Shown: piece after piece, positions 1 through 64,000 of the stretch | Layout: every line of letters begins with the position of its first letter | Position numbering within the stretch: the stretch's first letter is position 1 | Origin: Macrostomum lignano | Lineage: Eukaryota | Reading direction: 5' to 3' | Assembly: GCA_002269645.1 (NCBI GenBank) | Contig: NIVC01000087.1 | Coordinates: 372,001 to 436,000 of the forward strand | Length of the DNA: 64,000 nucleotides | Program-made: the position numbers and the translations under genes | The notes under the pieces: generated by a model | The model's database searches: none | Told to the model about the DNA's origin: nothing | What the model saw: only the letters and a program-made list of their open reading frames with translations

Positions 1-3000
1 TAAGTCGTCACTGTGTGACCTGAGAAGTGTGTGGTCTCATAAAGTGGTTCACAATGGTAAGTCGTCACTGTGTGACCTGAGAAGTGTGTGGTCTCATAAA
101 GTGGTTCACAATGGTAAGTCGTCACTGTGTGACCTGAGAAGTGTGTGGTCTCATAAAGTGGTTCACAATGGTAAGTCGTCACTGTGTGACCTGAGAAGTG
201 TGTGGTCTCATAAAGTGGTTCACAATGGTAAGTCGTCACTGTGTGACCTGAAAAGTGTGTGGTCTCATAAAGTGGTTTACAATGGTAAGTCGTCACTGTG
301 TGACCTGAGAAGTGTGTGGTCTCATAAAGTGGTTCACAATGGTAAGTCGTCACTGTGTGACCTGAGAAGTGTGTGGTCTCATAAAGTGGGTCACAATGGT
401 AGGTCACCACTGTGATCTGAGAGGTGACGTCTCATGAAGTGGGTCACAATGGTAGGTCGCTACTGTGTGACCTGAGAAGTGTGTGGTCTCATAAAGTGGG
501 TCACAATGGTAGGTCACCACTGTGATCTGAGAGGTGACGTCTCATAAAGTGGGTCACAATGGTAAGTCACCACTGTGTGACCTGAGAAGTGTGTGGTCTC
601 ATAAAGTGGTTCACAATGGTAAGTCACCACTCTGTGACCTGAGAAGTGTGTGGTCTCATAAAGTGGTTCACAATGGTAAGTCACCACTGTGTGACCTGAG
701 AAGTGTGTGGTCTCATAAAGTGGTTAACAATGGTAGGTCACCACTGTGACCTGAGAAGTGTGTGGTCTCATAAAGTGGTTCACAATGGTAAGTCACCACT
801 GTGTGACCAGAGAAGTGTGTGGTCTCATAAAGTGGTTCACAATGGTAGGTCGCTACTGTGTGACCTGAGAAGTGTGTGGTCTCATAACGTGGTTCACAAT
901 GGTAGGTCGCTACTGTGTGACCTGAGAAGTGTGTGGTCTCATAACGTGGTTCACAATGGTAGGTCGCTACTGTGTGACCTGAGAAGTGTGTGGTCTCATA
1001 AAGTGGTTCACAATGGTAGGTCGCTACTGTGTGACCTGAGAAGTGTGTGGTCTCATAAAGTGGTTCACAATGGTAGGTCGCTACTGTGTGACCTGAGAAG
1101 TGTGTGGTCTCATAAAGTGGTTCACAATGGTAGGTCGCTACTGTGTGACCTGAGAAGTGTGTGGTCTCATAACGTGGTTCACAATGGTAGGTCGCTACTG
1201 TGTGACCTGAGAAGTGTGTGGTCTCATAACGTGGTTCACAATGGTAGGTCGCTACTGTGTGACCTGAGAAGTGTGTGGTCTCATAAAGTGGTTCACAATG
1301 GTAAGTCGTCACTGTGTGACCTGAGAAGTGTGTGGTCTCATAAAGTGGTTCACAATGGTAAGTCGTCACTGTGTGACCTGAGAAGTGTGTGGTCTCATAA
1401 AGTGGTTCACAATGGTAGGTCGCTACTGTGTGACCTGAGAAGTGTGTGGTCTCATAAAGTGGGTCACAATGGTAAGTCGTCACTGTGTGACCTGAGAAGT
1501 GTGTGGTCTCATAACGTGGGTCACAATGGTAGGTCGCTACTGTGTGACCTGAGAAGTGTGTGGTCTCATAAAGTGGGTCACAATGGTAGGTCATCACTGT
1601 GATCTGAGAGGTGACGTCTCATGAAGTGGGTCACAATGGTAGGTCGCTACTGTGTGACCTGAGAAGTGTGTGGTCTCATAAAGTGGGTCACAATGGTAGG
1701 TCACCACTGTGATCTGAGAGGTGACGTCTCATAAAGTGGGTCACAATGGTAAGTCACCACTGTGTGACCTGAGAAGTGTGTGGTCTCATAAAGTGGTTCA
1801 CAATGGTAAGTCACCACTCTGTGACCTGAGAAGTGTGTGGTCTCATAAAGTGGTTCACAATGGTAAGTCACCACTGTGTGACCTGAGAAGTGTGTGGTCT
1901 CATAAAGTGGTTAACAATGGTAGGTCACCACTGTGACCTGAGAAGTGTGTGGTCTCATAAAGTGGTTCACAATGGTAAGTCACCACTGTGTGACCAGAGA
2001 AGTGTGTGGTCTCATAAAGTGGTTCACAATGGTAGGTCGCTACTGTGTGACCTGAGAAGTGTGTGGTCTCATAACGTGGTTCACAATGGTAGGTCGCTAC
2101 TGTGTGACCTGAGAAGTGTGTGGTCTCATAACGTGGTTCACAATGGTAGGTCGCTACTGTGTGACCTGAGAAGTGTGTGGTCTCATAAAGTGGTTCACAA
2201 TGGTAGGTCGCTACTGTGTGACCTGAGAAGTGTGTGGTCTCATAAAGTGGTTCACAATGGTAGGTCGCTACTGTGTGACCTGAGAAGTGTGTGGTCTCAT
2301 AAAGTGGTTCACAATGGTAGGTCGCTACTGTGTGACCTGAGAAGTGTGTGGTCTCATAACGTGGTTCACAATGGTAGGTCGCTACTGTGTGACCTGAGAA
2401 GTGTGTGGTCTCATAAAGTGGTTCACAATGGTAGGTCGCTACTGTGTGACCTGAGAAGTGTGTGGTCTCATAAAGTGGTTCACAATGGTAAGTCGTCACT
2501 GTGTGACCTGAGAAGTGTGTGGTCTCATAAAGTGGTTCACAATGGTAAGTCGTCACTGTGTGACCTGAGAAGTGTGTGGTCTCATAAAGTGGTTCACAAT
2601 GGTAGGTCGCTACTGTGTGACCTGAGAAGTGTGTGGTCTCATAAAGTGGGTCACAATGGTAAGTCGTCACTGTGTGACCTGAGAAGTGTGTGGTCTCATA
2701 ACGTGGGTCACAATGGTAGGTCGCTACTGTGTGACCTGAGAAGTGTGTGGTCTCATAAAGTGGGTCACAATGGTAGGTCATCACTGTGATCTGAGAGGTG
2801 ACGTCTCATAAAGTGGGTCACAATGGTAGGTCGCTACTGTGATCTGAGAGGTGACGTCTCATAAAGTGGGTCACAATGGTAAGTCGTCACTGTGTGACCT
2901 GAGAAGTGTGTGGTCTCATAAAGTGGTTCACAATGGTAAGTTGCCACTGTGTGACCAGAGAAGTGTGTGGTCTCATAAAGTGGTTCACAATGGTAAGTCG

Positions 3001-3171
3001 TCACTGTGTGACGTGAGAAGTGTGTGGTCTCATAAAGTGGTTCACAATGGTAAGTCACCACTGTGTGACCTGAGAAGTGTGTGGTCTCATAAAGTGGTTA
3101 ACAATGGTAGGTCGCTACTGTGTGACCTGAGAAGTGTGTGGTCTCATAAAGTGGGTCACAATGGTAGGTCG
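1..3171. repeat. 57-bp minisatellite array (intronic in RhoGEF), with a 1187-bp higher-order repeat
   Basis: Unit TGTGTGACCTGAGAAGTGTGTGGTCTCATAAAGTGGTTCACAATGGTAAGTCGTCAC. ORFs at 534/1721 and 703/1890 recur at an offset of 1187. Confidence 0.97.
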
Positions 3172-3230
3172 CAAGCTAGCAAAGAATTCTAAAGATAGAG
3201 CGCGGTGATTTCTACAGTGGCTATGCTCAC

Positions 3231-6200
3231 CTGCCCAATAGATCTGACCAGAATATCCCCTAGAGGCGCCAGCCGATCCTGCAGATCATTCAGTCTGGTG
3301 GAAATTCGTTCAACCTGAGCGTCAGTTGGCTGCTTAGTGAACAGTTCGGTCAGGCCTCGCACAGAGTCGGCCAGCTCCAGCCTGGGCAGGCCCAGCTCCG
3401 GGTCCGTGGCCTGCAAGCTGGCCTGCAAGTTGAGCGGCGCGTCCCGGTGCAGGTAAGTGGCATACAATGCGTAGGCGGTTCGCTTTGCCTGCTTGGGCGG
3501 GAATTCTCGCCGACGCCAGTCGTCCGCTATCCAATCGAATAGCTGCAGAAAATTTTATTATAGGGACCGGTTAATCATGCGCGTCTTTTACTACTAAGTA
3601 GTAAAGTAAGTAGCATGTTAAGATACTTGTCTTCTTCTCTTTAATATCTAACGCCACTTTGCCTCCCTATGAAAATCCCTAAATATCCTAAACCTCTTTG
3701 CCTCTGCATAAAAATCCCAAGATATCACAAACCAGTTTGAATTCCTATACTTTGCCTCTCTCTGAACACCCCAAATACCCCATCTACTATGCATAAATGG
3801 TTGCTACTGAATGAGAACACGGGTAACTAAAAGCATTTAAATAAAAAACTTACCACAAAATTTAACGGTTTATACCACTTGGCCTCTTTCTTAGCTAGCA
3901 ATGAGTGCAGAAACACTAGCATAGCCGGCTTGAACTGTTTCATACGGACATAGCCGGATAGGTAAGTCTTCAGTGTCTGTATGCGGTGAAGGTAAACGAG
4001 ATAGACAGTATTAATGATTAAACACTATATATAGAATAATTAAAGTAACAAAGATAGTATTTGCTCTAATCTGGTCTAGGCAGATAAGCAAAATTGAAAT
4101 AAAATATTATAAAAATGCCTGTATGAAATCAAAATGGCTGTTTTACGAGCCCTTTTGAGCTTTTGAGGGCTCGTAAATCTTTGATCAGGGGCCAGATACA
4201 GAGTTTAGCTCATGGCTGCGGACCAGATGGGAGAGGAGAAAAGGGAAGAGAAGATTAGAGATGAAAGAATAGAGAAGATTGGTCGGAAGAGGCGAGAGTG
4301 GAGAGAGGAGAGAATAGAATATATAAGATGAGAGAAAAGGTGGAAGATGAAAGGAGAGGCAGGAGAGAAGAGATGAGAGAGAGAACAGGGGAGAGAAGAG
4401 GGAAGAGAAGAGGGGAGAGACAAGAGAGAAGAAAGAGAAGAGAGAAGGGAGAGAAGAGGGGAGAGGGAAGAGGGGAAAGAATAGGGGAGAGATAAGTGGG
4501 GAGAGAGAAGAGGGGAGATAAGAGGGGAGAGAAGAGGGGAGAGAGAAAGAATAGGGAAGAGAGAAGGGGAGAGAAGAGGGGAGAGAAGAGGGGAGAGAGA
4601 CAAGAGGGAAGAAAGAGAAGAGAGAGAAGAAGAGAGAAGGGAAGAGAAGAGGGGAGAGAAGAGGGAAGAGAGAAGAGGGGAGAGAGAAGAGGGGAGAGAG
4701 AAGAGGGGAGAGAGAAGAGGGGAGAGAGAAGGGGAGAGAAGAGGGGAGAGAAGAGGGGAGAGAGACAAGAGGGAAGAAAGAGAAGAGAGAGAAGAAGAAA
4801 GAAGGGGAGAGAGAAGAGGGAAGAGAAGAGAGGGGAGAGAGAAAGAAGAGGGAAGAGAAGAGAGGGGGGAGAGAGAGAAGAGGGAAGAGAAGAGAGGGGG
4901 GAGAGAGAAGAGGGAAGAGAAGAGAGGGGGGAGAGAGAAGAGGGAAGGGAAGAGAGGGGGGAGAGAGAAGAGGGAAGAAGAGAGGGGAGAGAAGAGGGAA
5001 GAGAAGAGAGGGGGAGAGAGAGAAGAGGGAAGAGAAGAGAGGGGGAGAGAGAAGAGGGAAGAGAAGAGAGGGGGGAGAGAGAGAAGAGGGAAGAGAAGAG
5101 AGGGGGGAGAGAGAAGAGGGAAGAGAAGAGAGAGGGAGAGGGGAGAGGGAAGAGAAGAGAGGGGGGAGAGAGAGAAGAGGGAAGAGAAGAGAGGGGGGAG
5201 AGAGAAGAGGGAAGAGAAGAGAGGGGGAGAGAGAGAAGAGGGAAGAGAAGAGAGGGGGGAGAGAGAAGAGGGAAGGGAAGAGAGGGGGAGAGAGAAGAGG
5301 GAAGAAGAGAGGGGGGAGAGAGAGAAGAGGGAAGAGAAGAGAGGGGGGAGAGAGAAGAGGGAAGAGAAGAGAGGGGGGAGAGAGAAGAGGGAAGAAGAGA
5401 GGAGGGAGAGAGAGAAGAGGGAAGAGAAGAGAGGGGGGAGAGAGAAGAGGGAAGAGAGAGGGGGAGAGAGAAGAGGGAAGAAGAGAGGGGGAGAGAGAAG
5501 AGGGAAGAGAAGAGAGGGGGGAGAGAGAAGAGGGAAGAAGAGAGGGGGGAGAGAGAAGAGGGAAGAGAAGAGAGGGGGGAGAGAGAAGAGGGAAGAGAAG
5601 AGAGGGGGGAGAGGGGAGAGGGAAGAGAAGAGAGGGGGAGAGAGAGAGAAGAGGGAAGAGAAGAGAGGGGGAAGAGAGAAGAGGGAAGAGAAGAGAGGGG
5701 AGAGAAGAGGGAAGAGAAGAGAGGGGGGAGAGAGAGAAGAGGGAAGAGAAGAGAGGGGGGAGAGAGAGAAGAGGGAAGAGAAGAGAGGGGGGAGAGAGAG
5801 AAGAGGGAAGAGAAGAGAGGGGGAGAGAGAGAAGAGGGAAGAGAAGAGAGGGGGGAGAGAGAGAAGAGGGAAGAGAAGAGAGGGGGAGAGAGAGAAGAGG
5901 GAAGAGAAGAGAGGGGGGAGAGAGAGAAGAGGGAAGAGAAGAGAGGGGGAGAGAGAGAAGAGGGAAGAGAAGAGAGGGGGAGAGAGAGAAGAGGGAAGAG
6001 AAGAGAGGGGGAGAGAGAGAAGAGGGAAGAGAAGAGAGGGGGGAGAGAGAGAAGAGGGAAGAGAAGAGAGGGGGAGAGAGAGAAGAGGGAAGAGAAGAGA
6101 GGGGGAGAGAGAGAGAAGAGGAAGAGAAGAGAGGGGGAGAGAGAGAAGAGGGAAGAGAAGAGAGGGGGGAGAGAGAGAAGAGGAAGAGAGAGAGAAGAGG

Positions 6201-9200
6201 GAAGAGAGGACTAGCGGGCGGGAGTTTGCAGCCCTTGTGTTTGATGCAAAAAGCTTTCAATCGGAAAGCTTCATTATAAAGCGGAAATTTCAAAGACTCA
6301 AAAACGAAAAAAGAACAACTCGCCTCTAATGCTTTCTCCATACTCTGCGAGTCGGGCGTCTCTCTATTGAAGTTCGGATCGCACGACATGAACGAAGAAA
6401 TGTCAATGTCCGGCTCCTCTTCATCATCGTCGCACTCGTCAGACTGGGACGCTCGCAGCCCGGTCGGTTCTCGGGGAATTCGCTGCGATGTATAGAGATG
6501 AATTGTTCGAATACGAATTAGAAACCTATCATTAAGATAGTTTTTAGATAAAATTCAACCGCTTGAAACTCTCTGTATTTAAAAAACGCAGTAGTTAAAA
6601 GGTTTAAAATCTGATATAGAAGCAAGGCTGACATTGGGCCGGATAAAAAAGGCACCAGCCGCTAACACGGGCTGGTCCGGGCCTGTATAAAAGTTTACTA
6701 AAACTGACTGGGCTGTGCCTGCGCCGCACAGCTGCTCGCCTCCAATGACGGCCTCCGCTGCTACCGACGCTGTAGACAGAGGCCTGGGTCTGCAATTTCA
6801 TTGATTTTCCCTGACTATTGTTGGGGTGGTGGGCTAGAAGTGAGAATGACTGTATGTACATTGTGGGGTGGCGGGTTAGGAGTGAGGATGACTGTATGTA
6901 CATTGTGAGGTGGTGGGTTAGGAGTGAGGATGTCTGCGCGTGTACATTGTTGGGGTGGTGGGTTAGGAGTGATGATGACTGCGAGTGTACATTGTGGGGT
7001 GGGGGTTGGGAGCGAGGACGACTGCGAGTGTACATTGTAAGTGAGTGTACATTGTTGAGTGTACATTGACCAACATCGTCAATGTTGGTTAGGAGCGAGG
7101 GTTACTGCGAGTGTACATTGTGAGGTAGTTGGTTAGGAGCGAGGATGAATGCAAGTGTACATTGGTGGGGTTGTGGGTTAGAACCGAGGATGACTGTATG
7201 TACATTGTGGGGTGGTGGGTTAAGATTGAGGACGACTGTATGAGGTAGTAGGTTGCAGAAAAAATACCATAAAGAATCAACAACACGTCTTTTAACAAAA
7301 AAATACAAAAGGGTTAAACAGCAGCAACGGCCTTTTGTGAAAATACGTTGACTTGATTCACCTCTGAAAACACAGATAAACTAAAACACAAGATACGAGC
7401 TAGGTACTCAATAAAGTGTAGTTTTAATGGATATTACAATATATAATGCGTGAAAACTATTTTGCTTTACATGCACTCAATGCGACAGTCGGTGACCCAC
7501 AGTCAGCGAGGAGCAGGAGGGCAAAAACGCACCTTATCAGCGGAGGACGCTAGCGAGGCGGCGTCGTCAATGTCGACTGCTGCTGTCACCACTAGCGGCA
7601 TGGGAGACCGCGGCGTGGACACCGGGCTGCCCGTGTCGGTGGACATGCCCGGTTCGAAGTGCAGATCGATGCGAGTCGGAGTGGCCGAGCTGACAGCTGG
7701 AGCGCCGACCTGCAAGAGGTGATTTTGTGTTCTGAGTGTGCACAGAACCAGGCCCTGGCTACGGCGTACACCTGGGCTTGCAGACCGCTCTCTCAATACA
7801 CATATTTATAAGTTTTGCTACACTGGACCGGATGCTTCAAGTCCAATATAAATAATACACTAGATTTAAAGCAGCCGGCTGGCTATTTCAAACTTATACA
7901 AAACATTCTATCATACGATGTGGATGCTTCGAGTTAGCATTTATGAAGTTAACTATGCAGCATGCCAAGCAGGCAGTTTAATTACATACCGGGCAATACC
8001 CACTTCCAGCCCTTGAATATCCAGTTTAATATCCACTTCCAGCCCTTGAATATCCAGTTTAATATCCACTTCCAGCCTTTGAATATCCAGTTTAATATCC
8101 ACTTCCAGCCCTTGAATATACAGTTTAATATCCACTTCCAGCCCTTGAATATACAGTTTAATATCCACTTCCAGCCCTTGAATATACAGTTTAATTTCCA
8201 CTTCCAGCCCTTGAATATACAGTTTAATATCCACTTTCACCCACTGAATATCCAGTTTAATATCCACTTCCAGCCCTTGAATATCCAGTTTAATATCCAC
8301 TTCCAGCCCTTGAATATACAGTTTAATATCCACTTCCAGCCCTTGAATATACAGTTTAATATCCACTTCCAGCCCTTGAATATCCAGTTTAATATCCACT
8401 TCCAGCCCTTGAATATCCAGTTTAATATCCACTTCCAGCCCTTGAATATCCAGTTTAATATCCACTTCCAGCCCTTGAATATACAGTTTAATATCCACTT
8501 CCAGCCCTTGAATATCCAGTTTAATATCCACTTCCAGCCCTTGAATATACAGTCTAATATCCACTTTCACCCATTGAATATCCAGTTTAATATCCACTTC
8601 CAGCCCTTGAATATACATTTTAATATCCACTTCCAGCCCTTGAATATACAGTTTAATATCCAATTTCACCCATTGAAAATCTAGTTTAATATCCAATTTC
8701 AGCCATTGAATATCCAGTTTAATATCCACTTCCAGCCCTTGAATATCCAGTTTAATATCCACTTCCAGCCCTTGAATATCCAGTTTAATATCCACTTCCA
8801 GCCCTTGAATATCCAGTTTAATATCCACTTCCAGCCCTTAAATAAACAGTTTAATATCCAATTTCACCCATTGAATATCCAGTTTAATATCCACTTCCAG
8901 CCCTTGAATATCCAGTTTAATATCCACTTCCAGCCATTGAATATCCAGTTTAATATCCACTTCCAGCCCTTGAATATACAGTTTAATATCCACTTCCAGC
9001 CCTTGAATATACAGTTTAATATCCACTTCCAGCCCTTGAATATACAGTTTAATATCCACTTCCAGCCCTTGAATATACAGTTTAATATCCACTTTCACCC
9101 ACTGAATATCCAGTTTAATATCCACTTCCAGCCCTTGAATATCCAGTTTAATATCCACTTCCAGCCCTTGAATATACAGTTTAATATCCACTTCCAGCCC

Positions 9201-12200
9201 TTGAATATACAGTTTAATATCGACTTCCAGCCCTTGAATATCCAGTTTAATATCCACTTCCAGCCCTTGAATATCCAGTTTAATATCCACTTCCAGCCCT
9301 TGAATATCCAGTTTAATATCCACTTCCAGCCCTTGAATATACAGTTTAATATCCACTTCCAGCCCTTGAATATCCAGTTTAATATCCACTTCCAGCCCTT
9401 GAATATACAGTCTAATATCCACTTTCACCCATTGAATATCCAGTTTAATATCCACTTCCAGCCCTTGAATATACATTTTAATATCCACTTCCAGCCCTTG
9501 AATATACAGTTTAATATCCAATTTCACCCATTGAAAATCTAGTTTAATATCCAATTTCAGCCATTGAATATCCAGTTTAATATCCACTTCCAGCCCTTGA
9601 ATATCCAGTTTAATATCCACTTCCAGCCCTTGAATATCCAGTTTAATATCCACTTCCAGCCCTTGAATATCCAGTTTAATATCCACTTCCAGCCCTTAAA
9701 TAAACAGTTTAATATCCAATTTCACCCATTGAATATCCAGTTTAATATCCACTTCCAGCCCTTGAATATACAGTTTAATATCCACTTCCAGCCCTTGAAT
9801 ATACAGTTTAATATCCAATTTCACCCATTGAATATCTAGTTTAATATCCAATTTCACCCATTGAATATCCAGTTTAATATCCACTTCCAGCCCTTGAATA
9901 TACAGTTTAATATCCACTTCCAGCCCTTGAATATACAGTTTAATATCCACTTCCAGCCCTTGAATATACAGTTTAATATCCACTTCCAGCCCTTGAATAT
10001 ACAGTTTAATATCCACTTCCAGCCCTTGAATATCCAGTTCAATATCCACTTCCAGCCCTTGAATATACAGTTTAATATCCACTTCCAGCCCTTGAATATA
10101 CAGTTTAATATCCAATTTCACCCATTGAATATCTAGTTTAATATCCAATTTCACCCATTGAATATCCAGTTTAATATCCACTTCCAGCCCTTGAATATAC
10201 AGTTTAATATCCACTTCCAGCCCTTGAATATCCAGTTTAATATCCACTTCCAGCCCTTGAATATCCAGTTCAATATCCACTTCCAGCCCTTGAATATCCA
10301 GTTTAATATCCACTTCCAGCCCTTAAATAAACAGTTTAATATCCAATTTCACCCATTGAATATCCAGTTTAATATCCACTTCCAGCCCTTGAATATCCAG
10401 TTTAATATCCACTTCCAGCCATTGAATATCCAGTTTAATATCCACTTCCAGCCCTTGAATATACAGTTTAATATCCACTTCCAGCCCTTGAATATACAGT
10501 TTAATATCCACTTCCAGCCCTTGAATATACAGTTTAATATCCACTTCCAGCCCTTGAATATACAGTTTAATATCCACTTTCACCCACTGAATATCCAGTT
10601 TAATATCCACTTCCAGCCCTTGAATATCCAGTTTAATATCCACTTCCAGCCCTTGAATATACAGTTTAATATCCACTTCCAGCCCTTGAATATACAGTTT
10701 AATATCGACTTCCAGCCCTTGAATATCCAGTTTAATATCCACTTCCAGCCCTTGAATATCCAGTTTAATATCCACTTCCAGCCCTTGAATATCCAGTTTA
10801 ATATCCACTTCCAGCCCTTGAATATACAGTTTAATATCCACTTCCAGCCCTTGAATATCCAGTTTAATATCCACTTCCAGCCCTTGAATATACAGTCTAA
10901 TATCCACTTTCACCCATTGAATATCCAGTTTAATATCCACTTCCAGCCCTTGAATATACATTTTAATATCCACTTCCAGCCCTTGAATATACAGTTTAAT
11001 ATCCAATTTCACCCATTGAAAATCTAGTTTAATATCCAATTTCAGCCATTGAATATCCAGTTTAATATCCACTTCCAGCCCTTGAATATCCAGTTTAATA
11101 TCCACTTCCAGCCCTTGAATATCCAGTTTAATATCCACTTCCAGCCCTTGAATATCCAGTTTAATATCCACTTCCAGCCCTTAAATAAACAGTTTAATAT
11201 CCAATTTCACCCATTGAATATCCAGTTTAATATCCACTTCCAGCCCTTGAATATACAGTTTAATATCCACTTCCAGCCCTTGAATATACAGTTTAATATC
11301 CAATTTCACCCATTGAATATCTAGTTTAATATCCAATTTCACCCATTGAATATCCAGTTTAATATCCACTTCCAGCCCTTGAATATCCAGTTTAATATCC
11401 ACTTCAAGACCTTGAATATCCAGTTTAATATCCACTTCAAGACCTTGAATATCCAGTTTAATATCCACTTCAAGACCTTGAATATCCAGTTTAATATCCA
11501 CTTCCAGCCCTTGAATATCCAGTTTAATATCCACTTCAAGACCTTGAATGTTTAATTTCCAGTTTAATATCCACTTCCACCCATTGAATATCCAGTTTAA
11601 TATCCACTTCCACCCATTGAATATACAGTTTAATTTCCACTTCCACCCATTGAATATCCAGTTTAATATCCACTTCAAGACCTTGAATATCCAGTTTAAT
11701 ATCCACTTCCAGCCCTTGAATATCCAGTTTAATATCCACTTCCACCCATTGAATATCCAGTTTAATACCCACTTCCACCCATTGAATATCCAGTTTAATA
11801 TCCACTTCCAGCCCTTGAATATCCAGTTTAATATCCACTTCCAGCCCTTGAATATCCAGTTTAATATCCACTTCCAGCCCTTGAATATCCAGTTTAATAT
11901 CCACTTCCAGCCCTTGAATATCCAGTTCAATATCCACTTCCAGCCCTTGAATATACAGTTTAATATTTACTTTCACCCACTGAATATCTAGTTTAATATC
12001 CACTTCAAGACCTTGAATATCCAGTTTAATATCCACTTCCAGCCCTTGAATATACAGTCTAATATCCACTTTCACCCACTGAATATCCAGTTTAATATCC
12101 ACTTCCAGCCCTTGAATATCCAGTTTAATATCCACTTCCAGCCCTTGAATATACAGTCTAATATCCACTTCCAGCCATTGAATATCTAGTTTAATATCCA

Positions 12201-15200
12201 CTTCAAGCCCTTGAATATCCAGTTCAATATCCACTTCCACCCCTTGAATATCCAGTACAATATCCACAATCCACTTCCACCCATTGAATATCCATTTCAA
12301 TATTCACTTCCACCTCATGAATAGCCATTTCAATATCCACTTCCACCTCATGAATAGCCATTTCAATATCCACTTCCACCTCATGAATATCCATTTCAAT
12401 ATCCACTTCCACCTCATGAATAGCCATTTCAATATCCACTTCCACCTCATGAATAGCCATTTCAATATCCACTTCCACCTCATGAATATCCATTTCAATA
12501 TCCACTTCCACCCATTGAATAGCCATTTCAATATCCACTTCCACCTCATGAATATCCATTTCAATATCCACTTCCACCTCATGAATATCCATTTCAATAT
12601 CCACTTCCACCTCATGAATATCCATCTCAATTTCCACTTCTTCCACCCATATATGTATTTCAATACCCACTTCCACCTTGAATATCCATTTCAACAATGC
12701 ATTCAATGCACAGATCATCGCTCAGCAGACCCCCAGACTCACAGCGGATGCTTTAAGCGCGGCCACGGCAGCCGGCGGAAGCAGGGGCAGCTGTGCAGCG
12801 TTAGCAAATTCTAGCGCCAATTCAACCGGACAGAAACCGGCCGGTCTCGGACAGCACCGATCAAGTAGGGTGCGCAGTCGGGCAAATAGCTTCTCAGTCT
12901 CGGTCCAGTCTATAGTAGATTGATGCTGATTGTCGCCGCTACCGCTGCAGAGCTTTACTGATTTCTGCTTTTGTTTGGAAGAGAAGCAAAGAAATTGTTG
13001 TAAAACAAATAACTATAAAATGGCTTAGAAAGGGAACTTCCTTGGGTGTGTAACAAAGTTGCGAGTGCTCGAAGACAGAGGCAGTCAAGTCAGAGATATA
13101 GGTTATTAAAAATGAACATGCCTCCCGTCTCGTGTCGCATATTTATGCTTGTCAGCGGGTGGAGTGAAGCACATGCATACAGGGGACACTACATATGCTA
13201 CGATAAAACTTCAGCTAGAAGGAGAGGGGGTGTTAAGGCTCGGCCTGGACCCATAAGCTGCCAATTCAGTCAGGCCTTTCTAATCTATCTAGATAGTTTA
13301 GAATTAATAGCTGTGTAAAATCATTTGGGTGTACACTTTGGGTGTAAATTGAGAGAGAGGGTTGATAGAGCCTCAGTACATACTGAAGCAAGGCATGTAT
13401 GTATATATACTTTATTATGGCTACACAAAACAAACACGACAACCGTTATATTAATGACTAATTTTGTTTAATTTTTTTATTCTACTATTACTATTAATTT
13501 ATAAATTTATTCACAGTTATTGCTTAGTTAACTGCAAATCTTTTTTCGCAACAGATACTTTTGTCTGTCTATGAAGATACGTGTGACCCCCAGACAACCC
13601 CGCGTTAGTCAACGACGATAAACAGACATTTGCAATTCAGAATACTACTCAGAGCCATAGACAATTGCAATTCAGAATACTACTCAGAGCCATAGACAGT
13701 TGCAATTCAGAATACTACTCAGAGCCATAGACAGTTGCAATTCAGAATACTACTCAAAGCCATAGACAGTTGCAATTCAGAATACTACTCAAAGCCATAG
13801 ACAGTTGCAATTCAGAATACTACTCAAAGCCATAGACAGTTGCAATTCAGAATACTACCCAAAGCCATAGACAATTGCAATTCAGAATACTACTCAAAGC
13901 CATAGACAATTGCAATTCAGAATACTACTCAAAGCCATAGACAGTTGCAATTCAGAATACTACTCAGAGCCATAGACAGTTGCAATTCAGAATACTACTC
14001 AGAGCCATAGACAGTTGCAATTCAGAATACTACTCAAAGCCATAGACAATTGCAATTCAGAATACTACTCAGAGACATAGACAGTTGCAATTCAGAATAC
14101 TACTCAGAGCCATAGACAGTTGCAATTCAGAATACTACTCAAAGCCATAGACAGTTGCAATTCAGAATACTACTCAGAGCCATAGACAATTGCAATTCAG
14201 AATACTACTCAAAGCCATAGACAATTGCAATTCAGAATACTACTCAAAGCCATAGACAGTTGCAATTCAGAATACTACTCAGAGCCATAGACAGTTGCAA
14301 TTCAGAATACTACTCAGAGCCATAGACAGTTGCAATTCAGAATACTACTCAAAGCCATAGACAGTTGCAATTCAGAATACTACTCAAAGCCATAGACAGT
14401 TGCAATTCAGAATACTACTCAGAGCCATAGACAATTGCAATTCAGAATACTACTCAAAGCCATAGACAGTTGCAATTCAGAATACTACTCAAAGCCATAG
14501 ACAGTTGTAATTCAGAATACTACTCAAAGCCATAGACAGTTGCAATTCAGAATACTACTCAAAGCCATAGACAGTTGCAATTCAGAATACTACTCAAAGT
14601 CATAGACAATTGCAATTCAGAATACTACTCAAAGCCATAGACAGTTGCAATTCAGAATACTACTCAAAGCCATAGACAATTGCAATTCAGAATACTACTC
14701 AGAGCCATAGACAGTTGCAATTCAGAATACTACTCAAAGCCATAGACAGTTGCAATTCAGAATACTACTCAAAGCCATAGACAGTTGCAATTCAGAATAC
14801 TACTCAAAGCCATAGACAGTTGCAATTCAGAATACTACTCAAAGCCATAGACAATTGCAATTCAGAATACTACTCAAAGCCATAGACAGTTGCAATTCAG
14901 AATACTACTCAAAGCCATAGACAGTTGCAATTCAGAATACTACTCAAAGCCATAGACAGTTGCAATTCAGAATACTACTCAAAGCCATAGACAATTGCAA
15001 TTCAGAATACTACTCAAAGCCATAGACAGTTGCAATTCAGAATACTACTCAAAGCCATAGACAATTGCAATTCAGAATACTACTCAAAGCCATAGACAAT
15101 TGCAATTCAGAATACTACTCAGAGCCATAGTTGCCATTCAGTCTACTACTCGTACTCAAAGCCATAGACAGTTGCAATTCAGAATACTACTCAAAGCCAT

Positions 15201-18200
15201 AGACAGTTGCCATTCAGTCTACTACTCGTACTCAAAGCCATAGACAATTTGCAATCCAGGCTACTCAGATAACAAAAGCTCACCAGAACATCCTGATAAG
15301 CTTCTATAGCCATTTTTTTCATGATATCCTCGCCGTGTTGTTGTACAGACTTGAATTCTGATGACTCGGCGTCGCAGCTGGAGCTGGGCTGTAATAAGAA
15401 AAAATGAATAGTAGAAAATTTATATAACCGTTCTTGAACATACGGAAAATATCCGCTGGTACAGATTTGTATATGTAACGACGTGTGGGAGAACACAAGA
15501 AATAAATGACTTTTATTACTAACTCTAAAAGGTTTGAATAAAATTTAAATACTACATGTGCATTGAATTGAGCTAGTATTGGTCTCCACAGAAACTGATT
15601 CAATTTAACTAGCTAAATTTATACGCATCACATGCAGATAATTTACTAAGCAATACAAAATAATTACCATAATTAGTATTGATGATGATGAGAGACGGAT
15701 AGCCTCGTACCAGAAACTTTTATCACCCAATGAGAATTTTGACTATCAAAAATACTCTCTCTTTACTATAGTATCCAGTAGGGTAAGCATCTCAATAATA
15801 AATAAGATTAATTCTGTATATTTACAACGACGACAGTACAACACTTACAGGGTGCGGATTTGTATTCGTTAAAAATGGATGGTTGGCTTGAGAATAACAA
15901 AATACAGTACAGGATAAGTTGGAGGTACAGGTAAGACTCCGACCAAGTGCTCGACGCGACTCGACTCCATTTGAGGAATTTGAATTATAATTACAAAGCA
16001 CATAAAGTAGCACTGTACTTTAAAGTACGCTTTATGAGCGATTCGAGAGGTGGCTTACATGCCATTTTAGGTGTTTTATGGGCCATTTTAGAGGTGTTTT
16101 ATGGGCCATTTTAGGGTGTTTTATGGGCCATTTTAGGGTGTTTTATGGGCCATTTTAGGGTGTTTTATGGGCCATTTTAGGGGTGGTTCATGAGCAATTT
16201 TAGGGGTGTTTTATCGGTCATTCTAGGGGTGATTTATGGCCCATTTTAGTGTTTGATGAGCAATTTTAGGGGTATTTATGGGCTTCTCTGAGGCTGGTTT
16301 AAGCGCGATTTTAGAGGGTGTGAGCTCTCACAGACTCTCTATTTTACTTTTACTCCTCTAACAAACAATATACATTTGAACAATTATATTTTTCGAAGAA
16401 AAATCGATACTTAACTAGTCAAAAATTGCAAGCTCGGCCGGACTCAAGGTACAGGGGTATCGCTTATAGAGATTTTAGTATCAAAAAACGGTTTTCTAAC
16501 TTTACGGAGCAGCTACATTTTTAAATCACATGTGACGAAAAAATTATAACTGTATAAATATTAACGCACACAACAAAGCGACAATAACTTTTATTATGTA
16601 CAAATAAAGCACTTACAGTCCAGTGACCAGATATTGTTATTTGGGCACGTTTCTTACGCAGTGCCTTCTGTTGAAGCAGAAACAGAAAACAGAACAAAGT
16701 AGAAGCGAGTGGATTTGGGGCAGGTTATGCGAGCGATATAAAATGGGATTAAAAATCACTGCCAATCAAAGGTTAATTATTAATATGTGAGATTGTCTCT
16801 GTATTAAACGATTTCAAGTGTGGATTAATCAAACTTCAATATTTTAATAATGAATACAGCTACATCATTTTAATATTTAACCCTGAGCCAACATAATTAT
16901 AAACAGCATTCTGGTGCACAAAGGTCCTAAAATGTCACTCTGAGACTCAATGGCACCAAAATGTCACTCTGAGACACAGTGGTCCCAAGGTGTCACTCTG
17001 AGACACAATGGTCCTAAATTGTCACTCCGAGACACAATTGTTCCAAATTGTCACTCCGAGACACAATGATACCAAATTGTCACTCCGAGACACACTGGTT
17101 CCAAAATGTCACTTTGATACACAAATTATCACTCTGATACATAAATTGTCACTCTGGTACACAAAGTGTCACTCTGAGGCACAAAATGTCACTCTGCGAC
17201 ACGAAATGTCACTCTGCGACACGAAATGTCACTCAAAGACACGAAATGTCATTCAAAGACACGAAATGTCACTCAAAGACACGAAATGTCACTCATAGAC
17301 ACGAAATGTCACTCAAAGACACGAAATGTCACTCAAAGACACGAAATGTCACTCAAAGACACGAAATGTCACTCAAAGACACAATGGTGGCAAAGTGTCT
17401 GAGGCTACAAAAAATGCTGAGATTTATAATTCACCAAAAATAAATTTATTACATTCTTATAATCCCAGTGTCTCACACAACACAATGCCAATTCAAAATC
17501 AACCGCAAAATAAAATAGAACGTTACTACAGCAAAAACAACAACACTTACCGTTGTTGACCGCCTCTTAATTTCATTAGTCGACTTGCCTCCACTACCGC
17601 CGCTGCCGCCACCGACAGCAGGCGCGCCAGACTGGCCAGTAGCGACCTGTTCAGCGGCCAGCTTCAACAGACCATCGCTAATTGATCGCGACGGCAGCTT
17701 GGGCGGAGCGGCGCCGGCGACGGCCGCATCGACGACGACCGAGGAGGCATTCGATCGATGCCTGACGGGCACAGCCGGCGGGATGCTGGCCTCGGAGGAG
17801 CAGGGAGAGTCCGGACACTCCGAACAGGGCCGGACAACTAGGCGAACGAATTTCTGGTCTGGACAGGGCCGGTTAGAATTTTAATAGTATTACAGAAATC
17901 TAGCTAGGCGGAAAAACCGAATAAAAGACACATATTCTACTATAAGTAGGACGAATTCAAAAAAAGAAGAAACAAATTAAAAAGAGCTTTAACAGTAGAA
18001 ATACTCGAACTTTCGGGCTAATTTTTTTTGTGCCCTAATAAACTCTACTATAAGTAGCACAGCTTGAACCGAAGCATAATTTATAGTGCAAATTTGACAG
18101 AAAATCGTTTGAATAGAGGCCGGCACTGAAGCTTTATGCTATAGAAAATACCTAAGCGGCTAGTGGAATAATTACAACGCAACAAGCAATAAGCCTGTGT

Positions 18201-18696
18201 CGCAAAATCGTACGTAATTCCAGTCGGGCGATGCGCAAACGTCATCGAAATTATATGCGTTAATTTTTAAGCCTAATTGCGCCTGCAGAGATCAGCAAGA
18301 CTAGACTGTGGGCGCTTATTTACCATAGCCTAGATACGGAAGACATTTTACTGGTTCATGATACCGAGAGAGAGAGAGAGTTAGTTTGGCTTCAGCCCAG
18401 CTAACTGCGCCGTCTCTGGCTAAATTGAAAAACATTTTCATAAAGCTGCCCTAAAAATGTAGGGCAATTGCGTGTAGCCATAGCGGTTTCCTTATTTAAG
18501 ACTTGGAAATCTATATTATCAACCACTGACCTTATAATACGAATGTTACAGGCGAAATGGGAAGAAACTATAGAGTTTAGGAGAATTATAGCAATTGAAA
18601 ACAAATTTTGTAAAATACTCATTAACTAACAAAAATCACGGCAGGAAGGCAGACTGGAAAACAACAGATAAGCGAACAGACAGATACAGGCACTAC

Positions 18697-18739
<43 letters not shown>

Positions 18740-19082
18740 TTACACAAAGACAGACAGACAGACACTAAGACAGACACAGACAGACAGACACAGACAGACA
18801 GACAGACAGACAGACAGACTTACACAAAGACAGACAGACAGACACTAAGACAGACACAGACAGACAGACTTACACAAAGACAGACAGACACAGACAGACA
18901 GACACAGACAGACAGACAGACAGACAGACTTACACAAAGACAGACAGACAGACACTAAGATAGACACAGACAGACAGACAGACACAGACAGACAGACAGA
19001 CAGACAGACTTACACAAAGACAGACAGACAGACTTACACAAAGACAGACAGACAGACACTACGACAGACACATACAGACAGA

Positions 19083-19120
<38 letters not shown>

Positions 19121-19647
19121 GCACACAGACACACACATTTTCTGTCATTACCTTCCCATTAAATAAATAAATAATAATGAAAGCCAGATTTGCGCACACG
19201 TGAAGCAATAACACAGATGCACCGCACTCAATCTTACCTTTAATCATGCGCACCACCTTCTCGTGCGAGGCGCTGCCAACGTGTTCGCCATTCACTTTGA
19301 TAATCTGGTCACCGATGCGAGCGCCCGCCCTGTAGGCTGGACCATCTGATGGTCAGTGATTAAGAGACCCGTGTTGTAAGTGAAATCAAACTCAGCATCA
19401 ATCCAGTAATCCACTCATGAAATCCATATTTAACACATTAAATGCCTGCTTACCTTTGGCTACATTTTTAATAGTGACTGGATTCTGGCCGTGAACATGC
19501 AGGCCATAGCCTTTTTCATCTTTGCTGATGAGAATCTCCTTAGCTCCAATTTCCAAACCTAATAAAATTAAATTAGATAATTATAAACTGCAATTATTGC
19601 TGCTCAAATATGCACAATGTGTTCAAAGAGTCCTTACCCAAAGGCAT
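3231..19647 (-). CDS. RhoGEF2: PDZ-RGS(RH)-domain Rho guanine nucleotide exchange factor (RhoGEF2/ARHGEF11/ARHGEF12 family), 5' part; 11 exons; DH-PH portion expected off the left edge
   Basis: Hand-spliced exons (minus): 19647-19638, 19558-19454, 19345-19238, 17858-17551, 15388-15284, 12967-12743, 7709-7533, 6810-6709, 6482-6324, 3976-3854, 3542-3231. All are phase-compatible and stop-free. PDZ: [85 protein letters not shown], resembling the LARG/PDZ-RhoGEF PDZ. RH-like: [12 protein letters not shown]...[44 protein letters not shown], resembling the RhoGEF2 'AYEIHSTFL..RAPL' segment. Linker exons are less certain than the domain exons. Confidence 0.85.
4229..6210. repeat. ~2-kb polypurine (GA-rich) low-complexity/short-period repeat
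   Basis: The plus strand is almost exclusively A/G, built from GGGAAGAGAAGAGAGGGGGGAGAGAGAAGA-type units. Confidence 0.95.
6820..7245. repeat. Degenerate ~40-bp GT-rich tandem repeat
   Basis: Recurrent GTACATTGTGGGGTGGTGGGTTAGGAGTGAGGATGACTG units. Confidence 0.8.
7994..12690. repeat. 33-bp minisatellite array (~4.7 kb) with 858/627-bp higher-order blocks
   Basis: Unit AATATCCAGTTTAATATCCACTTCCAGCCCTTG. The variant marker TAAATAAACAG occurs at ~8839, 9697, 10324 and 11182. Confidence 0.97.
13628..15262. repeat. 35-bp minisatellite array
   Basis: Unit GCAATTCAGAATACTACTCAAAGCCATAGACAGTT, highly homogeneous. Confidence 0.97.
16062..16300. repeat. 22-bp degenerate tandem repeat
   Basis: Unit ATGGGCCATTTTAGGGTGTTTT. 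Confidence 0.8.
16928..17385. repeat. 20-bp minisatellite
   Basis: Unit ACGAAATGTCACTCAAAGAC, more diverged toward the left end. Confidence 0.9.
18695..19135. repeat. (GACA)n compound microsatellite
   Basis: GACA/CAGA runs interrupted by CTTACACAAA and CACTAA. Confidence 0.93.
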
Positions 19648-21387
19648 GGCTAGATTAGTCAGCAATAAAAACTTCCATTGAGTTGTTGAACAAAAAATAC
19701 AGGAAAGATAAACTTCTCTTTATGTATAAAGAAATAATGGCATTTATTGTGATGGCCTTAAATAAAACTTGATAGATTCTATTTTTATTCTATTTAGTAT
19801 AGCTATAAAATATTGACATTTTTATTTGTTAAAAACCATACCAGATTCAAAAAAGCATTTTTGTTTGGAACCTAATCTAACTATAGTTTGGGTTTACACA
19901 AATATTATCTTTCTAAGTTTTAAGCATATTAGTTATAAATAGTGTTAGCCATAGACATAGGCCCTAAGACTCAAGTAAGGAAATTAAGGAAAAAAATACT
20001 AAGAATTTAGAATGCATCTGTTAACTTACTTAACTTTTTCTAACAATACTCAACTATATCTATGACTGCTATTTAGTACTTGGCCCAATACAAGTATTAA
20101 TACTAAATCTCCCTAAAATTACAAAAAATATTGCACATATATAAAATTTTGAAATATATAAAGAAAAATAAGTGGCATATAAAATGTGCATGTTAGTTCA
20201 AAACAAAATTATTCAATAAGCCATACTTATAAAATGTTATTAAGAATGAAGTTTTACATGTGGCCTTATCTTGCTTTTGATTTAAAAAATAAGCAAAAAC
20301 TAAAAGTATTCTTTTGTGCCAATACAAAATAAAAATGAAATAAATAATTTTAACATTAGGTAATAGTAGAGCCTAACTATGGTTTGAGTATTTTATATTC
20401 CTAAATATATAGGAAATAAGTATTAAGAGTAAGGAAAAGTTAACACAATTCTTATTTTTTTAATAAAAAATGAAAATGACAAAAAAAATGAAAAGTTCTA
20501 ATATTGAAATTGCCTATGTAAATAACTAAGTAGCCCTATAAAAATCTACATATACTAAAAAAGATGAGATGTTTGGGTATTCAAATTTTTCTCCTAGACT
20601 ACTGGCAAGTTGGCGTCAAAACTTATATGGGAAAACTGAAAATTTTCTGGGTTAGACTAGCTTGTATAGGCTATAAATTCTGAAAATGTGTGGATGCACA
20701 TCAAGGGTTCAGCAAAAATGTACCAAGGGGTCACTCTCCAAAGTACATGGGCCACATCAAGGCAGGTACCTTAAAGTCACTCACAAGTGGCTATAATCCA
20801 GATCATGCTGAGTGCATGCCAGAATGCTCTAAACCAATGCACACTGATGCCAAGCAAATGCACACCAACACTAATAAACTTTTTGCAGTTGTAACAATAA
20901 AATAACTTTTTACAGTAACTATATTTTATGGTGTGGCCATTTTGTGCATGGCTGTTTTGACATGGAGTCCAAGCACTGCACTGCACCATTCTAAGCATCA
21001 CCTCATAGAAAATATGCCATGCTGCAGGGTCATTTTGAAAATATGCTAGATAGTTGTCTGCCATTTAGCAACTTTTTTCTAGTAGGGATAAAACAGGATG
21101 TTTATCATTATTACTAATTAGATAATAGATAATATAAAAGTAATTTATTTAAGTCTTAGCAATAAAAAACTGTTAATATCAATATATTATTAAATTAATA
21201 GTTCATAATTTTTATACTAAAATATACTTTGGGCCATGTCTAGACTATAGCATAAGCTATAAAAAATTAAACCTTATTAAAATATTGCCTTTGAGATTAA
21301 AGAGGAGAGAGAGAGAGGGAAAAGAGGAGAGAGCAAGAGAAATGAAAGAAGAGAAACAGGCAAGAAAAGTGATATACAAAGTGAAAA

Positions 21388-21770
21388 TTAAGTCGCAATC
21401 AGGAGGAACTAAGTTGCAATCAAGAACTAAGTCGCAATCGGGAGGAACTAAGTCGCAATCCAGAAGAACTAAGTTGCAATTGGGAGGAACTAAGTTGCAA
21501 TTGGGAGGAACTAAGTCGCAATTGGGAGGAACTAAGTCGCAATCAGGAGGAACTAAGTCGCAATCAAGAGGAACTAAGTCTCAATCAGGAAGAACTAAGT
21601 CACAATTGGGAGGAACTAAGTGGCAATCAGGAAGAACTAAGTCTCAATCAAGAAGAACTAAGTCGCAATCGGCAGGAACTTAGTCGCAATCGGCAGGAAC
21701 TAAGTTGCAATCGAGAGGAACTAAGTCACAATCAGGAGGAACTAAGTCGCAATCGAGAGAAACTAAGTAG
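21388..21770. repeat. 21-bp minisatellite
   Basis: Unit AAGTCGCAATCAGGAGGAACT. Confidence 0.9.
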
Positions 21771-24071
21771 TCTTGAATCCCATATTCTAAATCGTCTTAA
21801 AATCCTCTGTAAAGCCTTTCAAATACCATATTTTGTTTTCCTGTTTGCAAAAACTGTCTTCCATTGTCCAGACTCAGACTCTCATGTCTCCTTTGCATTC
21901 TTGCCGTTACTCTCTCTATTATTACTCTCCCTCTTTATTTATCTCTTCTCCCTCGTGTTTCGTCTGTACCCTCTTCTCTCTAATCTTTAATGTGTCATCT
22001 CTAATCTGTCCTCTCTCATATCTACTCTCTTTTCTATCATCTCTCCTTTTTTGTTCACTCTTCTCTATACTTTCTCTTTTCTGACTCATTTAATGTGCCA
22101 AATCCATTGAAATCCTCTCTGTAAAAATGAGCTCTATCAAAATCTCTTCATGAGACTGAACTTCATCAAAATCCCTTTTGATAAACTACAAATATATCTT
22201 TTTCTCGGAGGACTCTCACTTCTTTGGCCATCAGTCTCAGTCTCGGAATCTGAGTCCAAATGAATGGCTGTATTGTGGTTGGATATCAGCATCAATTGAT
22301 GGTCAAGTTTCTATAGCAATAGATTTAGCATGAGCAGTGCGCTGTCGTACAAATTCTGTCTCAAGACTTCTAGTTTCTTCTTTATTTCAAAAACAGCTTT
22401 TCAGCTAACATTACTCGAGAAGAATAATGTCATTGCATCTGCACCATGAATTTCAATTTTTTGCATTCTGCATAGATAGATCTCTGTTAAAAGCAACAAC
22501 CTCTGGATTTTGCACTGCCATTAACAGTCCCTCTCTGTGTGAGCTTGCTGAACATTGGGATGGTGGTGCATGCTTCTAGTTCCCTTGAATGTGCTGCAGC
22601 TGCACCATCAACTGATCCCCCAGGCTGCACTTAAGATTGCTGGTAAATTTTCTTCTAATATCCAATGCGTACCACAACAATCATTAACTTCTCCAGGAGT
22701 TACATGACCAAGTTTCCATTGTGTAAAGAGCAATGGCTTTTGCTCTTCAGCTGCAGAAAGGAGATACTAGTTGATGGAATAGTCTTCATGACCATTTTCA
22801 TTCCATTCATGTGCAAGATTCAATACATAGTCAGGTGCAAGTCTATCTTTAAGTGAAGTATATAATGACTCAAAGAACGTACACCTATATATATATATAG
22901 GTGTACATATGAGTGTATATATACAAGTTAGTTTGCCAGACATACAGTACAGTATGTAGGGAGTATAGCCTACAGGGTACAGGCTACAGTGCAGTTTAGT
23001 ACTGCATAAGTGAATAAGTGAATAATAAATAAATCGGGAAAGAGAGTGAAGGTAGGAAAAGAGAAGAGAAATGAGGTACTTCCATTTTTCAATAAGCGTG
23101 CTACCCCTCCCCCTGGTCTTTCAGTGTGGTGGCACATAGGTAAGTCGCAAATCTGGACAAAACTAAGTTGCACTGGACAGGTGAAATTTTGAGGTTGGCC
23201 ATGTATGTATCTATAATGAAGGTTATACTTGCTTTATTGATCAATATATAGGCCTAAATATTTTAGCAATAGAAATTTATTTAATTCTATTGTTCTGTTG
23301 TTTTATATATTTAAATTTAATTTAAGTAGGCCTATTTATTTAACTATTTATTTATTAACATTAGTATTAAGTCCTAAATATATTGTCAAATAGAAAAATT
23401 ATAAAGCTACTAGACCTTATTTCATAATTAGGCCTAAGATTTAAATTGATATTTAATTTGTTTAATAGAAACTGCTTTTAGTTTTTAGCTATATTTTAGT
23501 CTTTAAAGCTTAGATTAAAAAATGCTATTAAAGTTCTATTATATTGAATCAAAATAATAAAATTACTAATAAAATAACAACTTAGACTCTAAATAAACTT
23601 ATATAATATAGAATATATATATAGGCCTATTTTAGAGATAATTAGAGATCATCTTTCACTAAAGCATAAGATACTTTTTCTAGTCTTTTCTAAATTTTAT
23701 ATCTTAATTATAGTTTTTGAAATTAGATCTAATTCTAATATTAATTCAAGATTTCTATTTTAGTAACCAATAGTATATACTAGAATTTATTTTGAAGACC
23801 CATAGCACCCAGCCTAGAGAAAGGGGTATAAAGGGGATTTTTATTTGAAATTTTGGAGGGAGACTAGAGGGGATAATTTTTTCTTTGAATTATTTTGGCA
23901 AAGGGACCTAGGCCCCCTTCTCATGGCTATGCCATTGTATGTAATATTCTATAGCATTAATAGTTACTAATAGCCAAGCAAAAAAGCCATTTAAATAGGG
24001 CATTTATTATTTGCCTAATGACTAGATGAATAGCAAAATGGTTTTTATTTTGGTTACTAGACAAATAGCTA

Positions 24072-25137
24072 CACCATTTTACCTCCTATTTTGAACAAAG
24101 TCTTGTTCAAAAGAAACAAGCAGAACTTCAATTCAAACACTTTAAGAAATAACAGCCTTTGCGGAAATTCAAATTAAACAAAGTCCTTTTCTATTGACAT
24201 AGAAGAACTTCAATTCAGACTGTCTATGGCCAAAATTTTCCCCAAATGACGCGCATGCGCAGATTTGAAATTGAAAAGAAACAAAGTCATATTCTATTTC
24301 AACAGAGATTTTTGCACATAGATACAAGTACATTTTAGTACATTAATCTACAGTGTGCTATTGTTTTAAGCAACAGTGACAGAGACTGTATCATCAGGGC
24401 TGCTGTTCGTGGAGATGACTTGTGGAACTGGCACACCAACTTGGAGTCAAGAGGTCAATGGCAAATACGATTGTGAGGTCAGGGAGAGTGGAAAAGCAGT
24501 CTACAAGATTGCGGACACCATTCAGTTCAAGCAGCTTCCATCATACAGTCCATTTTTGAGTCCTGTGGAGAACTCAATCTCCTGTTAGAAGGACACTCTG
24601 AAGAGAAAACTGGCAGCAGACCAGCAAAACTTCATTGCTCCAATAGCTAAGCAGCATGGGAATCAATCAATGGCGGCCTATTGGCGAGACATTCCGCACA
24701 ACTTAGTGGACAGAACCATTGGCTTCATCTCCGTGGATAAATGCATTGAGTGGTTCAACCATGTGTTTACATACATCCCTCGCTGCGTTGGTGGATAGGC
24801 AATTAATGGTTATTGGTTGGATGTCTCAAGTTGGCCAACTGACACTGTCTTGTTTCTGTTTTTCATTTTATTCTTGTGTTAGTCAATATGCTGTGTTTTA
24901 TCCCTTTGTTGAAATAGAATATGACTTTGTTTCTTTTGAATTTCAAATCTGCGCATGTGCATCACTCGGGGACAACTTTGGCCATAGACAGTCTGAATTA
25001 AAGTTTTTCTGTTTCAACAGAAAGGGACTTTGTTTGATTTGAATTTCGCAAGGGCTGTTATTTCTTAAAGTGTTTGAATTGAAGTTCTGCTTGTATTTTT
25101 TAACAAGACTTTGTTCAAAATAGGAGGTAAAATTGTA
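24072..25137 (+). mobile_element. Internally deleted Tc1/IS630-like DNA transposon with ~230-bp TIRs and a TA target duplication
   Basis: 24072-24305 is the reverse complement of ~24905-25137. The interior encodes QFKQLPSYSPFLSPVENSISC (the LPPYSPxLNPIE DDE motif) and GFISVDKCIEWFNHVFTYIPRC. Flanked by TA at 24070-71 and 25138-39. Confidence 0.85.
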
Positions 25138-27484
25138 TATTATCATTATTTATCTAGTTTATATTAAACAAATAGCAATTTTATGTTTGTCTAGTTAAAT
25201 TGCTAGCATAAGTGTCTCTTTGTTTAGTGATAAATATTTTAGATTTTTAAGATCTTTTCTTGTATCTTAATTAATATTTTGTTATACTATTGTAAGCAAA
25301 GCATATGTGTATGCAATTAGGCTTATAGTTGGTTACCCTATTGGAATAAATGTCAAAAACTAACAGATATACACTTTAGAAAAAAAGTCAAATTATTTTA
25401 CTGCACTTTAAGATTATTAGAAATCATTCTACAATCAAAATTTGCTAGCTTTTCAAAATTGTAATTGAAAATTTTTGAAATCAAAATTCAGAAAAACAAA
25501 GTTTAGTATGACTAAAACTCACCTTTTTACTCTTGATTTACTGCTTATGCAAAACAAAATACATGCATATATAGCAAAATTTAGTTTATTTTTAGCCACT
25601 CTTTAACACACTTCCAAAATTTTGACTTCCAAATATTTTCAAAATCAAAATTCACTCTTAAAAATTCCAAATTTTGGAAAATCAAAATTGAAATTTTGGA
25701 ACAACTTTAAACATTATATGAGAAATTATGAGTCTATAGGCCCCTTCCACAAAGGTATTAGACTCTTCCATGTAGGCCCCCTATATTTATTTGCTAGAGC
25801 AGTAGCCAGCAGCCAGCAAGAAAAAGCAGCACATGTGCAGGCATATGCTGTCTGCAATTTTACAACTTTTTTTATAGGGGTTGCTTAAACTTTTTTCTTT
25901 TATATTTATAATTAATTTGATTTTTATAGGTATAGGCCTAGATTAAGTAAAAAACTAATCACAATGTAAGACACATGCTAATATAACAATATAATAATCA
26001 AGATTTAGATAAAAATAGTTACTAGGGCCTAATAGCCTAGCAAAAAAGCCATTTAAACAGGGCATTTATTATTTGCCTAATTGACTGCTTATTTGACTAG
26101 ATGAATAGCAAAATGGTTATTATTTTGGTTACTAGACCAATAGCTATTATCATTATTTATCTAGTTTATATTTATATTAGACAAATAGCAATTTTATGTC
26201 TGCAATTTTAGGTATAATCTTTATTTAAAGTCCTAAAATATTCAATTCATTGTAAAATTGGTATAATTAATATTATCCATTTATTTAGACAAACAACAAA
26301 ATTCCTAGGCCCTATATAGGTCTATTTGATAAATATTAACTAGATGAATAATGAAACATGGCTATTTATCCATTAACTAGGCAAATAACCATATTGCTAT
26401 TATTATTGTTTATTGGTCTGGTCACTAGACAAATAACAACTGCCTTTAATTTAAATAGGCCCACTTATAAAAATGTAGGCCTATAAATATTAAAAAATAA
26501 GAATAGTACTAGGCCTATGCTATATTTTCATTTTTGTGTCTAACAAAAATAGTTGGCAAACATTAGACCTAAAAAAGGTTTTGAGTGTTTCATTTACACT
26601 GGTTTTTATGTAACATTGACCTGCCAAAATAACTCATATGTTACCTAACTAAATCATCGAAATTCTAGTCTAGACCAAGGCATAATGATTAGGCCTACTG
26701 TCACTGACTTGACTAAGAACAGCAACAACGAGTCTATCTTAGTAGGACTAGGACCTTTGTTGATCATTAGGCCTAATTAACATTGGTCCTGTTTTATCCG
26801 TTTTGACCTACTAGTAGTTCAATGCTTTCAAAAGTATAGATTCGAATGGTTCTGAGTCCTATCGTATGCCTACACATAGACTATGGGAAGGGAATAGAGA
26901 AATAAGAAATGCCTACAGCCTACTGTACTATCTGTTATTAGGCCAAGGCCTACAACTCAAAATTCCAACCAACCAAAAGAGACCAACCAAAATTCATCGA
27001 ACTAGGTCCATAAGCCCCATTAACTAACGACATCAAGTTGAGATTATTTATAGATAAAAATGCATCGCCAGAAAGAAATTAAGCCTAGTCATCATATAAC
27101 TTATGCATTAGCATATTTGGCTCCAAGTCCGGTGATTTTGTAACTCGTTTGAATTGCCAAATAATTTTCGTGGAAATAAAAAGAATCTTTAAAATTTAGT
27201 TAAAGTATATAACAACATAATTCGCATGACTAAGCGTAACTATTTAAAAAAGTAGGCCACTATTTTTTTCTTTTTTACTGTGTTATTCTTCTGCACATAC
27301 ATTTCTTTAATGCTAATTAGACAAGTCGGCCCGGGCCACTCATTAACATGGCGAAGGAAAATGACACCTCAAAGACCACTTTGGAGTATTGAGACTATTG
27401 TGTAAGGTTCACAAAACGTGGTTTAAAATGTTTCAGTGCTTGTTGAGAATAGTTATCTGCCTATCCTCATAGCATAAAGATTAT

Positions 27485-28312
27485 GCCGGCTGACATCCCA
27501 GAGGACCTGGGGCATGACGTGCCGCGGGCGCAGACGGGCAAGATGAGCAGGCTCGCACGCTGCCAGCGGTTTACCTAGCTGCGCAGAGGACTTGTCTGGG
27601 TGGCCTTTCCGCTCGATCCGAGCCATCTTCTAGTCTGAAGCGCTGCCGACCAGACCGTTTGCCAGACCGTACCATTTTTCTACTATGTACGTCTACCATG
27701 TACAGATAACATGCACTGTACATGTACGTACTATTCACTTTCAGTAGAAAAAATCTTCCTGGAGAATCAAAAGCCTCGAGAATGTTGTTGTGCGGGAATA
27801 AAATTATAAAAAAATCACTCATATCAATTTGTGGCACGGAGCTGCTTGAGAGAGCTCACGGCTGTGGCAGGCCGCGGTGATCGAAACCGGATCCGGCAGC
27901 TGCTGTACATATGTACAACGCTGAGACGCGGACGCGCTGACGGCTACGCTGGAGCAGCAGTTGGACTCGGCCGCACTTAGGGCTGCTCTGTGCGGCCTTT
28001 CGAGCTGACGAGAGCGTCGAGACCGAGGCGCCCCTGTACGATCGGGCCAATTAGCTGCATCGCCCGTCCATCATCATCTGGACGGCAGCGAGTTCAATTC
28101 TGGCGGCCCAACGTGATCCGGACCGACTGCTATAACTGCCCAAAAGCTGTTCAGGACGTCCTGCTGCTCAACTTTCAGGGTTCGTGCAGGTGGGGTCAGG
28201 CCCGAACCCGTCGATACGTGGACTGCCTGCATGCTACGCTGGGGCGCTCGACACTGCAGACAACGGGGCGGACTTCGTCCGCTCTCAGGCAGCTCTGCAG
28301 CGCGCCATCTGA
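27485..28312 (+). mobile_element. Degenerate 3' fragment of an RTE-like non-LTR retrotransposon (RT C-terminal region), split by an ~170-bp AT-rich insert
   Basis: Frameshifted pieces: LARCQRFT*..RRGLVWVAFRSIRAIF*SEALP; LYMYNAE..LTATLEQQLDSAALRAA; ADESVETEAPLYDRAN*LHRPSIII; NCPKAVQDVLLLNFQGSCRWGQARTRRYVDCL; ADFVRSQAALQRAI*. These match from memory the post-RT region of RTE-type LINE ORF2. Confidence 0.65.
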
Positions 28313-29282
28313 CGCGCCCTGATCTAACTGTATGCGGCGTTGCGTATTTTGTTGTTGCTGTTGAACACACATGTAATATTACTACGTGCATGTTGATTTA
28401 TGCTTATATTTTTTGCTATAGTACTTTCATAACAAATATACGAGCTTACAAGCATGATTTTTTCCTGCAATATTCTGCATATATATTTTCTAATTCCATG
28501 CAGCTGCTAATAGAATATATGCACATGCAGTCCTGCAATACATACAATGCAATTCAATAGACTGTACAATACATACACTGCATGTTATAATATGACATAG
28601 TTAATAGTGTAATTCTTCGTCCTGTACTGGAAACAAAGCATAAAATGACAGTGGTAATTGTTAAAACACAAGTATGCACTTGTATGTAATACATTTATAC
28701 TTCGTACGTATTTGAATGTAGCTCGTACGTTCCTCGTATGTTCCATGAGGTTGGCTAGGAAAAGGAATAATTAAAAATCCGATTAATATCTGCTGCACGT
28801 ACTTTACCGATGGTTCTGTCTATTTTCGTCTACAGGCACTCTGAGGGGGGTAAGTTAATTGTACAGTTAAGCAGTAGAGAAATGTACAAGAGGGCAGCTG
28901 TGTACACTTTAAGGGATTGTTTGTGCTTGAGAGAATGTAAGGAATGTTCATAAAAATGTAGTTGCGAGTACTCTTGCACACACAGTATTCATGCCTGCCC
29001 GCAGCCCTCTCCCCCCACGTGTGCACTAGCGCCTGCACCGCATATATCACGACAGGAAAAGAAAGAGCTGTAGTGCGCGTCAAGTTTTTGTTTACCCAAA
29101 TCGTAAATGCTAGCGAAATACAGCGGCAAATTGTAGTGCATGAGTTTTTACATGCAGTTCTCTACGCTTTTGTTTTTATCTATCTGACACCCGGACGTTG
29201 TTCTCCTTTACTAAAAAATCATTACGCACAGACCTGTCCAGAATTTGAACTTGAAAAAACGACCACGCCCAATAGCAAAAAC

Positions 29283-32200
29283 ATGCCACGCCCGCACCGT
29301 TTCAAAGAGTCGTCATCGGCGCCACAGTCGACGGACTTGCTGGCCTGCGCTTTCCTGTCCGACAGGCAGCTGGAGGAGCGCATGGTAGAGATGCGACGGT
29401 GCATTGTGAACCTGCGCCAGCGCTGGGACTCAGACAGGCAGCAGCAGGCCGAGCTGCTGCTGCGATGGCTGGAGACCGAGGCAGAGAATCGGCCACAGGC
29501 GGAAGCTCCACCGGAGTCCGAATGGCCACTAGTTTTGAATCGGTGGCGCGACATCCTTGCCGTTGATAGAAACTGGGCCGACCTGCGCGACGACAGCGAA
29601 GAATTCTTGAAGCAGTTGCGGTTGCTGGCGAATGAGCAGCTTCGGCAGCAGTTCTCTGTGCTGCGGGAGTACACTGATAATATTACCTATTCGCTTGTGT
29701 TTCGCAAGGTGCTGCAGGTAAGTTTCATCCCTACCGAATCAATAGTTCCCAGCCAGTGGACAACAAAAATACTCGTACAAGGACGTTGCACTAGAAATCC
29801 AGACTATTATTTTAGTCAGTTTTAATAGCTAAATTCACTAGCAAGCTAAAAAGTAGAAGCCTTTTAGAACTAAAAATGACTATAACCGGTTCAAGAACTT
29901 CTTGGAGCGATTATATGCTTTTTGTCGATCTATCGATTCAGAGGTGGATTCGCAAAGACAATTTCTTATCTGTAGCGTTTTTGCTGTAGCGGCTTTGTTG
30001 TTTTTGGTACTTTTGTTCCTTTGCAAGCCGGCTGTTCATTTTGTCTATGCCCATTCTTTAGTTGTACTTTCATCCTCTAATTTTAATTTAATTTGTCCAT
30101 TGTTCAATCCAACGTACAGGCCCATCTAAGCTATATTATAAGCCTTAAGTGGTCAATCACAAATCTGATATATCAAGGTTTAAGTGGGAAATTGCCGAGA
30201 TGTCAAAGCTCATGGAAGGCAAATAAAAATCTGGGGATAGCCGAGATGCCAATGGTCAATTGGGAGTTGTTGGTAGGCCAAACATCAAAGACAGAGTGAG
30301 AGTTAAGCCATGGCGTAAAGGGAGTCTTTGATGTCAAAGTTCAAGGGGATGCTGATATCTTAGACTAGATAGCTCCAACCTCAAATACTGAAGTATGGTA
30401 TCTCTAATCATCACTCTCTAACCATCAGGCCTTCCGAACAAGGGAAAACTCTGAGGCTGAGCTCATGGTGTACGTCTATCTAATAGAGCTTATAAATATC
30501 GATTTGTTCAATTACACACAATGCGGCTTGGCGCCGTCCTGCGAGAGGAGCTGCGTCTATCGCGGCCTCACAATGTCCAGCGATCACTGGCTGAGCTTTA
30601 AACGCGTGTTCAGCCAGCCAGTCAATGCCCGATTCGTTGCCGTTCCGCTGGCGCTGACTTCGGCCAGCCGCAGCATCGACGTAGCGATGCAGTTCATGCT
30701 GAAGGAGTCCGCTAAGAACTCAACTGATTCAACTGGTGCAGGTAAGCAACGGTTACAGGTCGACTAAAAAAAGAAAAGAAAATTTATCCGTTTAACTAAA
30801 ATTAATGAAGGAGAAAACTGTCCGATAAGAGAGCCGGCATCTTACTCGTAATTACTCGTAATTTGATTGCTCAATTTGCCGCAAGGTCCGCAAAGCGCCG
30901 ACTCGGATGTGCCCTGTCTGCAGGCGATTCACGTGATTGGCGTGCCCGACCGGCTGATGGAGCTGTATCGGCGGCGCTTTCCCCAGAGTGTAGTGAGCAC
31001 CATCTGTGCCGTGGACGTGGCTGGTGTGTCCGCTCACCCGGAGGAGCAGGAGGTCCTGCTCCGCGGTGCCTTCTACCAACTGTTGGGCATGCAGGTAAGT
31101 GAGATGTTTGTGTTACATGTACATTTAAAAGTAAAAACACAGGCCAAATACAAAGGAAAAAACATATTCAAGAAGCGTCAGATTTTAAGCAGACAGTCCA
31201 CGTATCGATGGGTTCCGCCCTGGGTCTGACTTGTAGGCCAAGAACTTGCGGGACGTCTCAAAGAAGATTAGAGAAACGTTCATTTCGGCGAAATTTTTTC
31301 TAATAAACTTTAATTTTTGTTGCAGATCATGCATGCATGCCTTCCTTATACACAATGTAAGCTTATAAAATACTTCAGTTCGGAATCAACAATGCTTTGA
31401 AGCAGCAAGAGCAGAGGGGCTGAAACAGCTCACTCTTTATTTGAGAAAGTTCCAAAGGTGTCACCACGGACATTTGTCGACTGGCTTGTGATTGACGTCG
31501 ACGGCGCATCGAATTTTGAGAGAAGATCTTTTGAGGGAAGAAATCTCTAAGAAGTCAGCCGGTCCATATTGACCAAGTCATCTGGCATTGGGAAAACACC
31601 AAGCCTCACACAGCTGCATAGTCTTAGAATGACATGGAGAAGCGAGGTATACGAAGGCTGCTGCACCAGGCCCCCGTACAGCTCAGCTTTGAACCTTTTT
31701 GACCGCTTCCTGTTTTCCTGGTTGAACAGCGATATTTCCGGGATCACACTGAAGGTGCAAGAGGCGAAATTGCAAAGGGCAAGGGACCTGGAGATTGCGA
31801 AACTTCAACAGGGTGCACCGACTTACCCGTACAGCGTATTACGTCGTTATCCGTCGATATAATGAAAAAAGCACATATTTGTTTGTCATCGCCAGGAAAG
31901 TCAAGCAGACGTCGCAACCGTTGGGTTGCTGTCACGGACTACTTAAGTGTCGTTTAAGTACTTAAGTAGTCAGTGATTTCTGTACGGGTTAGGGATCACA
32001 GTGACGCTTTGATTCAATGCCAAAGAGATTATGTTACGTTATGTTATGTTTTGCTGCAGCAGTTTCATTTGTTGAAGTTTTAATAACTTTGGTACACATT
32101 TAAGAAACATTGTAAAAGCCGAAAGTTACGAGTATCGGAAAGCCTAACAGCGTGACGTAGCTATACATCCTTTTTTCTGTAAAGCCACAGTTTTAAGCTC

Positions 32201-32792
32201 GCATCTGAACTTCATTGATGGAAACAAGATGAGTGTAATTTTCAAACGCTTAGCAATTTGAAACGTCATGCGCTAGGTTTACAGTCTGTTCCACACGCAG
32301 CCCATAGAGCGGCTCACATTTCCTCTATATTAGCTCTACGGGTCCAAGTTTGCTCAGATGCTCAAAAATGTGTATGAAGCATGTTCTGGTGAATTAATTT
32401 AAAAACGATATCGGGGAAATACATGCATGTGTGTGAAGATATATAGGAGCATCATTGCTATTTTTCTCCATCTCACCTCGTTACAGGAGTCGCAGCAGCT
32501 TCGCATCAGTGCAGGTGGAGAATCACCCGGAACTGAACCGCGACAACTGCAGTTGGTGACGGCCAACATCCTGGAAATTCTAATGGTGAATGCTAATCGC
32601 GATCATCTGAGCAACGGTCGCCTAGGAGACCAGGACGCCCCAGCTCGAGCCCTGTTCGCCACCATAGTTAGGATAGCCCGCTACGAGTACTGCCTGCGCA
32701 TCTGCAGAGAGCGCGGACTGGCGACAGACGAGAGTCAGTATGCGGCTGCCCTGAGCCAAGCGGAGTCGGAGCTGCAAAAGCTTCTGGCTTAA
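29283..32792 (+). CDS. Putative mono-ADP-ribosyltransferase of the R-S-E (ARTC/cholera-toxin-like) clade, ~400 aa, 4 exons, apparently non-secreted
   Basis: Exons 29283-29717, 30489-30741, 30886-31094 and 32487-32792 join in frame (phases 0, 1, 0) with GTAAG donors. Motifs in order: EYTDNITYSLVFRKVLQLINIDL (YT..Y..N-like helix), CVYRGL (R at 30561), LTSASRS (S-x-S, ~30660), HPEEQEVLLRG (E-x-E, 31044-31052). The exon-2 acceptor (atagag|CTT) is weak, and an upstream exon cannot be excluded because there is an in-frame acceptor at 29232. Confidence 0.75.
31300..31870 (+). mobile_element. Mariner-like transposase remnant in intron 3 of the ART gene
   Basis: Frameshifted motifs: AHRILREDL; QVIWHWENTKPHTA (HDNARPH-like, 31571-31615); RPPYSSALNLFDRFLFSWL (PPYSPDL..D..LF-like). 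Termini not identified. Confidence 0.6.
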
Positions 32793-34810
32793 ACAACAGA
32801 CTTCTCTGCTCTTGCATGGAGTCAACTGGACTTTTCAAATATCCAGATTCACTTTTGCTATTCCAAAGACACATAACTGCAATAACAATAAATTAAATAA
32901 CTAATAAAAACACACATTTAAGATCAGAGTTCCGTCACAACTTTATTTTTTAGCACACGAAATTTCTTGTGATCGATCGAAGTGTATCGATGGACATTGG
33001 ACGCATTATGTCACCTACTTGGAAATTATTATAGAATTTTATCCAGTGGCGGCGCAGTATCTCTAATGGGGGCGGCGGTTGGGAAGTCACGCAGAATTTT
33101 GACAAGTTACGAGCTACAAGCTCTGACAAGTGACAAGCGAGAGGTGATGCGTGCTTGTTACGAGCGGTTTGTTTCATAGGCATCACTTCATGAGAAGTGA
33201 ATAACACTCGATTCTCGACAAGTTTGAGTAGTTTCGAGAAGTTTGGCAGCAATTCGCGTTGAACTATCAATGAAACTAACAGATTTTCCCAGTACTTTCA
33301 ATTTGCATGTTCTATTTGGCTTACGGACGTTTCCCCTCCGGCATTTCTTCTCCAGAGATTTTCTGAAAATGGAAAAGCCCATTGGCAAGATCACTCTGAC
33401 GGGAACGCTCTGGCAGGAGCACTTTGGCAAGCGCACTTTAGCAGAAGCACTTTAGCAAAAGGACTTAATGGGAGCACTTTGGCGAAAGCACTTAGGTTTG
33501 AGAACTTTGGCAGGGGAAATCTGTTCCACATGTCGTTGTAATAATATTGTCGTTTTAATAGTACTGTCGTTTTAATGATATAATCGTTTTAATATTACTA
33601 TCGCTTTAATATTACTATCGCTTAATACAATAATATACGTAATATCAGTTGGTTTAAAAACACTGTTTTTCCTTCTCTAACGATAAGTATTTAATAATAC
33701 TGATTCTTCTGGTCTCTGATTTTTTGGGTTCCTGTCCTCTTGTTATTTTGTTTCCTCGTTCATTAAGGCGTCCGTCACTCCGTCGTTAGATTTATTGACA
33801 CATTATTGGATATTTAACTTACTTTTTAGCAAGAAAAGCAGATGGACGTGTTCGTCTTGCCCTCAATCAGCCAGCCCCCACAGTTCTTACTCACTAAAGC
33901 CGAGTTTCCAGTCTCTTATTTTCTATTTTATGGGTAAATTTATATCACAGAAGTCACTGCTTGAACTCAGTTGATTTTAAGATTTCAAGAGTTATAGCAG
34001 TTCTATTTTTTTAAGCATTATGACAGTAAAATAAGCTATCGAACCATTCGAGCCAAACAAGTTTGTAAATTTATTATAATTTCGAAGTTCGAAACAGCTA
34101 CAGGCAAATTTGCTGCCAGATAAAACAACACTCGCACACAGAGACAGAAGAGAGGGATTGATCAGGTGAGCAGAATAGAACAAAGCAACTTGACAAAGAA
34201 ACAACTAATTAGCTAGCTGTGCAGTAAAGCAGAAAAACAATATGCTACCAGTTTAAAGTAAACTGGACAAACTTAGCAAACTTGCGAAAGCGTGCAACAT
34301 AAGATTAACAAAGCAAAACAATAATGTTGGGACGCAAAAAGGCTGAATATGGTTTCCGTTTCTAATTAGGCCTCTCATTATTGGGATTAAATAATCAGCA
34401 GAATAAAACCAAATTACCTGTAGATATAGACCAAAGGTGAATATTTAGAATTAATCGAACACAAGGCTATACTTAACTACTTATGTAAGTAGACACGCAG
34501 GTGATAATGTTGCAGTTGACAGACAGACGCGCTGGCAATACGACCATGCAGATGCTGTGTAAAGCACTAGTATGCAAATAATGTACGTTCTTTACTAAAG
34601 TACACGCCAGCTGCCATCGTTATGTGCTGTGTATGTGCGCAGGTTATAAATAAACTTATATTACTCAATGTGATGAGCAGTGCCGAAAAAGATTAGGCCG
34701 CAAAAATTCCAAATAAAACAAAATAAATCTAAAAATTCTTTTACAATCCAACATTTACTGGTATCAAAGTATTCTTTAATTCTAGAGCAAGTCAGCTGAC
34801 ACTTTAAAGT

Positions 34811-35575
34811 GTCAGACTGGAGCCACACTGACACCCTGACAGATGGTCAGACTGGAGCCACACTGACACCCTGACAGATGGTCAGACTGGAGCCACACTG
34901 ACACCCTGACAGATGGTCAGACTGGAGCCACACTGACACCCTGACAGATGGTCAGACTGGAGCCACACTGACACCCTGACAGATGATCAGACTGGAGCCA
35001 CACTGACACCCTGACAGATGGTCAGACTGGAGCCACACTGACACCCTGACAGATGGTCAGACTGGAGCCACACTGACACCCTGACAGATGATCAGACTGG
35101 AGCCACACTGACACCCTGACAGATGGTCAGACTGGAGCCACACTGACACCCTGACAGATGGTCAGACTGGAGCCACACTGACACCCTGACAGATGGTCAG
35201 ACTGGAGTCATACTGACACCCTGACAGATGGTCAGACTGAAGTCATACTGACACCCTGACAGATGGTCAGACTGAAGTCATACTGACACCCTGACTGGGG
35301 GTCAGACTGGAGCCATACTGACAACCTGACTGGGGGTCAGACCAGACTGGAGCCACACTGACACCCTGACTGGTGGTCAGGCGGGAGCCACACTGACACC
35401 CTGACTAGGGGTCAGACAGCAGCCACACTGACACCCTGACTGGTGGTCAGGCGGGAGCCACACTGACACCCTGACTGGGGGTCAGACAGCAGCCACACTG
35501 ACACCCTGACTGGGGGTCAGACAGCAGCCACACTGACACCCTGACTGGGGGTCAGACAGCAGCCAGACTGACACT
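34811..35575. repeat. 35-bp minisatellite, array 1
   Basis: Unit GTCAGACTGGAGCCACACTGACACCCTGACAGATG; variants accumulate at the right end. Confidence 0.95.
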
Positions 35576-36432
35576 CTGTCATCAACATAAGCAAACCGAA
35601 AAATAACAAAGTGTTACCGGGTAAACAGAAGAGAATAGAAGGAACAAAAAAATTCAGTTTCAAATTGGATAAATTTTCAACAGTTTTTGTACAAACGTTA
35701 ACAATAGAACAGCCTATTACGAATAGCAAATAAACATTAGAGAACAAAGAAAAACTACACAATATATGAATAATATATATGTACATATCTATATACAACA
35801 GTAGATAAAGTTGAAATAAATATGGTAAGCCACTGCTACAGAGCCCCCGAATAAATTCTATGCTTGAGACAGTACAAAAATTAAAGCGAATATATACGCT
35901 AAATTAAATCTTATATTTAAAGCAAGTGCAGTAAGAGCTGCCAATATAGAACTGAGTCAAAAAAATCTTTCTATAAGACTGGGCCACAAGCAATTAACAA
36001 TATGATTGGGTGTAAATAAACAATTCCTATTGTAGACTGATATGAGACTCGGGGGGGAGGGGTTTTCCTGCGCATATAAAGTACACATAATTATACTCGT
36101 ACATATACAGGACAAAAAAGGGGCCACCCACTCATATAGTAAACTGTGCCTGCTAATATTTGTTAAGGTAAAGTGACACGGATAAATGGATAGAACAGCG
36201 GTACACGACGCCTCTCAACTGGATGAGTGCTCACTCTACTGTATGGAAGTTGAGAATTGTTTGAGTTCTTAATCTCAGAAAGATATTACCGATCATTTAT
36301 AGCTGGTAGCTAAGGCAAATAAATATTAAAAAAATATTTGATCATTCTTGTGCTACGCGGAAGACATCTGGTGTTAATTTCATTTGAGCCACTGTTTAAA
36401 CCAGGAATTCTAATTTATCATGCACCGATACC

Positions 36433-37310
36433 CCACACTGACACCCTGACAGATGGTCAGACTGGAGCCACACCGACACCCTGACAGATGATCAGACTGG
36501 AGCCACACTGACACCCTGACAGATGGTCAGACTGGAGCCACACTGACACCCTGACAGATGGTCAGACTGGAGACATACTGACACCCTGACAGATGATCAG
36601 ACTGGAGCCACACTGACACCCTGACAGATGGTCAGACTGGAACCATACTGACACCCTGACAGATGATCAGACTGGAGCCACACTGACACTCTGACAGATG
36701 ATCAGACTGGAGCCACACTGACACCCTGACAGATGATCAGACTGGAGCCACACTGACACCCTGACAGATGGTCAGACTGGAGCCACACTGACACCCTGAC
36801 AGATGATCAGACTGGAGCCACACTGACACCCTGACAGATGGTCAGACTGGAGCCACACTGACACCCTGACAGATGGTCAGACTGGAGCCATACTGACACC
36901 CTGACAGATGGTCAAACTGGAGCCACACTGACACCCTGACAGATGGTCAGACTGGAGCCACACTGACACCCCAGATGGTCAGACTGGAGCCATACTGACA
37001 CCCTGACAGATGGTCAGACTGGAGCCACACTGACACCCTGACAGATGGTCAGACTGGAGCCATACTGACACCCTGACAGATGGTCAGACTGGAGCCATAC
37101 TGACACCCTGACAGATGGTCAGACTGGAGCCACACTGACACCCTGACAGATGGTCAGACTGGAGCCATACTGACACCCTGACAGATGGTCAGACTGGAGC
37201 CACACTGACACCCCAGATGGTCAGACCGGAGCCACACTGACACCCTGACAGATGGTCAGACTGGAGCCATACTGACACCCCAGATGGTCAGACCGGAGCC
37301 ATACTGACAC
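36433..37310. repeat. 35-bp minisatellite, array 2 (same unit and orientation as array 1)
   Basis: Same unit as 34811-35575, separated from it by ~850 bp of unique AT-rich DNA. Confidence 0.95.
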
Positions 37311-37514
37311 AGTCTTGATTTTTCCTAATCGAAACTAAAATAGTCGTTAAATAATTTGACGCTTTTGAAGAGTTCTGCGTCCATTAGATTAAAGGACTTA
37401 CGTTTTTTAGTTGCGTCATTCCGAGCGAAGCAAACAAACTCTGTTCTAAAAGCATTTCCCTTTGGCATTCGATTCTCTCTTTGGTTTTGTTAAATGTTGC
37501 AGATATAAATATTA

Positions 37515-39306
37515 CTAGTTCTTTTCCTTCGCCGAAGACTTGTCGTCGGCGTCGGCAGCGGGCTCGGCAGCTGAGCCAGTCGCAGGCTGCTGCTGCTGCT
37601 CGGCAGGATAATAAGCAGCCATGCGGACGTGCCAGGCAACGGAGGTGACGGCGCTGACAGTGCGGAATTGGTGCACAACGCCGCGCGGTATGTAATAGAT
37701 ATCGTTGTCGCGAAGGTGCTGCCGGCTATAGCGGAATCCTTCGCGTCTTAGTAAATTCAATTCGGCGTCGTCTAGCCAGAGCTGGGGCGAGCACTGAGTC
37801 ATTGGCGGCTCAAGTATGTCCAGCTGGAGCCGGATGATCAAGTCGGTGTAGTGGCGCGGATCGAACAGGATGGCGTCTTTGCACACCCGGCCGGGCTCGC
37901 CCAGGCCTGGCCGGCGGTTCTCCTCGGCGTGGACGCACTGCAGCATGCCGACGGCAGCGGTGGTGTGCCGGTCAAGACCGTCGTCGGCGTGATCGGCATG
38001 GGCGTGGGTCCGATCGGTGATCACCACCTGGCGTCGGCCGCGGGACCCGGTGCTGTACATCTGGGATAGGCTGTCTCTGCCGCTGCCGGAGCCGCGCTCT
38101 GAACCGCTGCACAGGGCCTGCAATGGAGGTGGATAATGTGAAAGCTGAACGTCTGGGAGTGTGGCTGCTCAGCCTGAGGATCTGGGAGGCTGGCTGCTCA
38201 GCCTGAGGATCTGGGAGGCTGGCTGCTCAGCCTGAGGATCTGGGAGGGTGGCGGACAAACTTAAGCGAATAGAAATGAATGACATTTGGCTGAGAAAAGA
38301 ATCACGCGATTAAGCATCAAAGATAATAAATCAATCTAACCTGCTCGCCGGGCCTTGTCCACAAGATCGGGCCGTCATTGGAGCTGCTAGGCTTGCTGCC
38401 AGCCAGATGGGACATTGGGCCCCAGGGCATGACGGGCGCCAGAAAGGGATTTGACTCAAGAGTAGCCAGCATGTCGTTCATTAGGCAGCCAGTCTCTTCA
38501 CCTTTCGCACCAACCATGCTAACGGATTCCATCGAGCCGCTGCGAAATGTGCCGTGCGCGTAGTTGGCCCGAATTCGTTCCAAATAATCTGCGGCGGTTA
38601 ACGATTCCACTTCGTTCTTTTTCTCTAGGTGACGCGATTTCACAGCGAGATTTGGCCGCTTCCGGCACAGTTCGGATAGCAGATCCGGCAGGTCGTGAGC
38701 GGCGCCGTGAACCACTCCGACGCAATAGTTGCTGTGCATGCGGCCGGGCTTGCCGCGCTCTTTAACTAGTAGATTTCTTAGAAATAGGGTGGCAAATTTG
38801 GCCAGCTGAGCCCGGTCTAATCTGGCCAATTCGCCGGCGTAGGCGTGCAAAGCCAGCCCGCCGCCATTGGAATGCTTCTCAATGTACATTAGATCGATTA
38901 GTTTGCGGCGCGGCTGAGCAGTGAGCTGCATCATGTGCTGGTCGGGGCTGTGCCCATTCTTGGTTGCGTCATCTGCAGCGGCGGATGGAATGGCTGATGG
39001 CGGAGCGGTTGCTGGGGCCGGCTGAGACTCCTCGGAGTCTGGATGATGTCGATTATGCTTCTTTTTCTTCTTTGCCAAAGATTCTTCTGGTTGCCGATTT
39101 GCATCTGGTTCTCGTTTCAGCTGCTTGCCGCTGGGGCTGGTTTCGGCCTGTGGCTTTGCTGGCGACTCTTGCTCCAGCTGCTGCTTAGAGTCTGGCTCCA
39201 GCTTCATCTCTGATGGGGCCGGCTGCTCTATGGCGATGTGCTTTTGGCCACTGTCACAGTTGCCATTTGTGTTTGCGTCTGCTGGCTGATTTTCTGTTGC
39301 TGCCAT
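37515..39306 (-). CDS. RSBN1: RSBN1/RSBN1L-family (KDM9-type, JmjC-like) lysine demethylase, 2 exons, ~522 aa
   Basis: Exons 39306-38341 and 38117-37515 (phase 0; CAG|GTTAGA ... ttgcag|GCC). Family motifs: NDGPILWTRPGEQ, DRTHAHADH, RHTTAAVGML, LQLDILEPPMTQC, WLDDAELNLLRREGFRYSR..L.DNDIYYIPRGVVHQFRTVSAVTSVAWHVR. Confidence 0.92.
38154..38249. repeat. 29-bp x3 tandem repeat inside the RSBN1 intron
   Basis: GGCTGCTCAGCCTGAGGATCTGGGAGGCT at 38163, 38192 and 38221. Confidence 0.9.
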
Positions 39307-41127
39307 TCAGGCGTGGCCATAAAATGTCATTTAATATCTGTTTCAGATTAATTCTAGCAGTACTTCCTAAGTTAAAGCACTTTCCTGTCAGTAATTTATG
39401 AAAAATTAATGACAGCAGGACATGCCTTATTTTAAAGCAGACATTGCTTATAATTTTTTATAATTTTAGTCGTGTCATTATGGCATTAACAATTTCAGAC
39501 TCAATTTTAGCAAAGACAATTTTTCACATTGTAAGCATGGTATATCTATGCTAAACCCTCTGTATTGTATCTAAGAAATAAACTGGTTTAAAGGCTTTTT
39601 TACTGTATTGGCATTACATAAGAAATAAAATATTAGATTGAAATAAGCTCAAATTTATGCATATGTATGATTCAAGCAGACAAGGCTTTGTTTTTTGCTA
39701 AGTACTAATATTGCTCATTGTATTGTTTACTCTACTATTCACTTCACTATTCACTCCACTGCTCACCTGCTATATTGTTTACTCTATTATTCACTCCATT
39801 TTTTATTCTATAGTTCACTCTATATTAATTTACACTTTACTCCACTATTCATTTGCTAACAAGTATCCTAAACCCCTAGACCAATAGTTTGAATTGCATA
39901 TTAGAGTATGCCAGGTTTAATGCCAGAAAAAATGACAAGACCTTGTTTATATGCTAGGTTTGTGTGCCAATACAACAAATTTATCATTTTACACAATGTA
40001 TCTGATGTGTTATATATATATATTAGGATATCCTTTGATATACATTGAAAAATGGTAAGACCTTTGTTGTATGCTGGGAAATCTCAATATACATGTCACC
40101 TTCCAAACTATGGCCTTAGACAACCTTATGACATGTAAGAGTCACTAAGTCAATGAGTGATTTTATAATATAAATATAAAATGCCAAATTTATATTACAT
40201 TAGTAATTGCTATGACTATATTGAAAAGAATGAAGCCCCCTTTTTGGAGATGGCAACATTCTCTTTATTGTTAAACTTTAAAGCAATGGTACAATGTGTG
40301 CTTAAATAGTAGACATGCCTAATAAGCTCCAATAGTATAGACATGGTTGCTATTTCTAAAAGTACTCCATAAATTTAAATAGGTTCTTACTTGTCTTTTA
40401 TCTATTGACATTATAGTCTTATTTGAGATTGTTTATATTATGGAATATTGTTATGGAATTGTATGTTATGGAATATGGAATATGTTAAGGCCTATAGAAA
40501 ATTGTTATAGAATATTATAGAATATAACTTTTCACTTTCAATATATGTAAAATAAGTTTCTTGAAGTCCAAGAATTCAAAGAATCGCCTTATTTTTTTGT
40601 TGTGATGACAGATGAATGAACGAATGCCGAATGCGTTCTTGGCTTGTGGATGCAATGCGCCTTAATTCATTTCATTTATATATTTGTATTTGTATCTGAA
40701 CAATCTATGTAGTCAAGGTAATTAGTATATATTCTAAATAATGTCTATATCTATTATTGAATCAAAACTGGATCGACTGGAACTCTGGAACGGCTATGCA
40801 ACCCTACGACTACAACTACTACGGCGCGCAGGAGAACTAACACCAAAACACAGCGCATTCGCGTTTGAAATACGATAGGAATTAGCATACAGTAAAACAA
40901 TAGTAGTAAAGTACGTACAGTAAGAATCGCGGAAATAGAAACTCACTACTGAATAAATACTAACTAAATAATATTCAAGAATGCCGGACACATCATAAAA
41001 AGTGCGGAGATTTAATTGATACATAAAAATACTTTACATATATTATAGTAGGCATCTATTAAATCCACTACATACCATAACATTTGTGTACTATCATCAT
41101 AACATGACATCATAGTCCTAAAAGTGA

Positions 41128-42080
41128 CCTAGAAAATTTGGCATTCCTTCAGTTTACGATCACCTTCTATTTTGCCACTTTTGGTTTATGATCACCTTCT
41201 ATTTTTGCCACTTTTAGTTTATAATAATCACCTTATATTTTGCTCAATTGTAGCATGAAAATGGTGTGTTCAAAACAAAAAAAACAAAAAAAATCTAGGC
41301 CTACACAAAGTTAAAAGTGTGGTTTGTTAGATGATGCTTAGGCCTATATATATCAGCTTTGGTATACAATCATTTGAATATGTAATGCAAAAGAAATGAT
41401 TGTGAACTGAAGCTGGGTTAAAATTAATATTGTATGTAATGCATATGCACTTAAGATAGGCTTGTAGGCCTAATATTATAATACCAGCTTTCATTTGCAA
41501 TCATTTTAGGCCTAGTGGAATGCATATGTGGAAGTGATTGTAAGCCAAAGGTGAGGGGGGATATGAAGGTAAGAAGGGATTTCAATGCCCTTGATCTGGA
41601 ATAAGCAGTGGTTTTCTGCATGTGACTATTTGTCATATTTGACATGCTTTTCTACAGCTAGCTTGGGTTCACAATCATTTCAATGGGCAATATCCTAATA
41701 TCAATTTGGGTAATCGTAAACCAAATGTGATATATATAGGCTGCCAGCTCAAACTTGACAGTTATAATTATTTGATAGGCTTTCCTATAGCCAGCTTCAG
41801 TTCACAATCATTTTAATGTTAATATTGTTAATGGGCAACATACATTTGGCGATTTGGGTGATCATAGGGGCCTAAACCAAAGGTGAAATATAAGCTACAA
41901 CAGTTTTTACCATATTTTGAAATAAACAAAGTCAGTTTGCCAACTTTTGATTTTGTTTGATTGGAAACCACCATCAGGTTTTATGTCTTACAACTGTTTT
42001 TAGTGGTGATAGTCACTGTTTGAGGCGATCGTCACTGTTTAAGGTGATCATTAACCAAAGGAATGCCAAAAATTCTTAGG
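41128..42080. mobile_element. Degenerate foldback/MITE-like element
   Basis: The left end CCTAGAAAATTTGGCATTCCTTCAGTTTACGATCACC pairs with the reverse complement of ~42043-42080. An internal inverted pair AATGATTGTGAACTGAAGCTGG (~41396) / CCAGCTTCAGTTCACAATCATT (~41791) is also present. Confidence 0.5.
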
Positions 42081-43869
42081 GCCTAATATATACATTGCCA
42101 ATATAATTGAGTTGAGATTGAGACACAACTATACAGCACTGTTTATATTTTGAAACAAGTTTGTATTAGCCTAATTTTTAAAAAATAGCATGCGCCAGCC
42201 AGCTGGCAGGGCACGCACGAGGCATATTATACTTTATGTCGATTAGTAATTGTTATTACAATTGTTTAATTATATTATTTATTATTTATTATCATCAACT
42301 ATGTAGCACCGGCAGACGAATAGCCCAGCAGGCGAATAGAACAACAGGCCTATCTCTAAATCTAAATGTCTAAAAACGGTTACCGATAGGCGATAGCTTC
42401 CCGCTTAAAAAATTGAAGCCGATTCCTGGTTAATTTCCAAGTTAAACTGTGAATATTCAAGGTTTATCTAGGAATGAGAGTTAAGATCGCTTCCAAGTTA
42501 AACTGACGTTTGAATTCATTGCACTTTAACAAAGTACGGATCAAAAAAGTTGAAAAAAATGACTGTTAAACTTAGCTAACTGTAAATAAATTTCAAATTT
42601 TAAAGTTTAAATATTAGGCTGAACTTCTGTACACACATAAATGAAACGCAGCATGAGAAGTAATAGATTTGAATGTTATCGCGCGCTGCTCAGATGTACA
42701 TTTTTATTTTACAAGCGTGCGCATTCACTTGTACATAAATGAACTATCGAATTATCGCGCGCAATCTTTAGGGACATAACTATCAGACCACAATCTATAA
42801 GATTTTACTACAGCCGCATCTGGGGCATGAGTTTAAGATTTTGACGCGGCTGAGACACGGCTAGCAACATGGAAGTGCGCTTTCTCAGTTTTTGCCTCAA
42901 TCTCGAAATTAGCTTTCTTTTGTTCATTTCTACTATTTAAAGGGTATTAATAACCAAAATAATTAAAGATCTAAGCGATAGGTGTGCAACTATACTACTA
43001 GTTACTGTTTAGTCCTTGGTTTGTGTGTCTTGCTACTTATAAATAATAGATATTTTTATATAATATATCTTTTAAATTCTGTCTTGAAACTTTCATAGTA
43101 AAAGACACATTGAACACGAATTATGTTTTACAGTTATACTAATATATATATTAGCAAAATATTAATTGCATTGTCCCCCCTAATAAAAAATAAAGTTAGA
43201 AATCTCCATAAAGAAGCATAACTTTTTGTTCTTCTATCCTCAATTTTAGCAGCTAAAACATGTAGTTTTTTAAATGTAAGAACTATCTCAGCTTTTAGGT
43301 AGCTTCATTTTAAAGAGATAATTTTTGTACATATTTGAAATAAACAAATAAAATGGTTCACAGTCTTATAGTCACTCAAAATCCTGCTTATCAATGAAAA
43401 TTCCTTTTAAGGCATTTAGAATTCAGTATTGAATCACATTATAAATCAATAAATAACTTTAAATCATTAAATCACAAAAATAACCTTTTTGCATGCACTT
43501 GCATTTTCACTTTGAGCTCCCATCATTTGATTTTTATCCTTAGTAGTATTTTGTCCTTGTTATTTTTCATGAAATATTTTTAAATTGTGATTAGTGACTT
43601 CTAGCTATATCATGTCAGATAAAAAGCAATGTATAAGCTGTTGGGCATGTAGAAGCCGTCAGAGCAAAATATTCTTGAATAATATAGGTATATTTGTCTG
43701 GAATAAGTAGAAAGTTTAAAAAGTACTAACTGTAAAGTTTTAAAACTGCCAAAGTTGGTAGAAGAAACACAAAAGTTAATAAAAATGTGCTTCACAAAAA
43801 TAGTGTAGTAGGCCTACCATCGAATAATATGACTAATTTTACTTTCACTGTCCTTGCAGTTTTTTCAGG

Positions 43870-45085
43870 TTGCACATGGAGCATCAATTAAACAAATGGT
43901 TTGTAGTTCGCTTTGCTCAGAATGCGATGCAAGCCATCAATGAACAGGACTTGTGCGTCATTACTGCAGCGAGCAAAGAAGAGGCTCCTCTATGTCTATG
44001 CTACGGGAGGAAAGTACATGTAGACGCAGCTGGACGCTCTTCGAGCAGTTTACAACCCGGGACTCTGATGGGCCCTGCTTTGCCTACCTTTGCGCTGATC
44101 AGGAACTGCCTCCTAATCATGGGAATAGAGACGGTGAGAATGATATGCTGGACAGCGCCTGGCACTTATTTGTTACAGTAGGCGGCTAGCTTGCAAAACT
44201 ATAGATTAGAAAATGTGGTATTAGCTGTACAGTATTTGTGTTATGTTTTGTTTTATGAATTTCCCTAACTTTTTAGGGGCGCCGACAATCGGCAACCGTG
44301 CGACTGGAGCAGAAAAACAAAAAGCTCGATAAGTTGATCGAATTGTGCAGCGCCCAGAGTCACGGTGGTAGGACGGTTGGACAGGCTACACAAGAAAACA
44401 CGCCTGAGGCTGAACCACAGGACAGGTTGATGGAGGAGCAAAATGGCATCGCGACTGGACAGGACGGCGATGAGGCGGCATGTACATGTAATCTGGTTGA
44501 GGAGCTCCCGGCCGTAACAATAAACAAACGGTGACTCGACATCGCCATTCAGGCTAATGCTGCTGCGCTCGATGCTACGGCAGCCACCAAGCCTGTTACT
44601 AAGGAGCTGCTATAGCTAATCGAACTAATAGGTATGGAGCCTTATCACTTTCTACGAAAAAGGCATTTTCCAGATTTTTTCAAACTTAATTAACAATGTC
44701 TGTCACTTCCTTGCAAATATAAAGAAATGATTGTCATAATTTGAAGTTTTAGGTTTTGCAATTGTATAATAATAAAAGCGCACTAAAGGTTCGCCATTTA
44801 TAAAAGTTAAACTTCAACGGCACATTTATATTTGCTGTTTATTATCATATTTCAGGTCGTGATGCTCTTACATGCGACTCCGGCTTCTATATGCAAGGAC
44901 TACTTAAGTAGAAGGACGGAAGACTCAGAATTGGTGAAAATTTCATTGGAGGCCGATTTTTCAATGTATCTCCTGTGTACGCTATTGATCGACAATCCTC
45001 TGGCAGTACTGAGGCCCAGCTTGAAATGGCGAAGACTCTAGCTGTCCGCGGCGATTAACTCGACGAGCTGCTCGCCCCCTAGAAG
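43870..45085 (+). pseudogene. Possible decayed three-exon gene of unknown family
   Basis: Three GC-richer blocks (~43870-44178, ~44277-44630, ~44856-45085) are preceded by pyrimidine-rich AG acceptors, with GT donor-like sites after the first two. The reading frames contain stops and frame switches, and no domain was recognised. Confidence 0.3.
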
Positions 45086-46529
45086 CTAAGTGTGTCAGCT
45101 AACTGCATTCATTTACAAAAAAACTTATAACATAAAATTTTTTGGATATAAATGCGATTCCCAAAACACACTGCTTTTTTATTTCTTATTTTCTTCAGTT
45201 TCTACTTATAGACATATTGTGAATACATTCACGCATTCGCTCTTTCCCACGCGCATCTCCAACTGATCACTGTTCATTTTTCTTGCGTTATGGTTAAAAT
45301 TAAATAAAGAAATAATCAAGATTGGAGACCGTGTAAAAATTAAGAAAAAATTCTAAGTTTTTGTCATTAAACAGACTCGTATCCGTGATAAGAGTTATAC
45401 TTTTGTTAAATTTAATAGTGTGAGAGCTAGCGTTGCTACGGCGGGCAAAAAACGGCTGAGATTTGGCGTCAGGGTTTCTAAATATGAAATTCCACATTTA
45501 CTACTACTGCAAAAAACTTTGCGCACTACTAACCGCAGTAGATAAGTTCGGACATAACTCCTAAATTTTCGCGACGCTCATTAAATTAAACAATTCTTCC
45601 GTCTTCCTACTTAAACTAGGAACGTCTTCCGACTTACCTGATTGGCTGGCTAACATGGAAGAATAGAGTGATTTTAAACTAGGAATATGGCTTCAATTTT
45701 CTATGCGGGATTATAACCTTCGTAAGAATATTAACTATTTAAATAATTATTTATTATATTTTTTAAGGAAGAGATAAACCGTTATTTTTAATTAATAAAA
45801 AAGTAAAAACTAAACTTATTTTTTAATAAAAGGTAAACTTTTCGTTTTTATTTATTTTTTGTGTTTTTAAATAGTTTTTTGCTATACTCATAAAAAATAA
45901 AGCATTATTAAATCATATGTTTCTAAGAAATGCCTAATTTGCTGGCCCGCCTGGCGGCCTGTCTGAAGTCTGAACAAAGTATGGGATTATGTTATATTTT
46001 TATGGTATTATAATATTCGGCTTCAATATGTTTTTATAGAGGAGGAAAGTCAGTATAATATGCGCAATCTCCTAAATGCACTGCTGCTATTAAAAATATA
46101 CAGTGATAGTGCTGTAGGCCTAGTCGTGTAACTCTACTGTCTCAGTGTCTCTACAATACAAATGAATTTTTAATTGCAGCTAACACACTAACAGGACTGT
46201 ATGAAATAAAGTAAAGCTAGAACTATCTTTTATACATATATTATTTTGTATAGATAAATATACTATATTTATATTTATATGTACTTGAACTTCTGTATAA
46301 ATTGAATGTACAATTGAATTATACTATAAAATGTATGACTTATTAGGCCCTATGGTCTAAAAAATGACAAATGAATTGTACTAGGTAGAATAGTCGTAAT
46401 GTACCATTAGGGCTAGAATTTCTAAATAAAATGCCCTGTTTACTCTTTACTAATAGAAAATAACAATTGTTATTTTCTTAAGGTAGTATAGTACTATAGT
46501 ATAATAGTATCAATATTGACTTTCAAATC

Positions 46530-47318
46530 TGGTACCAACTAATCTGCGGAAATGGATGCAGATATGGAATGGATTCACATACTAAAAATGTAGATACAGA
46601 TCACGGATGTGGATTACTATTTTGCAGAATCAATGTGGATATAAATAGCAGATGCAAAAAATCTCCAGATTTAGTTCTGTCAAAAAATTGATTTCTATTC
46701 TGCTTTATATCTAGTTCTATTTAATGTTTAGATAAATTTTTCTTATTCAAATTTGAATAATGATGGATAATTGTTGTCTCCATTTTCAAAAAACAAATCA
46801 CAAAAAAGAAATCATCAAGAGATTTATATGTACTTTACAGAATTGGCACAGGTACATTAAGACAATAAACTAGTCAATCTAGACTTGAACTATCTAGTTG
46901 AACTATTTAGAATATTGTGGTCTCTAGAAGTACACATGTTATATAATATACATTTTTCTATTAGGGCCTATATCTAGCAACAAAAATAACTTTAATTAAT
47001 CAATTTTTTATTTTCTACTATCAGTAGGCCTAGCATATCTTGGAGCAGCTTAATTTTTGAAAACAGAGAAAAAGATTTTCCCTCATCATTTCACAATAAA
47101 TTTAAATGAGAACAATTTATTTGAAAATAGGGCCTAAACAGAAATAGAAAAAGTAGAATATAAATCCATGTTATAACAGAACTAAATCTAGAGATTTTCT
47201 GTATCTGCTATTTATATCCGCATTGATTTTGCAAAATAGTAATCTGCATCCATATCTGCATTTTAGTATATGAATCTATTCTATATCCACATCCATTTCT
47301 ACAATTTAGTTTGTACCA
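46530..47318. mobile_element. MITE/foldback element with ~170-180-bp imperfect terminal inverted repeats
   Basis: 46530-46700 (TGGTACCAACTAATCTGCGGAAATGGATG...AGATTTAGTTCTGT) matches the reverse complement of ~47150-47318. The interior is AT-rich and non-coding. Confidence 0.75.
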
Positions 47319-50300
47319 TGAAGTTTTATTATATATAACTTATAAGTTATTTTCTATTTTTACTGAAAGTTAAATAGCACTGCAGTGGAAATATTAATTA
47401 AAAAAATTATAGGTATTTAACTCATACATGCCCAACTTCAAAATTCCATGTAGCTTTGCAATTTACATTTTTTACAAAAAATGCAATTTATCTATGAAAG
47501 AAATTCTAAAGTCAAAATTAATATAACTTTAGCTTAGGCAAATGAATGGTTGGAGAACAGGCTAACTATATGTCTATATTATTAAGGCAAAATGCATATT
47601 AGTTAATTACTTATTGTACTATTTTTATATTTTTGGGGTTAGCAGTTTTGCAACTCACTTGGCTAGACTAGGCCCTAGACTACCACACTTTGGATCATGT
47701 AGTATACTGAGGTGGGGTGGAGAAAAGAAAGATTATTTGGTGGTTAGGTGATTTTAACTTTGAATTACCACCTTTGTTATCTTGGCATTTGTAAAGCTAG
47801 AAAATTTGCAATTTTGTTGCAGAAGTTTTCTCCTTATGTACTCTGACTGCTGGGGTACTCAATTCCAGAGGGAGGGTAGTCGTAATCGTAGACAAGAGGT
47901 CATTTAGCAGGCATGGTCATTCAAATGGTAGACACCAAGGCTTGACACCATAAATTCAATGTACATTGATTTGCTCAGTAGCTTACTAACAGTAGAGTAG
48001 TGCTGCCACCACCATAATTCTTATATTATAGAACATAGAGATCTCAGAGCTATTTTGGAGTTGAGATAAATTAGTAGTTTTATACCCCATAGGCAAATGA
48101 CTCAAGATAAACTTCATATAAAAACTTCAGATCAGGGCTTCAATTAATAACTGAAGATAAATGTCAGTTATAGTTATTATTGGTTAATCATTTTTTATGA
48201 TGACAGATTAACAGAGTTATTATAAATTAATGAAGCTTAATATTGCTGAGCCACTACTAGAGATTAATATCTGGCATGCCAGGGTGCTGGATAATGAATT
48301 AAATGAGTATCAGGGGTCTCAGACTAGTAACTCATAGACAAAAAGAAGGAAGAAAGGCACAATGAGGAAGGAGCATAAAGAAAATTAGACACCATTTTAG
48401 AGTTAAAATAGTCATGCAAAAAGGGGTAACACTCCAGTTGGGACACACTTTGGTTCCAAAAATGAGACAAAGCCAGGAGCCACAAATGGTGCGCAAAATG
48501 AGCAAAAACAAACAAAACTTAATAACTAGGCAAAATAAAAATCCTACAAGAGGAGGCAACAAAGGGGCCACAATGGGGAAAAGAACAAGCCACAAAAGGG
48601 CGCAATGGGAGGGCCAACATAGGGAGCAAACCCGGGGGTGAGAGATGACAAAACATGTCATAAGGGCACCTCATAGTAGATAGAAGGGACCAAACCTAGG
48701 AGAAAATAAAAAAGCACAGTAGTAGCCCTAACTACTATTCATACATGCATAGGGTAGTCAACAAAAATAAAAATAAAACAAAATAAAATTTGCCTGGGCA
48801 AGCTCACTCCTCAAGGGTTCAAAAGTGTCTGGAGGCTTGTCCACCTTGGTGGGCTGGGTGTCCACACTGGTCTCTGGCCGCGGCATCTTCGTAGGGGTCC
48901 TTGAGTGCGCCAAGCTGCTGGCCACGTAGGCTTGCTGGAAGAGCTGCTCCAGAGCTAGCCCGCCGACAGCCACATGGTCAATGGCCAGGCCCAGTAGGCT
49001 ACACACCAGGCTGGTCTGTGGGCTGGTGGTCTTGCGGAGCCAGTTGCCAACAACCTCAGCCACTATGTTGAGAGCGCACTGGGTGGCTAAGGCACTATAG
49101 TGGTGAGCCAATAGTGAGGGGAGTGGGCTTGCTGGGCCCTTGGGCAACCTGGGACTCTTGGCTTAAGTCATTAGTCCAGGCCATCAGTGGCATTGGGGGT
49201 GTGACATGTTGGTCCGGCTCTAGCAAGTGCACTGACTCCGGCTTTGGCATAATTTGGGTGGCACTAACCATGTCAATGTATCCATCTACCCATGCAAACG
49301 GGCTGTTAGCCGGTGCCATTGGTCCGTTGATGTCAGACTCTAGGGCCTCAAGTGGCCCATTCATCAGATCTAACAGCATGGGCGCAAACGGCAATAGTGC
49401 AGCCAAGGGAAGCCATGGATCATGCTCCTGCTGACTGCTTCACTTGGAAAAAAGTCATCCATGCTGCGTGTTGCTCTCAGGGTGGTTACAAATCAACAGG
49501 GTGCAAAAAAGCATGCTTTGGAAAATTACAAAAAATTTGATGCAAGTTGCAACTGATTGAGCAAGAGGTTCACAAAATTACAGAGCCAAGCATGGGGCCT
49601 ATTTACTTAAATACAAAAATTAGTGAGCCAACTGCCAGTCAAATAGGACCAAATACAGAAAATGGTCACCCGCGTGCATATATTCTACTGAGGGCTTGCT
49701 TGGCAGGGGTGGGTGAGTGAAATCAAGGAGCAATAAAAATGATAACCATGTGGCAGGGGGTCTGGAGTCACCTAGCCCCGAGCTAAGGTTGCATTTGATT
49801 GAAAATGGGGGCATCCAAATGGCTTACATTAAATGGGTTAGCAAAGAAAAGGGGGCATTTCGCATAAACACAGGTTTAGATAATAATAATTTAGTAAGAG
49901 GGCAGTTTGGCAGGCTCCTCCTTACTAAAGTTACAATAGCAAAATAGATAATGGGTTAGTGGCCAAAATAAGAAATATTAAGCATAGAATTCTAGATATT
50001 AACCTGGAAGTGAAGGCTTTTTTAGGTATACACAACTGGGCCAAGATAGAATTGCTTAATTATATTGTTCTGAATGGCCAATTTGATTTTTAAAAAATTT
50101 CTTTCAATTGATTTTTGCATAAATTGTTCGCTTTATCAGATTTTGCAGTAATTAAAACCAAAAGTCAGTCCTATATGCATTGTAAATTAAAATATCAGTA
50201 TTCACTGAAAGCATTCAATTTGCTGAATTGAGAATTATATCCCGAAACAACAGAAAATGGCATGAAAAATTCATATTGGAAAACTCACGGTTACTTGATT

Positions 50301-50519
50301 GTTCATTAATTAAACTTGGCTACTTTTTGACCAGACCAGCTTCTGTTGATGCAGTCAGGCGACTGGTCAAATTTTTTACAGCAGTATTGAATATCTTCCA
50401 GAACAGTGGCTGCAAAATTTGGTGCTGGAACTCACAGTGTGTTTGGAAGCATAGATTTGGAAGGCACTCCAAGACAACTGAACTTATTGCTTCAAATAGA
50501 GCAACATGTCGATGCTAAG

Positions 50520-53132
50520 AATTCAAAAACTGCTGGCAGGTCTGTAACTGAGAGATGATCCCCAGGCTGCCTTGCAGGTGGAAAAAGCAAGCTCTAAAGG
50601 TTCAGTCAACCTGCCACAATTTATTTGTTGCATAAAAGTGGATGATCCATTGATTGCTGCATCTGTTGGAACAGACAATAGCAGCTCATTGCATGGATGT
50701 ACCACTTTTTTGAGCAGTGATGGCTCTAACAAACCTGCCTGCGACATAGTAGACAACATTAGTGCATCTGTATCTTCAATTGGTTCACCCAGGGTCAGCT
50801 GACTGGCAATCTCTTCAGCCTCCATCGCCTGACCACGACTCTCAACGCTTGCATTGGCAGACAGGGCTTGGATGGCCAGTGGCCGGACACTGTTGAACTG
50901 CAATAACAATACTGATTGGATAGCTTTCTCAGCATCCAGAACGTCCTTGCAAGACACATAGTAGTTTAATCCTTTGCGGTGCCAATACCACCCAAATTGT
51001 CCTTCTAGTGGATCCGATTGCAGGGCTCCAAGGAGGACATACTGAAACATCAGATTGGAAAGCAGGTACCAAGACACCTCAACCATGGCTTTGCAAAGCA
51101 GAGAGTGTGGCTTAGGGCCAGAAATGTTTTGTCACTCAGGCCTCGGCTCTTGCTTTCTTTCCACTTCCAAGTATAGTCTAGGACGTCAGACAAATATTCT
51201 AGCTTCCAATTGGTGTCCGACATAATGGGATCTCTGCTGCAATTCCTCTTGAGCTTGCCGATTGTCATTGTTTTTACATTTAACACTTGCTAGAGCTGCG
51301 TGACCACCATAACAAAAGTTGCAGTGTTGTTCCACTGCTGGCCCTGGTGTCTGGTATAGTACAGCAATGCACTAGCAGTAGACTCCAAAAATATGGCTAG
51401 TGAAATTTTGGTTTGGTCTTCTGGATACTCTTTGGATCCATGACGCTTGAGTTAAGCTTTGGTGCTAGCTTTAGTGGCTTCTTTTCCAATTCAAACAGCT
51501 CTCGGATACTCCCAAATTTAGCTACAATGAAAGTCGCCATGGTCCCTTAGATTCAGTTGGTTGACAAAGAACTGGCTCTCCAGGATGGGAAGGTCAAGAA
51601 TTTTCCTTTTTTGAAAGTTGTTATAGATGTTTTTAATTGTGTGAGTTGGATCGAATAGCAAAAATATCTTCTTATCCACATTGTAAGGATGAGTAATCCA
51701 CATTTGGAGAATGCCGCCACAAAGCTTGTGGATGAAAAAAGCTCGATTAGCCAAATGGTTGTTGACTAAGATAGTGACAATGTTGAGATTGGTGCGCTGA
51801 AGCATTTCCATGATGCTCTGGTAATGCGCATGCAGAATGTCTGTTGTCAGCTTGCTTAGAGGAAAGAGCATGACAATGTCACGGAACTTGCCAGCAATCG
51901 ACTTCACCATGAAGCAGAGCATACGGCGCTGTTTTACTCTCCTGCATGCCGGCGATATTTCTAGCAGAATATTCAATTCTTCTGTTAAGATGAATTTCGT
52001 CGAAAATTCAATTTATGTTGGATTCCATGATCGGGAGATCTTGAGCTCTAAGATGAAAGTACTTTTTGTCGAAAACACTAGCAGTAACTGAAAGCGGATT
52101 GGCAATTGCTGTTAGTCACTGCACCGATAGTAGAATCAGCACCTCTTGCTCCAACAACTGATAGCATGCCATTCTTGTGGACTTGGGAATCAAAGCGAAG
52201 ACAATCAAATCAGGAGAGTACCGCAATGAAGGCTTCTTGATGTAAGACAGCTTCAGTTGTTTGATAATAAATTGAATCCATTGATGAAGCAGCTTAGAGG
52301 TGTCCTAACACACTTCTGTCCATCTGGTTAGACAATCAATTGTGTCCTCAATTAATTTATTGTCTTCATCTCAATTGGTTGTATTCGAAGTCGTCTAAGC
52401 TTTAATTTGGGCAAGCAGATTTTGAATTTGCAAAAATAGCCGAACTTGACCATTGTCCAAAAATTGAGCCAATCTCTTCTGCTGCACCGACAGTCCTTTG
52501 ATGCTTGCAGAAACGGTCAAGTCATCGCAAATTTGCAGAGAGCAGAGTATCTCAGGGACATCTTAACTGTCTACACAAACAAGAAGAAATGTAATGCTGG
52601 CTGTTTTTGCCACAACAACAAAGTCGGCAGGTATCAGGTTGCACTCAAGCTGCACTTTGATGTCGGCAAGCAAGGCAATTTCATCCTGACTGAGGAACTC
52701 CGCTGCTGCATTTTCTATTCGGTCTTGCTTGATCTGTTGCCTCCGCTCTGACATTGTTCTCTCCGTTCAACATTGGGTAGCCGGTGGCTGTAGTTGTTCA
52801 GGAAGTTGAGAAAATACAGTTGGAACAGCGTCACTCTTTAGTTGACGTTTAACTAGCACTTCACTATCTCTCTTGCGCTTGTGATGAGGATTGGTGTCCT
52901 GAGACGTGACGATGAAGTCATTGTCCTTGAAGTGCAAGGAGCACAATCTTGACTGTTTCGTAGGGCTGTAATTTTTTTCTCTGCGAATACGTCGCAGCCA
53001 TTCTAAAAGAAGCAGTGGATTGTATAAAGGAAATTTGCAAAATGAAATTTTGCTGTCCATTTCAGGATTCTCTGTGAAGTTTTTTCGCATGTAGCCAGAA
53101 TGGCAATTGATTGCAGCACATTTGTAGCCCAT
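50520..53132 (-). mobile_element. Degenerate P-element-superfamily (THAP/THAP9-like) DNA transposon
   Basis: The N-terminal THAP C2CH finger is MGYKCAAINC...KFP...EWLRRI...SRLCSLHF...LKSDAVPTVF (ATG at 53132). It is followed by IFDEIHL, FMVKSIAGKFRDIV, FLLFDPTHTIKNIYNNF, GLSDKTFLALSHT and YVLLGALQSDPLEGQFGWY, with stops and frameshifts. Termini not found. Confidence 0.88.
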
Positions 53133-53924
53133 GCTTACAGCCTTACAATTCTCAGAGAAAGAATCTTTCTTCAATCATAACCTTGAACAGGCGGTCTCTT
53201 ATAGGGTTCATATTTGATAGTATGAGCTGCGTCCACTGTGGGAACACTCTTTTCATGGTTCCCATGGTCCCCGTCTTTGTTAAAGTAGGCAGCATAAGAG
53301 AAAAATGCTTTCATACAGTCGGCCCAGTCCGGTACATCAAAAATTCGCGCTTAGAAAAGCCTTCCCTTCCAGGTTCATATCTAGAATTCTATGCAACAAA
53401 GGCAAGGCAGAGGCTCAGGGAGCTAGGTTAGGACTCGCGGGCCTTACAAATTTTCCCAGGCTCAGCCAATACAGAACAGAGATGGGGGGAATCAATTCAC
53501 CTCAAATGCCCCTGAGCTGCCCTAGACAGCAGCAGCCTGACCTCAACATGGCAGGACAAGAGTTAAAGCACATATGGTTTGCCAATTTGAGAAAATGAAA
53601 AATTACCTTCCACTTAATAACTATTAGGAGCTAATAGGTTTATAAGATAATTAACTACTTTGCTTAAATACAGCAGAAAGAAGAGAGGCTTCCAGCACTT
53701 TGGGTGCGTGCAGAAAGTGTACCAATAATGAGGAAAATTTTGCAGATGCAAGGGAAAAACACACAAAACACAATCGCATGCCGATGAATATATATATACT
53801 TGTAGATGGTGTAGGCTTTTACCATAAAGCCTAAGGATAAATATGCTCACAAAAGTGCAGGCTTACTGTATCGCATTGGATAAATATATAAGCACAATAA
53901 TAAGCAAGAGCGCCAGTATGAACA

Positions 53925-54095
53925 CTGCTTTTATCCCTAAAGCATAAGGAAATAGAAAATTAGAAAATTAAACATTGCTTTTATTCCTCAAGCATAAGGA
54001 ATTGGAAAATTAGAAAATTAAACATTGCTTTTATCCCTCAAGCATAAAGAAATGGGAAAATTAGAAAAATTAATCGTTGCTTTTGGAAATGGAAA
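53925..54095. repeat. ~50-bp x3 tandem repeat
   Basis: TTGCTTTTATCCCTAAAGCATAAGGAAATAGAAAATTAGAAAATTAAACA recurring; it lies downstream of the Gypsy integrase and may be its 3' UTR. Confidence 0.75.
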
Positions 54096-54299
54096 TGGAA
54101 ATGGAAAATTAGAATTTGGTTTTCAGCACATAACAGGTACAGAGAAAGCTTACAGTGGCAAAATTAAAATTAGAATGCGTTTGCAAACTTGACTACTAAT
54201 AGTAATGTGCATTGTTAGTTAGCAAATAGGGGCAACATTAAATTCACTGGTAAATACCTTTAAATCTCAACTTCTATGCCAATGCCAGGCAGATCTGGG

Positions 54300-57200
54300 T
54301 TGCCTTCAGGCAGCACTACCAGATGGCGGAGGCTCAGCTCGAACAGCTAGCTGCCTTGCAGGTCAGGCTGAGCTGTGGTGGGCTGTTCTGGGGCAGGCTG
54401 ATTGGCAGGGTCGGCTTCGCTCTCATCGCTCGACTCATAGGGTAGCATTGGCCTCTCAGTTTGGCGCAGTGGCTCCTGCGTTCAGTCTGCCATCATCTGC
54501 GGCACCTTTATGATGTTGTTATGGTGAACCAAAATTTCCGCTGGGCATCCTCGTCGAGCTGTAGCAGGCCTAATCCAATACACCACTTCGCCAACTTTCC
54601 TCACAACCTTGTATATGCTTTTGTATGGCCGGTGAAATTTGGGCAGCTCTCCCAACTCGAGCTTCGGGTTGGCCAGGCAGCCAAGGTTGCCAGGCTGCAA
54701 TTCCACGGGCTTCAGTCAATTCTCGTAATACTCTTCTCGGCGCTGGATCTCAGCCTGCAGTTGCTGTCGTACAATCCTCTTGGTCTCGGCCAGTCTGCAC
54801 TGATGCTTGGCAATGTATTCTGGGCGATCAGCCGATACGTCCAGGTGGTCTAGGGTGTTATCAATAGGATATTAATAGGGCACTCCGTAGATGACATAGT
54901 GCAGCAAGAAACCAGTAGTATGATTGACGGCTGATCTTAGGGCAGTCAAAGCAGCTGGCAACATCTTGTCCCATTGCTGATGATCTTCGAGGTGACAAGT
55001 GAGCACCTTCTTGATGTTCTAATTGCACGATTCAGCTTGTCTATTAGCCCAGGGCAAATATGGCAGCATTGTAGTCTGTTGAATGCCATATACTTCACAG
55101 AAATGTTGGAACTCATGCCATGTGAACTGTTTGCCTTGGTCCAAATGGATCCATGCTGGGATTCCGGTGATTGGGAAAACTTGTTCTTGCAGGAAAGTTA
55201 TTATTGTCTTGGCGCACTGATTCTTCATGGCAAAGGCGAAGGGATATTTCGACGTAGTGTCGATGTAGATCAGTATGTACTTGTTGCCTTGGTCTGTTAG
55301 ATCTCCAATGGGGCCCAGGATGTCGATTGCGCATCGCCCATAGATTTTGCAAACCGGGAATGACTATACATGTGCCAGAATTCGTCGCCGTCCTTTGCTC
55401 TGAGTGCAAGTCTGGCAGGAAGTGACATAGTTGGACACTGCCTTGGCCAAGGCAGTTCGCCAGAACCTTTCGCACACTTTAGTGATGGTGAGGTCTCGGC
55501 CCATGTGTCCACAGTAGGGCAAACCATGCAGGTCGACGAACATGGTGGCGTGATCAGTTAAGTTCAATGTATGGCGTCTGTCAGTAGGATTAGTTGGCGC
55601 AGCTTCGGCTATGGCAGCATGGTTTGGGGTCTAGAGCTCCCTCCGCACGATCGCTACTCTGACTGGTTGCCGGGTTGTTGAGGTGCCCAAAGGTCAATCT
55701 TCATTGGTGGCTTCGGCGTCACCGTCGTCGGATCTAGATTTGTCAGCCAATGATAATGAGGTGCAGGAGCTGTCAGCATCACTGCTAAACCTCACTAGCT
55801 TGAACACCAGATGGCGAGTGGGTTGGCAGCAGTCGTTGAGGAGGGCTGCGCTGTGGTTGCCATTCTTGTCGTCTCTAGGAGTAGTTGGCGGCTCCTAGTA
55901 GGGCAACATATCGTGCTACTGAAGCTAGTAGGCGACTCCTATGAGTCCAGCAGGTGCAGCTCTGTCAGTGGCTTGCTGTTGGCTGGCAGTGTTGCTGGCA
56001 GCAAAGCCTTGCCATTGGACTCCTTCAGCTTTGTCGGAAGTTTTCGTCGCTTCTTGCAGGTCGATGGCTTCTTGCTCGGTGGAGGGCTAGGGTGGCTGCT
56101 GTCGAGGACCTTCGGGGCCGCTGCGCCAGATATTGCAGCTGGCTGCTTACTTTAGTCCTTATTGGCTGCCTCTCATTGAGCCTCCTCTATGTATTCGGTG
56201 TCATCCTCAGGCCATCTCGAGAAACTGTCGGCATTTTGATGCTGACTCAATTTGCGATGCTGGATCTTGAACTCAAATTCGCTCAGTCTCTTTAGCTATT
56301 GTCCGAAGATGCCTACTTGCTGAGTTCCTCTAAGGATCCAGGTCACAGCTACATGGTCAGTTTGGCAGATGAACTTCTTGGCTAGCAGGTAGAAGCTAAA
56401 GTGTCGCATTCTATCTACAACTGCCAATAGTTCTTGTTTTGTAATTGGATATCGGGCTTCAGCTGGTTTTAGTTGCCGGGAGAAATAGCCAATTGGGCGC
56501 TCAATCCCTTCAGCTTGGCGTTGGCTCAGGCAGGCTCTGATTGGTCGCAGAAGCATCCGTGTCAAGGACGAACATTACGTTAGGATCCTCGCTGAACTGC
56601 AGATACGCGAGCACTGATGTCAAAGTCATAGCTGCTTTGAGCTGGTTGAACGCATCTTGCTGGGCTTTTCCCCATAGACAATTAAAATTGCGGATTTTCT
56701 TCTCCTTAATTAGATTGTGGAGCGGAGCTGCAAGTTCTGCGTAGCCAGGTACAAATTTAGCATAGTAAGCACATGTGCAGACAAAACTCTTGAGTTGTTG
56801 AGCTGTTCTTGGTCTTGGCCAGGTCTGGATCGCTTTGATCTTTGCCAGATCAGTCTTGATGCCGGCTTTAGTTATTAGGTGTCCCAACTATTTGCCCAAA
56901 ATAAATGGCACTTCTTGCCTTTGAACTTTAAATTAGCTTCCTAAATTCGTTTGAAATTCTTCCATATGTCATAGATGGTTGGTGACTTTCTTAGAATAAA
57001 CGATTATGTCATCCAGATAGGCAATTGCACTTTTATAGGCAATCCCATTGAGCACAGCATTCATGAGGCGCATGAAGCTGGCTGGAGCTGAGCTTAGTCC
57101 CATTGGCATAACATTGTAGGCAAATTGTCCGCGATGCAGTGTAGCGAAGGCAGTCCAATCTTGATCTTCTGGATGCAGAGGAATCTAATAGTAGCCGCTA

Positions 57201-58435
57201 TTTAAATTGAATGTACTAAACAGCTGGCTTCCTTCAAGGCTGGCAAATGCTTCTTGGATGTTAGGAATCGGATACTGGGTACGGGTACTCACATTTCTGG
57301 TTCAGACTCCAGAAATCTTGTACAATTCTCAGGCTGCCGTCCTTCTTTGGGATGATCACCAGCAGAGTTTTGTAGCTGGAGAAGCTCGGTCGAATCACGC
57401 CTTTGGCAAGCAGATCGTCAAGCAGTTGGTCCACCTTGGGCAGCAGATGCGGCAGAATCCTTCAGGTCAGCAGATGTACAGGATCCTTGTCCTTCAATAC
57501 AATGTTGTGGGTGACCAAGTGGGTGCAACCAAGATTGTGTGGCCCCTGAGAGAAGATGTTCTTATACTTCTTTAGTAGCTCGATGACTTAAGCGCGCTGG
57601 TCACTGGACAGGTCCTCGCCAATGTCAATCTTCTTGATCCAAGCATCAGGATCTTCATCTTGGACTTGATTGACTGAGGCTTCTAACTTTAGAAACGGAA
57701 AGAATTGTAGCTTGGGCAGTCTGATTGGTCTCGCTATTCTGACTAGGACATTCGCTTGCACTTTGATGGATGTAGTGCCTCAATTGATCATCTTAAAAGT
57801 GCCTTCTCCGTTCGCCATAGAAATTAGGGTAGGCGCGGCATCCAGGTGCTGCACATTGTCTTCGCGTTGAGCCGGTTTCAGCGGCTCAATCACAGCGGGT
57901 GTCCCTTGATTCTCTTCTCATCCTTTGGCTAACTTAATCTTGATTCAGGCTAATGATAGCAGTGGCACAGTGGTACTCTTAGCTGTGTAAATCCTGCATG
58001 TGGTAGTTTCAGTTCGCGTGTAGCGAAGTGGTGCGGCAGTGCCATCTTTAAAGAACAGCATCCCGGCTGCGAGGTCCAGTGAGGTGCTGTACTTCTCCAG
58101 GAACTCAAAGCACAGGATGTTGTCATGCGATCCTTTCGCTAGCAGAAACTTGACAGTAGGCTTGAAATTACCGATCTTTACTTTGATTGATAATTGGCCT
58201 GCCATCTGAATAGGTTCGCCATTGTAGGTCACAATGTGCTGCAGACAAGGCTCAATTTGGCCACGCAGGGTTGGGTCTTTGGTACATAGTCAGTGCCAAG
58301 TGCTGAATCATAGGACTTTGCACTTGGAGCTGGTGTCGAGCAGAAAAGCAAAATAACACCCTTGAATCTCACCAGTTAGAAATTGATTCCTTTGCGGGCA
58401 CTTGGGTGCAGAGTTCTGTACAGGTGCGGCTGCGG
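54300..58435 (-). mobile_element. Degenerate Ty3/Gypsy LTR-retrotransposon pol region (PR-RT-RNaseH-IN); gag and LTRs not seen
   Basis: Protease AFLLDTSS (~58340); RT YPIPNI...MPMGLSSAPASFMRLM...AYLDDIIVYS; RNase H VLDTDAS...PIGYFSRQLKPAEARYPITKQELLAVV...TDH; integrase GHMGRD...CQTC and HLDQGKQF...ANRQAESCN. Many in-frame stops. Confidence 0.92.
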
Positions 58436-58926
58436 TTAGACAGTTTTATTATCTAATTGTTCAGTTTAACTATTTTTGTCTCTCTTTGGCCAATGTGCAA
58501 TGTAGAATGTATATTCACAATAAAGCTAAAAGAGTTTTATGACCCTTTGTGTGGCAAGCTTGCAATTTAATTGCAGTTTTGACTGAATTTTATAGTTTAC
58601 CAACCAATCTAATTGACAATCAATGAAAGAGAATGAGGGGGGTTATAAACCTGGCCTAAGAAGCTAAAATGTGGTATTCAAAGTCTTTTTTCATCAATCC
58701 CCTAATCTGCTTTGATCTTGTTTGTTATTTTATAACACATAGAGGATGACACAGTTGCAGATGGGGGCAGTATCTAATGAGCCCAATTAATTCATATTCA
58801 TTTGGCAAATTGATATATTAAACATATACCACAATTAGAAGTGGGTCAAATATTTGAAAAACAAAGTTTTTTAATGCTTACAATATGTGAATTTTGAATT
58901 TGAATGCCCCATAGGGGCTTAATATA

Positions 58927-59478
58927 TACCTTTTTACGTTCTATTTGATAAAAACTGCAACCAATTTGGCCACGGCTCAGCCTGACCATAGACATAGAAT
59001 TTTCCAAAGACAGCCACCGCTAGCGGCAACCAACCTGGTAAAAACTGCGAGCCATTTTGCCAGCTTGAAGATAGCAGCTGCTCTGATGGCGAATCGTGGG
59101 CCGTACCAAAAGATAAGTCAGCTGGATCGAGAGCGAATCGTGAGAGCGTACAGGAGTGGCGACGACTGGGGAGAGCTTGGCAGCTTGGCATCACGCCTCT
59201 CAAGTGCCTGCGCTGGATCAACCATTCCCAGACGTACTTCAATCGGTGATTGAATGCTGAGGACATAATGTTCTGACTTCGTGCATGTATTGTTAACATT
59301 CTTTATCGTTATTATTATGCTATTGAGCTGCTATCTTTAAGCTGGCAAAATAGCTCACAGTTTTTACCAAATTGGTTGCCGCTAGCGGTGGCTGTCTATG
59401 GAAAATTGCTGCGGCTGCGTCAGGCTGAGCCGTGGCCAAATTGGTTGCAGTTTTTATCAAATAGAACGTAAAAAGGAA
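58927..59478 (+). mobile_element. Tc1-like deletion derivative (~150-bp TIRs) retaining only the transposase N-terminus
   Basis: 58927-59085 is the reverse complement of ~59325-59478, flanked by TA. The interior reads MANRGPYQKISQLDRERIVRAYRSGDDW, an HTH-like start. Confidence 0.8.
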
Positions 59479-59879
59479 TACTAGTATAAACTGTTTTTTA
59501 TAAGAAAAAATGCATAGATTGCACATAATATTATATAGATAATGTATATAAATAATCTTCCAAAATTTATTCCAATGTATACTATGCTACCTTCTTAGCT
59601 ATACCAGTAGTTTAATATCCGAAATGAATAAATAACCAGAGGCTATTTGGTTAAATGGCTATTTGGCATAATTTTAAAAATACTTACCGGTACCGGTAGT
59701 ATAATAATATCCAGGTTTAAACATCTATAACAAAGAAAGAACAACCTTTTATTTTGTACGTTTTTTATATTTATTTAGCATACTTAAAGAACTCTCAGTA
59801 CAAAATACTTCTATTTGTCATCCTGGGTTTAAATTTAGTGATTCTGATGATGCTTAAAAAAGCCTGTTTTGTACACCAA

Positions 59880-62800
59880 ATGGCTTATTGTCAGAGCATT
59901 CATCTGCAACTAAATGCATTCCAGAGACTGTTTAGTGCGCGCCAACTTTGCGCCTGTAGGCGTTGTCTAACGCGCAGTCCTCGCACTTGGTTAGCCGCCT
60001 GCGTACTGCTGGTACTGTGCGTTCACTATCTGCTGCTTCTGCCTCGGCCGCTACTGACAGCCAACTCTGATGCTGCCCGGCAGCGTCTGGCAGGATCGGC
60101 TGGACCAGCTGACAGCAGAGACGGCAGCAGCCAGCGAGGTAGCGAAGGAGGCGGCGGCAACAGCGACAGCGGCACACCGCCGCGTCATCCTCGACTGCAG
60201 TTCGCCTGCCGTCGCAGCGATGCGCCCGAGTGGCCTGTCGACCTCGGCCCCCTTCCGGCCGGCCAGCTGAAGCTAAGGAGCGACGCTAAAATCCTATTAT
60301 TAGTTGATAACGAGAACGGCCCGGTTACTAGGCAGCTAATTAACCTGCTGGAGCATATGCGACTGTCGTATAAGACTGCCCCGACTTGGAAACCGTTGCC
60401 GCATCTCACTAGCAGCGATCGGGGCCGCTTTGGAGCCATTCTGATGGATAGCCTGTCCGCCTACCTTAATATGGACAGGTAATTTTGTTTATACTGTACC
60501 AGAGATCTGCCGTTAAAACAAAATTGTATCAGAAGATTTTGACTCAGACAGAAATGAGTTCCCGACTTTGGACTGCCAGCCACTCTTTGAGTTCCCGACT
60601 GTTGACTGCCAGCCACTCTTTGAGTTCCCGACTTTGGACTGCCAGCCACACTTTGAGTTCCCGACTGTTGACTGCCAGTTACTCTTTGAGTTCCCGACTG
60701 TTGACTGCCAGTTACTCTTTGAGTTCCCGACTGTTGACTGCCAGTTACTCTTTGAGTTCCCGACTGTTGACTGCCAGTTACTCTTTGAGTTCCCGACTGT
60801 TAACTGCCAGTTACTCTTTGAGTTCCCGACTGTTGACTGCCAGTTACTCTTTGAGTTCCCGACTTTGGACTGCCAGCCACTCTTTGAGTTCCCGACTGTT
60901 GACTGCCAGTTACTCTTTGAGTTCCCGACTGTTGACTGCCAGTTACTCTTTGAGTTCCCGACTGTTGACTGCCAGTTACTCTTTGAGTTCCCGACTGTTA
61001 ACTGCCAGTTACTCTTTGAGTTCCCGACTGTTGACTGTCAGTTACTCTTTGAGTTCCCGACTGTTGACTGCCAGTTACTCTTTGAGTTCCCGACTTTAGA
61101 CTGCCAGTTACTCTTTGAGTTCCCGGCTGTTGACTGCCGGGCACTCTTTGAGTTCCCGACTTTGGACTGCCAGTTACTCTTTGAGTTCCCGACTGTTGAC
61201 TGCCAGTTACTCTTTGAGTTCCCGACTGTTGACTGTCAGTTACTCTTTGAGTTCCCGGCTGTTAACTGCCAGGCACTCTTTGAGTTCCTGACTGTTGACT
61301 GCCGGGCACTCTTTGAGTTCCCGACTTTGGACTGCCAGTTACTCTTTGAGTTCCCGGCTGTTGACTGCCGGGCACTCTTTGAGTTCCCGACTTTGGACTG
61401 CCAGGCACTCTTTAAGTTCCCGGCTGTTGACTGCCGGGCACTCTTTGAGTTCCCGACTTTGGACTGCCAGTTACTCTTTGAGTTCCCGGCTGTTGACTGC
61501 CAGGCACTCTTTGAGTTCCTGACTGTTAACTGCCAGGCACTCTTTGAGTTCCCGACTGTTGACTGGCAGCCTCTTATAAAACCTACGCCGCCTTACAGGT
61601 GGAACCGTGGCCTCCTAGACCGCTATTGTCGGGATTACGCTGTCGGCCAGGTGGCCGCAATGCTCGCCAGCGGCGGCGGCGGCAGCGGTGGTGTTCGTCG
61701 TCGTCGTCAGCAGCAGCGTCGCCGCAGGCAGCAGCAGAAGCTCTACCGCAACGGCCGCCTCGGCGACCTGCCTGTCTGGGCCTCCCCAGTGTCTATTGGG
61801 GATTTAATCAACTCGTCATCTTCAGGTAGTGCAAATATCGGCATTCACGTTAGCAGGTTAAGCCCGGTCACCCGGCTGACCAAATCCGGTATTCTGGCTG
61901 AACTGCCGCTGCCTGGCGACACTGGCGCCGGGCATTGGATGACATTCAATACCAGCCACGAGGGCTACGGCTACGTTGCTTGGTTCAAGTCGTCAAATAA
62001 AGCCAACGGCGATAGCGGAGGCGACAGATTGGCCACCGTGCTGTCAGACAGCGGCCGATACGACGGCATCGCCCGGGTGATTTTCGGCTACGATTTCTCG
62101 CCTTGGCTGCACGCCGCTCTGCTGGCGGACGCCCTGGCCTGGACTAGTCGGGGTCGGTTTGCCCAATCGTTGGATAGATTTGTACAGGTAAAATTAGCCA
62201 ACCCTGTGTGCAAGGCCGTTTTATCCCAGCGCCAATTTAGCCTCATTGATGAGATTTAGTTGTCATTGGCTGTCAAATTACAGCAGTCAGTTGTCACTGG
62301 CTGTTAAATTGCAGCAGTCAGTTGTCACTGGCTGTTAAATTGCAGCAGTCAGTTGTCATTGGCTGTCAAATTACAGCAGTCAGTTGTCATTGGCTGTCAA
62401 ATTGCAGCAGTCAGTTGTCACTGGCTGTCAAATTGCAGCAATCAGTTGTCATTGGCTGTCAAATTGCAGCAGTCAGTTGTCATTGGCTGTCAAATCGCAG
62501 CAGTCAGTTGTCACTGGCTGTCAAATTGCAGCAGTCAGTTGTCACTGGCTGTTAAATTGCAGCAGTCAGTTGTCACTGGCTGTCAAATTGCAGCAGTCAG
62601 TTGTCACTGGCTGTTAAATTGCAGCAGTCAGTTGTCACTGGCTGTTAAATTGCAGCAGTCAGTTGTCACTGGCTGTCAAATTGCAGCAGTCAGTTGTCAC
62701 TGGCTGTCAAATCGCAGCAGTCAGTTGTCACTGGCTGTCAAATTGCAGCAGTCAGTTGTCACTGGCTGTCAAATTGCAGCAATCAGTTGTCATTGGCTGT

Positions 62801-63446
62801 CAAATTACAGCAGTCAGTTGTCACTGGCTGTCAAATTGCAACAGTCAGCTGTCACTGGCTGTCAAATTGCAACAGTCAGCTGTCACTGGCTGTCAAATTG
62901 CAACAGTCAGTTGTCACTGGCTGTCAAATTGCAGCAATCAGTTGTCATTGGCTGTCAAATTGTAGCAGTCTATCATCGTGTCTAGGCAACGTGACTTTCG
63001 TAATTCTTTATAATGGAGCTTAATTTTTTATTGCCAATTTAAATAAATGCGATAATAATACCCATCTCGATGTTACTGTTCAGTAGGCGATCTGTAAACA
63101 ATGAATCATCGCAATTACTCGTATTCAGGTGGACATCGACGACGTGTTCGTCGGCCCCAGTGGTCTGCGCATGCTGCCTAACGACGTCGACGCATTAGTT
63201 GCTACGCAACGGCGTTGGCGCAGTCGCTTCGGCCTGTCTGGTTTCACCTTTCAGCTGGGCTTCTCCGGCCGCTATTTTGGTCGCGGCAATCCGGCCGAGA
63301 ATGCCGGCGACGCCAGGCTGTTGACTTTGAGGCGGCATTTTCTTTGGTTTCCGCACATGTACAAGCATAATAAGCCGCATACATATGCTAGTGCTGAGGC
63401 TCTGGAGGCTGTCATGCTCAAGAATAAAGATTGGGCCATCGAAAAC
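59880..63446 (+). CDS. NDST: Bifunctional heparan sulfate N-deacetylase/N-sulfotransferase (NDST/sulfateless), first three coding exons; continues off the right edge
   Basis: Exons 59880 (or in-frame ATG 59847)-60478, 61599-62187, 63129-63446. Type II membrane anchor WLAACVLLVLCVHYLLLL. Conserved segments: RGRFGAILMDSLSAYLNMDR|WNRGLLDRYC, WLHAALLADAL, LDRFVQ|VDIDDVFVG...RM, FTFQLGFSGRYF, HFLWFPHMYKH.KPH. Confidence 0.93.
60556..61570. repeat. 33-bp minisatellite filling NDST intron 1
   Basis: Unit GAGTTCCCGACTGTTGACTGCCAGTTACTCTTT. Confidence 0.95.
62257..62968. repeat. 31-bp minisatellite in NDST intron 2
   Basis: Unit CAGCAGTCAGTTGTCACTGGCTGTCAAATTG. Confidence 0.95.
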
Positions 63447-63504
63447 GTAAGTGTTTGCTTTGTTAGTGCCAGTGCTTAGCTACTTTGTGCTGTTTTGTTT
63501 TCTT

Positions 63505-64000
63505 GCTGATTGTGTCTCCTCATGTGTCATTGTGTCTCTGATTGTATCACTGATTGTGTCTCCTCATGTATCATTGTGTCTCTGATTGTATCACTGATTG
63601 TGTCTCCTCATGTGTCATTGTGTCATTGATTGTATCACTGATTGTGTCTCCTCATGTATCATTGTGTCTCTGATTGTATCACTGATTGTGTCTCCTCATG
63701 TGTCATTGTGTCACTGATTGTATCACTGATTGTGTCTCCTCATGTATCATTGTGTCTCTGATTGTATCACTGATTGTGTCTCCTCATGTATCATTGTGTC
63801 TCTGATTGTATCACTGATTGTGTCTCCTCATGTGTCATTGTGTCACTGATTGTATCACTGATTGTGTCTCCTCATGTATCATTGTGTCTCTGATTGTATT
63901 ACTGATTGTGTCTCCCCATGTGTCATTGTGTCACTGATTGTATCACTGATTGTGTCACTGATTGTGTCTTCCCATGTGTCATTGTGTCACTGATTGTATC
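63505..64000. repeat. 44-bp minisatellite in NDST intron 3 (runs off the window)
   Basis: Unit TGATTGTGTCTCCTCATGTATCATTGTGTCTCTGATTGTATCAC. Confidence 0.92.

Follow-up and report, generated by a model that had tools for sequence, protein, structure and literature searches.

The proteins closest in structure to the one described here are Vis, HopU1, Certhrax and SidE, bacterial effectors and toxins that we take to be arginine-directed ADP-ribosyltransferases (ARTs). To our knowledge, the R-S-E mono-ARTs of animals are extracellular (ARTC), and intracellular ADP-ribosylation is ascribed to PARP-type (H-Y-E) enzymes and sirtuins. Pierisins target guanine in DNA and carry ricin-B-type lectin domains. 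Transfer of toxin-type R-S-E ARTs into animals is documented for pierisin in Lepidoptera and for the ARTs of molluscs (PMC3482391). The gene presented here, located on the forward strand at 29283-32792 of the window (the whole 64-kb stretch of Macrostomum lignano DNA that was analysed), is probably a functional gene for a 420-aa cytoplasmic R-S-E (cholera-toxin/C3-like) mono-ADP-ribosyltransferase, likely arginine-directed and of horizontally acquired bacterial-type descent. Its novelty is limited in that enzymes of this kind are well known and animals have gained toxin-type ARTs horizontally before (pierisin).

Four exons with GT-AG junctions join in frame, with no stops in the translation, and the corrected coding sequence is identical to GenBank PAA91427.1, an M. 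lignano "hypothetical protein" with an RNA-seq-derived model; the GenBank gene name of the locus is BOX15_Mlig013588g1. Since the GenBank annotation of M. lignano is based on RNA-seq and transcript assemblies (PMC5730564), the gene is considered to be transcribed. Exon 1 (29283..29717, aa 1-145, donor CAG/gtaagt) encodes a disordered tail with an invariant R6-F7, an N-terminal helical domain (R33, M34, R38, R45, W48) and the Y130-T131...Y136 helix; it is followed by intron 1 (29718..30428, 711 nt, phase 0, GC 38.5%). Exon 2 (30429..30741, aa 146-249) contributes F147/R148, E165 within the ELINIDLFNY helix, VYR190G in strand beta1, R213, P218 and, where strand beta2 ends, S223-A-S225. Beyond intron 2 (30742..30885, 144 nt, phase 1), exon 3 (30886..31094, aa 250-319) encodes SVVSTICAV and the ARTT-type E303-Q-E305-VLLRG, with the codon of E303 at 31044-31046 and that of E305 at 31050-31052. 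Intron 3 (31095..32486, 1392 nt, phase 0) precedes exon 4 (32487..32792, aa 320-420 plus TAA), which encodes the final beta-strand, an invariant N356-R-D-H359 motif at 32595-32606, R373 and a C-terminal helical hairpin. Two AATAAA polyadenylation signals (32887..32908) lie 95 and 111 nt past the stop codon. All of these features are on the forward strand. A reading made from the sequence alone had already proposed a four-exon, in-frame gene with Y130-T131...Y136, VYR190G, T-S223-A-S225 and E-E303-Q-E305-VLL in this order, and the codon it marked for an E-to-A mutant (31050-31052) does encode the second glutamate of E-x-E.

That reading placed the junctions 30741/30886 and 31094/32487 correctly, but its first junction, 29717/30489, is wrong, the real one being 29717/30429 (acceptor ctctctaaccatcag/GCC). 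The 60 nt between 30429 and 30489 encode AFRTRENSEAELMVYVYLIE, a stretch aligned in every homolog, and an acceptor at 30489 removes these 20 residues, the family-invariant E165 among them. Among 135 relatives, F147 is conserved in 75%, R148 in 94-95% and E165 in 99%; in a separate alignment of 45 sequences F147 is invariant. Because this segment aligns in homologs and holds conserved residues, and because the RNA-seq-based GenBank proteins PAA91427.1 and PAA71870.1 both use 30429, the earlier model of about 400 aa was dropped; the protein is therefore 420 aa long.

Upstream of the start codon lies a transcribed leader (5' UTR, 28995..29282, forward strand), the frame of which is open into the coding sequence. 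No in-frame ATG occurs from the TAG just before 28962 up to 29283. PAA91427.1 begins within this leader (LPAALSPH..., about 96 codons upstream of M1), and the GenBank coding sequence is flagged as partial because the leader is in frame but lacks an ATG. Between two genomic copies of the locus, the leader has diverged by 2.4% with 17 gap columns, as introns do, and the conserved R-F motif follows the ATG by 5 residues, a position it shares with its bacterial counterparts. No upstream signal-peptide exon is needed, given the position of R-F and an ATG-less upstream stretch that diverges like non-coding DNA. The earlier observation that both termini lack a hydrophobic segment also holds: the maximal 19-residue Kyte-Doolittle mean is 1.27, with every peak inside a core beta-strand, and over the final 30 residues the mean is -0.30. 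Hydropathy and homology revealed no signal peptide, transmembrane or GPI-type segment in the 420-aa protein, and the homologs likewise have polar termini with neither a signal peptide nor a GPI-type tail.

Hydra LOC101237262, M. lignano Mlig013588 and Coprinopsis CC1G_03129-like proteins typify the unnamed family to which the protein belongs. Searches yielded 48 full-length homologs (E 1e-45 to 1e-15), those at E 1e-45 to 1e-25 being collinear over 94-100% of the query, as well as 143 profile matches at E < 1e-30, scores that put the homology far outside anything chance would give. The family is rare (262 clusters in 1.84 billion representatives) and ranges over actinobacteria, cyanobacteria, spirochaetes, agaric fungi, Hydra and unidentified, probably eukaryotic contigs; 17 bacterial species carry a member, and no close relatives in other flatworms were present in the databases searched. 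Bacterial, Hydra and fungal homologs measure 370-400 aa, none with a hydrophobic leader; the bacterial members are stand-alone proteins of 370-390 aa, and those homologs from Hydra, fungi and unidentified contigs that were checked have no introns. All family invariants are found in the window protein (R-F, R33/M34/R38/R45/W48, E165, R213, P218, NRDH, R373), several of them nearly universal among 135 representatives (R6 99%, E165 99%, R213 98-99%, NRDH 97-98%). Both regions that had been singled out from the flatworm sequence, an N-terminal helical domain and a C-terminal extension with NRDH motif and helical hairpin, are conserved features of the family. The family has no Pfam entry and is named only "hypothetical" in databases. 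Literature searches by gene identifier (CC1G_03129, Mlig013588, DUF6236) returned nothing, and no papers describing the ART family were found; a paper on a "novel eukaryotic ART-like family" concerns LRRC9 and is unrelated. The UniRef name of this protein, "Ubiquitinyl hydrolase 1", is unsupported.

The sequence-only reading had proposed a search against ART profiles, which produced nothing significant for the window protein: Pfam gave no significant match, with no PF01129 match at E up to 10 and no PF03496 match, and the PDB returned no ART match to phmmer with this protein or to hmmsearch with the family profile. Among 45 relatives, 28 match PF01129 weakly at profile positions 170-205 (taken as the E-x-E segment), with eight members checked singly scoring 12-20 bits, all below the 22.3-bit gathering threshold, and two match PF03496 (ADPrib_exo_Tox) below its threshold of 23.4 bits (best E 0.029). 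An hhalign comparison of the family with phage T4 ModA places S-x-S on SAS and E-x-E on EQE, a weak alignment (E 0.055, probability about 1%); T4 ModB gave no meaningful alignment. Since direct sequence searches produced no ART match, the fold assignment needed structure prediction.

AlphaFold models of the full-length protein (pLDDT 87, pTM 0.88) and of the domain alone reached pLDDT 86-87. In Foldseek comparisons with the PDB, every match of the full-length model at E < 0.1 is an R-S-E ART, and the top 12 matches of the domain-only model are R-S-E ARTs, after which E leaps to about 0.8. The best match is Vis 4xzk (E 2.6e-6, TM 0.50/0.57), followed by HopU1, Certhrax, VsdC and SidE/SdeC; TM-scores against known ARTs are only about 0.5, with an rmsd of 5.5-8 A. 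Of the top 20 matches in a viral structure library, most are annotated as ARTs (Alt-like, VIP2-like, giant-virus) and none as another enzyme fold, and E exceeds 1 thereafter. V-Y-R190-G falls in predicted strand 185-195 (beta1), an equivalence resting on order and secondary structure, and its arginine is present in 134 of the 135 relatives; S223-A-S225 closes predicted strand 214-225 (beta2), and E303-Q-E305-VLLRG opens predicted strand 305-327 (ARTT loop/beta5). Conservation across the 135 near-full-length representatives is 99% for R190, 95% for S223, 97% for S/T225, 97% for E303 and 99% for E305. The NAD-site helix reads YTD..TY in the flatworm versus a family consensus of YTS..GY. Foldseek matches and residue conservation together bear out the proposed ART fold with an intact R / S-x-S / E-x-E, and the protein, as modelled, is an ART-fold member of the R-S-E clade.

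In bacteria and fungi, the family often occurs beside a receiver (REC) domain or fused to one. Such a neighbour was found at 8 of 17 bacterial loci, on one metagenomic contig and at one fungal locus, and in several fungal (Obba) and unidentified proteins the REC domain is fused N-terminally. The REC partner is usually membrane-anchored and bears the signature "LWVDDxPxNN"; other bacterial partners are DUF6236 or a small TM protein. These neighbourhoods are rich in mobile elements, and their membrane-protein partners are variable. A tblastn search of the 64-kb window (E threshold 1e-3) turned up nothing receiver-like, and receiver linkage is absent around the Hydra gene; given this partial distribution, the linkage is an accessory rather than a defining feature of the family. 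Among the bacterial neighbours examined there was no ADP-ribosylhydrolase (ARH), macrodomain or known immunity gene. PADLOC defence models matched neither the bacterial ART members nor the receiver or DUF6236 partners, the sole match being a weak "2TM effector" for a Treponema partner. No secretion or translocation domains occur in the bacterial members, which are cytoplasmic proteins and not classical secreted toxins; their partner is often a membrane-anchored receiver-domain protein or another membrane protein. The adjacency and fusion of ART and REC in bacteria and fungi suggest a regulated two-part module.

A second, 97%-identical M. lignano locus (L027) lies on another scaffold; within the 64-kb window, no second ART copy was found. 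The exons of the two copies differ at 4 of 1263 sites without indels and the introns at 49 of 2230 sites with 32 gap columns (Fisher p = 2e-6), an approximately 7-fold lower divergence of exons, and both copies keep an intact ORF and all splice sites. This comparison shows purifying selection on the flatworm gene. Exon composition (GC 58%, GC3 69%) matches that of neighbouring host genes, introns have 36-42% GC, the flanking genes are metazoan (NDST, JmjC-like), and the locus sits among M. lignano satellites in the window. The protein, with about 33-35% identity or less to anything else, forms an isolated long branch in a crude NJ tree without support values, and therefore no donor could be named. 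Of the earlier proposal of an anciently domesticated gene of bacterial-toxin origin, the bacterial members of the family and the introns of the flatworm gene are borne out, but "ancient" is not, in view of the patchy range, the intronless homologs and the long branch. The gene probably goes back to a bacterial-type gene taken up by horizontal transfer, with three introns and host composition gained since.

By analogy with established ART enzymology, R190 and S223 would hold NAD+, and E305 would help to break the bond between nicotinamide and ribose. E303, which stands two residues before it, would direct transfer to the arginine guanidinium, so that by the same analogy the enzyme would most likely mono-ADP-ribosylate an arginine of an intracellular protein. 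The step from E-x-E to arginine is made by analogy only; among R-S-E ARTs there are also enzymes that act on residues other than arginine, on nucleic acids or on small molecules, and enzymes that are chiefly NADases. The modules that encase the predicted catalytic core, namely the N-terminal helical domain with its invariant Arg/Trp residues, E165, R213, NRDH right after the last strand and the C-terminal hairpin, would most likely form a target- or regulator-binding surface. The flatworm gene stands alone, without the REC coupling seen in bacteria and fungi, and roles in immunity, conflict or signalling are conjecture.

It is unlikely that the same fold and active site serve another reaction, as an NADase or in ADP-ribosylation of nucleic acids or small molecules. 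DNA-modifying (pierisin-type) enzymes do exist among R-S-E ARTs (PMC3482391), the invariant N-terminal arginines R6, R33, R38 and R45 could bind a phosphate-rich ligand, and the variable membrane partners and mobile-element-rich neighbourhoods look defence-like, NAD+ depletion being common in such systems. However, 97-99% of members have E-x-E and not Q-x-E, neither the ART nor its receiver partner has a PADLOC match, and the closest structures (Vis, HopU1, Certhrax, SidE) are taken to be arginine-directed transferases, as is shown directly for Vis alone by the title of its agmatine complex. A wider reading takes the family as the enzymatic half of an undescribed module of bacterial signalling or defence, in which a membrane-anchored receiver would be combined with a cytoplasmic arginine-ART. 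This module would have moved repeatedly into eukaryotes (agaric fungi with the receiver, Hydra, the flatworm), becoming in animals a domesticated stand-alone intracellular ART; the R-F tail would be a pseudosubstrate or auto-modification switch and NRDH a family-specific catalytic or target-binding element. As a whole, this proposal is rather doubtful.

The remaining explanations concern the status of the gene. Decay of a horizontally acquired relic into a pseudoenzyme or pseudogene would fit the isolated long branch (about 33-35% identity or less), the lineage-specific loop insertions at two intron positions and the departure of the helix from the YTS..GY consensus; yet it is very unlikely, as every catalytic and family-invariant residue is retained, two copies keep ORF and splice sites with exons about 7-fold less diverged and free of indels, and the RNA-seq-built annotation indicates transcription. 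Even less credible is that the gene encodes a conventional ecto-ART (ARTC), secreted or GPI-anchored, with a missed signal-peptide exon. Ahead of the ATG the frame is free of stops for 107 codons, which include a hydrophobic FLHAVLYAFVFIYL, and relatives match PF01129 weakly, but the upstream stretch lacks an ATG and diverges like non-coding sequence, R-F marks the true N-terminus as in leaderless bacterial, Hydra and fungal homologs, no hydrophobic C-terminal tail is present, and the window protein is below the PF01129 threshold. Bacterial contamination or an assembly artefact, which the existence of bacterial homologs and the patchy eukaryotic range might suggest, has a negligible probability in the face of three spliceosomal GT-AG introns of host-like low GC, exon GC and GC3 as in neighbouring host genes, a setting among M. 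lignano satellites and metazoan genes, the 97%-identical locus on another scaffold, and a best bacterial identity of just about 33-35%.

If the cytoplasmic arginine-directed transferase favoured here is active, arginine-ADP-ribosylation of the bacterial-effector type would act on an animal's own cytoplasm, in the flatworm and in Hydra. Should the two-part-module reading be true, invertebrates would possess a pathway for arginine-ADP-ribosylation inside the cell that is separate from PARPs and from ecto-ARTs. The family is strictly conserved from bacteria to fungi and animals and recurrently linked to a receiver, which makes it a tractable candidate for a new regulatory or defence module, and because M. 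lignano is amenable to transgenesis and RNAi, the question is directly testable.

Compared with known systems, the protein shares the R-S-ExE logic and predicted arginine specificity of vertebrate ecto-ARTs (ARTC, PF01129), but it has no PF01129 match, signal peptide or GPI signal, is predicted to be cytoplasmic and carries other flanking domains. The ARTC-like triad noted earlier is present, but the protein is not a member of the vertebrate ARTC/PF01129 family, its nearest structures coming from bacteria (Vis, HopU1, Certhrax and SidE, all effectors or toxins). Unlike pierisins, the present family has E-x-E, other accessory domains, no sequence relationship to them, and bacterial relatives that are not secreted toxins. 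Among phage T4 ModA/ModB/Alt-type ARTs, Alt-like and Mod-like proteins are top viral-library matches, with differing sizes and accessory regions. The SidE mART of Legionella (5ZQ2/5ZQ5, 7MIS) is an R-S-ExE ART fold (Foldseek probability 0.98-1.0, TMq 0.46-0.50) that, like the flatworm protein, has a helical C-terminal region after the ART domain; the likeness is confined to the mART region plus helices, E is weaker (about 1e-2), Pfam detects no phosphodiesterase (PDE) or deubiquitinase (DUB) domain in the flatworm protein, and nothing points to a ubiquitin target. The best structural matches are Vis (Vibrio splendidus, 4XZJ/4XZK), HopU1 (Pseudomonas syringae, 3U0J), Certhrax (4FK7) and VsdC (3NTS), with E 2.6e-6 to 2e-3 and TM about 0.45-0.57. 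They have in common with the flatworm ART the order of R in beta1, S-x-S in beta2 and E-x-E ahead of beta5, as well as a Y..Y helix within an N-terminal helical sub-domain, but no sequence similarity detectable by HMMER. In contrast to these four proteins, the flatworm family has no secretion or translocation module, the flatworm gene lies with introns in an animal genome, and the family adds an N-terminal helical domain of about 120 aa, the invariant NRDH and a C-terminal helical hairpin.

The forward strand of the window holds, at 29283-32792, four open segments linked by canonical GT-AG introns, and joining them gives a corrected coding sequence (29283-29717, 30429-30741, 30886-31094 and 32487-32792) for a protein of 420 aa. 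This product matches GenBank PAA91427.1 (BOX15_Mlig013588g1, 'hypothetical protein, partial', Macrostomum lignano) at 100% identity, and that record was annotated using TransDecoder ORFs together with RNA-seq and transcript assemblies (PMC5730564); the gene is therefore transcribed, and its junctions have indirect experimental support. Two of the junctions proposed in the sequence-only reading, 30741/30886 and 31094/32487, are retained, while the first had used an acceptor at 30489, which yields 400 aa, and is replaced together with the product length of about 400 aa. The 20 extra residues, AFRTRENSEAELMVYVYLIE, coded by 30429-30488, are present in the nearest database protein and in all homologs, and the acceptor at 30429 (ctctctaaccatcag/G) is better than that at 30489. 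F147, R148 and E165 fall within the restored residues and are conserved in 75%, 94-95% and 99%, respectively, of 135 relatives. Position 30489 is an in-frame AG located 60 nt 3' of the true acceptor, and a minor alternative isoform using it is conceivable; lacking aa 146-165, with F147, R148 and the invariant E165, it would probably be inactive. The 'partial' tag reflects only a frame that remains open 5' of the ATG: this stretch contains no ATG as far as the stop that precedes 28962, and it diverges between two genomic copies like non-coding DNA. The same M. lignano protein is UniRef100_A0A1I8H2J2, with the automatic name 'Ubiquitinyl hydrolase 1', which looks spurious, as Pfam detects no deubiquitinase domain in it; beside the structural likeness to the SidE mART domain, the name is a curious coincidence.

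The locus belongs to the host genome and is under purifying selection. Another scaffold carries a second copy with ~97% identity to it (L027, NIVC01001130.1, PAA71870.1). Comparison of the two gives 4 differences and no indel in 1263 exon positions, against 49 differences in 2230 aligned intron positions plus 32 gap columns (Fisher p = 2e-6); only two amino acids differ (E57K, L112F), and all donor and acceptor sites are retained in both. Intact splice sites and indel-free exons that are far less diverged than the introns lead us to reject a pseudogene. Bacterial contamination is likewise rejected, given the GT-AG introns, the second copy, a host-like composition and the surroundings. Exons have 58% GC and 69% GC3, compared with 55-64% and 59-77% in other coding sequence of the window, and introns have 36-42% GC, in line with the 41.6% background. 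Metazoan neighbours include exons of a heparan-sulfate N-deacetylase/N-sulfotransferase (NDST) on the forward strand (59754-62259; Pfam HSNSD_N, E 5e-22), broken by a satellite array of 33-bp units whose sequence stays open in frame by chance. The nearest downstream neighbour, on the opposite strand, is a JmjC-like gene with two long ORFs (37515-39306) and a weak C-terminal match to a JmjC-type profile (PF08007, E 0.009). Also on the reverse strand, at 50523-51976, are ORF fragments of a transposase of the P-element/THAP9 kind, recognised by a TNP-like RNase H N-terminal domain (E 5e-5). Large tandem-repeat arrays, with units of 57, 30, 33, 35, 31 and 44 bp, occupy about one quarter of the window and create long spurious ORFs on both strands (4-3172, 4355-6208, 7995-12694, 13624-15227, 34811-35578, 36433-37310, 60555-61569, 62258-62970 and 63506-63956); the 35-bp arrays at 34811-35578 and 36433-37310 have a common repeat unit.

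Sequence searches alone do not show that the product is an ADP-ribosyltransferase (ART). Pfam and PDB sequence searches with the protein gave no match, including to the Pfam ART and ADPrib_exo_Tox profiles suggested in the sequence-only reading, and a 45-sequence family profile matched no solved structure. Three independent lines do show it, however. One is structural: from the family alignment AlphaFold gave a high-confidence model (pLDDT 87, pTM 0.88), and all PDB matches of the full-length model at E < 0.1 are R-S-E ARTs (HopU1, Vis, SidE). When only the domain was modelled (residues 118-364, pLDDT 86), R-S-E ARTs filled the first twelve places among the PDB matches, led by Vis 4XZK (E 2.6e-6, TM 0.50/0.57) and followed by HopU1, Certhrax, VsdC and SidE/SdeC, after which E leaps to about 0.8. 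Among the top twenty matches in a viral structure library, the named ones are ARTs (Alt-like, VIP2-like, giant-virus) and the others are structural or uncharacterised proteins; E then jumps to more than 1. Another line comes from weak profile signals: the Pfam ART profile PF01129 matches 28 of the 45 family members weakly and always at positions 170-205, taken to be the E-x-E region, and hhalign places the family S-x-S on the SAS of T4 ModA and its E-x-E on the EQE, in an alignment without statistical weight. The last is the triad itself. In the AlphaFold model, V-Y-R190-G lies in the first core strand, S223-A-S225 at the end of the second, and E303-Q-E305 opens a long hairpin strand; across 135 near-full-length representatives with mutual identity of at most 50%, R190 is conserved in 99%, S223 in 95%, S/T225 in 97%, E303 in 97% and E305 in 99%. 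The upstream helix Y130-T131...Y136...F147-R148 may resemble the 'Y-x-x-Y..IN..LR' NAD-site helix of C3-like enzymes. The ART identity with an R / S-x-S / E-x-E signature, first proposed without database searches, is thus upheld, not least by the Foldseek comparison of AlphaFold models that had been recommended for it.

The family is rare: an HMM run exhaustively against 1.84 billion representatives gave only 262 matches at E <= 1e-3 (143 at <= 1e-30), and a k-mer-seeded search of 5.8 billion clusters gave 48 relatives. Named members are Hydra vulgaris LOC101237262, a Rubrobacter MAG and Agaricomycetes (Termitomyces, Lyophyllum, Tricholoma, Obba and others). A prokaryote scan found the gene in 17 of 185,579 species, including Streptomyces, Actinomadura, Actinokineospora, Rubrobacter, Solirubrobacterales, Treponema, Desulfovibrionaceae, Acidobacteriaceae and two cyanobacteria, with one gene on a Pseudanabaena plasmid. 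Similarity runs end to end, so the charged helical N-terminal domain and the C-terminal extension, noticed before in the flatworm protein, are hallmarks of the whole family. Invariants beyond the triad among the 135 relatives are R6, R33/M34/R38/R45/W48, E165, R213, P218, N356-R-D-H359, which immediately follows the last strand, and R373. In Foldseek of the full-length model, no PDB structure matches the helical parts significantly.

In 19-residue hydropathy windows, no hydrophobic segment is found at either terminus of the flatworm protein, and its highest-scoring windows, at most 1.27, coincide with core strands. N-termini are polar in homologs from Hydra, fungi, bacteria and metagenomes, which share an invariant R-[FY] close to the start (flatworm R6, 99% conserved). 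A cytoplasmic location is accordingly predicted for the protein, in agreement with the lack of a signal or GPI stretch remarked on in the sequence-only reading.

A receiver-domain gene adjoins the ART gene in 8 of the 17 bacterial loci and on a further metagenomic contig, L002, often 10-20 bp away or overlapping. It encodes roughly 200 aa, with an N-terminal transmembrane helix, a receiver domain (PF00072, E down to 2e-9) and the signature LWVDDxPxNN...ISDxxR. The same domain is fused N-terminally to the ART in the Obba relative P0012 and in P0076, P0123, P0142, P0156 and P0181, and is encoded by the very next gene in the fungus Tricholomella; neither the flatworm window nor the flanks of the Hydra gene contain a receiver-like sequence. 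Across the bacterial and fungal loci, the receiver protein maps to L002 986-1684, L005 7090-7686, L007 7132-7833, L014 5303-5914, L019 3104-3844, L010 2889-3503 on the reverse strand, L011 about 5519-5848, L018 about 842-1180 and L026 5522-6886 on the reverse strand. Receiver and ART form a conserved two-gene module, on which we found no literature. In Streptomyces (L003, L006, L009, L013) the downstream partner is a DUF6236 protein of about 410 aa whose C-terminal part includes a hydrophobic region, and in Treponema and Desulfovibrionaceae it is a 181-aa membrane protein (L016 5162-5707, L017 78-623), also an N-terminal fusion in P0047. Partners are thus swapped across bacteria while the ART is constant. 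No ADP-ribosylhydrolase, macrodomain or known immunity gene occurs among the neighbours examined, PADLOC matches neither the ART nor the receiver partner, and the surroundings include integrases, transposases and restriction-modification-type or toxin-antitoxin-type genes. Given these partners, mobile surroundings and lack of an immunity gene, the bacterial relatives resemble secreted exotoxins less than cytoplasmic parts of modules that are small, mobile and regulated. Of the bacterial-toxin origin suggested earlier, the bacterial kinship stands and the exotoxin character looks unlikely.

The gene is an uninterrupted single ORF in Hydra, in Tricholomella and on three checked ENA contigs that are probably eukaryotic (Mb-scale, gene-sparse); the flatworm gene has three introns. 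Two loops found in the flatworm protein and in none of its homologs (about aa 240-255 and 320-338, low pLDDT) lie exactly at the junctions of introns 2 and 3 (30720-30741 / 30886-30915; 32487-32545), which suggests that sequence was added at intron origin or by splice-site shift. The protein is 33% or less identical to every other retrieved sequence and forms an isolated long branch in a crude neighbour-joining tree (no support values), which places fungi beside actinobacteria and Hydra-type sequences beside cyanobacterial and Rubrobacter ones. This fits several independent horizontal transfers, of which the one into the flatworm would be old enough for introns to have been gained and for composition to have ameliorated fully. 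The complete Hydra ORF was also retrieved with short flanks on a transcript-sized contig (L025, Logan SRR26316181, 1287 bp), which suggests that this homolog may be expressed.

By established ART enzymology, R190 and S223 would position NAD+, E305 would stabilise the oxocarbenium-like transition state, and E303, two residues upstream, would favour an arginine acceptor. The most likely activity of the flatworm enzyme is thus arginine-specific mono-ADP-ribosylation inside the cell; less likely alternatives are NADase activity and an acceptor other than protein. The helical N-domain, together with the NRDH motif and the C-terminal hairpin, might form an interface with a target or regulator and, more speculatively, the invariant R6-F7, which lies in a disordered tail, could serve as pseudosubstrate or be auto-modified.

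The finding is real and can be tested in a tractable model, within an enzyme class and a horizontal-transfer theme that are already familiar: toxin-type R-S-E ARTs in animal genomes have precedents in pierisin and mollusc ARTs (PMC3482391). Neither Pfam nor NCBI names nor the searchable literature gave us a description of the family, which agrees with the uncharacterised intracellular ART family anticipated in the sequence-only reading. It is an uncharacterised, deeply conserved family of predicted cytoplasmic ARTs with distinctive accessory modules and a receiver-domain partnership. By the Pfam thresholds it belongs to neither ART (ecto-ART) nor ADPrib_exo_Tox. Unlike ARTCs, the flatworm protein has neither signal nor GPI features, and unlike SidE it lacks PDE and DUB domains. 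As predicted from sequence and models, it would work like the bacterial R-S-ExE effectors Vis, HopU1, Certhrax and the SidE mART.
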